Shown here: positions 1 to 64,000 of the stretch, piece after piece | Position numbering within the stretch: position 1 is the stretch's first letter | Layout: the number at the start of each line of letters is the position of its first letter | UHGV virus genome: UHGV-1682877 | Reading direction: 5' to 3' (one strand) | DNA length: 64,000 nt | Source: a virus | The notes under the pieces: model-generated | The model's database searches: none | What the model saw: only the letters and a program-made list of their open reading frames with translations | What the model was told of the DNA's origin: nothing | Made by a program: the position numbers and the translations under genes

Positions 1-9
1 TTTATTTTT

Positions 10-231
10 ATGTTCATTGGTTTTCTTCAAATTTTAGAATATAATTGTTTTTATGCAGATAATTATGAACCTGCAAGAATTACTATTGCAGAAAATTATA
101 AAACAATTGAAAATTTAACTGAAATTAATGATAATTTAATTCGTTTCAAATCTATAAAAACTGCTTGGGGAAATTGGTCACCTATTCCAGATTCAGTTTT
201 TGAACTAGAACTCTTAAAAAATAATAAATAA
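10..231 (+). CDS. hypothetical protein (start may lie upstream of window)
   Basis: ORF track; followed by hairpin terminator. Confidence 0.35.
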   Translation: MFIGFLQILEYNCFYADNYEPARITIAENYKTIENLTEINDNLIRFKSIKTAWGNWSPIPDSVFELELLKNNK

Positions 232-237
232 TTTATA

Positions 238-270
238 AGACTTAATGAGAAATCATTAAGTCTTTTTTAT
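238..270 (+). terminator. rho-independent terminator
   Basis: hairpin agacttaatga/tcattaagtct followed by TTTTTT. Confidence 0.6.
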
Positions 271-308
271 ACTCAAAACCGCAATGCTTCAAAATCTTTT
301 AATCAAAA

Positions 309-345
309 TTGAAAATTTAATAAAAATATTATATAATATATATAG
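309..345 (+). promoter_or_regulatory. sigma70-like promoter, member of repeated TTGAAA-N17-TATAAT-ATATATAGAAAG family
   Basis: ttgaaa 309-314, 17 nt spacer, tataat 332-337, conserved downstream atatatagaaa. Confidence 0.55.
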
Positions 346-371
346 AAAATAAAAAAGGAAGTTGAATTTAT

Positions 372-1094
372 ATGATTCCTGGTCTTTATGCAAACTATCA
401 AAAACAATGGGGCCAAAACACTATTTGGATTATTTCTGACCTTCACTTTGGCGATAAAGAATTGCAGAAGGGCATTGCTAAACGTCCTTCTGATGAACAA
501 CTTTTAAAGAATATTAACTCTTGCGTTGGTAAGAAAGATACTCTTATTGTCTTGGGTGATGTAGGCGATTTATCTTACGTCCGCAAGCTCAAAGGTTATA
601 AAGTTCTTATTAAAGGAAACCATGATGCAGGTTCTTCACTCTACCAAAGAGAAATTTTTTATAAACGTTATCCGCAAGACTACATTTCCTATAAAGGTGT
701 AAAAGCAGAAGTAAAAGAAATATTCCCTGAATATTCTTTTTCTATTGATGAAGGTTTTGGTTTTCACAATCCTTTTGATTGGTGGGAAGTAACTTTAGAT
801 AATAGACTTTTTGATGAAGTTTATGAAGGCGCATTAATTATTGGCGAAAAGCTTATTCTTTCACATGAACCTATTGCTAATATCAATTGGGCGCTAAACC
901 TGCATGGCCACAATCATTTTGGTATTCCGCATCCTGATAAATATCATTATAACTTTAATGCGGATGTGATTAATTACAAACCCATTAATCTAAATAAATT
1001 TATGAAAGAAGGTTATTTATCTAAAATTCCTTCTATTCATAGACTTACTATTGATTCAGCTACTGAAAGAAAACAAAAAAGAAAAAATAAATGA
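372..1094 (+). CDS. calcineurin-like metallophosphoesterase
   Basis: motifs ISDLHFGD, VLGDVGD, KGNHD, LHGHNH. Confidence 0.8.
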   Translation: MIPGLYANYQKQWGQNTIWIISDLHFGDKELQKGIAKRPSDEQLLKNINSCVGKKDTLIVLGDVGDLSYVRKLKGYKVLIKGNHDAGSSLYQREIFYKRYPQDYISYKGVKAEVKEIFPEYSFSIDEGFGFHNPFDWWEVTLDNRLFDEVYEGALIIGEKLILSHEPIANINWALNLHGHNHFGIPHPDKYHYNFNADVINYKPINLNKFMKEGYLSKIPSIHRLTIDSATERKQKRKNK

Positions 1095-1116
1095 TTACAA
1101 GATTTTGTAACCAAAA

Positions 1117-1153
1117 TTGAAAATTTAATAAAAATATATTATAATATATATAG
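1117..1153 (+). promoter_or_regulatory. repeated promoter family copy
   Basis: ttgaaaatttaataaaaatatattataatatatatagaaagttaaggaaag. Confidence 0.5.
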
Positions 1154-1369
1154 AAAGTTAAGGAAAGACAAAATAATATATAATATTTCTGAATGATGTA
1201 TTAAGAAAGTTTCTAAAGAGAAAACAATTAAAAGTATTCTTATACTTGGCAATATTAAATACGAAATCAAACAAAATAAAATCTCTACTTACAAGATAAA
1301 ACACAATAACCATCATTACATAATTATAAAAAGTATTGACGAGCTGATTTCAGTTGAGGAGGTATTACC

Positions 1370-1594
1370 ATGAAAGAAAAAAAGTGGTATATTGGAAACA
1401 CTGCCACAGAAAGAGATTGTTACTTTTTGTTCCAGGCAACGGAAGAAGAATTTACTTTTCTTCGTACAGTAATCGAGTCTTTCAATGGCGTAAGTAGCTG
1501 GTTGCTTTGTGAACCTTGGTCTGGCGTTCTCAGCGTATTTGACATTCCGTTTGACACAAAAGAAGAAGCAGAAAAATTTTATGGTGGAAATTGA
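1370..1594 (+). CDS. hypothetical small early protein (paralog of next gene)
   Basis: ORF; RBS gaggagg; shares MKxKKWxI...AT.EE motif with 1614-1859. Confidence 0.5.
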   Translation: MKEKKWYIGNTATERDCYFLFQATEEEFTFLRTVIESFNGVSSWLLCEPWSGVLSVFDIPFDTKEEAEKFYGGN

Positions 1595-1613
1595 CACTAA
1601 GGAGGTAAAAATA

Positions 1614-1859
1614 ATGAAAAAGAAATGGTGGATTTTAAATCATCATTCAGAAGGAAACTGTTTCTACATGGTTAATGCCACAGTAGAAGAAATAGATACA
1701 CTTCGCTGTCTTATTGACAACAATGCAGAAGTCAACGAAAACTGCCTGTATTATGATTATTATTGGGGCTGTGTAGAAGTAGTTAGTCCAGGTTTTGCCA
1801 CAAAGGAAGAGTGTCAAGAATACTTCAATACAGCCAAAGAATTTGCGTTCTTCAGATAA
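1614..1859 (+). CDS. hypothetical small early protein (tandem paralog)
   Basis: ATG at 1614 after RBS aaggagg; track ORF 1509 trimmed. Confidence 0.5.
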   Translation: MKKKWWILNHHSEGNCFYMVNATVEEIDTLRCLIDNNAEVNENCLYYDYYWGCVEVVSPGFATKEECQEYFNTAKEFAFFR

Positions 1860-1871
1860 GGAGATAAAACA

Positions 1872-2099
1872 ATGAACAATAAGTATACAAATTGGGATGA
1901 ACTTTGTGATTTAATCATTCACTTTGGCGGTGAATATAATATTGATGCAGATGAATCTGATGAAAATCATTATTTTATCTGCCCTGAGTGCGGAGAGCCT
2001 ATTTATAATGGCGATTTTGCTGAGTCTGATTTTCTAAACAATAATAATCTTAGTTGCCCTGTTTGTGGAACCACTGCTGCTGATATGTTTGGAGGTTGA
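1872..2099 (+). CDS. small zinc-ribbon protein
   Basis: CPECG ... CPVCG pairs. Confidence 0.5.
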   Translation: MNNKYTNWDELCDLIIHFGGEYNIDADESDENHYFICPECGEPIYNGDFAESDFLNNNNLSCPVCGTTAADMFGG

Positions 2100-2105
2100 T
2101 TATTA

Positions 2106-2564
2106 ATGAGTGTTGCTAAATCTTATGAAAATTTTACCAAACTGTCTGAACCCTATGAAGAAAATGGCAAGATGTATATTCAGCTTCAGAATCCCAAAAC
2201 TGGTACTGTCCGCAAAGCAAGATGGTATGAAGAAACAAAAGTAAAGAAAACTAATAGCGGAAATCCTAATCTTAAAAGAGTGCGCGGTTTCAGCAAAGGC
2301 CCTATTCTTGTAGTTCGCAATATTAAAACTCATGCGGATGAACTTTGGTGTAAAGAATCCAATGCAAGATACGCAGTAGGTATTGGTTGGCATTTTGTTT
2401 CTGAAGAAGAACTTCCCACAGAAATGCCCAAAAACCTCAAATATGTACTTCTTACTTGGGATGAATTTAAAGGCAAAGATGATTTTCATTCTAAAACCTC
2501 TAAGCAACTCGCCGCAATTATTACTCGCAAACTTGAAGCTAATAAAACTATTACTTTTTGTTAA
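2106..2564 (+). CDS. hypothetical protein
   Basis: ORF track. Confidence 0.45.
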   Translation: MSVAKSYENFTKLSEPYEENGKMYIQLQNPKTGTVRKARWYEETKVKKTNSGNPNLKRVRGFSKGPILVVRNIKTHADELWCKESNARYAVGIGWHFVSEEELPTEMPKNLKYVLLTWDEFKGKDDFHSKTSKQLAAIITRKLEANKTITFC

Positions 2565-2574
2565 GGAGGACTAA

Positions 2575-2745
2575 ATGAATATTGCAAAAATTGTAACTGA
2601 TTTTATCCAGTCTGGCGAAATTCAGGAATTGGCAAATAGCCAGCCTGAACATAAAGAAGCTTTTATTACAGGTGCTACTTGGGCAGCTTGTATGATTGCT
2701 ATGAAATGCGTTGAAGCAGAACAGAAGAAGGAGGATAAAGAATGA
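2575..2745 (+). CDS. hypothetical small protein (56 aa)
   Basis: ATG preceded by RBS aaggagg; ATGA overlap with next gene; below track threshold. Confidence 0.35.
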   Translation: MNIAKIVTDFIQSGEIQELANSQPEHKEAFITGATWAACMIAMKCVEAEQKKEDKE

Positions 2746-3029
2746 AAGCCATTTATAAAGCACATGGCGTTGATTTTTGGGAATGGGATACAACTTGGAC
2801 TAAAGAAGAAGCCTTACAATCTTTAAAAGATTTTTTTAAATCTATTAATCATAATGTTATAATTTTTAGTGCTGATAAACTTAAATATGGTTTTTACATT
2901 GAATCTGAATGTGCTTGGGTTGCACATATCTTTTATGGCGGTATTTTAGTAATTGATAAAGATGATTATTATTTTTATTCTTATTATCATAAGAATAAAT
3001 TTAAAGAATCTTTTGGAGGAATTGAGTGA
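2742..3029 (+). CDS. hypothetical protein
   Basis: ORF track, overlapping-stop operon. Confidence 0.45.
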   Translation: MKAIYKAHGVDFWEWDTTWTKEEALQSLKDFFKSINHNVIIFSADKLKYGFYIESECAWVAHIFYGGILVIDKDDYYFYSYYHKNKFKESFGGIE

Positions 3030-3316
3030 AACATTCAGTATTTGTTATTTGTGATACATCTGCTTCTCCAAAGTTGACTTATCTGACTCATAATGGTAAA
3101 ATTTGGACATCCAATTTAGAAGAAGCCGCAATTTGGTTTAACAAAACAAACGCTCAGTTATATATTGAAAAATTTGTTACAGAGATTTTTCATCGCCAAA
3201 TAGAGGCAATTAATAGAGAAGGAATCAATAAATTTACATCAGCAAAATATAATACAGTTTATGAAAATTACTTTCGATTGAAACGAATTTATAAACCTTT
3301 GGAGGTATCTGTATGA
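3026..3316 (+). CDS. hypothetical protein
   Basis: ORF track. Confidence 0.45.
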   Translation: MKHSVFVICDTSASPKLTYLTHNGKIWTSNLEEAAIWFNKTNAQLYIEKFVTEIFHRQIEAINREGINKFTSAKYNTVYENYFRLKRIYKPLEVSV

Positions 3317-3534
3317 GAACAAGATGTATTCTTTATAAAATTGATGAAAACTATAAAAACTCTTATTTGGGCTATGATTTTCTTAATATGACTACATATT
3401 TTACGCCTTCTTCTTCTACTGCTTTTATTTTTAATTCTGTAAAAATTGCAGAAAATTACCTCAAAACGCACAATCTTCAGCTAAACATTCAGACTATTTA
3501 TAATGAAAGGAATATTGAAAATGAGTGGTTTTAA
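3313..3534 (+). CDS. hypothetical protein
   Basis: ORF track. Confidence 0.4.
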   Translation: MRTRCILYKIDENYKNSYLGYDFLNMTTYFTPSSSTAFIFNSVKIAENYLKTHNLQLNIQTIYNERNIENEWF

Positions 3535-3742
3535 GACTATTGATAATCAGTCCACCTTGATTACAGTTTGCGGTGAATGTCCTTTTGCTTCTAAAAAGAC
3601 ATATGAATATACTAGAAAAAATCCTCATGACCCCTATGGAGATGTACAGTACATCTTTGAAAAGAAATGTGAAAGATATAATACTATTGTACCTGATACT
3701 TTGCCGGTTTGTGAAGCTATGGAATTTTGTTATAATGATTAA
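3503..3742 (+). CDS. hypothetical Cys-containing small protein
   Basis: ORF track. Confidence 0.4.
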   Translation: MKGILKMSGFKTIDNQSTLITVCGECPFASKKTYEYTRKNPHDPYGDVQYIFEKKCERYNTIVPDTLPVCEAMEFCYND

Positions 3743-3756
3743 AGGAGCTGATGATT

Positions 3757-3972
3757 ATGACTTATCAATATTATGAGTATAACATTGTATTGAAAAATAA
3801 TGAAATTCGCCAAGGTATTATTAGTGCGGAAGATTATTATTCTGCTCTTGATGATATTATCCATCAGTATAATAATATTAAATCTATTCTATTGTCAGAA
3901 ATTGATTCTCTTGGTAGTGTAAGTTTTTCTGAAGAAATTATTAATGAAATCAAAAGAAATGAGGTAGTTTAA
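3757..3972 (+). CDS. hypothetical protein
   Basis: ATG 3757 after RBS aaaggag. Confidence 0.4.
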   Translation: MTYQYYEYNIVLKNNEIRQGIISAEDYYSALDDIIHQYNNIKSILLSEIDSLGSVSFSEEIINEIKRNEVV

Positions 3973-3973
3973 C

Positions 3974-4216
3974 ATGGAAACTCATCACGGAATTATTAAT
4001 CATACTGAGCATTATTCTCTTGAAATCAATAGATTTATGAACGCTCTTGATGCAGTAATTGAATCTGCTATTGATTATGGCCAAGCAGAAGAAACAGATG
4101 AAGAAAGATTAACTCTTAAAACTCTTGATGATAATATTAATCTTTTGTTTAGAAAGTTGGGGATTTCTGCCGATTGGTACGCTCGCAATGGGCATCTTAT
4201 CAATAGGATTAAGTAA
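3974..4216 (+). CDS. hypothetical protein
   Basis: ORF track. Confidence 0.4.
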   Translation: METHHGIINHTEHYSLEINRFMNALDAVIESAIDYGQAEETDEERLTLKTLDDNINLLFRKLGISADWYARNGHLINRIK

Positions 4217-4223
4217 ATAAAAC

Positions 4224-4262
4224 AAAGGTCAACAGATTTTGTAACACTGTTGACCTTTTAAA
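4224..4262 (+). terminator. rho-independent terminator overlapping next promoter -35
   Basis: aaaggtcaacag/ctgttgaccttt hairpin plus T-run. Confidence 0.55.
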
Positions 4263-4286
4263 AATTTTATGGTATAATATTTATAG
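4250..4286 (+). promoter_or_regulatory. repeated promoter family copy
   Basis: ttgacc-17-tataat then atttatagaaaataaaaaaggag. Confidence 0.5.
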
Positions 4287-4311
4287 AAAATAAAAAAGGA
4301 GTTTTAAAAGT

Positions 4312-5985
4312 ATGGAAGATTTTATGAACAAATTAAATCTTACTAAAGATGAAGATTTATTAGATTTTTATTTTCAAACTTACGGCGATGATGAAGCTAT
4401 GCCAGCAAGAAATTATCTTAAATTTTGGCATGAAGCTAAAAGTGAATACTTGCTTCCTCTTTTCAAGAATCAGCTTATTTACAAGAAAGAAATCAGTTTT
4501 GATGTAGATACTGAAATTCTTATTTCAAGAATTCACAGACTTTTTATTAAAGATAATAAAAATTCTAATATCTATTACAAACTTAAAAATAGATTATTTG
4601 AAATTGTTGATAATTTATTTCCTAATGTAAGTAAAGATATTCGTATAAACAAAGATGTTTCTTGTGATTCATACCTCTGGGTAAGTTCTTGTTTAAATTT
4701 TCGCACTCTAGCTTTGAATAGAACTGCAACTACTTTTCAATATAATAATTTTAAAATCCCGCAAGGTACAAAAGTTTTTAAAGCTTTTAAATCTTTTGTT
4801 AATTTTGCATTGAAAAATAAACTTATTGAACAAATTGAGTATGATGAAATAAATGATTTTATTGAATATTTGCGGATTCAACATTCTCAAGTATTTAACC
4901 AAAAAAAGATTTCCGGCAATTTATGTATCTCAATTCATCCTATGGATTATATTACCATGAGTGATAATGGTAATAATTGGGAATCTTGTATGCGCTGGGG
5001 CGATGGCGGAGGAGATTATAAAGTAGGTACTTTGGAAATGCTTAATTCTCCTTCTGTTGTAGTTTGTTATCTTGAAAGCAAAAAACCTTGGAATATCAAT
5101 GATGATTATTCCTGGAATAATAAGAAATGGCGGGAATTATTTATTGTTGATAAAAATTTTATTTGTGGTATCAAAGGTTATCCATATCCTAGTGTTTATT
5201 TGGAGACTATGTGCGCTAATTGGTTAGCAGATTTAGTTGAAGAATATTATCACAATAAGTTTGATAGAACTAATTTCCGCTATGATAAAAAAATTACATT
5301 TGAAACTATTCTAATGTATAATGATATTAATGCAAATGGAGAATGTTTTTTATACTACTCAGAGGATGCTATTGAAGCAGATGAAGAAATTGAATTTAAT
5401 TACAGTGGATATGCAAGATGTTTGAGATGCGGTGAAATTATTTCTGAAGATTGGACAGATTCAGATACTTTATCTAGTATGTTTCTTTGTCCTAATTGCG
5501 CAGGTTTGATATTTTGTGCAGATTGTGGCGATTTAATTAATCCAGAAGATTATGGCGTTGAACACAATGGAAACTGGTATTGTGAAGAATGTATGTTAGA
5601 TCATGGCTTCTTCTGTAGTGAGTGTGATGAATTTCATTGGAATGATGAAGATGAAAACACCGCAATTTATGTTGCGTACAAAGATAAAAATTCTGAACAA
5701 GTAGAATTAAGAATACTTAATTATTTATGCTCTGATTGTATTAATGAAAATCTTGAATATGGAAATATTGTTGAAGTAGAATATGAAGGCAAAAAATATT
5801 ATGTTGCCACTGTTGATTTTATTACTTCAGAATATATTAGTCAAGTTTCTCGCTATGGCGATAAAGATGGACATAAAATGATTTCTACCTTTGCTTTTTA
5901 CCATGATTTAACTCTTAATAAAACAATCTTGTACAATCCTGAATACTTTATCAATAAGGAGTATTTAAATGAAGAAAATGACTAA
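4312..5985 (+). CDS. unknown-function protein, paralog family A, with C-terminal multi-Cys zinc-ribbon array
   Basis: 557 aa; core NWESCMRWGDGGGDY; C-terminal CxxC clusters; paralog of 8092-9396. Confidence 0.6.
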   Translation: MEDFMNKLNLTKDEDLLDFYFQTYGDDEAMPARNYLKFWHEAKSEYLLPLFKNQLIYKKEISFDVDTEILISRIHRLFIKDNKNSNIYYKLKNRLFEIVDNLFPNVSKDIRINKDVSCDSYLWVSSCLNFRTLALNRTATTFQYNNFKIPQGTKVFKAFKSFVNFALKNKLIEQIEYDEINDFIEYLRIQHSQVFNQKKISGNLCISIHPMDYITMSDNGNNWESCMRWGDGGGDYKVGTLEMLNSPSVVVCYLESKKPWNINDDYSWNNKKWRELFIVDKNFICGIKGYPYPSVYLETMCANWLADLVEEYYHNKFDRTNFRYDKKITFETILMYNDINANGECFLYYSEDAIEADEEIEFNYSGYARCLRCGEIISEDWTDSDTLSSMFLCPNCAGLIFCADCGDLINPEDYGVEHNGNWYCEECMLDHGFFCSECDEFHWNDEDENTAIYVAYKDKNSEQVELRILNYLCSDCINENLEYGNIVEVEYEGKKYYVATVDFITSEYISQVSRYGDKDGHKMISTFAFYHDLTLNKTILYNPEYFINKEYLNEEND

Positions 5986-6346
5986 AAAAGATTATTATAA
6001 AAAAATTCTCCAACATTTTGGAGATAATTGCCCAGAATCAGAAATGATTAGAAATTTCCTTGAAAATGAAATTATGTTGCTTGATAGAAAAACAGAGTCT
6101 GCAAAGTTAAAAGCTATTGAAGCAAAAGAAAAAGGTGATGAATTGCGCGAACAGATTTATGACATTTTGCCCAGCTGCGAGGAAAATCCCATCCCTGTTT
6201 CTAAAATAAAAGAAATTTTAAATAATGATTTAATTACTTCTCAAAAAATTTCTGCACGTTTAACTCAGTTATTTAAATTAAACAAAATTGAGAAACAAGA
6301 AATTTCTTTTGAAGGTCAGAAAAAGACTGGATATAGAAAAATTTAA
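5969..6346 (+). CDS. hypothetical protein
   Basis: ORF track; terminator follows. Confidence 0.45.
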   Translation: MKKMTKKDYYKKILQHFGDNCPESEMIRNFLENEIMLLDRKTESAKLKAIEAKEKGDELREQIYDILPSCEENPIPVSKIKEILNNDLITSQKISARLTQLFKLNKIEKQEISFEGQKKTGYRKI

Positions 6347-6352
6347 GAAGAT

Positions 6353-6385
6353 AAAGAGGAGAATTTTTTCTCCTCTTTTTTATTA
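6353..6385 (+). terminator. rho-independent terminator
   Basis: aagaggagaa/ttctcctctt hairpin plus TTTTTT. Confidence 0.6.
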
Positions 6386-6423
6386 CCATAATTATAATAA
6401 CATATTTTTTGCTAAAAATAAAG

Positions 6424-6480
6424 TTTGAAACTTTTAGCTTGGCTTAGGTCGGGGCGGAGACGTGCGAATAAAAATAGCTT
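6424..6480 (+). promoter_or_regulatory. conserved GC-box element (copy 1 of 3)
   Basis: tttgaaacttttagcttgg...tcggggcggagacgtgcgaataaaaatag; near-identical copies at ~13916 and ~48250. Confidence 0.45.
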
Positions 6481-6514
6481 TAACAAATTTTTTAAAGGAT
6501 AAAGGAGAATAACA

Positions 6515-7291
6515 ATGTTATATAGTTTAAATACAAGACTAAAAAAATTAATGCCAGATGAAATCAAATGTCAAATAAATAGATTAGGAGACATTTTTGA
6601 TTTAATTAAAGAAAATCCAGACATTAGATGTAATATTCAATACACTAATATGGGCGAATTATCTGAAAAAAAACTGGATGAACAAATTGATTTCATTAAA
6701 GAAGTGGCAAAAGATTATACAATAGCTGTAATTAATTTCCAAGATTTGCGGAAATTAAAAGCAAAAGGCTATAATGTATATTTAGATTTGCCGGTTTCAG
6801 ATTGGGAAACTTTTAATAATTTAAAAAATATTGGCGTTTCAGATATTTACATTGACGGAGCTTTAGGATTCCAAATGGAGAAAATTGGAAAAGCAAAAGG
6901 AAAAATAAAGATTAGGGTTACTCCGCATATGTCGCCAAATGCGCAATGGTCATCTTCAGATAATGAAAATTCTTTTTATATTCGACCAGAAGATATAGAT
7001 AATTATTCTAAATATGTAGATATTTTAGACTTTAGAGATAACAGCAAAGATGCAGAAGAAACTTTATTCAATATTTATAAAAGGAAGATTTTTCCTTTTG
7101 ATTTAAATAATTTAATTAGACAACTGAATTTACCAACTAATAATATTTATATTGCAAATAGTTTTTGTTCAAACAGATTGAATTGCGGGCAAAGATGTCA
7201 GGAGCCTGATATTTCTTGTCATTTATGTAGAAATGCAATTTTAATTTCTAATAAAATGAATGAATATATTAGTTTAACGGAAAAAAATTGA
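6515..7291 (+). CDS. hypothetical protein with Cys-rich C-terminus
   Basis: ORF track. Confidence 0.45.
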   Translation: MLYSLNTRLKKLMPDEIKCQINRLGDIFDLIKENPDIRCNIQYTNMGELSEKKLDEQIDFIKEVAKDYTIAVINFQDLRKLKAKGYNVYLDLPVSDWETFNNLKNIGVSDIYIDGALGFQMEKIGKAKGKIKIRVTPHMSPNAQWSSSDNENSFYIRPEDIDNYSKYVDILDFRDNSKDAEETLFNIYKRKIFPFDLNNLIRQLNLPTNNIYIANSFCSNRLNCGQRCQEPDISCHLCRNAILISNKMNEYISLTEKN

Positions 7292-7342
7292 TTTTCTTTA
7301 AAAAATATAATATAATATTTATATAATAAAAGAAATAATAAG

Positions 7343-7377
7343 TTTTATAAAACTCACCAAAGGTGAGTTTTATAAAA
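7343..7377 (+). terminator. terminator-like hairpin (same core as 33550)
   Basis: aaactcacc aaa ggtgagttt hairpin. Confidence 0.45.
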
Positions 7378-7400
7378 CAAATAAGAAAGATGGGGATGAT

Positions 7401-8126
7401 ATGAAACTAAATAATTATGATTATAGATTTTTAAAAAAGTTGTTACAGTCTACACAGCATGAACTATTAGAATTTTTACCCAAAGCGCTTAATGCCATTT
7501 ACCATAAAGAAGATATTATTATTACCAATAATTATATTTGCGCTAAAGGTGATATCCCAGTAGCTTTAGTTGCTCATTTAGATACCGTATATCCAGAACC
7601 ACCTAAACAGATTTTTCATGATCCAGAATATAATATTATTTGGGGAACAAATGGTTTGGGTGCAGATGATAGAGCAGGCGTTTTTGCTATTTTAAATATT
7701 TTAGAATGTGGCTATAAGCCTACTGTAATTTTTTGTTGCGATGAAGAAAATGGCGGTTTAGGTGCTTATCAACTGACTAAAGATTTTTCAAAACCTTTCA
7801 CCAATTTTGAAATGCTTATTGAGCTAGACCGCCAAGGAACAAAAGATGCAGTATATTATTCATTAAATAACACTGATTTTGAAAATTATATCAATAATTA
7901 TGGATTTGAAACTGCGGTAGGTGTATTCACAGATATTTGTATTCTAGGCCCAATTTGGGATGTTCCCGCAGTTAATCTTTCTGTTGGTTATTTTAATGAA
8001 CATAGTTATGCGGAAATGCTTTATTACCCAGCTTTATTTGATACTATTGATAAGGTTTGTTTAATTTTAGAAGAAAAGAGGACAAAAGACTTTGAATTTA
8101 CAGAAATCACTGGAAGCAGCAATTAA
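7401..8126 (+). CDS. M20/M28/M42-type zinc metallopeptidase-like protein
   Basis: AHLDTV, GADDRAG, DEENGGLG motifs. Confidence 0.55.
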   Translation: MKLNNYDYRFLKKLLQSTQHELLEFLPKALNAIYHKEDIIITNNYICAKGDIPVALVAHLDTVYPEPPKQIFHDPEYNIIWGTNGLGADDRAGVFAILNILECGYKPTVIFCCDEENGGLGAYQLTKDFSKPFTNFEMLIELDRQGTKDAVYYSLNNTDFENYINNYGFETAVGVFTDICILGPIWDVPAVNLSVGYFNEHSYAEMLYYPALFDTIDKVCLILEEKRTKDFEFTEITGSSN

Positions 8127-9396
8127 ATATTCTCAAAATTATTCTTTTCCTCTTGATTGTGAAGAAATAATTACTTCTTGGGAAATTAATAAAGCTAAAT
8201 TGAACAAAGAATATTTGAACGAAAAAATTACTTTACAATTAACTGATGAACCAGTATCTATTACTCTTGATGAAACTTTTAGAAGAGATAGTTTTTTTGA
8301 ATTTATTGATAAAGTTATGAATTTGTTGGAACCATCTGAAGATGCTCCAGATAGTGAAATAGAACTATATTACCATTTTTATGATTTTCTTAGTGATAAT
8401 GTAAATAATTTTTATTCTAATATTGTTACTTCAGATTTTTTAAATATTGTAAAACGTGGAAGTAAAATTATTAAATCTTTTAAATATTTTGTTAAAGATA
8501 AACAAAAGCTCAGAAAAATCCAGGATATGGCAAGTGAATTAATTCAAACACAAAAAATTTCTGGATATTTATTTGCTTCTATTGATCCATTTGAATTTTT
8601 AACTTCTAGTGAGAATAATTGCAATTGGCGTTCTTGTCATTCATTAGATGGAGATTATCGTGCGGGAAATATTAGCTATATGAATGATCAATCTACTATT
8701 ATTGTATTTTTAGCAAATGAAGAAAAAATCAATGTAGACTGTTTACCAAAATCTATCAAAGTCTATAATAAAAAATGGAGAATGTTAATTCATATAAATC
8801 AAAATGATAATATAATTTATTATGGAAGGCAATATCCTTCTTATAATAAAAATTTATTAGATTTAGTTTATAGTAAATTATTTTGTGATAAAGGTTTTAT
8901 GCCTCCTAAAAAGGTTACTTTTGACCAAATTAATTTAAATCAGGATAATTGTATTGATTTAGACCACAATTATATGGCATTAAATAACAAAGTTTTTGAT
9001 ACTTTAGAGTTAATTGATATTCCAGAAAATTCGTTAAATTATAATGATATTGTATATTCTTCATTCTACCAAACGCAAGTCAGTATTAATAGAGAATATA
9101 AATATTATTATAGTAAAGATAAGCAAAAGACAATAGATTTATTTTTAACTAAAGTTGGTTATCCTGTTGCTTGCGCTTGCGGATGTGGCAGAAAAGTAAG
9201 TAATTCGGCAAGCTTTATTTGTGATACTTGTGCAGAAAAATATAATGCTGAAGGAAATTTATATCCAATTTGCTCTTGTTGTGGACAAAGAATAAATTTA
9301 AAAGATAAACAGAGTTATAAACAAGAAGAAGAAGGTCTTTATTGTAGTCTTTGTTGGCGAGGAATTAAGTCACTTGAACGTCAATTGAATTTTTAA
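8092..9396 (+). CDS. unknown-function protein, paralog family A member 2, with C-terminal zinc ribbons
   Basis: NCNWRSCHSLDGDY core aligns with 4312 gene; TTG start overlaps upstream gene by 35 nt, true start uncertain. Confidence 0.5.
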   Translation: MNLQKSLEAAIKYSQNYSFPLDCEEIITSWEINKAKLNKEYLNEKITLQLTDEPVSITLDETFRRDSFFEFIDKVMNLLEPSEDAPDSEIELYYHFYDFLSDNVNNFYSNIVTSDFLNIVKRGSKIIKSFKYFVKDKQKLRKIQDMASELIQTQKISGYLFASIDPFEFLTSSENNCNWRSCHSLDGDYRAGNISYMNDQSTIIVFLANEEKINVDCLPKSIKVYNKKWRMLIHINQNDNIIYYGRQYPSYNKNLLDLVYSKLFCDKGFMPPKKVTFDQINLNQDNCIDLDHNYMALNNKVFDTLELIDIPENSLNYNDIVYSSFYQTQVSINREYKYYYSKDKQKTIDLFLTKVGYPVACACGCGRKVSNSASFICDTCAEKYNAEGNLYPICSCCGQRINLKDKQSYKQEEEGLYCSLCWRGIKSLERQLNF

Positions 9397-9414
9397 TAAA
9401 AATATATTATAATA
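9386..9414 (+). promoter_or_regulatory. repeated promoter family copy
   Basis: ttgaat ... tataat atatttagaaaattaag. Confidence 0.45.
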
Positions 9415-9443
9415 TATTTAGAAAATTAAGAAAGGAATAAAAT

Positions 9444-9902
9444 ATGACTGTAAAAGAGCATGAAGTAAAAGTTTTTAAATGGCATTATACTTTGGTTAAA
9501 AGTTCAGCCATTTTTTATTTAAAAGATTTTATTAATCAAAATGTTTCAGATATTGATTATTATATTGCTGATAATAATGAAAGTAATAAAATTATTTTGA
9601 ATATTAACGGAGTAGAGTATCGTCTTTTAATTAATGATTATCTTCTTTATGACCCTTATTATAATACTTTTGTCATATTAGAAAAATCTCCAGAATCTCT
9701 TTTTAAAGAATATGAAAAAGATTATGTTATTAAATTTTTAGATAATTATATTGGTAAAAATTTTCATGATATAAATACTATTTTTAGTTGTGCAAAACAT
9801 TTTTCTTCTAAAGAAGAAGCTGAAAAAGTAGTAGATTTTTTAGTTGATAATTTTAATAGTAGCAGAGCTTGTTTTGAAATTATTGACTTAAATGAGGAAT
9901 AA
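9444..9902 (+). CDS. hypothetical protein (paralog family B)
   Basis: ORF track. Confidence 0.5.
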   Translation: MTVKEHEVKVFKWHYTLVKSSAIFYLKDFINQNVSDIDYYIADNNESNKIILNINGVEYRLLINDYLLYDPYYNTFVILEKSPESLFKEYEKDYVIKFLDNYIGKNFHDINTIFSCAKHFSSKEEAEKVVDFLVDNFNSSRACFEIIDLNEE

Positions 9903-9904
9903 TT

Positions 9905-18829: not shown

Positions 18830-20053
18830 TTGGCTTTTGATTTTAAACCTATTACAAAAATTTGTTTAAATATTACAGAAATGTGCCAGTGTGCTTGTCC
18901 TTTTTGTTTTGCAGAATATCACCCTCATAGAATATCTTACCAAGTTGCAAAGGATGCGGCAGACTGGATTATTAAAAATTCAGAATTAACAGGAGAAGTA
19001 GGATCTATCGGTTTTTTTGGCGGTGAACCGCTTCTTGAATGGGATACGATTATTGTTCCACTTACCAAGTATATTAAAGATGAGCGAGGATTAAAAGATT
19101 TTGAATTGGGTGTTACGACAAATTGTCTTTTGCTTGATGAAGAAAAGTTAAAATTTATGAAAAAATATGACTTTGGTTTACTATGCTCTATTGATGGAGC
19201 AAAAGAAACTCAAGATTATAATAGACCTTGCCGCAATGGACAAAGTAGCTTCGATATTATTGATGAAAAGATTCCTTTAATTCTAAAATATTTTCCAGAT
19301 ACTTTAATGCGTTCTACTATTATTCCCGCAACATGTGAACATTATTTTAAAAATTTAGAGTATGGATGGAATAAAGGATTCTATCATAGTTTTACAATTA
19401 TTAATCAATTTGAAGAATGGCCCGAAGATAAAAGAAAAATTCTTGAAGAGCAAGTTAGAAAATTTTCTAATTATTTAATTACATGTTTTAGAGAAGGATT
19501 GCCTTTTATGCGCCAACGAACTCTTGAACAAGCAATTAATAAAATAGTTGGAACAAATCTTCATTTTGCTCAAGGTAATGTTGAAAGAATTAAATTTGAT
19601 GATTTAGGAAGATGTTGTGGACTTGGTAGTGGATATGGTGCTATTAATTATGAAGGAGACATTTTTACTTGTCAAGAAGCAGTAAGCCGAGAAAAAGATA
19701 AAAATATTTTTTATATTGGAAATATTTATACTGGTATTGACAAAGAGCGTCAACAAAAATTATTTGATGATGTATATGCTAATGGTGGAAATGTTTATAA
19801 TTCTGTCGATAAAAATAAGTGTAAAGAATGTCCAATAGAAGCTAGCTGTAATATGAATAGTTGTTTAGTTAATAATTATTTAGAAAGACAATTATTTGAC
19901 ATTCAAGCAGATGCAATGTGTTGGTGGAATAATCTTATGGCGAAAGAAGCTCAATATATTTGTTATATACTTGGTACAGAAAATAATGAATATTTTAAAG
20001 ATTATTTTAAATGGGTAATTACCTCACAAGGAGGGACACTTAGCAATGATTGA
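18830..20053 (+). CDS. radical SAM enzyme with C-terminal SPASM-like Cys cluster
   Basis: CQCACPFC (CxxxCxxC), GGEPLL, C-terminal CKECPIEASCNMNSC; TTG start 18830 after RBS aaggagg. Confidence 0.75.
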   Translation: MAFDFKPITKICLNITEMCQCACPFCFAEYHPHRISYQVAKDAADWIIKNSELTGEVGSIGFFGGEPLLEWDTIIVPLTKYIKDERGLKDFELGVTTNCLLLDEEKLKFMKKYDFGLLCSIDGAKETQDYNRPCRNGQSSFDIIDEKIPLILKYFPDTLMRSTIIPATCEHYFKNLEYGWNKGFYHSFTIINQFEEWPEDKRKILEEQVRKFSNYLITCFREGLPFMRQRTLEQAINKIVGTNLHFAQGNVERIKFDDLGRCCGLGSGYGAINYEGDIFTCQEAVSREKDKNIFYIGNIYTGIDKERQQKLFDDVYANGGNVYNSVDKNKCKECPIEASCNMNSCLVNNYLERQLFDIQADAMCWWNNLMAKEAQYICYILGTENNEYFKDYFKWVITSQGGTLSND

Positions 20054-20795
20054 GTATATTCCTATTTCTAACAATTTAGCAGAAACTGTAGCAGAAATTG
20101 CTAATAAAAAATTTGAAGGCATGGTGCGAGAAGGAATAAATAATGGCGGAATTGTTGCTTTTGCAGATGGTTGTACTGGTTGCGAAAGTGGATGTTCTGG
20201 TTCTTGTACTGGAAGCTGTAGTAGCAGTTGTAAAGATAGTTGTAAGGATACTTGCAAAGATACCTGTAAAGGAAGTTGTAAAAACGGATGTAAAGAAGGG
20301 TGTAAAGGAAAATGTACTGGTAGCTGTCAATCTAGCTGCGAAAATGCCTGCGCACCTGGGTGTCAGTATAATTGTGAAGATGGTGGGCAAACAGTAGAAA
20401 CTTACAATTCTACAAGGCAGTATACTTTTGATGGTTGGTCTAGTACCGTAAGTCCAAACTCTACTATTAATATTTCTGCTGATGATTGGAATACCCTTGC
20501 AGGTAAAGTTAAAGGAGCAGCTCGTGCGGGTTGGGAGAAAAATGTAAGTGTGACAAGAGCATCTTCTGGAGGATGGATTACTGCTGCAATATATAATTCT
20601 ATGGTTAATGGATTAAATTCTTTGGGTAATTCTTTAGGAAGTGTTGGTTCTTCGACTTACATTGAAGCAAGTCATTTTTCTAAATTAACCAATGCATTAA
20701 ATAAAGCAACTATTCCAAAGAAAAAATGCTGCGAGTTAAAAGAATATTGTATGGAAAGTTGCAATGAAACAAGAGGCCCATTAACTGGTTCTTAA
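20046..20795 (+). CDS. Cys-repeat protein, candidate substrate of upstream radical SAM enzyme
   Basis: about 16 consecutive CxxxC units (CKDSCKDTCKDTCKGSC...), 8 nt overlap with upstream gene. Confidence 0.6.
   Translation: MIEYIPISNNLAETVAEIANKKFEGMVREGINNGGIVAFADGCTGCESGCSGSCTGSCSSSCKDSCKDTCKDTCKGSCKNGCKEGCKGKCTGSCQSSCENACAPGCQYNCEDGGQTVETYNSTRQYTFDGWSSTVSPNSTINISADDWNTLAGKVKGAARAGWEKNVSVTRASSGGWITAAIYNSMVNGLNSLGNSLGSVGSSTYIEASHFSKLTNALNKATIPKKKCCELKEYCMESCNETRGPLTGS
20170..20370 (+). repeat. 12 bp-periodic coding tandem repeat
   Basis: tgtaaagatagt-like units. Confidence 0.6.
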
Positions 20796-20811
20796 CTAGG
20801 ACACTGTTAAA

Positions 20812-20842
20812 TTGAAAATTTTAAAAAAATATTATATAATAT
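20812..20842 (+). promoter_or_regulatory. repeated promoter family copy (first of tandem pair)
   Basis: ttgaaa-17-tataat atatatagaaagttaaggaaag. Confidence 0.5.
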
Positions 20843-20897
20843 ATATAGAAAGTTAAGGAAAGAGTAATAAAAATTTCTTGAACAAAATAAATTAATT

Positions 20898-20926
20898 TGA
20901 AAAAATAAAAAATAAATGATATAATA
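20898..20926 (+). promoter_or_regulatory. repeated promoter family copy (second of tandem pair)
   Basis: gatataatatatatagaaagttaagagaggag. Confidence 0.45.
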
Positions 20927-20956
20927 TATATAGAAAGTTAAGAGAGGAGAAAATTT

Positions 20957-21151
20957 ATGAATAAGATTATTTTTAAAGCTAAGAATTGGACTATGACTTT
21001 TAGAACTAGACAGCAAGCCCTTAATTTTATCCGTAAAAATTCCATTAATCCTTATACTGCCAATATTTTGGTTCTTATTGGTACTCAGGATGTATTTCAT
21101 TTGGGTTCTCCTCGTGCAGATCAGTATTTTGGACTGAAAAGAAAAAATTGA
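20957..21151 (+). CDS. hypothetical small protein
   Basis: ORF track. Confidence 0.4.
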   Translation: MNKIIFKAKNWTMTFRTRQQALNFIRKNSINPYTANILVLIGTQDVFHLGSPRADQYFGLKRKN

Positions 21152-21176
21152 AAATTTAAAAAAAATATGATATAAT
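21148..21176 (+). promoter_or_regulatory. promoter for tRNA island 2
   Basis: ttgaaa-17-tataat. Confidence 0.5.
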
Positions 21177-21263
21177 ATTTAAGGAAAGACTTGTACAGCA
21201 AATAAAGCTTAAAAGCACTTGACTGGTAATCAAGAAGAAAATGAGTCTTGCTTAAATATTCAT

Positions 21264-21349
21264 GTGGGCGTGATGAAATAGGAAAACATATCGCACTTAA
21301 AATGCGCTGCTAATCTAGCTTGTGGGTTCGAGTCCCATCGCCCACACCA
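21264..21349 (+). tRNA. tRNA-Leu (anticodon TAA)
   Basis: acceptor gtgggcg/cgcccac, loop cttaaaa, long variable arm, CCA. Confidence 0.65.
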
Positions 21350-21350
21350 T

Positions 21351-21390
21351 CTTTAAAACTGATACTCTTTACTATTAGTTTTAAAGATAA
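21351..21390 (+). other. perfect 12 bp inverted-repeat hairpin between tRNAs
   Basis: atctttaaaact ... agttttaaagat. Confidence 0.5.
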
Positions 21391-21413
21391 CAATGAACTT
21401 GAGTTTACTGATA

Positions 21414-21491
21414 TGCGTCTGTAACTCAACTGGATAGAGTAACTGCCTTCTAAGCAGTAAGCCAGGGGTTCGAGTCCCTTCAGGCGTACCA
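21414..21491 (+). tRNA. tRNA-Arg (anticodon TCT)
   Basis: loop cttctaa, T-arm aggggttcgagtccctt, CCA. Confidence 0.65.
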
Positions 21492-21676
21492 AGCAGAACT
21501 ATAATAGGCAACAAAAGGAAATAGCTGATGTGAAAGGCATCTTGTCTTGCTGACATGACAATAAACTTTGAACGGGCGTATAATGCGTATCGTGCCTGCG
21601 GGTGTAGAGTCAGAAAAGTAGGGGAATAATTGAGGAGCAGCTATAGGTGAGGCCCCACCTCCACCTTCCTTAATAT

Positions 21677-21768
21677 GGGGCAATGGCAGAGTTTGGCTTA
21701 TTGCACTTGTCTTGAAAACAAGCAAACTAGCAATAGTTTCACTGGTTCAAATCCAGTTTGCCCCGCCA
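21677..21768 (+). tRNA. tRNA-Ser (anticodon TGA)
   Basis: acceptor ggggcaa/ttgcccc, loop cttgaaa, long variable arm, CCA. Confidence 0.65.
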
Positions 21769-21772
21769 ATAA

Positions 21773-21846
21773 GCAGGTATAGTTTAATGATAGAACTCTG
21801 GACTTCCACTCCAGCGATGCGGGTTTGATTCCCGTTACTTGCTCCA
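21773..21846 (+). tRNA. tRNA-Gly (anticodon TCC)
   Basis: loop cttccac, T-arm gcgggtttgattcccgt, CCA. Confidence 0.65.
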
Positions 21847-21909
21847 TAAAGATACTCACAGCAATTTATTTTTTATAATGGGTATAAAAAAATAAAGTAT
21901 CTTGTATTT

Positions 21910-21985
21910 GCTAACGTGGCGCAACAGGTAGCGCAGCGGCCTTGTAAACCGCAGGTTAAGAGTTCAAGTCTCTTCGTTAGCTCCA
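21910..21985 (+). tRNA. tRNA-Thr (anticodon TGT)
   Basis: acceptor gctaacg/cgttagc, loop cttgtaa, CCA. Confidence 0.65.
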
Positions 21986-21987
21986 AT

Positions 21988-22063
21988 GGTTCGCTAGTTC
22001 ATTAGGTAGAACACTTGCCTTTTAAGCAAGATGTGCTGGGTTCAAATCCCAGGCGAGCCACCA
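21988..22063 (+). tRNA. tRNA-Lys (anticodon TTT)
   Basis: loop cttttaa, T-arm ctgggttcaaatcccag, CCA. Confidence 0.7.
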
Positions 22064-22437
22064 TTAGTCTTATCATACAGACGTAAAATAAATGAGTACC
22101 CCAGATAATGCTGAACTGGGTATCCGGGTATCGGGAGAATTAGTCTGGCAACTGTTGAAGCGACGATACTGCGTGACCAGGCATAAGGGCGACCTAAGTC
22201 GTTAGCTATGGGTAAACAGGTTGATAGCCGCATAGTAAAATGTTTCCTTGCGTCATTAAAATGCAAGGCGTTATAGGAGAGACGGCGGAGCATTACTCAT
22301 CTCCACTCCTTCTGCTACGAGAAGTAGAAAATCAAGGCTTCTGAGAAATGCTAATGAGAATGGTCAACCTCTGATTAAAAAAGGACTAAAGCTAGCTTAG
22401 GTTTTAGGTTATCCTCCTTACGAGGGAAAACCTTATT
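22064..22437 (+). ncRNA. structured non-coding region, candidate novel ncRNA
   Basis: ~370 nt with no RBS-supported ORF, locally GC-richer, multiple hairpins (ccttgc/gcaagg, cttct/agaag, nested ggtt-cctc/gagg-aacc). Confidence 0.3.
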
Positions 22438-22522
22438 TGCCAGAATGTTGGAATTGGTAGACAAAGAAGTCTCAAAAACTTTCGCTTTATGCGTGCGGGT
22501 TCGAATCCCGCTTCTGGTACCA
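22438..22522 (+). tRNA. tRNA-Leu (anticodon CAA)
   Basis: acceptor gccagaa/ttctggt, loop ctcaaaa, long variable arm, T-arm gcgggttcgaatcccgc, CCA. Confidence 0.65.
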
Positions 22523-22594
22523 TTATATTTTTAAATTATTTATAAAGACCTTAACAGCAAAGACTTGGACAGTAAATCCGTAGCTTAAAGTTGC

Positions 22595-22640
22595 GCAGGT
22601 TCAAATCCTGCCCTCCACACCATATGTGGAGGTAGAGAAG
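22595..22640 (+). other. orphan tRNA T-arm plus permuted acceptor-like hairpin
   Basis: gcaggttcaaatcctgc then cctccaca-ccata-tgtggagg; no matching 5' half. Confidence 0.35.
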
Positions 22641-22734
22641 TGGTTAAACTCCGCGGAACCAAAAACAAATGGTCTAGGAATTATTTCTCTCTTGCCTAAG
22701 AGAGAAAACTAAAAAACAAAAGGAGAAAGTTATT

Positions 22735-24258
22735 ATGGAAAATAAGATGCTTAATATTTTGAAGGAAAAGAATACTCATTCTATCACTGAGAACGGCGGT
22801 TTGACTTATAATTCTACTATGAATGGAATTATGGATTTGTTTGCTCTTGGTGGTGCTTATCGAAATCGCTCAGATGATGATTGTATTTTTCTTTTTAAGA
22901 AGGCTTTTGAGGAAGATATTTCTTATGCTTTGAAGTGTCTCTTTTATTTGCGAGACGTACGCGGTGGACAGGGAGAACGCAGATTTTTTAAGGTCGTAAC
23001 TTCTTGGTTGGCAGTTAATCACACCGAGGAAATGCGTAGAAATCTGAAGTATGTTCCTGAGTATGGTCGCTGGGATGATTTGTATGCTTTTGTTGATACT
23101 CCGCTTGAGGCAGATGCTTTTAAGACTATGTATCATCAGCTTGCTCTTGATGTTCAGTGTAAAACTCCTTCTCTTTTGGCTAAGTGGTTGAAGTCTGAAA
23201 ATACTTCTTCTGCAGAATCTCGTATGCTTGGAGCTAAAACCAGAATGGCTTTTAATATGTCTCCTAAGCAGTATCGCAAGATTCTCTCTATTCTTCGTGA
23301 AAGAATTAGAGTTTTGGAAAGACTGATGAGTGAAAACCGTTGGGATGAAATTGAATTTGATAAGATTCCTTCTAAGGCAGGTCTAAAGTATCGCAATGCT
23401 TTTGCAAAGCACGATATTGAAAGAGAAAAGTCTAATAAGGTAACTTATGAAGAGTTTGTAAAGGATTCTAATACTAAGGTCAATGCTGATACTTTGAATC
23501 CCGCAGATGTAGTTCATGCTGTTGTTTCTAAATTTCCCTATTATAGAGGAAATTTTAATGGAACTGATGTGGAGAGAGCTGCACTCAATAAGTATTGGGA
23601 TAATCTAAAGGATTATTTTAATAATGCTGTTTTTGACGGTGTTGCTGTCGTTGATACTTCTGGTTCTATGTGTGGTTTTTATGGTAGTGAGAAAACTATT
23701 GCACCTATTGATGTAGCTATTTCTCTTGGTATGTATTGTGCTGAGAAGTGTAATCCCAATTCTCCCTGGTATGGACATTATATTACTTTTTCCCGAACTG
23801 CAAGATTGGTACCTGTTGAAGGTATTGATTTTGTTGATAAGGTGCGTAGAATTTATCAAAAGAATCTTTGTGAGAATACCAACATTAAAAGTATTTTTGA
23901 TTTGCTATTGAGCAATGCTATTAAATATAATATTCCTAATGAAGAAATGCCTAAAAACATTGTAATCATTAGTGATATGGAATTTGATTATTGCGCTGGT
24001 TACTATAATAGTGATGAATACAAGTCTGAAATGGAAAAGATTATGCAAGTTTGGAACTCTCATGGTTACACTACTCCACATTTGATTTTCTGGAATGTTG
24101 ACGCTCGAAATGATAATATTCCCATGAAGATGAAGGATGGTATTACTTTTATTTCTGGTTATTCTGCGGTAACTTATGAAATGTTGATGACTGGTAAAAC
24201 TGGTTTTGATTTGGTTTTGGAAAAGTTGAACAATAAGAGATATGAGGTAATCAAGTAA
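22735..24258 (+). CDS. vWA/MIDAS-domain protein with helical N-domain (DUF2828-like; possibly TROVE/Ro60-like)
   Basis: DTSGSM MIDAS motif near residue 305; N-terminal ENGGLTY...DLFALGGAYR...RDVRGGQGERR. Confidence 0.5.
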   Translation: MENKMLNILKEKNTHSITENGGLTYNSTMNGIMDLFALGGAYRNRSDDDCIFLFKKAFEEDISYALKCLFYLRDVRGGQGERRFFKVVTSWLAVNHTEEMRRNLKYVPEYGRWDDLYAFVDTPLEADAFKTMYHQLALDVQCKTPSLLAKWLKSENTSSAESRMLGAKTRMAFNMSPKQYRKILSILRERIRVLERLMSENRWDEIEFDKIPSKAGLKYRNAFAKHDIEREKSNKVTYEEFVKDSNTKVNADTLNPADVVHAVVSKFPYYRGNFNGTDVERAALNKYWDNLKDYFNNAVFDGVAVVDTSGSMCGFYGSEKTIAPIDVAISLGMYCAEKCNPNSPWYGHYITFSRTARLVPVEGIDFVDKVRRIYQKNLCENTNIKSIFDLLLSNAIKYNIPNEEMPKNIVIISDMEFDYCAGYYNSDEYKSEMEKIMQVWNSHGYTTPHLIFWNVDARNDNIPMKMKDGITFISGYSAVTYEMLMTGKTGFDLVLEKLNNKRYEVIK

Positions 24259-24268
24259 ATAGTATTTT

Positions 24269-24297
24269 AAGAGAGGTAAAATTACCTCTCTTTTTTT
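24269..24297 (+). terminator. rho-independent terminator
   Basis: agagaggtaa/ttacctctct hairpin plus TTTTTTT. Confidence 0.65.
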
Positions 24298-24312
24298 ATA
24301 AGGAGGATTAAA

Positions 24313-25374
24313 ATGATATTATTAAATGATGATAATAGACACAGAGATTTTACAGGTGTAACTCGTTTTCACAATGCAGGTTATTTTGGAGAAAGAGTAA
24401 ATGCCGCAAGTGGAGAAACCTGGGATGTTAATAGATATAATCCAGATAATTTAGTAAGAAATTGCTTAAAGGATAAACAATTTTCAGATGAACATCCAAT
24501 AAATACTGCGGCAACATTTTTTCAAGTAGCTCCAAAAGCTCATCTATTTATGCTTTATTCCATTGATGGCAGTTATGGTAGTGGAGATAATTATAACTCT
24601 AAATTTTTTAATGAATCAGTAGAAATTATTGAAAAATATAATATTACTAATATGTTTACCTCTTTAAATTGTAGTAGACATACTAAATTTTTTGAAGATT
24701 TAAAAAATTGGTATATTAAACATCCTAGTTTTAAACCCTTTTGGTGCGCAGGAAATGATTCTTCTAAAAAATATAATCCAATTATGGAAATTGAAGAAGT
24801 AATTGGTGTAGCCGCTTATACTTTAATGGTAAATGGTACAGTAAATCCTGCTTATTATTCTAGTATTAGTAGTTATGTAGACTTTTCTGCACCTAGTATG
24901 ATTTATTTAAATCCGCAAGCTACAAAACCAGACGCAGCAACTTATTCCAATTCTGGTACTTCTTTTTCTACACCTTGGTTATGTGGAATGAGCTGTTTAG
25001 TAGATGATTTCTTTATTGATAAAAAAGGATTACCTCTAACAAGAGAAGGAATGATTCAATTCTTTAAAGATAATTGTAAAGATATAGGCGATAAGGGTAT
25101 TGATCCAAAAACAGGATTTGGCGCAGTAATTTTACCTGAACCAAATTCTATTGATATTGATAAATATTATAATATTGGGAGGACAAATATGAGTACATTA
25201 GATAAATTTAAAGATAAAAATGATATTTCTAATTGGGCTAAAGCAAGTATTGAATGGGCTGTTAATACAGGTATTCTTCAAGGTGACGATAAAGGCTATC
25301 TTTTACCCAAAGCTTACCTAACTAGAGAGCAAATGGCAGTTATGTTAGAGCGTTTTAAAAATATTATAAAATAA
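24313..25374 (+). CDS. subtilisin-like serine protease with C-terminal SLH-like wall-binding domain
   Basis: SNSGTSFSTPW catalytic Ser motif; C-terminal WAVNTGILQGDDKGYLLP...LTREQMAVML. Confidence 0.6.
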   Translation: MILLNDDNRHRDFTGVTRFHNAGYFGERVNAASGETWDVNRYNPDNLVRNCLKDKQFSDEHPINTAATFFQVAPKAHLFMLYSIDGSYGSGDNYNSKFFNESVEIIEKYNITNMFTSLNCSRHTKFFEDLKNWYIKHPSFKPFWCAGNDSSKKYNPIMEIEEVIGVAAYTLMVNGTVNPAYYSSISSYVDFSAPSMIYLNPQATKPDAATYSNSGTSFSTPWLCGMSCLVDDFFIDKKGLPLTREGMIQFFKDNCKDIGDKGIDPKTGFGAVILPEPNSIDIDKYYNIGRTNMSTLDKFKDKNDISNWAKASIEWAVNTGILQGDDKGYLLPKAYLTREQMAVMLERFKNIIK

Positions 25375-25380
25375 TTTTAA

Positions 25381-25410
25381 GGGAGTCAAAATGACTCCCT
25401 TTTTATTTTT
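25381..25410 (+). terminator. rho-independent terminator
   Basis: gggagtca/tgactccc hairpin plus T-run. Confidence 0.65.
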
Positions 25411-25479
25411 TTAAAAAAATATTATATAATATATATAGAAAGTTAAGGAATAAATAAATAAGAAAGAAGTTGAAATTTT

Positions 25480-25749
25480 ATGATTTATAGAAAAAGCAAA
25501 TACAGTAAAGATCAGACTGCAATTTGGCAAGGTGAAACTGCGGTTATTCTTGCTCAATCAGCAGAAGCTATGACAATAGATGAAATTAAAAACAATAGTA
25601 TTCAATTAACAGGTGTTTCTACTCAAAAAATGGCTAGGATTCTTGGGCATTTGATTGAAATGGGTATGGTAACAAAAGCAAAAAGCAAAAGTGGAAAAAT
25701 GGTCTATAAATCTTTGGCAGTAATGGAAATGCAAGGTTATGAAATTTAA
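25480..25749 (+). CDS. hypothetical protein
   Basis: ORF track. Confidence 0.4.
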   Translation: MIYRKSKYSKDQTAIWQGETAVILAQSAEAMTIDEIKNNSIQLTGVSTQKMARILGHLIEMGMVTKAKSKSGKMVYKSLAVMEMQGYEI

Positions 25750-25768
25750 ATAAAGGAGTTTGATATTT

Positions 25769-27037
25769 ATGGCATACTATGGTTTAGTAACTAAAATTGA
25801 AAATGTAAGAAAAGACCCTAATTCTGATAGACTCTATTTGGCTGATTGTTTTAGAGAAGGAGTTATTGTAGGCCCTAATATGAAGGAAAGCGAGTTGGTT
25901 CTTTATCTTCCTACTGATGGAGCTATTGAGCGTTGGTTTGGTGATGAGTTTAAACTTTTCCGCAAGAATTTAGATGGTACCGCGCAAGGTGGTTATTTGG
26001 AAAATAATGCTCATATTAGAGCAATTAAGCTAAGAGGTAATGAATCTTCTGGTATTGTTATTTCTTATTCTACTATTGTTGAGCATTTTGGTGAGCAAAA
26101 TTGGAAAGATGGCGATCAGGTCACTGAAATTAATAATAAGCTATTTTGTTATAAATATATTCCTAAACCTTCGGCTATTCCTCGCACTACTCCTAAAACT
26201 TCTTATAAAGGTCGTAAAGCAGCTGGAATTAAGTATCCTGATTTTGCCATGCATATTGATACTGCCCAATTAGCTTACAATCTTGGAATTTTTAGACCTG
26301 GAGATAAAATTAATCTAACCCTTAAAATGCATGGAACTAGCCAGCGTAGTGCATATACTTGGGCAGAATATCCTATGTCTTGGTTTAGAAAGCTATTTCA
26401 CATGAAACCTAAGAGAAAGTTGCAGTATGTTTTAGGTACTCGTAGAACTGTTGTTACTACTGATGGGGTAGGTTATTATGGTAATGACAAATTTAGATTT
26501 AGTCACCATGAAGCTTTAAAACCTTATCTCGATGAAGGTATGGAAGTTTTTTATGAAGTAGTTGGTTGGTATGGAGCAAAAGAAAATGAAACTATTATGC
26601 CAATTGTAGATAATAGTAAAATTAATGACAAGAAATTTATGAAAAAGTTTGGTAAGTATACTACTTTTTCTTATGGTTGTACTCCTGGTCATTCTGCAAT
26701 GTGGATTTATAGAATTACTTCTCATAATGGTGAATATGAATATTCTCCAGAGGAAATTACTACTTGGTGTAATGAATATGGTTTTAATCGTGTTCCTATT
26801 ATTGAGGATTTTGAATTTACTACTGTTGATGACTTGCTCGCTAAAATTGACAAATATTTTGAAGATATTGTTGACCCAGTTGGTTTAACTCATGTTAAAG
26901 AAGGTGTAGTAGTTAGAATTGCTAATAGACGTACTTTTACTGCATTAAAACAAAAAACCTGGGAGTTTAAAGTCCTTGAAGGTCTAGTTAAAGATACTGA
27001 AACCCAGCCCGATATGGAAGAAGCACAGGAGGTTTAA
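25769..27037 (+). CDS. Rnl2-family RNA ligase with N-terminal tRNA-binding OB domain
   Basis: N-terminal LVTKIENVRKDPNSDRLYLADCF (tRNA-binding fold); KMHGTS motif I like T4 Rnl2 KIHGTN; EGVVVR motif IV; KQK motif V. Confidence 0.6.
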   Translation: MAYYGLVTKIENVRKDPNSDRLYLADCFREGVIVGPNMKESELVLYLPTDGAIERWFGDEFKLFRKNLDGTAQGGYLENNAHIRAIKLRGNESSGIVISYSTIVEHFGEQNWKDGDQVTEINNKLFCYKYIPKPSAIPRTTPKTSYKGRKAAGIKYPDFAMHIDTAQLAYNLGIFRPGDKINLTLKMHGTSQRSAYTWAEYPMSWFRKLFHMKPKRKLQYVLGTRRTVVTTDGVGYYGNDKFRFSHHEALKPYLDEGMEVFYEVVGWYGAKENETIMPIVDNSKINDKKFMKKFGKYTTFSYGCTPGHSAMWIYRITSHNGEYEYSPEEITTWCNEYGFNRVPIIEDFEFTTVDDLLAKIDKYFEDIVDPVGLTHVKEGVVVRIANRRTFTALKQKTWEFKVLEGLVKDTETQPDMEEAQEV

Positions 27038-27039
27038 AT

Positions 27040-27489
27040 ATGACTTTAGAAATTATGCACAATGACATGATGCAGGCTTTGAAGAATGGTGATACTCAAA
27101 AGAAGAATGTACTTTCCAATATGATTGGTGAAGTACAAAAAGCAGCAATTACGCCAAAAGGCAGAATTGAAATTACCGAAGAGCTTGTTAATAATACTTT
27201 AATCAAGTATCAAAAGATGATTCAAGAAATGATTGATACTTGTCCAGAAAACCGCAAAGAGTTATTTATTCAATATAATCTTGATATGGCTGTTGTAAAG
27301 CAGTATGCACCACAACTTCTCACTGACAAAAAAGCAATTAAAACTCAAATTGAAAAGATGCTTGCAGAAAATGAGCTTGATGCAATTAAGGCAAATAAAG
27401 GTAGAGCAATGAAACTTTTTGCTCCTGTTTTTAAGGGTAAGGCAGATATGAAAATTGTTAATCAAATTGTGTCGGAGGTAATGACCTAA
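27040..27489 (+). CDS. YqeY/GatB-domain protein
   Basis: architecture matches YqeY family, C-terminal GKADMKIVNQIVSEVM. Confidence 0.6.
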   Translation: MTLEIMHNDMMQALKNGDTQKKNVLSNMIGEVQKAAITPKGRIEITEELVNNTLIKYQKMIQEMIDTCPENRKELFIQYNLDMAVVKQYAPQLLTDKKAIKTQIEKMLAENELDAIKANKGRAMKLFAPVFKGKADMKIVNQIVSEVMT

Positions 27490-27490
27490 T

Positions 27491-27670
27491 ATGTTTCATT
27501 TAATAATGACGATTATTTGGGGTATCTTAATGTGTGTTAATGGAGTTTTGCTATGTGAAACAATTTTACACAATAGATATAAAGAAAAGAAAATGCGTAT
27601 TTTCTGGTTCCTTTTTTGCGTATTTTGGTTTATTTTTGAAATCTTGCGGCTCGGAGGCTTTATTCTTTGA
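27491..27670 (+). CDS. small hydrophobic protein (about 59 aa), putative
   Basis: ATG-initiated ORF below track threshold; two hydrophobic segments. Confidence 0.3.
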   Translation: MFHLIMTIIWGILMCVNGVLLCETILHNRYKEKKMRIFWFLFCVFWFIFEILRLGGFIL

Positions 27671-27885
27671 AAATTGTAATTGATAAAAAAGATTTTATGG
27701 AATATATTCGTGCTATGGTAGATAAGGATTTTGACAATTTTATGTTTGCAAATCCTTATGCGACGAAAGAAGATTATATTAATTTATATTATTCTTTTGA
27801 TACAATTCATAATTTAGATGATATTTGTGAAGAAGAATATTGTAAAAGAATTATTAATGGTGAAATAGAAGAAATTGAAGATTGA
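27667..27885 (+). CDS. hypothetical protein
   Basis: ORF track; start may be ATG about 27699. Confidence 0.35.
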   Translation: MKIVIDKKDFMEYIRAMVDKDFDNFMFANPYATKEDYINLYYSFDTIHNLDDICEEEYCKRIINGEIEEIED

Positions 27886-27890
27886 AAGAA

Positions 27891-27937
27891 TTAAGGGCAA
27901 AGATTAAGATCTTTTGCCCTTAATTTATTTTTTTAAA
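27891..27937 (+). terminator. rho-independent terminator
   Basis: ttaagggcaaa/tttgcccttaa hairpin plus T-run. Confidence 0.6.
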
Positions 27938-27985
27938 AATTTATATTATAATATATATAGAAAGTTAAGAAAGGAATTGATATTT

Positions 27986-28699
27986 ATGAATAAGAGTAAA
28001 GTTTATTGTTTTACTGACCTTCATGGCAATTCAAATTTGTTTAAGCAGATTAAAAATTTCATTCAAGCAGAAGATAAAGTGTTCGTGCTGGGTGATGTAA
28101 TTGACAGAGGGACAGAAGGTTGGAAAATACTTAAAGAAATTTTAAAAGATGAAAGATTTACTCTTCTTAAAGGAAATCATGAACAAATGTTAGTAGATTC
28201 TGGAAGAGAATTTTTAAAAAATGAAAGATGTCTATATGGAGATGATATTTATCGTCACATGAATAATGGAGGTTTATCTACTTTACTAGACTGGTCTAAA
28301 GAAAAAAATGCTATTGAGTATTTAAATTTAATTAATAAACTTCCAGTTTATGAACAATACACTAATAAAAATGGAATTAAAATTCATTTAAGTCATGCAG
28401 GTTTTTCTCCTAATAATATTTCTGGTGATGAATTTGATTTTCTTTGGAATAGATTACATTATAAATTTAGATGTTTAATTAATCCAAATGAATTAATTAT
28501 TCATGGCCATACCCCAATTCCTCTAATGATAGAAGATATAGGAGAATTTCGCAATCCTCCCAAATATGAAGGTGGAGCTTGTTGGTATAATAATAATCAA
28601 AAGGTTAATCTTGATTTAGGTACTCATTGGAGTAAGCAAATTATCCTTTTTGATTTAGATACTTTTGATGAACATATCTTTTCTGCTCAAGGAGAATAA
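27986..28699 (+). CDS. calcineurin-like metallophosphoesterase (PP2A/ApaH-like)
   Basis: FTDLHGN, VLGDVIDRG, KGNHE, IIHGHTP. Confidence 0.8.
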   Translation: MNKSKVYCFTDLHGNSNLFKQIKNFIQAEDKVFVLGDVIDRGTEGWKILKEILKDERFTLLKGNHEQMLVDSGREFLKNERCLYGDDIYRHMNNGGLSTLLDWSKEKNAIEYLNLINKLPVYEQYTNKNGIKIHLSHAGFSPNNISGDEFDFLWNRLHYKFRCLINPNELIIHGHTPIPLMIEDIGEFRNPPKYEGGACWYNNNQKVNLDLGTHWSKQIILFDLDTFDEHIFSAQGE

Positions 28700-28701
28700 T
28701 T

Positions 28702-29106
28702 ATGATACTATTAATACTAGGATTAACATTACCTTTTACTGGAGCAATAATTTTAGGTTGTTTTATATATGATTATGATGAATATAAACTAGATTGTAAA
28801 ATTGTAAGGAAACATAAATATGTAGTTTTAAAATTAAAAGAATTTATTTCTTTCTATAATTTAAGTCCAGAAAATTATGAACTACAAAAATATTCGGTTG
28901 TTTTTTTAAAGCCTTTCTCTACACGAAAATATTTAACAGACAATAATATACGTATTATTTTTACAAATTATGTAGAAATGTTAAAATATAAAATTTGGAA
29001 AAAGACAGAAATTAAAAAAATAAATACAGAAAAAGAAAGAAAAGAACTTAAAGAATATTTTGAAATTGTAAAAAAACAAATTGAGGAGTTTGATAAAAAT
29101 GTCTAA
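28702..29106 (+). CDS. hypothetical membrane protein
   Basis: N-terminal hydrophobic segment. Confidence 0.4.
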   Translation: MILLILGLTLPFTGAIILGCFIYDYDEYKLDCKIVRKHKYVVLKLKEFISFYNLSPENYELQKYSVVFLKPFSTRKYLTDNNIRIIFTNYVEMLKYKIWKKTEIKKINTEKERKELKEYFEIVKKQIEEFDKNV

Positions 29107-29374
29107 AGACCCTAGAAAATATGAAATGCATGATTTTTATTGTATGAATTGCGGAAAGAAGTCAATGTCAATTCCTCGATTAAGAGGACGTTTTAGAGAA
29201 GTTGGGCATAAGAAAGTTATGTATTGCCCTCATTGTAAAGAAACTGTTAATATGGTAGAATGTAGAAATGATGAAGAAGCGTATAATTTTAAACTAGATT
29301 TTGAAGAAGGACTTTTTAAAGAAGAAGCACAAAATAGTATTTCTTATGTAAAGGAGTTTGGTATTTATGATTAA
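29099..29374 (+). CDS. zinc-ribbon protein
   Basis: CMNCG ... CPHCK. Confidence 0.45.
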   Translation: MSKDPRKYEMHDFYCMNCGKKSMSIPRLRGRFREVGHKKVMYCPHCKETVNMVECRNDEEAYNFKLDFEEGLFKEEAQNSISYVKEFGIYD

Positions 29375-29870
29375 TTTGCATATTCTTTGCGGTATTCCTG
29401 CTTCCGGTAAATCTACCTGGGCAAAACAACAGAATGGTAAAATTATCTCAAGAGATGAAATCCGCAAGAATTATGTAGGCGAAAATCCTGGAAAAAATTA
29501 TTTTAGTAAAGAAAAACAGGTATATAAAGAAATGATTGCAAATATTAAAATCGCAATTAAAGAAAATGTAGAAAATATTTATATAGATGCGACTCATATT
29601 GATATTGTTTCAAGAACTAAACTTTTAAACAATTTTTTTAATCTGAAAGATAAGAATAATATTAATCTTACTTTTGATTATTTTCCTATTCTTTTAGATG
29701 TTGCTTTAAAAAGAAATTCTGAAAGAGAAGGTTTTGCTAAAATTCCAGAAGAAGCAATAAAAAATTTTTATTTTAAATCTTCTATTCCTTCCAAAGATGA
29801 GATGAATAAATATCTTGATTGGGGTTTTCATAATGTGAATACTATTTTGCATTATACTGAGGAGGTGTAA
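29367..29870 (+). CDS. pnk: polynucleotide kinase (T4 Pnk kinase-domain-like)
   Basis: GIPASGKSTWA P-loop; KRNSEREGFAKIPEEAIKNFY parallels T4 Pnk KRNSKRGTKAVP..MY. Confidence 0.7.
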   Translation: MINLHILCGIPASGKSTWAKQQNGKIISRDEIRKNYVGENPGKNYFSKEKQVYKEMIANIKIAIKENVENIYIDATHIDIVSRTKLLNNFFNLKDKNNINLTFDYFPILLDVALKRNSEREGFAKIPEEAIKNFYFKSSIPSKDEMNKYLDWGFHNVNTILHYTEEV

Positions 29871-29872
29871 TA

Positions 29873-30415
29873 ATGGTTTGGTTTACCAGTGATCTTCATC
29901 TAGGCCATAATAAGCCCTTTCTTTATGAACCAAGAGGGTTTAAGAATATTCAAGAACATGATAACGCAATTATTGAAAATTGGAATAAAATTATTCGTCC
30001 TAATGATAAAGTTTATGTGCTTGGCGATTTGATGCTAAATGATAATGAAGCAGGAATTGAAAAAATTAAACAATTAAAAGGACAAATTTATGTAGTTAGA
30101 GGAAACCATGATAGTGAAGTTCGTGTAAATTTATATAATAATTGTAACAATATTATTAAAGTAACTGAAGGTCAATTTTTAAGATATGGTAAATATCATT
30201 TTTATTTAAGTCATTATCCTACACTTTGTAGTAATTTTGATAATGAGAAACCTCTTAAAGCAAGAATGATTAGTTTGTGCGGACATTCTCATAGTCAGGA
30301 TGCTTTTGCGAATTGGGATAAAGGTCTTATTTATCATGTAGAATTAGATGCTCATAATAATTTCCCTGTTTCTATTGATTCGATTATTAAGGATATTAAA
30401 AATAGAATTAAGTAA
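29873..30415 (+). CDS. calcineurin-like metallophosphoesterase, candidate 3'-phosphatase partner of Pnk
   Basis: TSDLHLGH, VLGDLMLND, RGNHD, LCGHSH. Confidence 0.7.
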   Translation: MVWFTSDLHLGHNKPFLYEPRGFKNIQEHDNAIIENWNKIIRPNDKVYVLGDLMLNDNEAGIEKIKQLKGQIYVVRGNHDSEVRVNLYNNCNNIIKVTEGQFLRYGKYHFYLSHYPTLCSNFDNEKPLKARMISLCGHSHSQDAFANWDKGLIYHVELDAHNNFPVSIDSIIKDIKNRIK

Positions 30416-30421
30416 TAAATT

Positions 30422-30453
30422 AAAGACCCTAGAGTGCTTTTGCTCTAGGGTCT
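30422..30453 (+). terminator. terminator-like hairpin
   Basis: agaccctagagtgc tttt gctctagggtct. Confidence 0.45.
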
Positions 30454-30586
30454 TCGTGCATACTCGTGGCAGACCGTGTCGCCGATTTTTCGCGCCTCTA
30501 GCAATTTTTTACGCAAATACCAAGAATTTTATTTTTCTCAGAATTTATGATATAATTATAATATAAAATAAGATAGGAGAATTTTA

Positions 30587-31024
30587 ATGAGTTTAAGAAA
30601 AACAATTAATCTTTTACCCGTAGAATTTAATTACACAAATAATTCAATTGAGGCAATAGTTTATTATGAACGAAAATACTATACTGGGACTGCTACTTGT
30701 CATCCTGATGATATGGACTTTTTCTCAACCAAAGTAGGTCAAACAATAGCTCACAAAAGAGCAATTATTAATACTTTAAAAGATATTAAAGAAAGAGCTA
30801 ATATCGAATATAACGCTGTAAAAAGATTTTATAACGATATTTTAAGAGAAAATAAAAAATGTGAGTATACAATCATTATTAAAGAAATAGTAAGACTAAA
30901 ACGGCAAATTAATAAGTATTTGGGTTATATTAAAACAGAAGAAAAAGAATTAAATACATATTTAAAAGCTCAAAGTAAAGTAATTACTTCTCTAAAAAGA
31001 CAAAGAAAGGCCATAAATAATTAA
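30587..31024 (+). CDS. hypothetical protein
   Basis: ORF track. Confidence 0.45.
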   Translation: MSLRKTINLLPVEFNYTNNSIEAIVYYERKYYTGTATCHPDDMDFFSTKVGQTIAHKRAIINTLKDIKERANIEYNAVKRFYNDILRENKKCEYTIIIKEIVRLKRQINKYLGYIKTEEKELNTYLKAQSKVITSLKRQRKAINN

Positions 31025-31078
31025 TTATTTTATTTATTTTTTTAATCTAATAAAGAAAGATAATTTATTTTATCTTAT

Positions 31079-32350
31079 TTGAACAATAGGAGAGTGGAAA
31101 TTATTATTAAATTCTACGATACTTGTAGTCTTTTATTAGCCGGGGAATCAGCTTTTGAAGATAATGAAAAATTTATCATTTCTTCTATTACTTTAAAAGA
31201 ATTAGAAAGAATTAAAACCGCGGCAAATAAAGATTCTGATATAAAATATTCCGCAAGACTTTTGCTTCATTTATTTGAAAAATATCCAAATAATTATTCT
31301 GTTAAAATTCATCAAATAAATTATGAATACATTTTAGATAAAATGAATTTTGATATTAATGATGATGCTAGAATTTTGTCTGATGCTTGGAATGAATTTG
31401 AAACAAATAAATGTTTAGAATTTATAACTAATGATTTAAGTTTAAAACATATTGCTTTATGTTTGTTTCCTAAAGAAAATGTTTCTTCTGTTGAAGAAAA
31501 TTTAGATACTTATAGTGGACTTGCAGAAATTACTGCTAGTGAAGAATTAATTTCTGAATTTTATGAAAATCCTAACTATAATCATTTTAATCTTAAAAAA
31601 GGAGAATATTTACTTCTAAAAAATCCTGATAATTTTGATGAACTTATAGATGTGCGGGTTTGGACAGGAGAGACTTATCGTTATTTAAAATTTCCTACTT
31701 TTGATTCTACCTGGTTTGGAAAAGTACAACCATATCAAGGAGATATATATCAAAAATGTGCTTTTGATAGTTTAGCTAATAATAAAATTACTTTACTACA
31801 AGGCCCAGCAGGAGTAGGAAAATCTTACATTTCTTTAGCTTTTTTAATGTATATGTTAGAAAAAAATAGAATAGATAAAATTATAATCTTTTGTAATACA
31901 GTGGCAACTATTAATTCCGCTAAATTAGGGTTTTACCCAGGTACAAAAGACGATAAATTACTTGACTCGCAAATTGGTAATATGCTTTCTGCCAAATTAG
32001 GCGGTAAAGAAGGTGTTCTTCGTATGATGGAAGAAGATAAATTAGTTTTATTGCCTTTTAGCGATATTAGAGGTTATGATACTAGCGGAATGAACGCAGG
32101 TATTTATATAACAGAAGCACAAAATTTAGACAGAACTTTAATTAAATTAGCTCTTCAACGTATTGGTGAAGATTGTATTTGTATTATTGATGGTGACGCT
32201 AAAACACAAGTTGACTCATTAGCTTATTCTGGTAATAATAATGGTATGAGAAGAATGTCTAAAATTTTTAGAGGTTCTGATATTTATGGAGAAGTAACTT
32301 TAAATAATATTCATAGATCTAAAATAGCAGAACTTGCAGAATTAATTTAA
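31079..32350 (+). CDS. phoH: PhoH-like ATPase with N-terminal PIN domain
   Basis: Walker A LLQGPAGVGKSY; PIN-like N-terminus. Confidence 0.75.
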   Translation: MNNRRVEIIIKFYDTCSLLLAGESAFEDNEKFIISSITLKELERIKTAANKDSDIKYSARLLLHLFEKYPNNYSVKIHQINYEYILDKMNFDINDDARILSDAWNEFETNKCLEFITNDLSLKHIALCLFPKENVSSVEENLDTYSGLAEITASEELISEFYENPNYNHFNLKKGEYLLLKNPDNFDELIDVRVWTGETYRYLKFPTFDSTWFGKVQPYQGDIYQKCAFDSLANNKITLLQGPAGVGKSYISLAFLMYMLEKNRIDKIIIFCNTVATINSAKLGFYPGTKDDKLLDSQIGNMLSAKLGGKEGVLRMMEEDKLVLLPFSDIRGYDTSGMNAGIYITEAQNLDRTLIKLALQRIGEDCICIIDGDAKTQVDSLAYSGNNNGMRRMSKIFRGSDIYGEVTLNNIHRSKIAELAELI

Positions 32351-32365
32351 TAATAATAATAACTA

Positions 32366-32397
32366 AGAGCTAGAATAAAATCCTAGCTCTTTTTTTA
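32366..32397 (+). terminator. rho-independent terminator
   Basis: agagctag/ctagctct hairpin plus TTTTTT. Confidence 0.65.
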
Positions 32398-32420
32398 AAA
32401 CAAAAGAAAGGAGAGTGTAT

Positions 32421-33215
32421 ATGAATACACAGCCTGTATCTTATTTACAAACAGATGCAAGATGGAAAAATATTAGTTATTCAGCGAAAGGTGAATCAAC
32501 TACAATTGGCGCTTCTGGCTGCGGCCCCACCGCAATGTCTATGGTTTTAGCTACATGGGCAGATAAAAAAGTTACTCCAAAAACTGAATGTGCTTGGGCT
32601 TTAGCGCATGGTTATAAAGCTCCTCACCAAGGAACTTATTATGGATATTTTAAGCCTGCTGCTGCACGATACGGTTTAACAGCCTATATGTTGAATGGTG
32701 CAAATATTTATGGCAATAGTTCTAGTAAATATCATAATTTAGCAAAAGCTGAAATTGATAAAGGTAATTTAGTTATAGCTTGTATGGGCAAAGGATTATG
32801 GACAAGTAGTGGTCATTTCATTTTAGTGTGGAATATTCAAGGAAATACTATTTATATTAATGACCCTAATAGTACAAAAACCGCACGCACTAGAGGTAAT
32901 TATAGTCTTTTCAAACAACAGGTAAAATATTACTTTATAATTGAAAAACCTAAAACAAATAATAATAATAATAAACCTACAATTAAACAAGAGGAGGATG
33001 AAGACATGACTCAAGAAAAATTTAATGAAATGATGAATAATTATTTAGTTCAATTAGCTAAACAAAATGCTGATTGGGGTAAAGATGAATTAAATTGGGC
33101 AGTTTCTATGGGACTAATTAAAGGTGATGAAACTGGCAAACTAATGCCTAACAAGTTTTTAACTAGACTAGAAGGCGTCACTATAATGAAGAGATTATAT
33201 GATAAACTTTGTTAA
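32421..33215 (+). CDS. C39-like (papain-fold) peptidase with SLH-like wall-binding domain, endolysin candidate
   Basis: GCGPTAMSMVL Cys motif, SGHFILV His; C-terminal WAVSMGLIKGDETGKLMP...LTRLEGVTIM. Confidence 0.55.
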   Translation: MNTQPVSYLQTDARWKNISYSAKGESTTIGASGCGPTAMSMVLATWADKKVTPKTECAWALAHGYKAPHQGTYYGYFKPAAARYGLTAYMLNGANIYGNSSSKYHNLAKAEIDKGNLVIACMGKGLWTSSGHFILVWNIQGNTIYINDPNSTKTARTRGNYSLFKQQVKYYFIIEKPKTNNNNNKPTIKQEEDEDMTQEKFNEMMNNYLVQLAKQNADWGKDELNWAVSMGLIKGDETGKLMPNKFLTRLEGVTIMKRLYDKLC

Positions 33216-33540
33216 AAAGAATAGAAACAAAAGAAAAAAGAAAAAAGAATTTTCAAAAGTTCTTTTAGCTCAAGAATCTGCTTTAATATGGGTTCATTCT
33301 CTTGCTCATATTATTCTGGCATTTTATTGCATTCACGAAGGATTTACTGGCTCTTTGCCTTGGTTGGCTGCGGAAGCCAGTTTACCTTGGGCTGCTTATG
33401 CAGTTAGTCAAGCTTTTTATTACAATAAAGCCACTCGTGAGAATACTAAAAATGGCATAAAATATGAAACTGTGATGAATAATCTGACGCCACAAACGCC
33501 CACTTCTTCCGATGAACCGGATGTTTTTGGGCCGATTTGA
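33199..33540 (+). CDS. holin-like membrane protein
   Basis: two predicted TM helices, charged C-terminus, overlaps lysin gene end. Confidence 0.45.
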   Translation: MINFVKKNRNKRKKKKEFSKVLLAQESALIWVHSLAHIILAFYCIHEGFTGSLPWLAAEASLPWAAYAVSQAFYYNKATRENTKNGIKYETVMNNLTPQTPTSSDEPDVFGPI

Positions 33541-33549
33541 AGATTATAT

Positions 33550-33600
33550 GGGTTATAAACTCACCAAAGGTGAGTTTATAACCCTTTATTTGTTTTATTT
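33550..33600 (+). terminator. rho-independent terminator (same hairpin core as 7343)
   Basis: gggttataaactcacc aaa ggtgagtttataaccc plus T-rich tail. Confidence 0.6.
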
Positions 33601-33697
33601 TTAAAAAAATGATATAATATTATTAAAGAATAAAAGATTGATTTATTAATAATATTATACTACTTTTATTTAAGAAAATCAAAGAAGGGAGAATTAA

Positions 33698-34192
33698 ATC
33701 ATAGGTACTATTATTTACACTGATGGCTCAACTTTAAAAAATGGTAGTAAAGATGCTTCTGGAGGTTATGGAGTAGTTGTTTACAAGTATCTTAAAGACC
33801 CCAAAAATTTACATTTAGTAAATGCTTTTGCTCATCAAACTATTGGAACTACAAATAACAGAGAAGAAATGAAAGCTATTCTTTGGGCTTTGTATAACTA
33901 TGGAGTTTCAGCGGATTCTTTTACTTATCCTATTGTTTATACAGATTCTTTATATTGTGTAAATACTTTCAATGATTGGATGTACAGGTGGAAAAATAAT
34001 AATTGGCGGAAAGCAGATAAATCGACTCCTGAAAATTTGGATTTAATAAAATTTTATGATATAATATATAATAAATGGAATAGAAAGATTGATTTAAGAA
34101 AAATTAAAGGTCATGCTGGTATTGAAGGCAATGAACTTGCTGATGATTTAGCTACTGGTAGAGTGACTGTTAAGGAGGTATTGGATGAATAA
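33698..34192 (+). CDS. rnhA: ribonuclease H
   Basis: IYTDGS N-terminal motif and GHAGIEGNELADDLA C-terminal motif; no in-frame ATG before IYTDGS, probable ATC/ATA start after RBS agaagggag. Confidence 0.6.
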   Translation: MIGTIIYTDGSTLKNGSKDASGGYGVVVYKYLKDPKNLHLVNAFAHQTIGTTNNREEMKAILWALYNYGVSADSFTYPIVYTDSLYCVNTFNDWMYRWKNNNWRKADKSTPENLDLIKFYDIIYNKWNRKIDLRKIKGHAGIEGNELADDLATGRVTVKEVLDE

Positions 34193-36065
34193 TTTATATA
34201 ATAAAGATTCAATTCAAAGTCTTACTCCACTAGAATTTACAAGACTTAGACCTGGAGTATATGTTGGTTCTACTGAATATTCAACTCAGCTATTGATTGA
34301 GATTGTTTCTAATGCAGTTGATGAGTTTAAAGCAGGTCATTGCACTGAAATTAATGTAACTATTTCAGATAATAATGTAATCACAGTTAAAGATAATGGG
34401 CAAGGTTTTTTAATTAATTCCACTAGAGAAGATGGAAAAACAATTCTTGAAGCTGCTTTTAGTGTGCTTAACACTTCTGGTAAATATACTGAAGATGGTG
34501 TTTATGAAGGTACCGCGTTAGGTCTAAACGGAATCGGCAGTAAATTAGTTGTATTTTTAAGTCATTGGACAAAGGTACTTAGTTATCAAAAAGGAAATTT
34601 TGAAGAAGTTTCTTTTGAAGAAGGAATTTTCAAAAACCGCAAAACTGGTAAAGTAAAAAATGATAAAGAATCTGGTACTGTTGTTACTTGGCAAGCAAGT
34701 GAAGAATTTTTTACTCACCCAGAAGTAGATTTAAAAATTATTAATAATCTTTTTGAAGTTTTAGTTTGTTTATGTCCAGGTTTAACTATCACTTTAAATG
34801 AAAAAACTTTTTTCTCTAAGAATGGATTAACTGATTTGGTTGATTCTACTGTAGACAAAAATAGCGAAATTATTAAAAATAGACTTAAAATTGATTTTAA
34901 AGATAATAAGAATGAATTAAATTTAGTATTAACTTATACTGATAAATATTCTTCTACTATTGTTCCTTATGTTAATACAGGACTTACTGACACTGGCCCG
35001 CACATTACTCAAATTAAAACTATTCTAACAAGAGAAATGAATAAGTTTTTTAGAGATAAAGGTTGGCTAAAAGAAAAAGATAGTAATTTATCTGGTGATG
35101 ATTGCCAAGAAGGATTATATTTAGTATTTAATATTACTGCTCCTGGTATAGCTTACGACGCTCAGACCAAAAGTAGAATTGTTAAAATTGATATGCACCC
35201 TTTCGCAGGAATTATTGCACAAGAATTACAGTATTGGTTTGAAGCAAATGAAAAAGAAATAAAGAAAATCGCGGATAAGGCGATTAATGCTCGAAAAGCT
35301 AGAGAAGCAGCTAGAAAAGCTAGAGAAGCTGTTAGAGATAAGGGCAAAAAAGAAACTGGTCTTAAAGCTAAAGTTGCTTTAAGCAATAAATTTATTGATT
35401 GCACAAATAAACATCCAAGCCAGCGTAATTTGCTGTTAGTCGAGGGTCTAAGCGCAGGATCTTCTGCCGTTGAAGCACGGAATCCCAAAACAGATTGTAT
35501 TTATATGTTAAAAGGCAAAACTATTAGCCCTAGAAAACAATCTGTTGAAAAGATTCTTGCTAATCAAGAAATCTCCGATATTATTAAAGTAATTGGTGGA
35601 GGTTTTGATAAAACTTTTGATGTAGATAAAATGCAATTTGATAAAATCGTAATTACTTCAGATGCAGATTCTGATGGAGCTAGTATTGAGTTACTTTTAA
35701 CTACATTCTTTTTTACTTATATGCGACCTTTAGTCGAAGCAGGGAAGCTTTATAGAGCAGTTACTCCTTTGTACATTATTCGTCAGAAGAATAATGAATA
35801 CTATGCTTATACTGATGAAGAACTTGAAGAGTGGAAAACTCAGCATCAAGGCACTTATGAGCTAGTGAGAGCGAAGGGTTTGGGCGAGTTAAACGCACGC
35901 GATCTTCAGAAAGTCTGCTTTGAGCAAGAACGCTATAAAAGAATTACTATTAGTGATGCAGAAAAAGCAGATGAATTACTTGAAATTTTAATGGGAGTTA
36001 AAGTAGAACCCCGCAAACAATATATTTATGAAAATGCTACTGAGCTTGGTTTTACTTTTGATTAA
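34185..36065 (+). CDS. type II topoisomerase ATPase/TOPRIM subunit (GyrB/T4 gp39-like)
   Basis: LLLVEGLSAGSSAV and ITSDADSDGASIELLL TOPRIM motifs. Confidence 0.75.
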   Translation: MNNLYNKDSIQSLTPLEFTRLRPGVYVGSTEYSTQLLIEIVSNAVDEFKAGHCTEINVTISDNNVITVKDNGQGFLINSTREDGKTILEAAFSVLNTSGKYTEDGVYEGTALGLNGIGSKLVVFLSHWTKVLSYQKGNFEEVSFEEGIFKNRKTGKVKNDKESGTVVTWQASEEFFTHPEVDLKIINNLFEVLVCLCPGLTITLNEKTFFSKNGLTDLVDSTVDKNSEIIKNRLKIDFKDNKNELNLVLTYTDKYSSTIVPYVNTGLTDTGPHITQIKTILTREMNKFFRDKGWLKEKDSNLSGDDCQEGLYLVFNITAPGIAYDAQTKSRIVKIDMHPFAGIIAQELQYWFEANEKEIKKIADKAINARKAREAARKAREAVRDKGKKETGLKAKVALSNKFIDCTNKHPSQRNLLLVEGLSAGSSAVEARNPKTDCIYMLKGKTISPRKQSVEKILANQEISDIIKVIGGGFDKTFDVDKMQFDKIVITSDADSDGASIELLLTTFFFTYMRPLVEAGKLYRAVTPLYIIRQKNNEYYAYTDEELEEWKTQHQGTYELVRAKGLGELNARDLQKVCFEQERYKRITISDAEKADELLEILMGVKVEPRKQYIYENATELGFTFD

Positions 36066-36077
36066 AGGAGGAAAAGA

Positions 36078-38453
36078 ATGAGTTTAATTACAGAAGTTGA
36101 TATTCTTGATGAAGCCAAAGAAAACTTTTTAACTTATAGTTCGGAAGTTTTGACAGATAGAGCTATTCCTTCAATTGAAGATGGTCTTCTTTCTGCACAA
36201 AGAAAAATTCTTTGGACTATGGAAGATTATCTTAAAATGAATAACAAAAGTAAAACAAAAAAGTGTAACGCTATTGTGGGAAGTACATTAGCAACTAGCT
36301 ATTTTCATGGTGATGCTAGTTGCTATGGAGTTTTATGTAAAATGTCTCAGGATTATCTTATGCGGTATCCTCTAATTGCGGGGCAGGGTTCATTGGGTAC
36401 ACAAGAGAATAATGATATGGTGGCTTCTGCTAGATATACAGAAGCTAAACCTGGTATTTATGCAGATTTGATGATGAAGGATTTTAAAAAGAATATTGTC
36501 CCAACAAAAGAGACATATAATGGTGAATTTATGGAACCAGTTATTCTTCCTTCACTTTTTCCTAATGCAATTTGCAATGGTAGACAGGCTATTGGTGTGT
36601 CTATGAGCCATAATAGTAGCCCACACAATTTGACAGAAGTATGTGAAACTGCAATCGCATTTATTCAGAAAAAAATTTCCAATACTAACGATCTGCTTAA
36701 ATATTTACCTGGGCCAGATTTTCCATTAGGCGGTACTATTATTAATATCAAAGATATTTATACTGCTTTTAATACTGGTCATTCTTCTGTTTCTTTAAAG
36801 ATTCAAGGAGATTATGAGATTAAAGATAATAAAATTATCTTTACTACCATTCCTTATAGAACCTATCGAAATAAAATTAAAGAACAGATTGAAAAAAATG
36901 TAGATGTTTTGGCAGAAGTAATTGAGGATTTTGACGATGAATCCAACGTTGGACAAAACAAGTTAATCTTTTACGTTAAGAAAAACGTAAATCCGCAAAT
37001 TGCTTTAAATAGATTATTTAAATTAACTGATTTGCAGACTACCCTTTCCTATAATATGAATTTTATTGTTAATGGTACTCCTAAACTTTGTTCTATGTTA
37101 GATTTAATTAAGAATTATGTTTTACATCAAGAAAACATGTTAATTAATTCTACTACTTTTGACAAAGAGAAAGCAGAAGTTAGAGTTCATATTTTGGAAG
37201 GTCTTATTGCTGCGGTAGATAAAATTGATGAAGTAATTAAAATTATTAAGCAATCTGAAAATAATCAAATGGCAAAAGAAGGTTTGATGGCTTTTCTTTC
37301 TATTGATGAAGTTCAGGCAAATGCAGTTTTAGACATGAAACTCGGCAAATTAAGTAAAATTAACAAAAATGAATTAATTCAAGAATTGGAAGATAAAAAG
37401 AAGTTTATTGAATATTGTATTGGTATTTTAACCAATAAAGAAATTCGCGATAATACTTTAATTAATATTATTACTGAATTAAAAGATAAATATGGAGATA
37501 AGAGAAGAACTAAACTATTAAACTTAGAAGATAATAATATTGAAACAATAGTCCCTGATATTGTCCCTGAAAATTGTGTTGTATCTATTACTAAATCTGG
37601 TAATATTAAACGCATTCCTAGCAAAAATTATAAAACGCAAAAGCGCAATGGTGTAGGTATTAAAAATAATGATGATATTATTTCTTATATTTGTAATACT
37701 AATACTATTGATACTTTAATGGTTTTTTCTTCTAAGGGGAAAATGTATCGTTTGCTGGTGAACAATATCCCAGAAGGGACTAACTCTTCCAAAGGAAGTA
37801 ATTTAAATACTTTAATTAAGTTTGATAAAAATGAATTTCCTATGGCTTTTGCTTCTTTACATCAAGGAACAAATGCAAAGTATGTTTTTTTTGTAACTAA
37901 GAATGGTATTATTAAAAAGGTTGCTTTAGAGGAATTTAATAATACTAAAAGAAATATGGGCGTTGTGGCAATCTCTTTAAAAGAAAATGATGCACTTAGA
38001 GCTGTAACTTTTATTGAAGAAGAGACAATGTTATTAATTACCAAGAATGGCACTGTTTTACATTTTGATTCAAAAGATATGCCAATTTCTTCTCGAATTG
38101 CGCAAGGAGTAAAAGGAATTAATTTGCGCGAAGGGGATAGTGTATTTACCTGTTTACCAGTTACAAATAATAAAAATAATCTAGCTTTTATCAGCGAAGA
38201 TGGCAATGGCAAACAAGTTTTATTAAAAGAATTTGTATTGCAAAAAAGAGGTGGAAGAGGTACTTATGGCTATCGAGGAATTATTGCGGGCTGTTGTTTA
38301 ATTAATAATAGTAATAATTTATTGATTGTGGGAGATAAATCTACTATTAAAATTTCAGCAAAAGAATTGACATTAGGAAGTAAAGTTGCACAAGGGGTAA
38401 AAATTATTAAGAATAATAATAAGATAAATTCTGTATCTAAAATTGAGGAGTGA
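36078..38453 (+). CDS. type II topoisomerase DNA breakage-reunion subunit (GyrA/T4 gp52-like)
   Basis: AIPSIEDGLLSAQRKILWTM N-terminal motif. Confidence 0.7.
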   Translation: MSLITEVDILDEAKENFLTYSSEVLTDRAIPSIEDGLLSAQRKILWTMEDYLKMNNKSKTKKCNAIVGSTLATSYFHGDASCYGVLCKMSQDYLMRYPLIAGQGSLGTQENNDMVASARYTEAKPGIYADLMMKDFKKNIVPTKETYNGEFMEPVILPSLFPNAICNGRQAIGVSMSHNSSPHNLTEVCETAIAFIQKKISNTNDLLKYLPGPDFPLGGTIINIKDIYTAFNTGHSSVSLKIQGDYEIKDNKIIFTTIPYRTYRNKIKEQIEKNVDVLAEVIEDFDDESNVGQNKLIFYVKKNVNPQIALNRLFKLTDLQTTLSYNMNFIVNGTPKLCSMLDLIKNYVLHQENMLINSTTFDKEKAEVRVHILEGLIAAVDKIDEVIKIIKQSENNQMAKEGLMAFLSIDEVQANAVLDMKLGKLSKINKNELIQELEDKKKFIEYCIGILTNKEIRDNTLINIITELKDKYGDKRRTKLLNLEDNNIETIVPDIVPENCVVSITKSGNIKRIPSKNYKTQKRNGVGIKNNDDIISYICNTNTIDTLMVFSSKGKMYRLLVNNIPEGTNSSKGSNLNTLIKFDKNEFPMAFASLHQGTNAKYVFFVTKNGIIKKVALEEFNNTKRNMGVVAISLKENDALRAVTFIEEETMLLITKNGTVLHFDSKDMPISSRIAQGVKGINLREGDSVFTCLPVTNNKNNLAFISEDGNGKQVLLKEFVLQKRGGRGTYGYRGIIAGCCLINNSNNLLIVGDKSTIKISAKELTLGSKVAQGVKIIKNNNKINSVSKIEE

Positions 38454-39547
38454 TATTATTGTATCCAGAAGCTAAAATGATTCCGCCAATGAAAATCTGG
38501 AAAATTCCTTCTGATATGGAAGCATATAAACTTCCAGAAATTTTAAATTCTAAAGAGTATTTTGCTGAAGAAAAAATTGATGGTTATTGGTATCAGTATG
38601 AAAAAACAGAACATTATTCTTATCTTTTTAGTAGAAATATTTCTAAAACAACTGGATATTATTCTGAAAAGGGAGAAAATGTACCTCATATTATGAAGGC
38701 TTTAGATAGTTGTCTTCCTCCTAATACTACTTTAATTGGAGAAATTTTTTATCCAGGAAAAACTTCAAAAGAAGTAACAACTATTATGGGGTGTTTGCCG
38801 GCTACCGCAATTAAAAGACAAAAGAATAACCTTATTCATTATTATATCCATGATATTATTCAATATGATGGATGTAATTTAGTTAATTGTCCTGCTTGGG
38901 ATAGGTATAAAATTTTAAAAGCAATTTGGGATAAACATTATTTGGATCAGTTTAATTTTCTTAAATTGGCTTTTGCTTTTGATACAAAAATTCAAGAACG
39001 TCTTGATATTATTTTAAAAGTGGGCGGAGAAGGACTTGTTTTAAAAAAGAAAAATTTGCCGTATTATCCTGATAAACGTCCTGCTTGGTCTACTATTAAA
39101 ATTAAACGTACAGATAGCGTGGATTTAGTCTGTATTGGCTTTTGTCCTGCTACTAAAAAATATACAGGAAAAGATTTAGAAACATGGGAGTATTGGGAAA
39201 CTCCTGATGGTTTGCAAGAAGGACGTTATTATATAAATTGGATTAAAGATAAAGATAACTATACTCCTATTACTAAGCCTTATTTTTTTGGTTGGAAAAC
39301 TGCATTAGAGGTAGGAGCCTATGACAATACAGGAAAATTAGTTAAAATTGGAACAGTTTCTTCTGGCTTAACAGATGAAGATAAAAATCTAATTCTTAAA
39401 AAACCAGAAGAATTTTTAAATCATGTTGTCAGTATTGATTGTATGCAAATTGATAAAAATGAACACACTTTGCGGCATCCTCATTTTATTAAAATCAGAG
39501 AAGATAAACCAGCAAAAGATTGTTTAATAGAAGAAATTTTTTCTTGA
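38450..39547 (+). CDS. ATP-dependent DNA ligase
   Basis: KIDGYW adenylation motif I (KxDG). Confidence 0.6.
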   Translation: MILLYPEAKMIPPMKIWKIPSDMEAYKLPEILNSKEYFAEEKIDGYWYQYEKTEHYSYLFSRNISKTTGYYSEKGENVPHIMKALDSCLPPNTTLIGEIFYPGKTSKEVTTIMGCLPATAIKRQKNNLIHYYIHDIIQYDGCNLVNCPAWDRYKILKAIWDKHYLDQFNFLKLAFAFDTKIQERLDIILKVGGEGLVLKKKNLPYYPDKRPAWSTIKIKRTDSVDLVCIGFCPATKKYTGKDLETWEYWETPDGLQEGRYYINWIKDKDNYTPITKPYFFGWKTALEVGAYDNTGKLVKIGTVSSGLTDEDKNLILKKPEEFLNHVVSIDCMQIDKNEHTLRHPHFIKIREDKPAKDCLIEEIFS

Positions 39548-39602
39548 TTTTTTTAAAAAAATATAATATAATATAAATACAATAAAGGTTAAGGAAAAAA
39601 TA

Positions 39603-39812
39603 ATGACAAAAAAACAAATTAAAAAAATTGCATCTGAAATGACTGCATTAGAAAAAATCCATAATGATGGAAACAGTAGTCAAGATCAAATTGCTAAAGC
39701 TGAAAAGCGTATTATGCAATTAACAGAAATGATTATGCGATTGCCGCACGGTCAAGGCTTTGAAGTTATGGCAGAAATTGATGAAATTATTCAAAAGAAT
39801 TTGAAAAATTAA
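39603..39812 (+). CDS. hypothetical protein
   Basis: ORF track. Confidence 0.4.
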   Translation: MTKKQIKKIASEMTALEKIHNDGNSSQDQIAKAEKRIMQLTEMIMRLPHGQGFEVMAEIDEIIQKNLKN

Positions 39813-39925
39813 AATTTTTTTGATATAATATATACATAAATTAAGTTAATAACTATGAAAGAAATAATACTCATAGATTATTATATAAATTAAAAAAATA
39901 TTTAAATAAAAGGAGATAATTAATT

Positions 39926-40192
39926 ATGGCAATGTCCGACAATTCTAAGAAGGTTTTTGAGTATTTGAAGAATAACGCTGGTACTGATATGACGAGTGCT
40001 GATGTGGCTGGCGCACTGGGTTTGGAGAAGCGTCAGGTCGATGGTATTTTTACTTCCGCTATTCAGCGTAAGGGTTATGGTATTCGTGTTCCCGCTGAGG
40101 TTGAGCTACCTGATGGTACTCATAAGGCTATTAAACTGCTTCAGTTGACCGAGGAAGGTATGAACTTTACCCCTGACGATATTGATGATTGA
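39926..40192 (+). CDS. hypothetical protein
   Basis: ORF with locally GC-richer codon choice. Confidence 0.45.
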   Translation: MAMSDNSKKVFEYLKNNAGTDMTSADVAGALGLEKRQVDGIFTSAIQRKGYGIRVPAEVELPDGTHKAIKLLQLTEEGMNFTPDDIDD

Positions 40193-40204
40193 TAATTAAT
40201 GTAA

Positions 40205-40233
40205 AAGGAGGACTTTTGTCCTCCTTTTATTTC
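40205..40233 (+). terminator. rho-independent terminator
   Basis: aaggaggac/gtcctcctt hairpin plus T-run. Confidence 0.6.
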
Positions 40234-40254
40234 TCTTAAAGAGGTGTAATAAAA

Positions 40255-40914
40255 TTGGGCAAAGTTATTATCCAATCCGCAACTACTAAGAATCCTCTTC
40301 ATCTTATCGGCGTTGAAGCGGGAGTATGTTGGAACGCAAAAATCACAAATAAATATAATAATATTAAAAGAGCTAAAGAATGTATTGAATCTGGGCATGG
40401 AAGAGTTATGGAATTTCCACAAGTTTATATGATCCTTGAAGGATATAGCGCAAAAACTTTGAGAGAATTTTATACTCATATTTCAGGTGGCCCCACACGA
40501 CTACAAGCGTCAACTCGCTATATCAACTATGATTCTTTTTCTTTTGTTTCTCCTTCTTTTACTTCTAAAGAAATGAAACAAAAATATGAAGAAAGTATGC
40601 AATCAATTGCTCAGAATTATAAAGTATTAGTTGATATGGGGATGCCGATTGAAGATGCTAGTCTTTTGCTTCCTCTCGGTATGGAAACAAAAGTAGTAGT
40701 AAGAACTAATTTGCGGAATTTAGTTGATATGTCCCATCAAAGAATGTGTAAACGTGCCTATTGGGAATATCAAAATGTTATGCAGGATATAAAAAAAGCA
40801 CTTGCTATTTACTCAGAAGAATGGAAATATTTGGTAGATCACTTATTTGTTCCCAAATGTCAATATTTCGGCAAATGTACCGAGAAGCATTCTTGCGGTA
40901 AATTGAAAAATTAA
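40255..40914 (+). CDS. thyX: flavin-dependent thymidylate synthase (ThyX)-like
   Basis: THISGGPTRLQASTRY resembles ThyX RHRx7S motif; TTG start. Confidence 0.5.
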   Translation: MGKVIIQSATTKNPLHLIGVEAGVCWNAKITNKYNNIKRAKECIESGHGRVMEFPQVYMILEGYSAKTLREFYTHISGGPTRLQASTRYINYDSFSFVSPSFTSKEMKQKYEESMQSIAQNYKVLVDMGMPIEDASLLLPLGMETKVVVRTNLRNLVDMSHQRMCKRAYWEYQNVMQDIKKALAIYSEEWKYLVDHLFVPKCQYFGKCTEKHSCGKLKN

Positions 40915-41008
40915 AAAAAATATTATACAATATTTATAGAAAATAAAAAGAAAAGCCTCTTTTCAGAAGTGGCAATAAAAAAAATAATTAAATCAAAAGG
41001 AGAAAATA

Positions 41009-41965
41009 ATGAGTAAGAAGTTTATTAATGCAGTACATTTGAATGGTTTTGTTCATAGTCACAAGCTTGAAAAGAAGGTTTCTGGCAGTGCTTCTAAGAA
41101 TCCTGGTACTGAGTATATTCGTGGTGATGTTAATATTGCAACAGATAATAAGTGTCTGAATGTTGTTACTGTTCATTTTAGATATGTAACCGCGGTTACT
41201 GCTCGTGGTACTAATGATACTTATAATATTCTTGAGCGAATTTTGAATAATGATCTGGGTAATGTCATGGATAATGGCAAGGATAATGCGGCATATGTAA
41301 GAATTGATACTGCTATTGCTTTGAATGAATTTTATGATAAGAATGATATGGAAAAGCTGGTAAGTAATCGACGTCTTGAAGGTGGTTTTATTCATCTTGA
41401 GGTTTGCCCCGAAGAGGGAATTGATGAATCTAAGAGTGCAACTTTCAATGAAGATATTGTGATTAATAATTGTGTGCGTTATGAGGCAGATGATGAGAGA
41501 GGTAAGCCTGAGCGTGTTGTTATTAAGGGTGCAGTTTTTGATTTTCGTAAGGCATTGCTTCCTGTTGAATTTACTGCTGTAAATCCTGCGGCGATGGATT
41601 ATTTTGAAGGGCTGGAAGCAAGTCCTAAGAATCCAGTTTTTACTCGTATTCAGGGTAAAATTATTTCTCAGACTGTGGTAAAGAAGATCGAGGAAGAGTC
41701 TGCTTTTGGCGAAGCAATTGTGAAAGAAACTCCTCAGTCTTATAAGGATTATGTAGTTAATTGGGCGCAGCAGACTCCTTATGAGTGGGATAGTGAAGAT
41801 ACTATTCTTGCTTCTGAGCTTCAGGATTATGTTGCAGCACGAGAGATTGCTCTTGCAACCATTAAGAAGAATCAGCTCGATTATCAGAATAAAGCAAATA
41901 ATAACGCTATTGGTGGCGGAACTGGGGTTACAGTTAATTCTAGTAAGAATGATTATGATTTTTAA
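41009..41965 (+). CDS. hypothetical protein, possible ssDNA-binding partner of Sak4
   Basis: position upstream of Sak4-like ATPase; no diagnostic motif. Confidence 0.35.
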   Translation: MSKKFINAVHLNGFVHSHKLEKKVSGSASKNPGTEYIRGDVNIATDNKCLNVVTVHFRYVTAVTARGTNDTYNILERILNNDLGNVMDNGKDNAAYVRIDTAIALNEFYDKNDMEKLVSNRRLEGGFIHLEVCPEEGIDESKSATFNEDIVINNCVRYEADDERGKPERVVIKGAVFDFRKALLPVEFTAVNPAAMDYFEGLEASPKNPVFTRIQGKIISQTVVKKIEEESAFGEAIVKETPQSYKDYVVNWAQQTPYEWDSEDTILASELQDYVAAREIALATIKKNQLDYQNKANNNAIGGGTGVTVNSSKNDYDF

Positions 41966-41977
41966 TTAAAATTTTAT

Positions 41978-42015
41978 ATGAATGAGCTTTTTTAAAGCTC
42001 ATTCATATTTTTCTT
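41978..42015 (+). terminator. rho-independent terminator
   Basis: atgaatgagctt/aagctcattcat hairpin plus T-rich. Confidence 0.6.
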
Positions 42016-42048
42016 TAAAATTATTTTATTTAAAAAGGAGATTATTTT

Positions 42049-43020
42049 ATGGGTTTGCTTGATATTAAGCCGCATGAAGTTTCAAGAGATTTGCGGGGAT
42101 ACTCAGTTCTTTTCTATGGAGCACCTAAGAGTGGTAAGACGACAGTTGCTTCTAGATTTCCAGGCTCACTTTTGTTAGCTTTCGAGAAAGGTTATAATGC
42201 ATTGCCTGGTGTTTACGCCCAGCCAATTAATTCTTGGGGTGAGTTTAAGAAAACTTTGCAGGAATTGAAAAATCCTGAAGTACAAGAAAAGTTTTCAACT
42301 ATTGTAATTGATACAGCAGATATTGCTTATAGTTATTGTGAGCGTTATATCTGTAGTCGTGAAGGTGTAGATACAATTGCTGATCTTGCATATGGTAAGG
42401 GTTATGCAATGGTTGGTAATGAATTTGATGAATCTATTAGAAAGATTTTACAGCTAAATTATGGTCTTGTCCTTATTTCTCATGCCACAGATAAAGTTTT
42501 TAAGGATGAATCGGGAGCAGAATTTAATCAGATTGTTCCTACTCTTGATAAAAGAGGCCGCTTGATTTGTGAAAGAACTTGTGATATTATTGGTTATTCT
42601 ACTGCTGTGAATACAGAAGATGGAGTTAAAACTCGTTTGTATATGAGAGGTACTCCTAGATTTGTTGCAGGTAGCCGATTTGCTTATATTCCTGATTACA
42701 TTAATTTCAGTTATGATAATCTGGTAAATGCTATTGCTGAAGCTATTGATAAGCAGTCTCAGCAAACAAATGGTCAGTATATTACAGATAAACCTACACA
42801 GGTTGTTTCTAAGGATACTGAATATGATTTTGATGGTTTGATGAATGAGTTTCAGGATTTGGTTGGACAGTTGATGTCTAGTAATCAAACAAATGCAGTT
42901 AAGATTACCGCAATTACTGATAAGTATTTGGGTAAGGGTAAGAAAGTTGGCGAATGTACTCCTGATCAGTCTGAGCAGTTGGATTTGATTGTACATGACT
43001 TGAAAGATTTAATGAATTAA
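42049..43020 (+). CDS. Sak4-like RecA-fold ATPase (AAA_24-type)
   Basis: Walker A GAPKSGKTT, Walker B IVIDTAD. Confidence 0.6.
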   Translation: MGLLDIKPHEVSRDLRGYSVLFYGAPKSGKTTVASRFPGSLLLAFEKGYNALPGVYAQPINSWGEFKKTLQELKNPEVQEKFSTIVIDTADIAYSYCERYICSREGVDTIADLAYGKGYAMVGNEFDESIRKILQLNYGLVLISHATDKVFKDESGAEFNQIVPTLDKRGRLICERTCDIIGYSTAVNTEDGVKTRLYMRGTPRFVAGSRFAYIPDYINFSYDNLVNAIAEAIDKQSQQTNGQYITDKPTQVVSKDTEYDFDGLMNEFQDLVGQLMSSNQTNAVKITAITDKYLGKGKKVGECTPDQSEQLDLIVHDLKDLMN

Positions 43021-43037
43021 TTATAGCAATAATAACA

Positions 43038-43071
43038 AAAGTCAAGAGGATTATCCTCTTGACTTTTGTTT
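43038..43071 (+). terminator. rho-independent terminator
   Basis: aaagtcaagagga/tcctcttgacttt hairpin. Confidence 0.55.
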
Positions 43072-43100
43072 AAATATATGTTATAATATTAAAAAAGGAA

Positions 43101-43640
43101 GTGATAAAAATTGCACATAAAGTAAAATGTTTTGTGTGCGGAAGTACATTTGACCGAGATAAAGAAGAATGTATACCAATTCCTAATAAAAGAAGATATG
43201 CACATAAGTTATGTTATGAAAGATATAGTCAAAATATTGCAGAAGAAGAAAAAAACCGGATTGCTTTAGAAGAATATATTAAACAACTTTTTAATTATGA
43301 TATAATTCCTAAAGTAGTTTATAAACAAATTAAAGACTATGTAAATGAAAATCATTATACTTATTCTGGTATTTTAAAAACTTTAAAATATCATTTTGAA
43401 GTAAAAGGTGGAGATTTAGGAAAGGCTCAAGGCAGAATTGGAATTGTCCCTTATCAGTATGAAAATGCTAGAAATTATTATTATACAATTTGGGAAAATC
43501 AACAAAGAAATGAAAATAAAGAAATAGAAAATTTTATTCTGCCTACAGAAGAAATTCATATCACTCCCCCTAAAACAAGAGAGCCAATGAGAAAAAGGAA
43601 AAGATTTTTTACTTTTTTGGAGGAAGATATGAATGAGTAA
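43101..43640 (+). CDS. hypothetical zinc-finger protein
   Basis: GTG start; CFVCG ... HKLC. Confidence 0.4.
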   Translation: MIKIAHKVKCFVCGSTFDRDKEECIPIPNKRRYAHKLCYERYSQNIAEEEKNRIALEEYIKQLFNYDIIPKVVYKQIKDYVNENHYTYSGILKTLKYHFEVKGGDLGKAQGRIGIVPYQYENARNYYYTIWENQQRNENKEIENFILPTEEIHITPPKTREPMRKRKRFFTFLEEDMNE

Positions 43641-45162
43641 ATATATAGATTTAACGGCAGTAGCCCAAGTTATTGGTTGTGTTTTTAATGATAATTCAAT
43701 TTTAGATGCACCTGATGAATTTCCTATTTTTGAAGAAGATTTTACAGAAGAAGTTCACAAAATTATTTTTGGGTCTATGTACAATATACATGAAGCAAAA
43801 TCAGCAATTACTTTAGATACTATTGTTGATTATTTGGCAGTTAGACCCAAATATGAAGCTGTGTTCAAAGCAAATGGTGGTTTAGAGTATGTAACTAAAG
43901 CCGCAGAATTAGCCACTAGAGATACTTTCAAATATTATTATAGTCGATTAAAAAAATTTACTTTATTAAGAGCTTATGATAAATTTGGAGTAGATGTTTC
44001 TTTTCTATATGATACTAATAATATTTTAGATTTAAAAAAGAAGCAAAAGCAAGAAGACTGGTTAGATTCTACTTCTCTTGTTGAAATAGCTGATATTATT
44101 GATAAACGAATTGATGATATTAAAGTTAAGTATATTGACAATAATGTAATTGGAGGATACCAAGCAGGAGAAGGAATTTTAGAATTAATTGAAAATTTTA
44201 AAAAGAATCCTGAAGTTGGTGCTCCACTTTATGGAAGACTGGTAAATACTGTTACTAGAGGCGCAAGACTTAGAAAATTGTATCTTAGATCTGCTGCTAC
44301 GGGTGCAGGTAAAACTAGAGCTTTAATTGCAGATGCTTGTAATTTTGCTTGTAATAAAATTTATGATACTAATTTTGGTATGTGGATTAAAAATGGAGCT
44401 TCTTTGCCAACTTTATTTATTGGTACTGAGCAAGATAAAGAAGAAATTCAAACTATGATGTTAGCTTTTCTTTCTGCGGTAAATGAAGACCATATTCTTA
44501 GAGGTGAATACAAAGCAGGAGAAGAAGAACGAGTTATTGAAGCAGGAAAAATTTTATCTGAATCACCTATTTGGGTAGAATTATTGCCTGATTATTCTTT
44601 AATGGATGTAGAAAATACTGTTAAAAGAAATATTAGGGAACATGATATAGCTTATGTCTGTTTTGATTACATTCAAAGTACAATGAAAATTCTTGAAGAA
44701 GTCACAAGACGAAGTGGTGGAGTAAGATTAAGAGAAGATAATATTCTTTTTATGTTAAGTGTTAGACTTAAAGATATTTGTAATGAGTATGGCATTTTTC
44801 TTATTACTGCAACACAACTTTCAGGTGATTTCCGCAATACTGATACTCCTGACCAAAGTTTGTTAAGAGGTGCAAAAAGCTTAGCAGATAAGGTGGATAT
44901 AGGTGAAATTATTTTGGATGTAACAGAAGAGGATTTAGAAACATTAAAACCAATCTTGTCTACAAATAATTTTCAAATTCCTGATAAAAAGATTTCAGTT
45001 TATAAAAACAGAAGAGGTTCTTATAAAGGAGTTTATTTATGGTGTGCTTCTGATTTAGGTATTTGTAGAATTCAGCCACAATTTGTTACAAAATGGAACT
45101 ACGATTTAGTTCCTATTGAAGATATAAAAATTATTATGGAAGATGAACCTTCCGCATTTTAA
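43633..45162 (+). CDS. dnaB: DnaB-like replicative helicase
   Basis: Walker A SAATGAGKTRAL, RecA-like C-terminal domain. Confidence 0.65.
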   Translation: MSKYIDLTAVAQVIGCVFNDNSILDAPDEFPIFEEDFTEEVHKIIFGSMYNIHEAKSAITLDTIVDYLAVRPKYEAVFKANGGLEYVTKAAELATRDTFKYYYSRLKKFTLLRAYDKFGVDVSFLYDTNNILDLKKKQKQEDWLDSTSLVEIADIIDKRIDDIKVKYIDNNVIGGYQAGEGILELIENFKKNPEVGAPLYGRLVNTVTRGARLRKLYLRSAATGAGKTRALIADACNFACNKIYDTNFGMWIKNGASLPTLFIGTEQDKEEIQTMMLAFLSAVNEDHILRGEYKAGEEERVIEAGKILSESPIWVELLPDYSLMDVENTVKRNIREHDIAYVCFDYIQSTMKILEEVTRRSGGVRLREDNILFMLSVRLKDICNEYGIFLITATQLSGDFRNTDTPDQSLLRGAKSLADKVDIGEIILDVTEEDLETLKPILSTNNFQIPDKKISVYKNRRGSYKGVYLWCASDLGICRIQPQFVTKWNYDLVPIEDIKIIMEDEPSAF

Positions 45163-45176
45163 AAAGGAGAATATTA

Positions 45177-45383
45177 ATGACTATTTATTATGCTAACTCT
45201 CATATGCCCGCAGTGAAGAATGAAAAGAAAATTGATTATAAGATGCCTATATCTATGTTTGAGGGTTTATTGAAGACTCGCAATAAGGAAGAGAAGCGAA
45301 TGAATCCTTATGAATATGTTACCAAAATTGTTAATAATGAATTTGGTCTGAGAGGTAAAGTTGTTAATGTAATTACATATTAA
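45177..45383 (+). CDS. hypothetical protein
   Basis: ORF track. Confidence 0.4.
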   Translation: MTIYYANSHMPAVKNEKKIDYKMPISMFEGLLKTRNKEEKRMNPYEYVTKIVNNEFGLRGKVVNVITY

Positions 45384-45385
45384 TT

Positions 45386-46483
45386 ATGGCCGGTTATTAC
45401 AATAAAGATTCTCTAAAAGAACAGTTAGATTTAGAAAATATTTATGATTTAGTCGCAGAATTAGGAGGAGAGCCAGAATATGTAGAAACTGGACTTATTT
45501 CGCAGACTATTTGTCATAATTATCCAGGTGAAGGTTCCAGAAAATTATACTATTATCAAAATTCTCATTTGTTTAAATGTTTCACAGATTGTGATTCTAC
45601 TTTTGACGTTTTTGAATTAGTAATTAAAGCTATGAAAATTCAAAAAGGTTATGAATGGGAATTATATGATGCAATGGTTTATATTGCTAGTTATTTTGGT
45701 TTGGGAGAAGCGGAACGCCCAAACCAAAATAACAATTCTGAACAATGGGTAGTTTTTAAGAGACATGATTTTTCATTGCCTTCTTTAAAACAAAATCCAA
45801 TTTTAAAAGAATATAATCCAAAAATTTTAAAGAATTTTTCTTATCCAAGAATTTTTGATTGGGAGCAAGAAGGAATTTCACATCAAATTAATTTAAAAAA
45901 TTTAATTGGTTATTTTCCAGCAGGAGAACAAATAACAATTCCACATTTTGATATAAACAATAGATTAATTGGAATTAGAGGTAGAGCTTTAATTCAAGAA
46001 AATGCAGAGAGATTTGGTAAATATAGACCTCTGCAAATTAATAATATTATATATAGTCATCCTTTAAGTATGAATTTATATAATTTAAACAATAGTAAAG
46101 AAAATATTAAAGCTAGTAAGACCGCAATTATTTTTGAATCTGAAAAAAGCACTCTTCAATTACAAACTTTTTATGGCTTTGAAAATAATATTTCAGTAGC
46201 ATGTTGTGGTAGTAATATTTCAAGCTACCAAATATATTTATTAGAAAAATTAGGGGTAAAGGAAATTATCATTGCTTTTGATAGACAGTTTAAAGAAATA
46301 GGTGATAGTGAATTTCAAAGATTAAAGAATAAATTAATTAATTTAAATAGAAAATATGGAAATTTAATTCAGATAACAGCAATTTTTGATAAAAATATGA
46401 TTACTCCTTATAAATCTAGTCCAAGTGATATGGGGAGGGACATATTTGAAAAATTATTATCTGAAAGAATTATTCCAAAATAA
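45386..46483 (+). CDS. dnaG: DnaG-like DNA primase
   Basis: zinc-binding region CHNYPGEGSRKLYYYQNSHLFKCFTDCD. Confidence 0.6.
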   Translation: MAGYYNKDSLKEQLDLENIYDLVAELGGEPEYVETGLISQTICHNYPGEGSRKLYYYQNSHLFKCFTDCDSTFDVFELVIKAMKIQKGYEWELYDAMVYIASYFGLGEAERPNQNNNSEQWVVFKRHDFSLPSLKQNPILKEYNPKILKNFSYPRIFDWEQEGISHQINLKNLIGYFPAGEQITIPHFDINNRLIGIRGRALIQENAERFGKYRPLQINNIIYSHPLSMNLYNLNNSKENIKASKTAIIFESEKSTLQLQTFYGFENNISVACCGSNISSYQIYLLEKLGVKEIIIAFDRQFKEIGDSEFQRLKNKLINLNRKYGNLIQITAIFDKNMITPYKSSPSDMGRDIFEKLLSERIIPK

Positions 46484-46520
46484 AGTAGTGGTGATCTCCG
46501 CATGAAAGGAGATTAATACT

Positions 46521-48257
46521 ATGAACTATAAATTAATTAATCCTATTGATTCAAATAAATCAATAGTGGAACAAATTTTAAATAACAGGGGGATTCAAGA
46601 TATACAAACTTATTTGAATCCAAATGATTCTGTTATTTATAATCCAAATTTAATAAATAATATGCAGCAAGGAGTAGAAATGCTTTTTCGTCACTTAGGA
46701 AAAGATTTAATTTATTTAATTGTAGATGATGATGATGATGGATTTACTTCTGCTGCTATTTTTTTAAATTATTTATATAAAATTGTTCCATCAATAGTAG
46801 AAGCAAATATTATTTATGATTTTCACCCGCATAAAGCTCATGGAATTTGGTTAGACCAAATTCCGCAAGAAACTAAATTGGTTATAGCTTTAGATTCTAG
46901 CAGTAATGAGTATGATATACATGAGCAATTATTCAATGAAGGAATTGATGTTTTAGTAATCGACCACCATAAAGCAGATAAAGTTAGTCCTTTTGCTTGT
47001 GTAATAAATAATCAACTTTGCGATTATCCAACTAAATCATTATCCGGCGCAGGTATGGTATATAAATTTTGTAAGTATATTGATAATTTACTTAACTTAG
47101 ATTACGCAGATAATTTTCTTGATTTAGTGTCTCTTGGTTTGACAGGAGACGTTATGAGTTTAAGAGATTTAGAAACATCTTATTTAACTAGAAAAGGATT
47201 AGAAAATATTCAAAATCCTTTTATGCGAGAGATGGTAGAAAAAAATAGTTATCAATTAGGTACTGATATTACATCCATAGGAGTTGCTTTTTATATTGTA
47301 CCTTATATTAATGCAGTTGCTAGATTGGGGACAAAAGAAGAAAAGAAAATATTATTTGAAGCAATGCTTAATTGGAAAGCTTTAAATCAAATTCCTTCTA
47401 CTAAACGAGGATGCAAAGGACAAATGGAAGCAATTGTTACTCAAGCAGTTAGAATGAGTAATAATATTAAAAATCATCAAAATAAAATTAGAGATGAAAA
47501 CATTGAGATTATTAGTAATCAAATTGAAGAAAAAGATTTATTAAAAAATAAAATTTTAATAATTCAATCAACTCCAGAAGAGCCAATTAATAGATCTATT
47601 TCTGGATTAATTGCAAATCGACTGGTTTCAGAATACCAGCGTCCTGTTATTATTTTAAATGAATATAATATAGACAATAAAATAACTTGGGAAGGTTCAG
47701 CAAGAGGGTATGAAAAATCTCAATTAAAAGATTTACAAACCTTTGAACAAAAATCTAATTTAATTAATTGGGCGCAAGGACATGCTAATGCTCATGGTTT
47801 ATCTATTTCAGATGAAAATTTATCGAAATTTATAGATTATTGCAATCAAGAATTAAAAAATGTGGAATTTACTCCTGATTATAGAGTAGATTTTATATGG
47901 CAATATTCTGATATTTTGGCTAAAAATATTTTAGACATTGGTAATTTAAAACATCTTTGGGGAAAAGATGTAGAAGAAGCTTTAATAGTTATAAAAGGAA
48001 TTCGAGTAACTGCTAACAATCTTCATCTTATGGCAAAAGATAGAAATCCTACATTAAAAATTGATTTAAAAGATAATATAAAAGCAATTAAGTTTAAATC
48101 AGGAGAAGAAGAATATAATAACTTATATACTGAACAAGGTTGCGTAGTTATTGATATTCTTTGTAAGTGTGAGATAAATGAATATTGCGGAAACATTAAT
48201 CCGCAATTAATTATTCAAGATTATGAAATTGTATCTCGCCAGGATTATTTCTTTTGA
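46521..48257 (+). CDS. recJ: DHH-family phosphoesterase (RecJ-like exonuclease)
   Basis: DDDDDG and VIDHH motifs. Confidence 0.65.
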   Translation: MNYKLINPIDSNKSIVEQILNNRGIQDIQTYLNPNDSVIYNPNLINNMQQGVEMLFRHLGKDLIYLIVDDDDDGFTSAAIFLNYLYKIVPSIVEANIIYDFHPHKAHGIWLDQIPQETKLVIALDSSSNEYDIHEQLFNEGIDVLVIDHHKADKVSPFACVINNQLCDYPTKSLSGAGMVYKFCKYIDNLLNLDYADNFLDLVSLGLTGDVMSLRDLETSYLTRKGLENIQNPFMREMVEKNSYQLGTDITSIGVAFYIVPYINAVARLGTKEEKKILFEAMLNWKALNQIPSTKRGCKGQMEAIVTQAVRMSNNIKNHQNKIRDENIEIISNQIEEKDLLKNKILIIQSTPEEPINRSISGLIANRLVSEYQRPVIILNEYNIDNKITWEGSARGYEKSQLKDLQTFEQKSNLINWAQGHANAHGLSISDENLSKFIDYCNQELKNVEFTPDYRVDFIWQYSDILAKNILDIGNLKHLWGKDVEEALIVIKGIRVTANNLHLMAKDRNPTLKIDLKDNIKAIKFKSGEEEYNNLYTEQGCVVIDILCKCEINEYCGNINPQLIIQDYEIVSRQDYFF

Positions 48258-48310
48258 TTTTTGAAAGTTTTAGCTGGAAGCTCATCGGCGCGGAGACGAT
48301 GAATTAAAAT
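48250..48310 (+). promoter_or_regulatory. conserved GC-box element (copy 3 of 3)
   Basis: tttgaaagttttagctggaagctcatcggcgcggagacgatgaattaaaatggagtttagtaattttt. Confidence 0.45.
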
Positions 48311-48351
48311 GGAGTTTAGTAATTTTTAGAATAAATAGGAGAAAAATTAAA

Positions 48352-48588
48352 ATGGATGATATTTATAAGTTGCAGGAAGTTTTTGAAGAAAAAGATATGA
48401 AAATTAAAGAATATGTTTTTGACAGTTTGTGTTTAAGATACAAATACGCAAGAATGATGTTAGCTATTTATGAAGTTAAAAATGGCCAGGAATTTGAAAC
48501 ACGAATGAATTTAGCGAGAAGAGATTGTTTACGTTTCTTTGATATTCTTAGAGAAAACCTTTTGGAGGATAAAAATGACTCTAACTGA
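48352..48588 (+). CDS. hypothetical protein
   Basis: ORF track. Confidence 0.4.
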   Translation: MDDIYKLQEVFEEKDMKIKEYVFDSLCLRYKYARMMLAIYEVKNGQEFETRMNLARRDCLRFFDILRENLLEDKNDSN

Positions 48589-49744
48589 TAAACAATACCA
48601 AGGATTGCAGATTGCAGTACAAAGATATAGATCTAAAGAACCATATACTGTAGTTTCGGGATACGCTGGAACTGGCAAAAGCACGTTAGTAGGTTTTATT
48701 ATTGATGCTCTAAATTTAGACAAAGAAAATGATGTAGCTTTTATTGCTTATACAGGTAAAGCTGCTAAAGTTTTAAAATCAAAAGGTAATAAAAACGCAA
48801 TGACTGCTCATAAATTACTTTATAAAGCTGTAAAAAATCCTAATGGAACATATAGATTTTATCCTAAAATGACTATTGATGATTATAAACTTATTGTGGT
48901 GGATGAAGTTTCCATGTTACCTAAAAAAATGTGGGAACTTCTTCTTTCCCATCATATTCCTGTTCTAGCAACTGGTGATCCCGGCCAGTTGCCTGCTTTA
49001 ACAGAAGGAACAGATATTCTAAATAATCCACATGTTTTTCTTGATGAAATTATGCGGCAGGCGCAAGAAAGTGAAATTATTAGGTTAAGCATGGATATTA
49101 GAAATGGCAAACTTATTAAACCTTTTAAAGGAAAAGAGGTAAATGTAGTTTGTGCTTCTGATTTAAATCAAGGTATGCTAGCTTGGGCAGATCAGATTAT
49201 TTGTGCTAAAAATGATACTAGATATTACTTAAATGATGTTTGCCGCAAATTATTCTGGGGTGTTGATTCAGGTGCTCTTCCTGTTGTTGGAGATAAAATT
49301 ATTTGTCTGCATAATGATTGGAAAAAATTAAATTCTTTGGAAGACCCACTTATTAATGGTGCAATTGGAACTATCAAAAATTATAAAGTTTTATATGATA
49401 AAAATTTAAAAGATAATATTCTTAAATTAGATTTTATGCCAGAAGAATACGATGATGAAAATCTTTTAGGATTATTTTCTATGAATAATGTAGATTATAA
49501 TCAATTAGTAAATCATACGCCAAGTGTTACTCAAGATAATTATTATCTTTTACCTAAAAATTACAAACTTCAAAGTTTTGATTATGGTTATGCAATTACT
49601 TGTTGGAAAGCGCAAGGCAACGAATATCAAAAGGTATTAGGTATTGAAGAAAACTTTCCTTTTAAACAAGAAGAACATAAAAGATATTTATATACTTTAG
49701 TGACTCGTGCATCTGAAAAACTTACTCTTGTTTTAAAAAATTAA
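48575..49744 (+). CDS. SF1 helicase (Dda/RecD-like)
   Basis: Walker A GYAGTGKST, Walker B VVDEVSM, ATGDPGQLP, CWKAQGNEY. Confidence 0.7.
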   Translation: MTLTDKQYQGLQIAVQRYRSKEPYTVVSGYAGTGKSTLVGFIIDALNLDKENDVAFIAYTGKAAKVLKSKGNKNAMTAHKLLYKAVKNPNGTYRFYPKMTIDDYKLIVVDEVSMLPKKMWELLLSHHIPVLATGDPGQLPALTEGTDILNNPHVFLDEIMRQAQESEIIRLSMDIRNGKLIKPFKGKEVNVVCASDLNQGMLAWADQIICAKNDTRYYLNDVCRKLFWGVDSGALPVVGDKIICLHNDWKKLNSLEDPLINGAIGTIKNYKVLYDKNLKDNILKLDFMPEEYDDENLLGLFSMNNVDYNQLVNHTPSVTQDNYYLLPKNYKLQSFDYGYAITCWKAQGNEYQKVLGIEENFPFKQEEHKRYLYTLVTRASEKLTLVLKN

Positions 49745-49762
49745 AAAAATATGTTATAATAT
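49738..49762 (+). promoter_or_regulatory. repeated promoter family copy
   Basis: atgttataatataataagaaaggtg. Confidence 0.4.
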
Positions 49763-49782
49763 AATAAGAAAGGTGTGATAAT

Positions 49783-52700
49783 TTGTTGAAATTTCCAGGT
49801 AGTGTACATAATCACTCGGAGTTCAGTAATATTCGTTTACGCGATTGTATCATAAAAGTAGAAAATTTAATTGATACAGCTGTTTCTTTGGGGCATAAAG
49901 TATTAGCTATTACTGACCATGATTGTTTATCAGGACATTTATCTGCCTTATCTTATTATGAAAAGATTAAAAAAGATAATCCTGATTTTAAACTAATTTT
50001 AGGTAATGAGATTTATCTTTGTCGAAATGGATTAAATCAAGATAATTTTATTTCAGGAGAAGATAGTTATTATCATTTTATCTTATTAGCAAAAGATAAA
50101 GAAGGTCATAAACAACTTAGAGAAATTTCTACTCGCGCATGGTTAAGAAGTTATAAAACAGGTAAAATGCGAAGAGTCCCCACTTATTATCAAGATTTAA
50201 TTGATATTATTGATAATAATAAGGGTCATCTTATTGCATCAAGTGCTTGTTTGGGCGGTTTTCTATCTTCAGAATGTTTAAAGTTAGCTGAAAATCCAGA
50301 TGAAGAAAGAAAAAATCATCTTGTTAAATGGTGTAAATCAATGGTAAAATTATTTGGAGAAGGTAATTTTTATATTGAATTGCAGCCACCTGAGAAAAAA
50401 GATAATGAACAATATTTAGCTAATCAACAGCTATTAAAAATTGCAAAAGAATTAAATATTCCTTGGATTGTAACCACAGATTCACATTATGCTCGGTTAG
50501 AAGATCGACCAATTCATAAGGCATATCTTAATTCTCAAGATGGCGAAAGAGAAGTTGATGCTTTTTATGCTACAACTTATATGATGACTACTGAAGAACT
50601 TGAATCTCATTTTGATTTTTCTCTTGATGAAGCATATAAAAATATTGATTATATTGCTTCGCAGTGTGAAGATTATGATTTGCGGAAATCTCTAAAAATT
50701 CCACAATTACCTTGGAAAATTTTTAATCCAAAAAGTAATTTATATAATTGGGTAAATGATATTCCTCTTTTGAAGGAATTTATTGAATCTGATTATATTG
50801 GTGATGTGGAATTGGCTAAAGCTATTGTTGAACGATTAGAAAAAGATGAAACTTTAAGAAATCAAAAAACTTATGAAGCAATTAATGATTGTTTGGATAA
50901 AACTTGGGAATCATCAATAGTAAATAAAACTCATTGGAGTGCTTATTATTTAAATCTTCAAAAAATTATTGATTGCTGTTGGGAGGCTGGCAGTTTAGTT
51001 GGCCCAGGTCGTGGCTCAGGTGTTGGTTTTATTTTGTTATATCTTTTAGATATAACGCAAATTAATCCTTTGCGAGAAACTGTTCAAACTTTTAGTTGGA
51101 GATTTCTTAATCCTAGTCGAGTTTCTGTTTTGGATGTAGATGTAGATATTGAAGGATCTAAAAGAGCACAAGTTCTTTCTCACCTAAGAGAAGTTTATGG
51201 TGAAGATAGAGTTGCAAATGTTATTACTTTTGGTAAAGAAACTTCTAAAAGTGCTATTTTAACAGCTTGTAGAGGTTTAGGTATTGATGTAGATGAAGCC
51301 CAGTACATTGCATCTCTTATTCCCGCAGATAGAGGATTAATTCGCACTTTATCTCAATGTTATTATGGTGATAAGGAAAATGGTTATCCTGTCATTAGAC
51401 CTTTTGTTGATAAAATGAAAGAATATCCTGAATTGTGGGATGTAGCTCATAAAATTGAAGGTTTGATTTGTCGTTCTGGTATTCATGCAGGCGGAGTTAT
51501 CTTTGTGGATGAGCCTTTTACTGAGTCTGCTTCTTTAATGCGTGCTCCTGATGGAACAATAGTAACAGGTTACGATCTACATCGAGCTGAAGATGTAAGT
51601 CTTATTAAATACGATTTGCTGTCTGTTGAAGCTATGGATAAAATGCATAATTGTCTTGATCTTTTGCTTGCAGCCAATAAAATTCAAGATAAAGGTTCTT
51701 TAAGAGAAACTTATGAAGAAATTTTAGGTGTATATAATATTGAACGCAATGATTCTGAAATGTGGAAAATGGTTAATAACCATGAAATTCAATCTTTATT
51801 TCAAATGGAAAAACAAAGCGGAATACAAGGTATTGCATTAACTCACCCTAAATCAGTTGAAGATTTAGCCCACTTAAATTCAATTATTCGATTAATGGCT
51901 CAGGAAAAAGGTGGAGAGCAACCTTTAAATAAATATGCTCGCTTTAAAGCAAATATTAATCTATGGTATCAAGAAATGGAAAACTATGGATTAACTGAGC
52001 AAGAGCAAGAATTACTTAAACCATATCTTTCTGGTAGTTATGGTATATGTGAGAGTCAGGAAGGATTTATGCAGTTAGTCCAAATTCCAGAGTGCGGTGG
52101 TTTTGATTTGACTTTCGCTGATAGTTTGCGGAAAGCTATTGCAAAGAAAAATCCTGCTGCATATGATGAACTTACCAAAAAGTATTTTACAGAAGTAAAA
52201 GAAAAAAGTTTAAGTCAAAATCTTTGTAATTATGTTTGGAATGTGTTAGTTGCAACCAGTCGAGGATATGGATTTAATCTATCTCATACGCTTGCCTATT
52301 CTATCATTGCTGTTCAAGAAATGAATTTAGCTTTTAAATTTCCTATTGTTTATTGGAATTGCGCTTGTCTTATTAATGATGCAGGTGGAGAAGATGGAAG
52401 CACTGATTATAACAAAATTGCCACTGCTTTAGGAAAAATGCAAAAAGCAAATATTAAAATTTCTCTTGTAGATATTAATAATTCACAATATAATTTTGTT
52501 CCTGATGAGAAACAGAATTTAATTTGGATGGGTTTAAAAAGTTTGCTTAATGTCGGAGATGATTTAATTAAAGATATTATTGCTAAACGTCCTTATGATT
52601 CTATGATAGATTTTTACAATCGAGTTAGACCTAATAAACAAGCAATGATTACTTTGATTAAAGGCGGTGCTTTTGATAATTTGTCTCCTAGATATGACAC

Positions 52701-53622
52701 AATGATTACTTATTTGTGGCTTACTTGTGATAAAAAATCAAGATTAACTTTACAGAATCTTCCAGGATTAATTAGACATAAAATTTTGCCAGAAGAAACA
52801 GAAGAACAAATAACTGCAAGAAAAATTTATGAGTTTAACAGATATTTAAAAAATGAATGTAAATATGACAATGAATATTATAAACTTGATGAAAGAGCTT
52901 TAAATTTTATTTATGAAATGGATTATGGGCATTGGATTGAAAATAATTATTTCTTAAATAAGAAAATTTGGGATAAAAATATTTATCAGACTTGGATGGA
53001 CGTTTTTAGAAATTGGATTAATCAAGATAAACAAAATATTTTAAATAAATTAAATACAAGCATTTTTATGAAAGATTGGGAAAAATATGCTTCTGGTAAT
53101 TTATCTTCTTGGGAAATGGAAGCTTTATGTTTTTATTATCATCCGCATGAATTAATTAATGTTAATAAAAATAAGTATGGTATTGTTGATTTTGAACAAT
53201 TGCCTATTGAGCCAGAAGTAGAAAAGTTTTTCAAAAAAGGTGCTGTTCAAATTCCTATTTATAAATTACATAAAATTTGTGGAACTTGTATTGCAAAAAA
53301 CAAACCGAAAGGAATTGTTTATCTTTTAACTACTACTGGGGTAGTACCAGTAAAATTGAGAAAAGAACATTTTGCTATTTTTGATAAACAAATTTCCGAA
53401 CGTCAATCAGATGGAACTAAGAAAGTGATTGAAAAGAGTTGGTTTAATAGAGGCAATATGATTTTAGTCCAGGGTATTCGTCGAGGAGATGAATTTGTTA
53501 GTAAAAAATATGCTTCTAGTATTTCTCATCAACTATATCATATTGATAATATTGATGAACATGGAGATTTGATTTTAAGACATACAAGACTTCAAGGAGA
53601 TATTGAAGATGAAGAAGATTAA
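49783..53622 (+). CDS. dnaE: DNA polymerase III alpha subunit-like replicative polymerase (DnaE/PolC type) with PHP domain
   Basis: N-terminal PHP motifs HNHSEFS...AITDHD; 1279 aa; TTG start. Confidence 0.7.
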   Translation: MLKFPGSVHNHSEFSNIRLRDCIIKVENLIDTAVSLGHKVLAITDHDCLSGHLSALSYYEKIKKDNPDFKLILGNEIYLCRNGLNQDNFISGEDSYYHFILLAKDKEGHKQLREISTRAWLRSYKTGKMRRVPTYYQDLIDIIDNNKGHLIASSACLGGFLSSECLKLAENPDEERKNHLVKWCKSMVKLFGEGNFYIELQPPEKKDNEQYLANQQLLKIAKELNIPWIVTTDSHYARLEDRPIHKAYLNSQDGEREVDAFYATTYMMTTEELESHFDFSLDEAYKNIDYIASQCEDYDLRKSLKIPQLPWKIFNPKSNLYNWVNDIPLLKEFIESDYIGDVELAKAIVERLEKDETLRNQKTYEAINDCLDKTWESSIVNKTHWSAYYLNLQKIIDCCWEAGSLVGPGRGSGVGFILLYLLDITQINPLRETVQTFSWRFLNPSRVSVLDVDVDIEGSKRAQVLSHLREVYGEDRVANVITFGKETSKSAILTACRGLGIDVDEAQYIASLIPADRGLIRTLSQCYYGDKENGYPVIRPFVDKMKEYPELWDVAHKIEGLICRSGIHAGGVIFVDEPFTESASLMRAPDGTIVTGYDLHRAEDVSLIKYDLLSVEAMDKMHNCLDLLLAANKIQDKGSLRETYEEILGVYNIERNDSEMWKMVNNHEIQSLFQMEKQSGIQGIALTHPKSVEDLAHLNSIIRLMAQEKGGEQPLNKYARFKANINLWYQEMENYGLTEQEQELLKPYLSGSYGICESQEGFMQLVQIPECGGFDLTFADSLRKAIAKKNPAAYDELTKKYFTEVKEKSLSQNLCNYVWNVLVATSRGYGFNLSHTLAYSIIAVQEMNLAFKFPIVYWNCACLINDAGGEDGSTDYNKIATALGKMQKANIKISLVDINNSQYNFVPDEKQNLIWMGLKSLLNVGDDLIKDIIAKRPYDSMIDFYNRVRPNKQAMITLIKGGAFDNLSPRYDTMITYLWLTCDKKSRLTLQNLPGLIRHKILPEETEEQITARKIYEFNRYLKNECKYDNEYYKLDERALNFIYEMDYGHWIENNYFLNKKIWDKNIYQTWMDVFRNWINQDKQNILNKLNTSIFMKDWEKYASGNLSSWEMEALCFYYHPHELINVNKNKYGIVDFEQLPIEPEVEKFFKKGAVQIPIYKLHKICGTCIAKNKPKGIVYLLTTTGVVPVKLRKEHFAIFDKQISERQSDGTKKVIEKSWFNRGNMILVQGIRRGDEFVSKKYASSISHQLYHIDNIDEHGDLILRHTRLQGDIEDEED

Positions 53623-54163
53623 AATTATTGCAATTGCAGGAAAAAGTGGTGCGGGGAAAGATTCTATTCTTTCCTCCGCCATTAAGCTTAATCCGCAATT
53701 AAACCCAATTATTTCTTGTACTACTAGACCTAAAAGAGATAATGAAACAGAAGGAAAAGATTATCATTATCTTACTAATGAAGAATTCGCGGTTAAACTT
53801 TTAAATGGAGATATGCTAGAAGCTACTTCATTTAATGGGTGGTGTTACGGAACCTCTTATTCTACTCTTGATACAAATAAAATTAATATTGGAGTTTTTA
53901 ATCCAGAAGGTTTAGAAATTTTAAAAGACAATCCAAATATTATTTTAAAGATTTTTTATATAGATGTATCAAATAAAGAAAGATTGATAAGACAACTTAA
54001 TAGAGAAAAAGAACCTAATATTGAAGAAATTATTCGCAGATATGAGACAGATGAAAAAGATTTTAGAAGTTTTGTTTCAGAATTTAATTGTGAAATTTTA
54101 AAAAATTTAACTAGAAAAGATTTTACAGCTAGTGTGCAACGTATTGCTGGGCAAATCTTTTAA
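53603..54163 (+). CDS. guanylate kinase-like nucleoside monophosphate kinase
   Basis: P-loop AGKSGAGKDS; TTRPKRDNETEGKDYHYLTNEEF. Confidence 0.6.
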   Translation: MKMKKIKIIAIAGKSGAGKDSILSSAIKLNPQLNPIISCTTRPKRDNETEGKDYHYLTNEEFAVKLLNGDMLEATSFNGWCYGTSYSTLDTNKINIGVFNPEGLEILKDNPNIILKIFYIDVSNKERLIRQLNREKEPNIEEIIRRYETDEKDFRSFVSEFNCEILKNLTRKDFTASVQRIAGQIF

Positions 54164-54179
54164 ATATAAATACTACAAT

Positions 54180-54200
54180 TTGTATATATAATATGTATCA
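54180..54200 (+). promoter_or_regulatory. promoter-like -10 upstream of nrdD
   Basis: tatataatatgtatc ... atatatagaggtg. Confidence 0.35.
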
Positions 54201-54224
54201 ATAAATATATATAGAGGTGTAATA

Positions 54225-56513
54225 ATGTTTGATTTAATTAAACGTGATGGTTCAATCGCGGTTTTTAATAAAAATAAAATTGTTAATGCAATTAATAAAG
54301 CTTTTATTGAAGTAGACGGACAGTTGTATGAAGATGATACTGCAAAAGATATAGCAAATGAAATTGAAAAAAAAATGCAGCATTATCCTGAAGGAAGTAT
54401 TGGTGTTGAAGATATTCAAGATTGGGTTGAAGATTTTTTAATGCAGTCTTATCGAAGAGATGTGGCTAGAGCTTATATTCGTTTTAGATATAAGAAAGAA
54501 GTAGCAAGAGAAAAGAAAAATGATTTTATTAATGCTATTAGAGAAAAACTTGATGCTTCTAATATTCAAAATCAAAACGCAAATGTTGATGAGTCTTCTT
54601 TTGGCGGGAGAACTGGTGAAGCAAGTGATATAGTCACAAAACAATTGGCTTTGGATTATATTGTTTCACCCATGGCCAGAAAAAATCATTTAAATAATGA
54701 AATTTATATTCATGATTTAGGTAGTTATTATGTAGGTAGTCATAATTGTTTATCTATTCCCTTTGATGATTTGCTTGCTAATGGTTTTAATACACGCCAG
54801 ACAGATGTAAGACCGGCTCAAAGTGTTAATACTGCTTTTCAGCTTGTCGCAGTTATTTTTCAGCTACAATCTTTACAACAATTTGGTGGTGTGAGCGCAA
54901 CTCATCTTGATTGGACAATGGTACCTTATGTAAGAAAGAGTTTTTATAAACATTATTGTGATGGATTAAAATATTTTTGCGATTGGTCTGATAGTAGTTG
55001 CGCAGGAATGAAAATAAATCTTTTAGAAGAAAATTGTTCTATAAATAATATTAAATTTTTAACACAGATAGGGATTGGAAACAAACCATATAAATATGCT
55101 ATGGATATGACAATAAAAGAAACATATCAAGCTGTTGAAGGAATGTATCATAATCTTAATACATTGCAATCACGCTCTGGAAATCAATTACCTTTTACAT
55201 CAATTAATTATGGTACTTGCACACTACCAGAAGGACGTTTGGTAACTAAAGCTCTTCTCGATGTTTCAATAAAAGGAATTGGAAAATTACATAAAACAAG
55301 TATTTTCCCTTGCGGAATTTTTCAAATGATGAAAAATGTAAATCGTAAACCTGGAGATCCAAATTATGATTTATATCAATTAGCGTTAAAATCAACCGCT
55401 CAAAGACTATATCCTAATTATGCAAATGTTGATTGGAGTGGAAACGAAGGTTATGATCCAGACGATCCGTGTACATATTTCTCGACAATGGGGTGTAGAA
55501 CGGCTAACGGATGGGATATTAATGGCCTAGGACAACGTAAAGATGGACGTGGAAATATTTGTCCTGTAACTATTATTATGCCTACTTTAGCTATGGAAGC
55601 TAAAGAAATTACTAATAATACAAAATTTAAATTTACACAGTTCTGCAATAAAGATGAATATGAACAAAGTAAAAAAAATGGAACTTCTTATCACGTTCAT
55701 ATATTTATGGAGCTTCTGGATAAAAAAATTAATGAAGCAAAAGATATGTTAATTGAACGCTTTGAATGGATTTGTTCTCAATCTCCTGATTCAGCTAAAT
55801 TCATGTATGAAAATAATGTTATGGCAGGATATATTCCAGAAGAAGGTATCCGTAGTGCTCTAAAACATGGAACTTTAGCTTTGGGTCAAATTGGTCTTGC
55901 TGAGACTCTACAAATTTTGATTGGTAAAGACCACACCACTCCAGAAGGAATGGAATTAGCAAAAAAAATTGAATCTTTATTTAAAAAGCGTTGTGCAGAA
56001 TTTAAAGAATATTATAAGTTAAATTTTGGTGTTTATTATACTCCCGCAGAAAATTTAGCTTATACAGCAATGGAAAAATTTAAAGAAAAATATGGTATTA
56101 TTCCTAACGTTTCAGATAAAGATTTCTTTACAAATAGTATACATGTTCCCGTTTGGAAGGAAATGTCTCCTTTTGAAAAAATTGATATAGAATCTCAATT
56201 AACAGGATATTCAAGCGCTGGTTGTATTACATATATTGAATTAGATTCAACAGTAAAAAATAATTTAGAAGCATTAGAAATTATAGTAAATTATGCTATG
56301 GATAAAGATATCCCTTATTTTGCAATTAATGTACCTAATGATACTTGTTTAGAGTGCGGATACTGTGATGAATTTAATGATAGTTGTCCTGAATGTGGTA
56401 GTAGTCATATTCAACAATTAAGAAGAGTAACCGGTTATTTAACAGGAGATTATAAAACTGCATTTAATCTAGGTAAACAGCAAGAAGTCTCTATGAGAGT
56501 AAAACATTTATAA
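54225..56513 (+). CDS. nrdD: anaerobic ribonucleoside-triphosphate reductase (class III, NrdD)
   Basis: N-terminal ATP-cone; C-terminal Cys cluster and glycyl-radical motif RRVTGYL. Confidence 0.85.
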   Translation: MFDLIKRDGSIAVFNKNKIVNAINKAFIEVDGQLYEDDTAKDIANEIEKKMQHYPEGSIGVEDIQDWVEDFLMQSYRRDVARAYIRFRYKKEVAREKKNDFINAIREKLDASNIQNQNANVDESSFGGRTGEASDIVTKQLALDYIVSPMARKNHLNNEIYIHDLGSYYVGSHNCLSIPFDDLLANGFNTRQTDVRPAQSVNTAFQLVAVIFQLQSLQQFGGVSATHLDWTMVPYVRKSFYKHYCDGLKYFCDWSDSSCAGMKINLLEENCSINNIKFLTQIGIGNKPYKYAMDMTIKETYQAVEGMYHNLNTLQSRSGNQLPFTSINYGTCTLPEGRLVTKALLDVSIKGIGKLHKTSIFPCGIFQMMKNVNRKPGDPNYDLYQLALKSTAQRLYPNYANVDWSGNEGYDPDDPCTYFSTMGCRTANGWDINGLGQRKDGRGNICPVTIIMPTLAMEAKEITNNTKFKFTQFCNKDEYEQSKKNGTSYHVHIFMELLDKKINEAKDMLIERFEWICSQSPDSAKFMYENNVMAGYIPEEGIRSALKHGTLALGQIGLAETLQILIGKDHTTPEGMELAKKIESLFKKRCAEFKEYYKLNFGVYYTPAENLAYTAMEKFKEKYGIIPNVSDKDFFTNSIHVPVWKEMSPFEKIDIESQLTGYSSAGCITYIELDSTVKNNLEALEIIVNYAMDKDIPYFAINVPNDTCLECGYCDEFNDSCPECGSSHIQQLRRVTGYLTGDYKTAFNLGKQQEVSMRVKHL

Positions 56514-56709
56514 ACTATATAAGGCAAACATTTATGTGGAAAATGTGTGGTATGTTTTTTTTGATTAAAAGATTTAAGCAAATTTTAGTTAATACGAGCA
56601 TAAAGCGCTTAACTGCTGAGGCAAAAGTTTGTACTGGAGAAGAATAAATTTCTGAAATGGCAAAATAAGACAAAAATATTTGGTAATCAGTAGCAAAAGG
56701 AGAAAATAT

Positions 56710-57111
56710 ATGTCTAAGTTTTATTATGGAGACAGAGTTCGCGTTTCAAATACATATGTTGTAGATAGGGCATGCGGTACTGTTGTTGGTAAAGTAAGAG
56801 CAAGGGGTGGCTACGCTCTTACTAAAGAAGGCAGTGATTCTAATAAAGAAAGTAGTGATGCTTTCAATTACTTAGTTAAATTAGATAATATTAGTTCTGC
56901 TTACTATACTATACATGGAAAAAATTGCAACTATATTTGGGGACATGCATCTGATAATGCTGATTGTATCATTGTGAAAGAAAATGAGATGGAACATTTA
57001 CAAGACTATTTTTCTAAAAATATTATACTTGAGTTCAATGAGCATACAATCACAGTAGAAAGGTTAGAAGAGTATGAACAATTTATTAAAAAAATATGCT
57101 TGTTATTTTAA
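56710..57111 (+). CDS. hypothetical protein
   Basis: ATG after RBS aaaggag. Confidence 0.4.
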   Translation: MSKFYYGDRVRVSNTYVVDRACGTVVGKVRARGGYALTKEGSDSNKESSDAFNYLVKLDNISSAYYTIHGKNCNYIWGHASDNADCIIVKENEMEHLQDYFSKNIILEFNEHTITVERLEEYEQFIKKICLLF

Positions 57112-57421
57112 TAAACAAGAAGGCCGAAGATATCCAGTTAGTAACCAAATTGTTACATGTGTATATATTACAGAAGATAAGCAAGAAGTAATTAATTATT
57201 TAAATAAAAATAATCTTTCTATTGCTAAAATGCGAAAAAATTTTATAGAATGGCAAGAAAATAATGAACATTGGATATGGCATCCAATGTCAGAAGGTTT
57301 TAGAGGTTATAGATTTTATAAAGTTAAAATATCTAAAAACTATAACAATTATGAAGTTTTAAAAACAATAATACTTCCTTGCTGTGCTAATTATTGTTGT
57401 TCTTGGGAGATAATGAAATGA
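57074..57421 (+). CDS. hypothetical Cys-containing protein
   Basis: ORF track. Confidence 0.4.
   Translation: MNNLLKKYACYFNKQEGRRYPVSNQIVTCVYITEDKQEVINYLNKNNLSIAKMRKNFIEWQENNEHWIWHPMSEGFRGYRFYKVKISKNYNNYEVLKTIILPCCANYCCSWEIMK

Positions 57422-64000: not shown

Follow-up and report, generated by a model that had tools for sequence, protein, structure and literature searches.

The window, i.e. the whole 64,000-nt stretch of UHGV virus genome UHGV-1682877 that was analysed, belongs to an uncultured phage with a genome of ~138 kb. It carries a gene set arranged as two operons, which is listed here with its surroundings:
21264..22522, + strand: block of seven tRNA genes, including tRNA-Lys(UUU) (ARAGORN, Rfam)
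22735..24258, + strand: DUF2828/DUF7788 protein, 507 aa (PHROGs name 'RNA-binding protein')
25379..25401, + strand: terminator-like hairpin with a T-run, ending the upstream subtilase-SLH gene; the sealing unit begins here
25480..25749, + strand: 89-aa protein encoded first in the sealing unit; weak match to a TrmB-like winged helix
25769..27037, + strand: predicted Rnl5-type ATP-dependent RNA ligase, 422 aa (motifs, Pfam, PHROGs, homologue alignment)
27040..27489, + strand: YqeY/GatB-C-like protein, 149 aa (PF09424 5e-15; phrog_1460; PDB 1ng6 3e-7)
27491..27885, + strand: two small ORFs, 59 aa (hydrophobic) and 72 aa, without family match
27888..27926, + strand: bulged intrinsic-terminator hairpin, then UUUAUUUUUUU; seam between sealing and healing units
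27986..28699, + strand: MPP1, lambda-phosphatase/ApaH-like binuclear metallophosphoesterase, ~237 aa (mechanical ORF from 27914)
28702..29106, + strand: 134-aa protein with a hydrophobic N-terminus (ORF call), without family match in Pfam or PHROGs
29081..29374, + strand: 4-Cys zinc-ribbon protein, ~97 aa (phrog_1257 6.8e-11)
29367..29870, + strand: predicted stand-alone Pnk-type 5'-OH polynucleotide kinase, 167 aa (motifs, Pfam, PHROGs, profile search)
29873..30415, + strand: MPP2, compact metallophosphoesterase, 180 aa (Metallophos_2, aq_1665-like; Metallophos_2 1.8e-9, phrog_547 6.5e-43)
30423..30482, + strand: strong 13-bp hairpin, with a second hairpin and T-run after it (dG -33.3, z -4.8)
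31079..32350, + strand: PIN-PhoH2 protein, a predicted RNA helicase/RNase whose position after the healing unit is conserved

The terminator at 27888-27926 splits the interval into a sealing unit (25480-27885) and a healing unit (27986-30415). Its hairpin has a dG of -19.3 kcal/mol (z -4.7) and was equalled in stability in 0 of 200 shuffles; a gapless hairpin scan did not pick it up. Beyond it lie a promoter-like stretch rich in A and T and an RBS. The hairpins at 30423-30482 are likely the end of the healing unit, and a promoter-like site (30535-30562) lies ahead of the next gene. The ORF list and the profile searches place all four genes named in a preliminary description of this DNA (ligase, YqeY, kinase and phosphoesterase) on the + strand where it had located them; MPP1, a second phosphoesterase within the interval, had been passed over.

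The mechanical ORF of the ligase covers 25760-27037. The true start is the ATG at 25769, from which the preliminary description also began, with AAGGAG 8 nt upstream and homologues that open MAY... The protein comprises an N-terminal Trbp111/PheRS-B2-like OB domain (~residues 1-135, ORF numbering) and an adenylyltransferase domain, with no C-terminal domain beyond it. The predicted nucleophile K189 (motif I, KMHGTS), E266 (motif III), E381-G382 (motif IV) and K397/K399 (motif V) are invariant in an alignment of 44 homologues of 28-53% identity. Profile searches, proposed earlier as a check against spurious motifs, matched RNA ligase families, namely phrog_968 'RNA ligase' over the full length (1.5e-45) and Pfam RNA_ligase (27.0 bits, exactly the cut-off); the nearest structural relatives are also RNA ligases. 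The motifs on which an Rnl2-type assignment had been based (KMHGTS, EGVVVR, KQK) are indeed present, but the enzyme is of the Rnl5 type and not of the Rnl2 type.

Compared with the NgrRnl/Rnl5 prototypes, the window ligase is ~15% identical and ~85 residues longer, the extra residues being spread across both domains. It scores 33.8 bits against TIGR02306, the curated DraRnl model, for a cut-off of 151, and does not match Pfam PF21189 (PHA02142 OB), which is matched by the phage ligases of the L011 and L051 types. By these comparisons it is only a distant Rnl5 relative. Its OB domain had been taken for a tRNA-binding domain of its own. The domain is there, but as it is common to all Rnl5 ligases, in which it has been shown to promote adenylylation of the lysine via contacts to the ATP gamma-phosphate (PMC7261155), it does not speak for tRNA specificity. 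D53 and K132 of the window ligase correspond to NgrRnl D53 and K121 and are conserved. Characterised Rnl5 enzymes seal nicks in duplexes, their physiology being termed uncharted; DraRnl has been connected with recovery after ionising irradiation and possibly with DNA repair (PMC5397189). The cellular Rnl5 prototypes are without assigned partners, whereas the window ligase is linked to end-healing genes.

Upstream of the ligase, the 89-aa protein matches Pfam TrmB with an E value of 0.0036, under the cut-off, and has a homologue 0.3-2.6 kb upstream of the ligase start in most close relatives. The downstream yqeY gene, with its own RBS (AGGAGG), starts 3 nt past the ligase stop, and its identification as a YqeY/GatB-domain protein holds. 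YqeY occurs in 7 of 28 close relatives and is an optional member of the cluster.

In the healing unit, MPP1 exhibits the motifs DLHG, GDVIDRG, GNHE and GHTP and matches Metallophos (5e-12), phrog_246 (NinI-like, 9e-31), PDB 1g5b (1.4e-7) and the phosphatase segment of phrog_8238, a phage kinase-MPP-ligase fusion (5e-8). It also resembles protein phosphatases and ApaH, its best curated matches being ApaH and PrpA/B. 2',3'-cyclic phosphodiesterase activity is known from both lambda phosphatase and the phosphatase of CthPnkp (PMC2190708, PMC3675462), and MPP1 is, on its sequence, a candidate 2',3'-cyclic phosphodiesterase/3'-phosphatase. The zinc-ribbon gene runs 8 nt into the kinase start (ATG 29367), and a zinc-ribbon homologue lies immediately 5' of the kinase in several lineages (L008, L009, L011, L032-L035, L092).

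The kinase presents a P-loop (GIPASGKST), an SRDEIR motif with the Asp general base and the Arg, and a KRNSER lid; G12, G17, K18, T20, S31, R32, D33, R36, D77, N120 and R123 are invariant among its homologues. It matches AAA_33 (6e-11) and phrog_505 'polynucleotide kinase' (2.8e-17). A profile of 32 homologues (A2) matched T4 Pnk best (4.6e-17), followed by PSTK, Pnkp1 (1.8e-14) and the CthPnkp kinase domain (6e-14), in agreement with the T4-Pnk-like kinase recognised earlier.

The metallophosphoesterase announced directly 3' of the kinase is MPP2, all six metal-binding motifs of which are invariant. Its RBS, GAGGAGG, sits within the 3' end of the kinase gene, so that MPP2 is translationally coupled to the kinase. 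Both phosphoesterases are of the MPP type rather than HAD domains, as proposed; the likeness to the phosphatase of bacterial Pnkp fits MPP1, of the lambda-phosphatase type, and not the kinase-adjacent MPP2. The latter belongs to a generic phage family (1624 phage records), mostly found without ligase or kinase: neither was nearby in the two cultured-phage records inspected, Kayvirus, where the relative adjoins Prs/NAMPT, and Schiekvirus, where it is one of three MPPs in series, with DnaQ. The nearest solved structures of MPP2 are uncharacterised proteins, and it matches TIGR04123 (PdeM, ligase-associated DNA-damage endonuclease) weakly, below the cut-off (2.7e-4).

The large tRNA complement noted at the outset was confirmed, with 17 genes called by ARAGORN and 16 by Rfam; tRNA-Lys(UUU) lies at 21988-22063 and ten further genes at 10813-13823. 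The DUF2828 gene directly follows the seven-tRNA block and is conserved upstream of the ligase in 23 of 28 close relatives.

These close relatives are 28 IMG/VR loci with ligases 64-98% identical to that of the window. The kinase lies downstream on the same strand in 23 of them, 3.6-10.8 kb from the ligase; the remaining five have <=6.5 kb of downstream sequence, and all relatives with sufficient downstream sequence retain it. MPP1 is found in 24/28. MPP2 comes right after the kinase in 18 of the 19 loci with the position visible and 0.8 kb further in one, its position falling beyond the locus end in four of the 23 kinase-bearing loci. In relatives, the ligase is separated from the MPP1-kinase-MPP2 group by a NAD-salvage block. 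Within a single clade, common descent contributes to synteny alongside selection.

The distant set consists of 51 loci with ligases ~40-44% identical. A kinase lies <=2.6 kb downstream in 25 of them, as an ORF of at least 280 aa in 22 of the 25. Of five distant kinase ORFs that were tested, two of them from Bacillus phages, four are fusions of the kinase with an HD domain; the fifth (L050) gave no HD match in Pfam. In another 13 of the loci the gene just before the ligase is MPP2-like; the one examined (L051) also has MPP1-like and Band_7 genes upstream. A CCA-adding enzyme gene is immediately upstream of the ligase in a single locus (L074). Neither kinase nor MPP2 was found near the ligase in 12 of the 51, nine of which have ~10 kb of downstream flank. 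Three loci, L008, L009 and L011, have orthologues of the window's kinase (41% identical in L011), MPP2 (~60%) and PIN-PhoH, but in the ligase slot a member of another Rnl5 subfamily (for L011, pairwise E 0.015). Taken together, these sequence data support a ligase-kinase-phosphoesterase association that is conserved, and rebuilt from different parts, across several phage lineages.

We consider it somewhat more likely than not that the interval is a split-gene pathway, in two adjacent transcription units, for healing and sealing broken RNA, most likely reversing host RNA cleavage. The Pnk-type kinase would put a phosphate on the 5'-OH end, and MPP1 and/or MPP2 would turn the 2',3'-cyclic phosphate or 3'-phosphate end into a 3'-OH, MPP1 being the better candidate for this step and MPP2 the kinase-coupled one. 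The ligase, assisted by its OB domain, would self-adenylylate on K189, pass AMP to the 5'-phosphate and seal the ends where they stay together in a nick-like manner, e.g. in a tRNA cut in the anticodon loop. On this reading the module would undo cuts that metal-independent host ribonucleases (anticodon nucleases, toxins) make in the infected cell, and act together with the 17 tRNA genes of the phage. What the sequences show is the gene order, the folds and catalytic motifs, the coupled translation and a synteny that is kept or recombined; that tRNA repair serves counter-defence is plausible, and we infer it, like the RNA (tRNA) substrate and each enzymatic activity.

It is also possible, if doubtful, that the genes are mere neighbours in an early/auxiliary region, the ligase and the kinase each acting alone and the MPPs on phosphoproteins (as lambda NinI), on Ap4A/Np4-capped RNA (as ApaH) or on ADP-ribose/cyclic-nucleotide immune signals. 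The wide occurrence of MPP2 relatives, the resemblance of MPP1 to ApaH, PrpA/B and NinI, the NAD-salvage block and the terminator between the two units would all suit such an arrangement. Against it stand the translational coupling and near-constant adjacency of kinase and MPP2, the MPP1-like and MPP2-like genes that immediately precede the ligase in another clade, and the HD phosphoesterase that elsewhere shares a polypeptide with the kinase beside the same ligase family, a pattern typical of end-healing enzymes.

The substrate could instead be DNA or an RNA-DNA hybrid, with 3'-phosphate/5'-OH DNA ends or ribonucleotide-flanked nicks arising from phage replication or host nucleases, which we regard as improbable. 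This would follow the proposed post-irradiation role of DraRnl, deletion of which slows genome reassembly, and Rnl5 needs ribonucleotides only on the 3'-OH side of a duplex nick (PMC5397189); DNA and RNA are both substrates of T4 Pnk and HD-Pnk, according to Munir & Shuman 2017 as cited in PMC6097658, and the PdeM match of MPP2 points the same way. However, the conserved neighbours are RNA-related (tRNA genes, DUF2828, PIN-PhoH2, YqeY, the CCA-adding enzyme in L074), as are the structural relatives of the ligase, and related Bacillus phages have a separate DNA ligase a few genes off. It is very improbable that, instead of countering host nucleases, the enzymes mature or recycle the phage's own RNAs, for instance in the processing or splicing of its 17 tRNAs or of other transcripts. 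Fungal tRNA splicing is done by healing-and-sealing enzymes (PMC6379707), the cluster lies ~3 kb downstream of one tRNA block and a GIY-YIG endonuclease gene sits inside the other, not in that at 21264-22522; yet in the ARAGORN and Rfam calls the tRNA genes are ordinary ones without interruption, so that no intron-containing tRNA was seen, and the scanned ORFs yielded no splicing endonuclease.

Repair of host-cleaved RNA has a model in T4, where tRNA repair by Pnkp and Rnl1 counters PrrC. The logic is the same, in that a phage with tRNA genes encodes an ATP-dependent RNA ligase together with a kinase for the 5' end and a phosphoesterase for the 3' end, and the T4 Pnk kinase domain is the best structural-sequence match of the window kinase. 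The bacterial Pnkp/Hen1 system (Clostridium thermocellum) likewise pairs a lambda-phosphatase-type MPP for 2',3' end healing with a Pnk-type kinase, but in Pnkp the kinase, phosphatase and ligase (an Rnl4 domain) form one polypeptide, which has the methyltransferase Hen1 as its partner, whereas the window has separate genes and an Rnl5-type ligase. The ORF scan at 22.7-33.2 kb turned up no Hen1, and TIGR04075 reached 17.9 bits in the window against a cut-off of 750. Comparable too are large Bacillus siphophages (vB_BcoS-136, PBC2, Kirov, Thrax1), with a ligase of the same family (37-43% identity, full length), the same subtilisin-like gene before it and an end-healing kinase directly after it; in vB_BcoS-136 the pair is named 'RNA ligase' and 'polynucleotide kinase' in the GenBank annotation. 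There an HD phosphoesterase is fused to the kinase C-terminus, while the window has a stand-alone kinase with a metallophosphoesterase on either side, its healing genes being set off from the ligase by YqeY and small ORFs. The HD-Pnk/ligase operon of Runella slithyformis also sets a phosphoesterase and a Pnk beside a ligase (PMC6097658).

The gene set is a variant of an already known phage RNA-repair theme. The survey of Iyer et al. 2021 describes ATP-dependent RNA ligases, Pnk, phosphoesterases (in a minority of phages with calcineurin-like and HD domains) and many tRNAs, together with a TROVE-type RNA-binding protein and NAD+ salvage genes (PMC7824862). It deals with jumbo phages and with Rnl1, Rnl2 and RtcB ligases, whereas the present phage, of ~138 kb, has an Rnl5-type ligase, the DUF2828 protein and the YqeY gene.

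The candidate repair genes at 25769-30415 lie within a one-directional block of genes on the + strand, in an AT-rich genome (~30% GC). The real gene starts were judged by ribosome-binding sites and by the N-termini of homologues.

Genes of the putative repair interval
25769-27037, + strand: ligase, ATG start, 422 aa
27040-27489, + strand: YqeY protein, 149 aa
27986-28699, + strand: MPP1, first metallophosphoesterase, ATG start, ~237 aa
29081-29374, + strand: zinc-ribbon protein, ~97 aa, start taken from the mechanical ORF
29367-29870, + strand: kinase, ATG start, 167 aa
29873-30415, + strand: MPP2, second metallophosphoesterase, 180 aa, ribosome-binding site inside the kinase gene

Terminator-like hairpins at 25379-25401 and 30423-30482 flank the interval on both sides. 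A consensus terminator scan gave no internal terminator, and so missed an intrinsic terminator at 27888-27926, a bulged hairpin plus U-run (−19.3 kcal/mol, z −4.7), which was found between a 72-aa ORF and MPP1 by reading and folding the gap 27886-27940. A single-operon model was dropped because of this bulged terminator. After the hairpin comes an AT-rich promoter-like stretch, and on all this the interval is best read as two units: a sealing unit composed of an 89-aa protein, the ligase, YqeY and two small ORFs, and a healing unit composed of MPP1, a 134-aa protein, the zinc-ribbon protein, the kinase and MPP2. The zinc-ribbon protein, with four cysteine residues, belongs to phrog_1257 ("ribosome associated inhibitor A; zinc finger domain"); its gene overlaps the kinase start by 8 nt, and a homologue is found upstream of the kinase in several lineages. 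The YqeY protein scored 56.2 bits against PF09424 (cut-off 27), with residues 6-146 of 149 covered, and matched B. subtilis YqeY (1ng6) at 3.2e-7. It was rejected as a core member, being present in just 7 of 28 close relatives.

The ligase presents an N-terminal OB domain and a C-terminal adenylyltransferase domain, with no domain past motif V, which is the architecture of Rnl5, the RNA ligase clade of DraRnl and NgrRnl. The helical domain that in Rnl2 follows the adenylyltransferase domain is absent, and on this architecture the "Rnl2-type" label of the preliminary description was rejected. K189 (KMHGTS), E266, E381-G382 and K397/K399, corresponding to motifs I, III, IV and V, are invariant in 44 homologues of 28-53% identity; K189 aligns with NgrRnl K170 and EGVVV with the E312 motif. 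The single ligase sequence gave only noise against the PDB. The profile built from the 44 homologues retrieved NgrRnl at 1.6e-11, compared to 0.14 for T4 Rnl2; the NgrRnl alignment extends from the N-terminus and includes the lysine of motif I, and motif IV is aligned too. A full-length match was obtained to PHROG 968 "RNA ligase" (1.5e-45), and the score against PF09414 (RNA_ligase, the REL/Rnl2-type NTase domain) was 27.0 bits, no more than the gathering threshold itself (27); phage ligases with a PHA02142 OB domain match this Pfam family as well. The DraRnl equivalog TIGR02306 reached 33.8 bits against a cut-off of 151.15, over the N-terminal half of the ligase only, and PF21189 gave no match. 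By these profiles, the protein is a distant, longer Rnl5 relative, from a distant subfamily and not an equivalog.

The N-terminal domain had previously been described as tRNA-binding, as part of the case for a counter-defence against tRNA-cleaving host systems. An N-terminal OB domain is a hallmark of the DraRnl/NgrRnl clade (PMC1807946), and that of NgrRnl aids lysine adenylylation via contacts with the ATP gamma-phosphate (PMC7261155). By reading of the HMM alignment, D53 and K132 of the ligase align with NgrRnl D53 and K121; K132 is invariant in both ligase alignments, and D53 is invariant in close homologues and the majority residue among the 44, while counterparts of NgrRnl R4 and R149 could not be reliably placed in this alignment. 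The OB domain is no evidence for tRNA specificity, and, as a caution, a "tRNA-binding domain" annotated on a ligase should not be taken as evidence of its substrate.

The kinase is a stand-alone protein of 167 aa, as are all 120 homologues listed (149-186 aa). Its family profile retrieved T4 Pnk first (4.6e-17), with PSTK, Pnkp1 and the kinase domain of CthPnkp ranking next. Residues G12, G17, K18, T20, S31, R32, D33, R36, N120 and R123 are invariant, as are the P-loop, SRD..R motif and RN..R lid; the protein has the Asp general base and the Arg-rich lid of T4-type 5'-OH kinases. PSTK ranked top in a single-sequence PDB search; assignment to PSTK or KTI12 was rejected, since T4 Pnk comes first by family profile and the kinase core alone is shared. 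The polypeptide lacks a C-terminal HAD (DxDxT) 3'-phosphatase domain. The T4-Pnk-like kinase of the preliminary description is supported, and so is its statement that the phosphatase is not a fused HAD domain as in T4 Pnk.

MPP1, which that description did not list, is a lambda-phosphatase/ApaH-like protein. It matched lambda phosphatase (1g5b) at 1.4e-7 and the phosphatase segment of phrog_8238, a phage kinase-MPP-ligase fusion family, at 5e-8; no match to the CthPnkp phosphatase chain was found at E ≤ 0.1. Hydrolysis of 2',3'-cyclic phosphates is an activity of lambda phosphatase as well as of the phosphatase domain of CthPnkp, which is lambda-like (PMC2190708, PMC3675462); MPP1 is therefore a better candidate than MPP2 for the 3' end-healing enzyme. 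MPP2 is the phosphoesterase physically coupled to the kinase. Its metal-binding motifs are all invariant and its model has a pLDDT of 94.4. Its assignment as a Pnkp-type phosphatase is not supported: among solved structures it comes closest to aq_1665, which is uncharacterised, and to the phosphodiesterase MJ0936, and the family is generic in phages (1624 GenBank phage records). Two cultured phages were inspected, one a Kayvirus and one a Schiekvirus, and neither has a ligase or kinase close to its MPP2-like gene. A metallophosphoesterase does follow the kinase, as had been proposed, but the lambda-phosphatase-like enzyme that recalls Pnkp is MPP1, not the adjacent MPP2.

The distribution is wide: a scan of IMG/VR gave 417 related stretches, and more than 6000 proteins came from the search with the ligase. 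A 137.7-kb IMG/VR contig (ligase 98% identical) represents the same phage. Megablast of 25000-31000 against GenBank phages gave no match; the phage is therefore without a close cultured relative at the nucleotide level. In the close clade of 28 IMG/VR loci, with ligases 64-98% identical, a kinase lies downstream on the same strand in 23, the other 5 having at most 6.5 kb of downstream sequence. MPP2 is directly 3' of the kinase in 18 loci and 0.8 kb beyond it in one, and its position is not visible in 4 loci that end at the kinase. MPP1 is found in 24/28 loci and an upstream DUF2828 protein in 23/28. This within-clade synteny is not independent evidence. Several relatives carry, between ligase and MPP1, where the window has its terminator, a NAD-salvage block (isochorismatase, Prs-like, NAPRTase, NAD synthase); they also have vault-like, RNase T and Band-7 genes. 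In three of them (L003-L005, ligase ~70% identical) the vault-like MVP_shoulder, RNase T, Band_7 and four NAD-salvage genes are interspersed among the repair genes, as at L003 1861-4302 and 11523-16288 and at L004 18384-19910; none of these has a homologue in the whole 64-kb window. Prs and NAMPT genes also occur near the ligase or Pnk in Bacillus phages and in LeBron, and near the MPP2-like gene in a Staphylococcus Kayvirus.

The distant set comprises 51 IMG/VR loci with ligases ~40-44% identical. A kinase is located at most 2.6 kb downstream of the ligase in 25 of these, 22 of them being ORFs of at least 280 aa; an HD domain was recognized by Pfam in two of three such kinases tested, and LHDxGK and H..AD motifs were seen by eye in all ten kinase sequences inspected. 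Another 13 loci carry an MPP2-like gene directly upstream of the ligase; L051, the sole one of these examined, also has MPP1-like and Band_7 genes upstream. Neither kinase nor MPP2 is near the ligase in 12 of the 51, 9 of which have ~10 kb of downstream flank. In one related locus, the viral contig L074 (4788-6143 and 8138-10750), a CCA-adding enzyme (PolyA_pol head, tRNA_NucTran2_2, HD) is encoded directly upstream of the ligase homologue; the same locus has an 871-aa P-type cation ATPase downstream of the ligase, which is odd for a phage.

Another related locus, L011, has a kinase (41% identity), MPP2 and PIN-PhoH orthologous to those of the window, and its ligase slot (3466-4722) is occupied by another Rnl5 subfamily, which has a PHA02142 OB domain and KIDGTS/EGLVFR motifs and, compared pairwise, is scarcely similar to the ligase of the window (E 0.015). 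Gene order and ligase type are the same in L008 (2864-4111) and L009 (294-1541). Genes for a cREC_REC domain protein and an AAA protein lie just upstream in L011. Among cultured phages, large Bacillus siphophages have the ligase between a subtilisin-like gene and a kinase-HD fusion, ligase and fusion being annotated "RNA ligase" and "polynucleotide kinase" in vB_BcoS-136, and Mycobacterium phage LeBron encodes ligase gp85 and polynucleotide kinase gp74, 4.3 kb apart. The association thus recurs with swapped parts, in that the kinase is fused to HD, phosphoesterases are encoded upstream of the ligase, or the ligase slot is taken by another Rnl5 subfamily. A functional healing-and-sealing pathway would be expected to behave in this way, keeping its kinase-ligase link while phosphoesterase fold and ligase subfamily are exchanged; the 12 distant loci with neither partner, however, do not fit.

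Metal-independent ribonucleases produce 2',3'-cyclic phosphate and 5'-OH ends. In the pathway we propose, the kinase would phosphorylate the 5' end of the broken RNA, the cyclic phosphate would be opened and removed by MPP1, MPP2 or both, and the Rnl5-type ligase, adenylylated on K189, would rejoin the two ends where they stay close to each other, e.g. in a cleaved anticodon stem-loop. Folds, motifs, gene order, translational coupling and synteny are what we observe; all the enzymatic activities, the RNA or tRNA substrate and the counter-defence role are inferred. That the interval encodes a break-repair pathway acting on RNA is somewhat probable; tRNA as its specific target is a less probable, tentative suggestion. 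The interpretation of the preliminary description is partly supported.

It is unlikely that these are neighbouring auxiliary genes with independent functions, an explanation in keeping with the generic occurrence of MPP2 in phages, the likeness of MPP1 to protein phosphatases and ApaH, and the terminator between the units; the recurrence of the kinase-ligase link with exchanged partners points to a shared pathway. Repair of DNA or RNA-DNA nicks would agree with the specificity of Rnl5 ligases for duplex nicks and with the radiation phenotype of DraRnl (PMC5397189), and we consider it less likely still. Maturation of phage RNAs by these enzymes is very improbable.

T4 Pnkp and Rnl1, acting against PrrC, are the textbook phage healing-and-sealing counter-defence. 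In bacterial Pnkp/Hen1, kinase, metallophosphoesterase and Rnl4 ligase reside in one polypeptide with Hen1 as partner; here the functions are in separate genes, and the ORFs scanned between 22.7 and 33.2 kb include no Hen1. The locus is a variant in two units, in which an Rnl5-type ligase is found with a stand-alone Pnk, two separately encoded metallophosphoesterases and a facultative YqeY, and we know of no biochemical study of the combination of such a ligase, Pnk and two metallophosphoesterases. Many variants of phage RNA repair are already on record from comparative genomics, and one such survey (PMC7824862) includes phosphoesterases of the calcineurin-like and HD kinds, the provisioning of tRNAs, TROVE proteins and salvage of NAD.

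The interest of the locus is mainly as a handle on Rnl5 ligases, whose biological role has been called uncharted (PMC5397189); their function could be probed genetically through these phage cassettes, several of which occur in cultured phages of Bacillus and Mycobacterium. One speculative reading, which we hold to be rather doubtful, is that the long-form phage Rnl5-type branch (~420 aa, KMHGTS and EGVVVR) is a dedicated tRNA-repair ligase, in which the Trbp111-like OB domain and, in some phages, YqeY recognise broken tRNA and which, with stand-alone Pnk and metallophosphoesterases, reverses anticodon-nuclease defences. If true, this would give the widespread Rnl5 family its first physiological substrate.

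Directly after a block of seven tRNA genes, a DUF2828/DUF7788 protein of 507 aa is encoded at 22735-24258 (phrog_850, "RNA-binding protein"). It had no match in the PDB by sequence, and a Y-RNA/YrlA-like partner near its gene was dropped from consideration, Rfam giving tRNAs only. The module, this DUF2828 protein and the vault-like and Band-7 proteins of relatives may form an RNP-based repair platform; a literature search found nothing combining RNA repair, DUF2828 and YqeY. The healing unit is followed by the gene of a PIN-PhoH2 protein (31079-32350), predicted to be an RNA helicase and RNase; its position downstream of the unit is conserved in the clade and in L008, L011 and L092.

S-layer homology (SLH) domains are present in a subtilase-like protein (24313-25374) and in a C39-like peptidase (32415-33215), an indication that the host has an S-layer; in the Bacillus phages, too, the ligase is preceded by a subtilisin-like gene. 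To a tRNA at 13040-13112 (53 bits as a tRNA in Rfam) ARAGORN assigned no identity and an anticodon of four bases (tgaa), for which the anticodon loop would be 8 nt long. This tRNA may resemble a frameshift suppressor, or its anticodon may have been miscalled. A GIY-YIG endonuclease gene (12359-13006) is embedded in the first tRNA block, and a radical-SAM protein gene (18794-20053) lies between two tRNA blocks. The GC skew is positive over 1-60 kb and negative beyond, and its change of sign near 60 kb suggests a switch of gene or replication orientation.

Follow-up and report, generated by a model that had tools for sequence, protein, structure and literature searches.

The window analysed here, a 64,000-nucleotide stretch of the virus genome UHGV-1682877, very probably carries a functional phage RNase HI gene that is translated from a near-cognate AUH codon behind a strong Shine-Dalgarno sequence. 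Its coordinates and those of the surrounding features are collected in Table 1, and the evidence for this reading is laid out in the following sections.

An RNase H frame without a canonical start codon

The RNase H frame is preceded by a TAA stop codon (33695-33697) and opens with ATC (33698) and ATA (33701), followed by GGT ACT ATT ATT TAC ACT GAT GGC TCA; the translation of this segment is I-I-G-T-I-I-Y-T-D-G-S. The frame remains open until the TAA at 34190-34192 and comprises 164 codons counted from ATC. The earlier note had singled out this gene because the catalytic N-terminus of RNase H lies upstream of the first in-frame ATG, and this was confirmed, as the catalytic residue D9 precedes codon 58 (33869). 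Its claim that a canonical start codon is missing, by which we mean ATG, GTG or TTG, also holds: none of the three occurs in frame between the TAA and the ATG at 33869, which leaves 57 codons upstream of the first possible canonical start. According to the note, the frame runs from the stop to the motif through ATC and ATA only; both are present, but GGT, ACT and ATT lie in the same interval.

Inspection of the upstream and nearby sequence revealed no ATG, GTG or TTG in any frame that could feed the RNase H frame. The nearest other starts are a TTG at 33638, which opens an ORF of 3 codons, and an out-of-frame ATG at 33723, which opens an ORF of 4 codons. In the program-made ORF list for the window, the frame is called from 33869 only, as a protein of 107 aa, and two catalytic carboxylates (D9 and E57) are encoded 5' of this position. 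ATA, ATC and ATT are rare permitted starts in NCBI translation table 11.

Table 1. Positions of the RNase H locus, its candidate start codons and signals, and the YorH-like gene in the window.
Feature	Position	Strand	Remarks
Intrinsic terminator	33550..33594	+	16-bp hairpin GGGTTATAAACTCACC-AAA-GGTGAGTTTATAACCC followed by a T-run; closes the upstream lysis-gene unit
Putative extended -10 promoter TGATATAAT	33610..33618	+	Weak -35 TTGTTT at 33590-33595 with 17-nt spacing; read from sequence
Shine-Dalgarno AGAAGGGAG	33683..33691	+	Pairing score 10.3
ATC	33698..33700	+	Directly follows the stop; alternative start of lower likelihood; aligned spacing 5
ATA	33701..33703	+	Most likely initiation codon; aligned spacing 8
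RNase HI CDS	33701..34192	+	163 codons and stop if ATA is the start
First in-frame ATG	33869..33871	+	Codon 58 from ATC; internal Met in helix A (helix 52-67)
GyrB-like topoisomerase subunit gene	34185..36065	+	8-nt overlap with the RNase H stop; own Shine-Dalgarno AAGGAGGT
YorH-like gene (PF26927; PHROG 4680)	43094..43640	+	Shine-Dalgarno AAAGGAAGTGAT at 43094-43105; ATT at 43110, aligned spacing 8

The frame is predicted to encode a complete RNase HI

Profile searches matched residues 4-153 of the translated frame to positions 4-137 (of 141) of the Pfam family RNase_H (PF00075; E=6.5e-27) and matched the protein to PHROG 531, "Rnase H" (E=4.9e-35). Structures of E. coli RNase HI were matched by sequence with E ~1e-15, query residue 6 being aligned to E. 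coli residue 7. Numbered from ATC, residues D9, E57, D83, H139 and D149 align with E. coli D10, E48, D70, H124 and D134 (D8, E56, D82, H138 and D148 when numbered from ATA), and all five columns are invariant across 36 aligned homologues. The ATA-initiated product was modelled with AlphaFold2 (pLDDT 95.8, pTM 0.91); the model has the RNase H fold including the N-terminal beta1, with strands at residues 2-12 (beta1), 20-30 and 38-48, and Foldseek aligned this model with E. coli RNase HI at TM 0.69-0.74 (E ~1e-12). The likely product is, on this prediction, a complete RNase HI of 163 aa.

The start-less frame is conserved and under purifying selection

DNA from 13 independent assemblies was retrieved from IMG/VR, ENA and Logan. 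The sequence ATC ATA GGT ACT is identical in all of them, and the codon before ATC varies (TAA, AAA or TGA). The assemblies represent 9 distinct alleles with 92.3-99.8% nucleotide identity to the window, and the RNase H frame contains neither stops nor frameshifts in any of these. Among the variable codons, codons 1-57 contribute 21 synonymous and 9 non-synonymous ones and codons 58-164 contribute 24 and 8, respectively. For codons 3-57, pairwise pN/pS is 0.07-0.19 at a pS of 0.25-0.43, the same as in the C-terminal part, and the synonymous excess is significant (binomial P between 8e-8 and 1e-4). Since all sampled lineages share the missing start, purifying selection must have acted after its loss, and selection on codons 3-57 at that stage implies that the full-length frame is translated. 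Judged by this substitution pattern, the N-terminal codons are shown to be translated and the start-less state to have persisted across the sampled clade. The rare-start alternative offered in the earlier note is thereby supported, with purifying selection acting on the 57 upstream codons that encode catalytic D9 and E57 and beta1-beta3.

The start region itself is less informative. Within the leader, variation is greatest in the spacer AATTAA, the 6 nt that precede ATC (3 of 6 positions), and A-ATC-ATA-GGT-ACT is invariant. The clade is shallow, with at least 92% nucleotide identity, so an unchanged ATC ATA says little by itself; as a rough estimate from the observed divergence, four consecutive codons would escape synonymous change by chance with a probability of ~0.13.

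A protein search against a database of 5.8 billion clusters returned as best matches three truncated calls of 139, 127 and 107 aa with 94-99% identity, followed by the next match at 64%. The 107-aa call corresponds to NCBI entry DAQ93863.1, "MAG TPA: ribonuclease HI [Caudoviricetes sp.]". Two protein clusters hold 33 variants called in the clade, all of which are truncated (70-152 aa) and none of which reaches the catalytic Asp. In some relatives, gene callers picked GTG or TTG starts that are synonymous changes within the frame (e.g. codon 26, GTA to GTG; codons 13 and 38, TTA to TTG). GenBank phages were searched at the nucleotide level without a match, so that there is no curated annotation to draw on. 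A DNA-pattern scan of viral contigs and JGI metagenomes, in which the start codon was left free, yielded no contigs beyond those already known, and in a scan of genome contigs for a host or prophage the RNase H matches did not exceed 41% identity and gave no clue to the host.

The canonical start was lost within the clade

Sister phages offer a view of the ancestral state. The 127-kb contig L021 is syntenic (PIN-PhoH, lysin, small ORF, RNase H, GyrB, GyrA), and its RNase H gene starts with ATG in an ATGA overlap with an upstream ORF of 52 codons that is located downstream of the promoter (L021 2340-2503). This ORF is missing from the window, and its loss may be linked to that of the canonical start. 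The RNase H gene starts with TTG in L022 and with ATG in L002 and L020. Among the best 120 homologues, three are the truncated calls from this clade and the other 117 have ordinary N-termini, with the catalytic Asp located 5-6 residues from Met in 96 of the 117. With canonical starts in these four contigs and ordinary N-termini in the 117 homologues, the non-canonical start is derived and confined to this clade, and on this comparison it is within the clade that the canonical start was lost.

Leader and operon context

The ORF upstream of the RNase H gene (113 codons) stops at 33540 and is followed by the intrinsic terminator, the sole terminator-like site in 33000-34600, which is kept in relatives. 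The TGATATAAT site downstream of it is invariant among relatives. The extended -10 motif TGNTATAAT occurs 23 times in the window, compared with 9 expected occurrences, and mostly in intergenic regions on the + strand. Read in this way, TGATATAAT would act as a promoter from which the transcript starts near 33625. The presence of a terminator and a promoter upstream excludes coupling of RNase H translation to another ORF.

The Shine-Dalgarno sequence of the gene ranks within the top 9 of 68 window genes by its pairing score. It is a 9-nt match, with one G·U pair, to a Bacillota-type anti-Shine-Dalgarno; both the anti-Shine-Dalgarno and the start-codon stringency of the host were assumed to be Bacillota-like. 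In the relatives L001, L016 and L017 the sequence is the perfect AGAAAGGAG. The earlier note had placed a good ribosome-binding site 7-10 nt before ATC and ATA, which is accurate: 6 nt intervene before ATC and 9 nt before ATA. The predicted leader of ~75 nt has no significant RNA structure (z = 0.44 compared with shuffled sequence), and an Rfam scan found tRNAs only, with no match in the RNase H leader. A leader that is no better folded than shuffled sequence and lacks an Rfam match gives no indication of a riboswitch or structured leader.

Given the terminator and promoter upstream and the overlap with the GyrB-like gene downstream, RNase H is the first cistron of a replication operon. The predicted operon order is RNase H, GyrB-like and GyrA-like, the last being assigned by synteny with L021.

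Several neighbouring features vary between relatives. The hairpin core CTCACC-AAA-GGTGAG is found in two long intergenic stems of the window (33550-33584 and 7337-7383), with 0 expected by chance. Its 3-nt loop is AAA in the window, L012 and L016 and TTT in L001, L009 and L015, regardless of relatedness, suggesting that the palindrome has flipped or recombined more than once. In L016 (1913-3420), the GyrB-like protein is called at no more than 427 aa, with a GIY-YIG endonuclease ORF behind its gene, while the window gene is intact (626 aa); a strain-variable insertion of a homing endonuclease or an intron may account for the L016 layout. In L014 (84-1172), a single call of 362 aa spans the lysin and the 113-codon ORF behind it, the two frames being fused. 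The lysin of the window contains an SLH domain.

ATA is the more probable initiation codon

Spacing was determined by aligning the 25 nt upstream of each start to AGAAAGGAGGTGATC and was measured from the last G of GGAGG. In the 69 window genes with a clear Shine-Dalgarno sequence, which start with ATG (55), TTG (13) or GTG (1), the spacing is 6 in 12 genes, 7 in 16, 8 in 8 and 9 in 12, so that 48 of the 69 fall within 6-9; a spacing of 5 is found in 2. The aligned spacings of the two candidates are 8 for ATA 33701 and 5 for ATC 33698. Two further near-cognate codons, ATT 33710 and ATT 33713, have spacings of 17 and 20, outside the range seen in the phage's own genes. With a one-codon insertion, ATA-GGT-ACT-ATT aligns to ATG-ATT-ACG-ATT of the sister contig L021, in which case ATG would have changed to ATA by a single transition. 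In twelve large genes of the window, isoleucine is encoded by ATC 39 times, by ATA 78 times and by ATT 482 times; the rarity of ATC and ATA fits with these triplets of the start region not being ordinary Ile codons.

Initiation at AUC 33698 would produce a 164-aa protein beginning M-I-G-T through the same mechanism, and we consider it a credible second choice that is distinctly less likely than not. It would use the first codon after the stop, the variation of the leader ends exactly at ATC (a slight point), and the contig L002 has its Met 8 residues ahead of the catalytic Asp, as would be the case for ATC. In a position-weight model of the phage initiation regions, ATC scores marginally higher than ATA (7.3 vs 6.8); the model does not separate the two, and both are in the top 15-20% of real genes. 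Against AUC stand its spacing, which is shared by just 2 of the 69 genes compared with 8 at the spacing of ATA, the single transition and alignment that connect ATA with the ATG of L021, and the spacing of 8 at the parallel ATT of the YorH-like gene described below. The initiation codon is therefore most probably ATA 33701, which takes well over half of our confidence within the near-cognate explanation; ATC receives a much smaller share, and what is left falls to the use of both codons or of another one. The predicted N-terminal peptides are (M)GTIIYTDGSTLK for the ATA start and (M)IGTIIYTDGSTLK for the ATC start.

A parallel case in the YorH-like gene

All + strand ORFs of the window were scanned for a strong, well-spaced Shine-Dalgarno sequence before AUH or CUG in the absence of an equally good canonical start. 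Only two ORFs were flagged, RNase H and 43074-43640. The latter contains the YorH-like gene, which sits upstream of a DnaB-like helicase gene and, like RNase H, is preceded by a terminator (~43040-43073) and a promoter sequence, TGTTATAAT (43079-43087). YorH homologues begin M-A-H-K-V-K-C, with Met exactly at the position of the ATT, and the first Cys is at index 6 in 53 of 120 homologues, matching an ATT start. About 15 of the 120 have Ile at the Met position together with an upstream start chosen by the gene caller. Four such loci, from lineages that are 38-56% identical, read AAGGA-GTG-NNN-NNN-ATA/ATC/ATA-GCA-CAY; the divergent lineages thus carry ATA, ATC or again ATA at the start position after AAGGAGTG-N6.

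Gene callers start the YorH-like gene at a GTG inside the Shine-Dalgarno sequence. This in-frame GTG (43101) abuts the Shine-Dalgarno core and remains a formal canonical alternative to ATT 43110; the region is invariant in clade relatives at both positions. The recurrence of the AAGGA-GTG pattern in divergent lineages identifies the GTG as the tail of the Shine-Dalgarno sequence. Across 46 distinct IMG/VR YorH start regions, the start is mostly ATG and in several cases TTG or GTG, with ATT found in this clade only; the homologous start is TTG in SPbeta and GTG in the Mammaliicoccus phage phi6255. As read from these start regions, the comparison shows that the combination of a strong Shine-Dalgarno sequence, 8 nt and AUH recurs within this phage group, and the ATT of the YorH-like gene at spacing 8 in turn supports ATA as the start of RNase H.

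Two other loci were considered and rejected. The PhoH-like gene at 31079 appeared as a third AUH case (ATT after AGGAGAG), and its relatives begin M-N-N or M-N-Y, which matches TTG 31079. The ORF at 7311-8126, with a leader of 30 codons, simply starts at ATG 7401.

The YorH CDS of phi6255 (L195, PV389083.1; 301-822) is annotated in GenBank from 355, and homology, including the first CxxC motif, extends from GTG 301, so that this protein is annotated ~18 residues too short. A literature search on YorH and on ATA, ATT and ATC start codons found nothing useful for phages.

Other explanations for the missing start

A decaying gene, or one from which only the 107-aa C-terminal fragment is made from ATG 33869, would agree with the absence of a canonical start and with the product given by gene callers and NCBI (DAQ93863.1). 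We regard it as improbable. No Shine-Dalgarno sequence is found upstream of ATG 33869, and the fragment would begin within helix A, without beta1-beta3 and without the catalytic carboxylates D9 and E57. The 9 alleles are free of stops and frameshifts, and codons 3-57 are as constrained as the rest of the gene. The same constraint on codons upstream of ATG 33869, observed among relatives that are themselves start-less, argues against the N-terminal truncation that the earlier note had put forward as its second option.

More improbable still, judged on the 64 kb of a ~137-kb genome covered here, is a non-standard route, in which a phage initiator-like tRNA reads AUA, ribosomes arrive by frameshifting or read-through from an upstream ORF, or the RNA is edited to AUG. 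The window does encode a tRNA-Ile(UAU) (10813-10888) and 16 other tRNAs. The tRNA(UAU) is of the elongator type, however, with A1-U72, C11:G24 and an anticodon stem, AGCGA/UCGCU, that lacks the run of three G:C pairs, where an initiator would have no Watson-Crick pair at 1:72, three G:C pairs in the anticodon stem and A11:U24. The tRNA(CAU) has no initiator features either, and both were rejected as initiators on these identity elements. Within genes, ATA stands for Ile, as in ENLDLIKF, whose Ile is shared with homologues. The sequence upstream consists of stops, the terminator and the promoter, without an ORF, and the site has no slippery run.

A sequencing or assembly error, which only the prior that rare starts are often artefacts would favour, is practically negligible: the earlier note had named an ATG revealed by a sequencing-error check as a refutation, and the same ATC ATA without an ATG in 13 independent assemblies from differing samples and pipelines (IMG/VR, ENA and Logan), at a site without a homopolymer, removes this escape.

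Further features of the window

Every gene of the window lies on the + strand. TTG is a frequent start codon (13 of 69 genes), and almost all genes have a strong Shine-Dalgarno sequence. The YorH affinity and the genome size point to an SPbeta-like phage with a Bacillota host. In this genome of 30.5% GC, where AUA is used more often than AUC (78 vs 39 in the 12 large genes), the elongator-type tRNA-Ile(UAU) probably serves the phage's AUA codons. The tRNA(CAU) at 12179-12251 has two acceptor-stem mismatches and may be an elongator Met tRNA, a lysidine-dependent Ile2 tRNA or a pseudo-tRNA. At 13040-13112 lies a tRNA-like gene (Rfam tRNA, 53 bits) whose anticodon loop, CUUGAAAA, is 8 nt long and whose acceptor stem contains a U·U mismatch; it may encode a frameshift-suppressor-like or a degenerate tRNA.

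Proposed mechanism and implications

We propose that an ATG or TTG start was lost in the common ancestor of these gut phages, which have genomes of ~137 kb, form a clade at the species level and are distantly SPbeta-like. The strong, unstructured Shine-Dalgarno region would position host 30S subunits, allowing the initiator fMet-tRNA to pair with a near-cognate AUH codon, probably AUA 33701, otherwise AUC 33698, or both, and the outcome would be a complete enzyme of 163 or 164 residues. Because IF3 discriminates against near-cognate codons, RNase H output is expected to be reduced, to between a few percent and tens of percent of that from AUG per mRNA. RNase H would thus be made at a low level, with the downstream topoisomerase genes translated from their own sites. 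Both the start codon used and the expression level are inferred.

A more far-reaching and rather doubtful possibility is that weak AUH starts are selected and not accidental: in SPbeta-like gut phages, genes heading replication-module operons would be throttled at translation by near-cognate or weak start codons, or timed by them in response to IF3 or growth state. Strong Shine-Dalgarno sequences would then keep the sites occupied, and the candidates would be RNase H (ATA/ATC) and the YorH-like gene, with ATT in the window and recurrent ATA, ATC, TTG or GTG elsewhere. Two observations hint in this direction: all three ATH codons recur at the YorH start in lineages that are 38-56% identical, and ATC ATA has been retained in RNase H across a synonymous divergence of ~0.3.

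The near-cognate reading of RNase H has direct consequences for annotation. Every automatic annotation of this RNase H, including the NCBI record, describes a catalytically dead fragment, and the start of the YorH-like gene is hidden or distorted in the same way; limiting starts to ATG, GTG and TTG mis-annotates real phage genes. A natural AUA or AUC start in what is probably a Bacillota-like, Shine-Dalgarno-dependent system also provides a locus at which to gauge how far a Shine-Dalgarno sequence compensates for a near-cognate start. Finally, the locus bears on whether phages use weak starts to set nuclease dose, as over-produced RNase H could harm RNA-primed replication.

Comparison with known systems

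The RNase H locus is, on the sequence evidence, a well-supported new case of known but uncommon near-cognate (AUH) initiation. At the protein level, E. coli RNase HI (rnhA) agrees with the window protein in fold, in the catalytic D-E-D-(H)-D set and in having the basic protrusion, at 34% identity over 147 residues; the RNase H of T5-like phages (e.g. DT57C rnhA) is ~36% identical to the window protein. Both of these genes have canonical start codons, unlike the window gene, which also differs from rnhA systems in heading a topoisomerase/replication operon in a low-GC (30.5%), distantly SPbeta-like phage. The SPbeta YorH family (PF26927) is comparable in that ATT replaces the initiator Met in the window; the protein differs from RNase H and has no assigned function.

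Among bacterial genes, E. coli pcnB, which encodes poly(A) polymerase I, resembles RNase H in having a weak start on a nucleic-acid enzyme, and this weak start limits PAP I expression. It differs in its codon, AUU, and in being a host gene, and for RNase H we only infer a limitation of dosage. The pcnB AUU is one of two confirmed near-cognate cases in E. coli (bioRxiv 10.1101/063800). E. coli infC, encoding IF3, likewise has a near-cognate AUH codon behind a Shine-Dalgarno sequence that has been kept over evolutionary time (PMC5499595; bioRxiv 10.1101/063800). Its AUU or AUC start is used in IF3 autoregulation (PMC5499595), the weak codon sensing the IF3 level, whereas RNase H is not known to be regulated in this way, and its start is conserved across a shallow clade only.

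Initiation from AUA, AUC or AUU in E. coli reaches ~1-2% of the AUG level, and N-terminal Met has been confirmed for AUC (bioRxiv 10.1101/063800); when the initiation region of the mRNA was optimised, AUA matched AUG in vitro (PMC5499595). Phage genes are likewise translated from AUA, AUU or AUC at a reduced level: an AUG-to-AUA mutant of T4 rIIB kept ~15% of its translation, and the hydrolase of phage HB-3, a murein hydrolase, is made at 7.5% from AUA and at 5% from AUU or AUC (PMC5499595). These rIIB and HB-3 examples are laboratory mutants and constructs, whereas RNase H has its AUH start naturally, in every sampled member of the clade.
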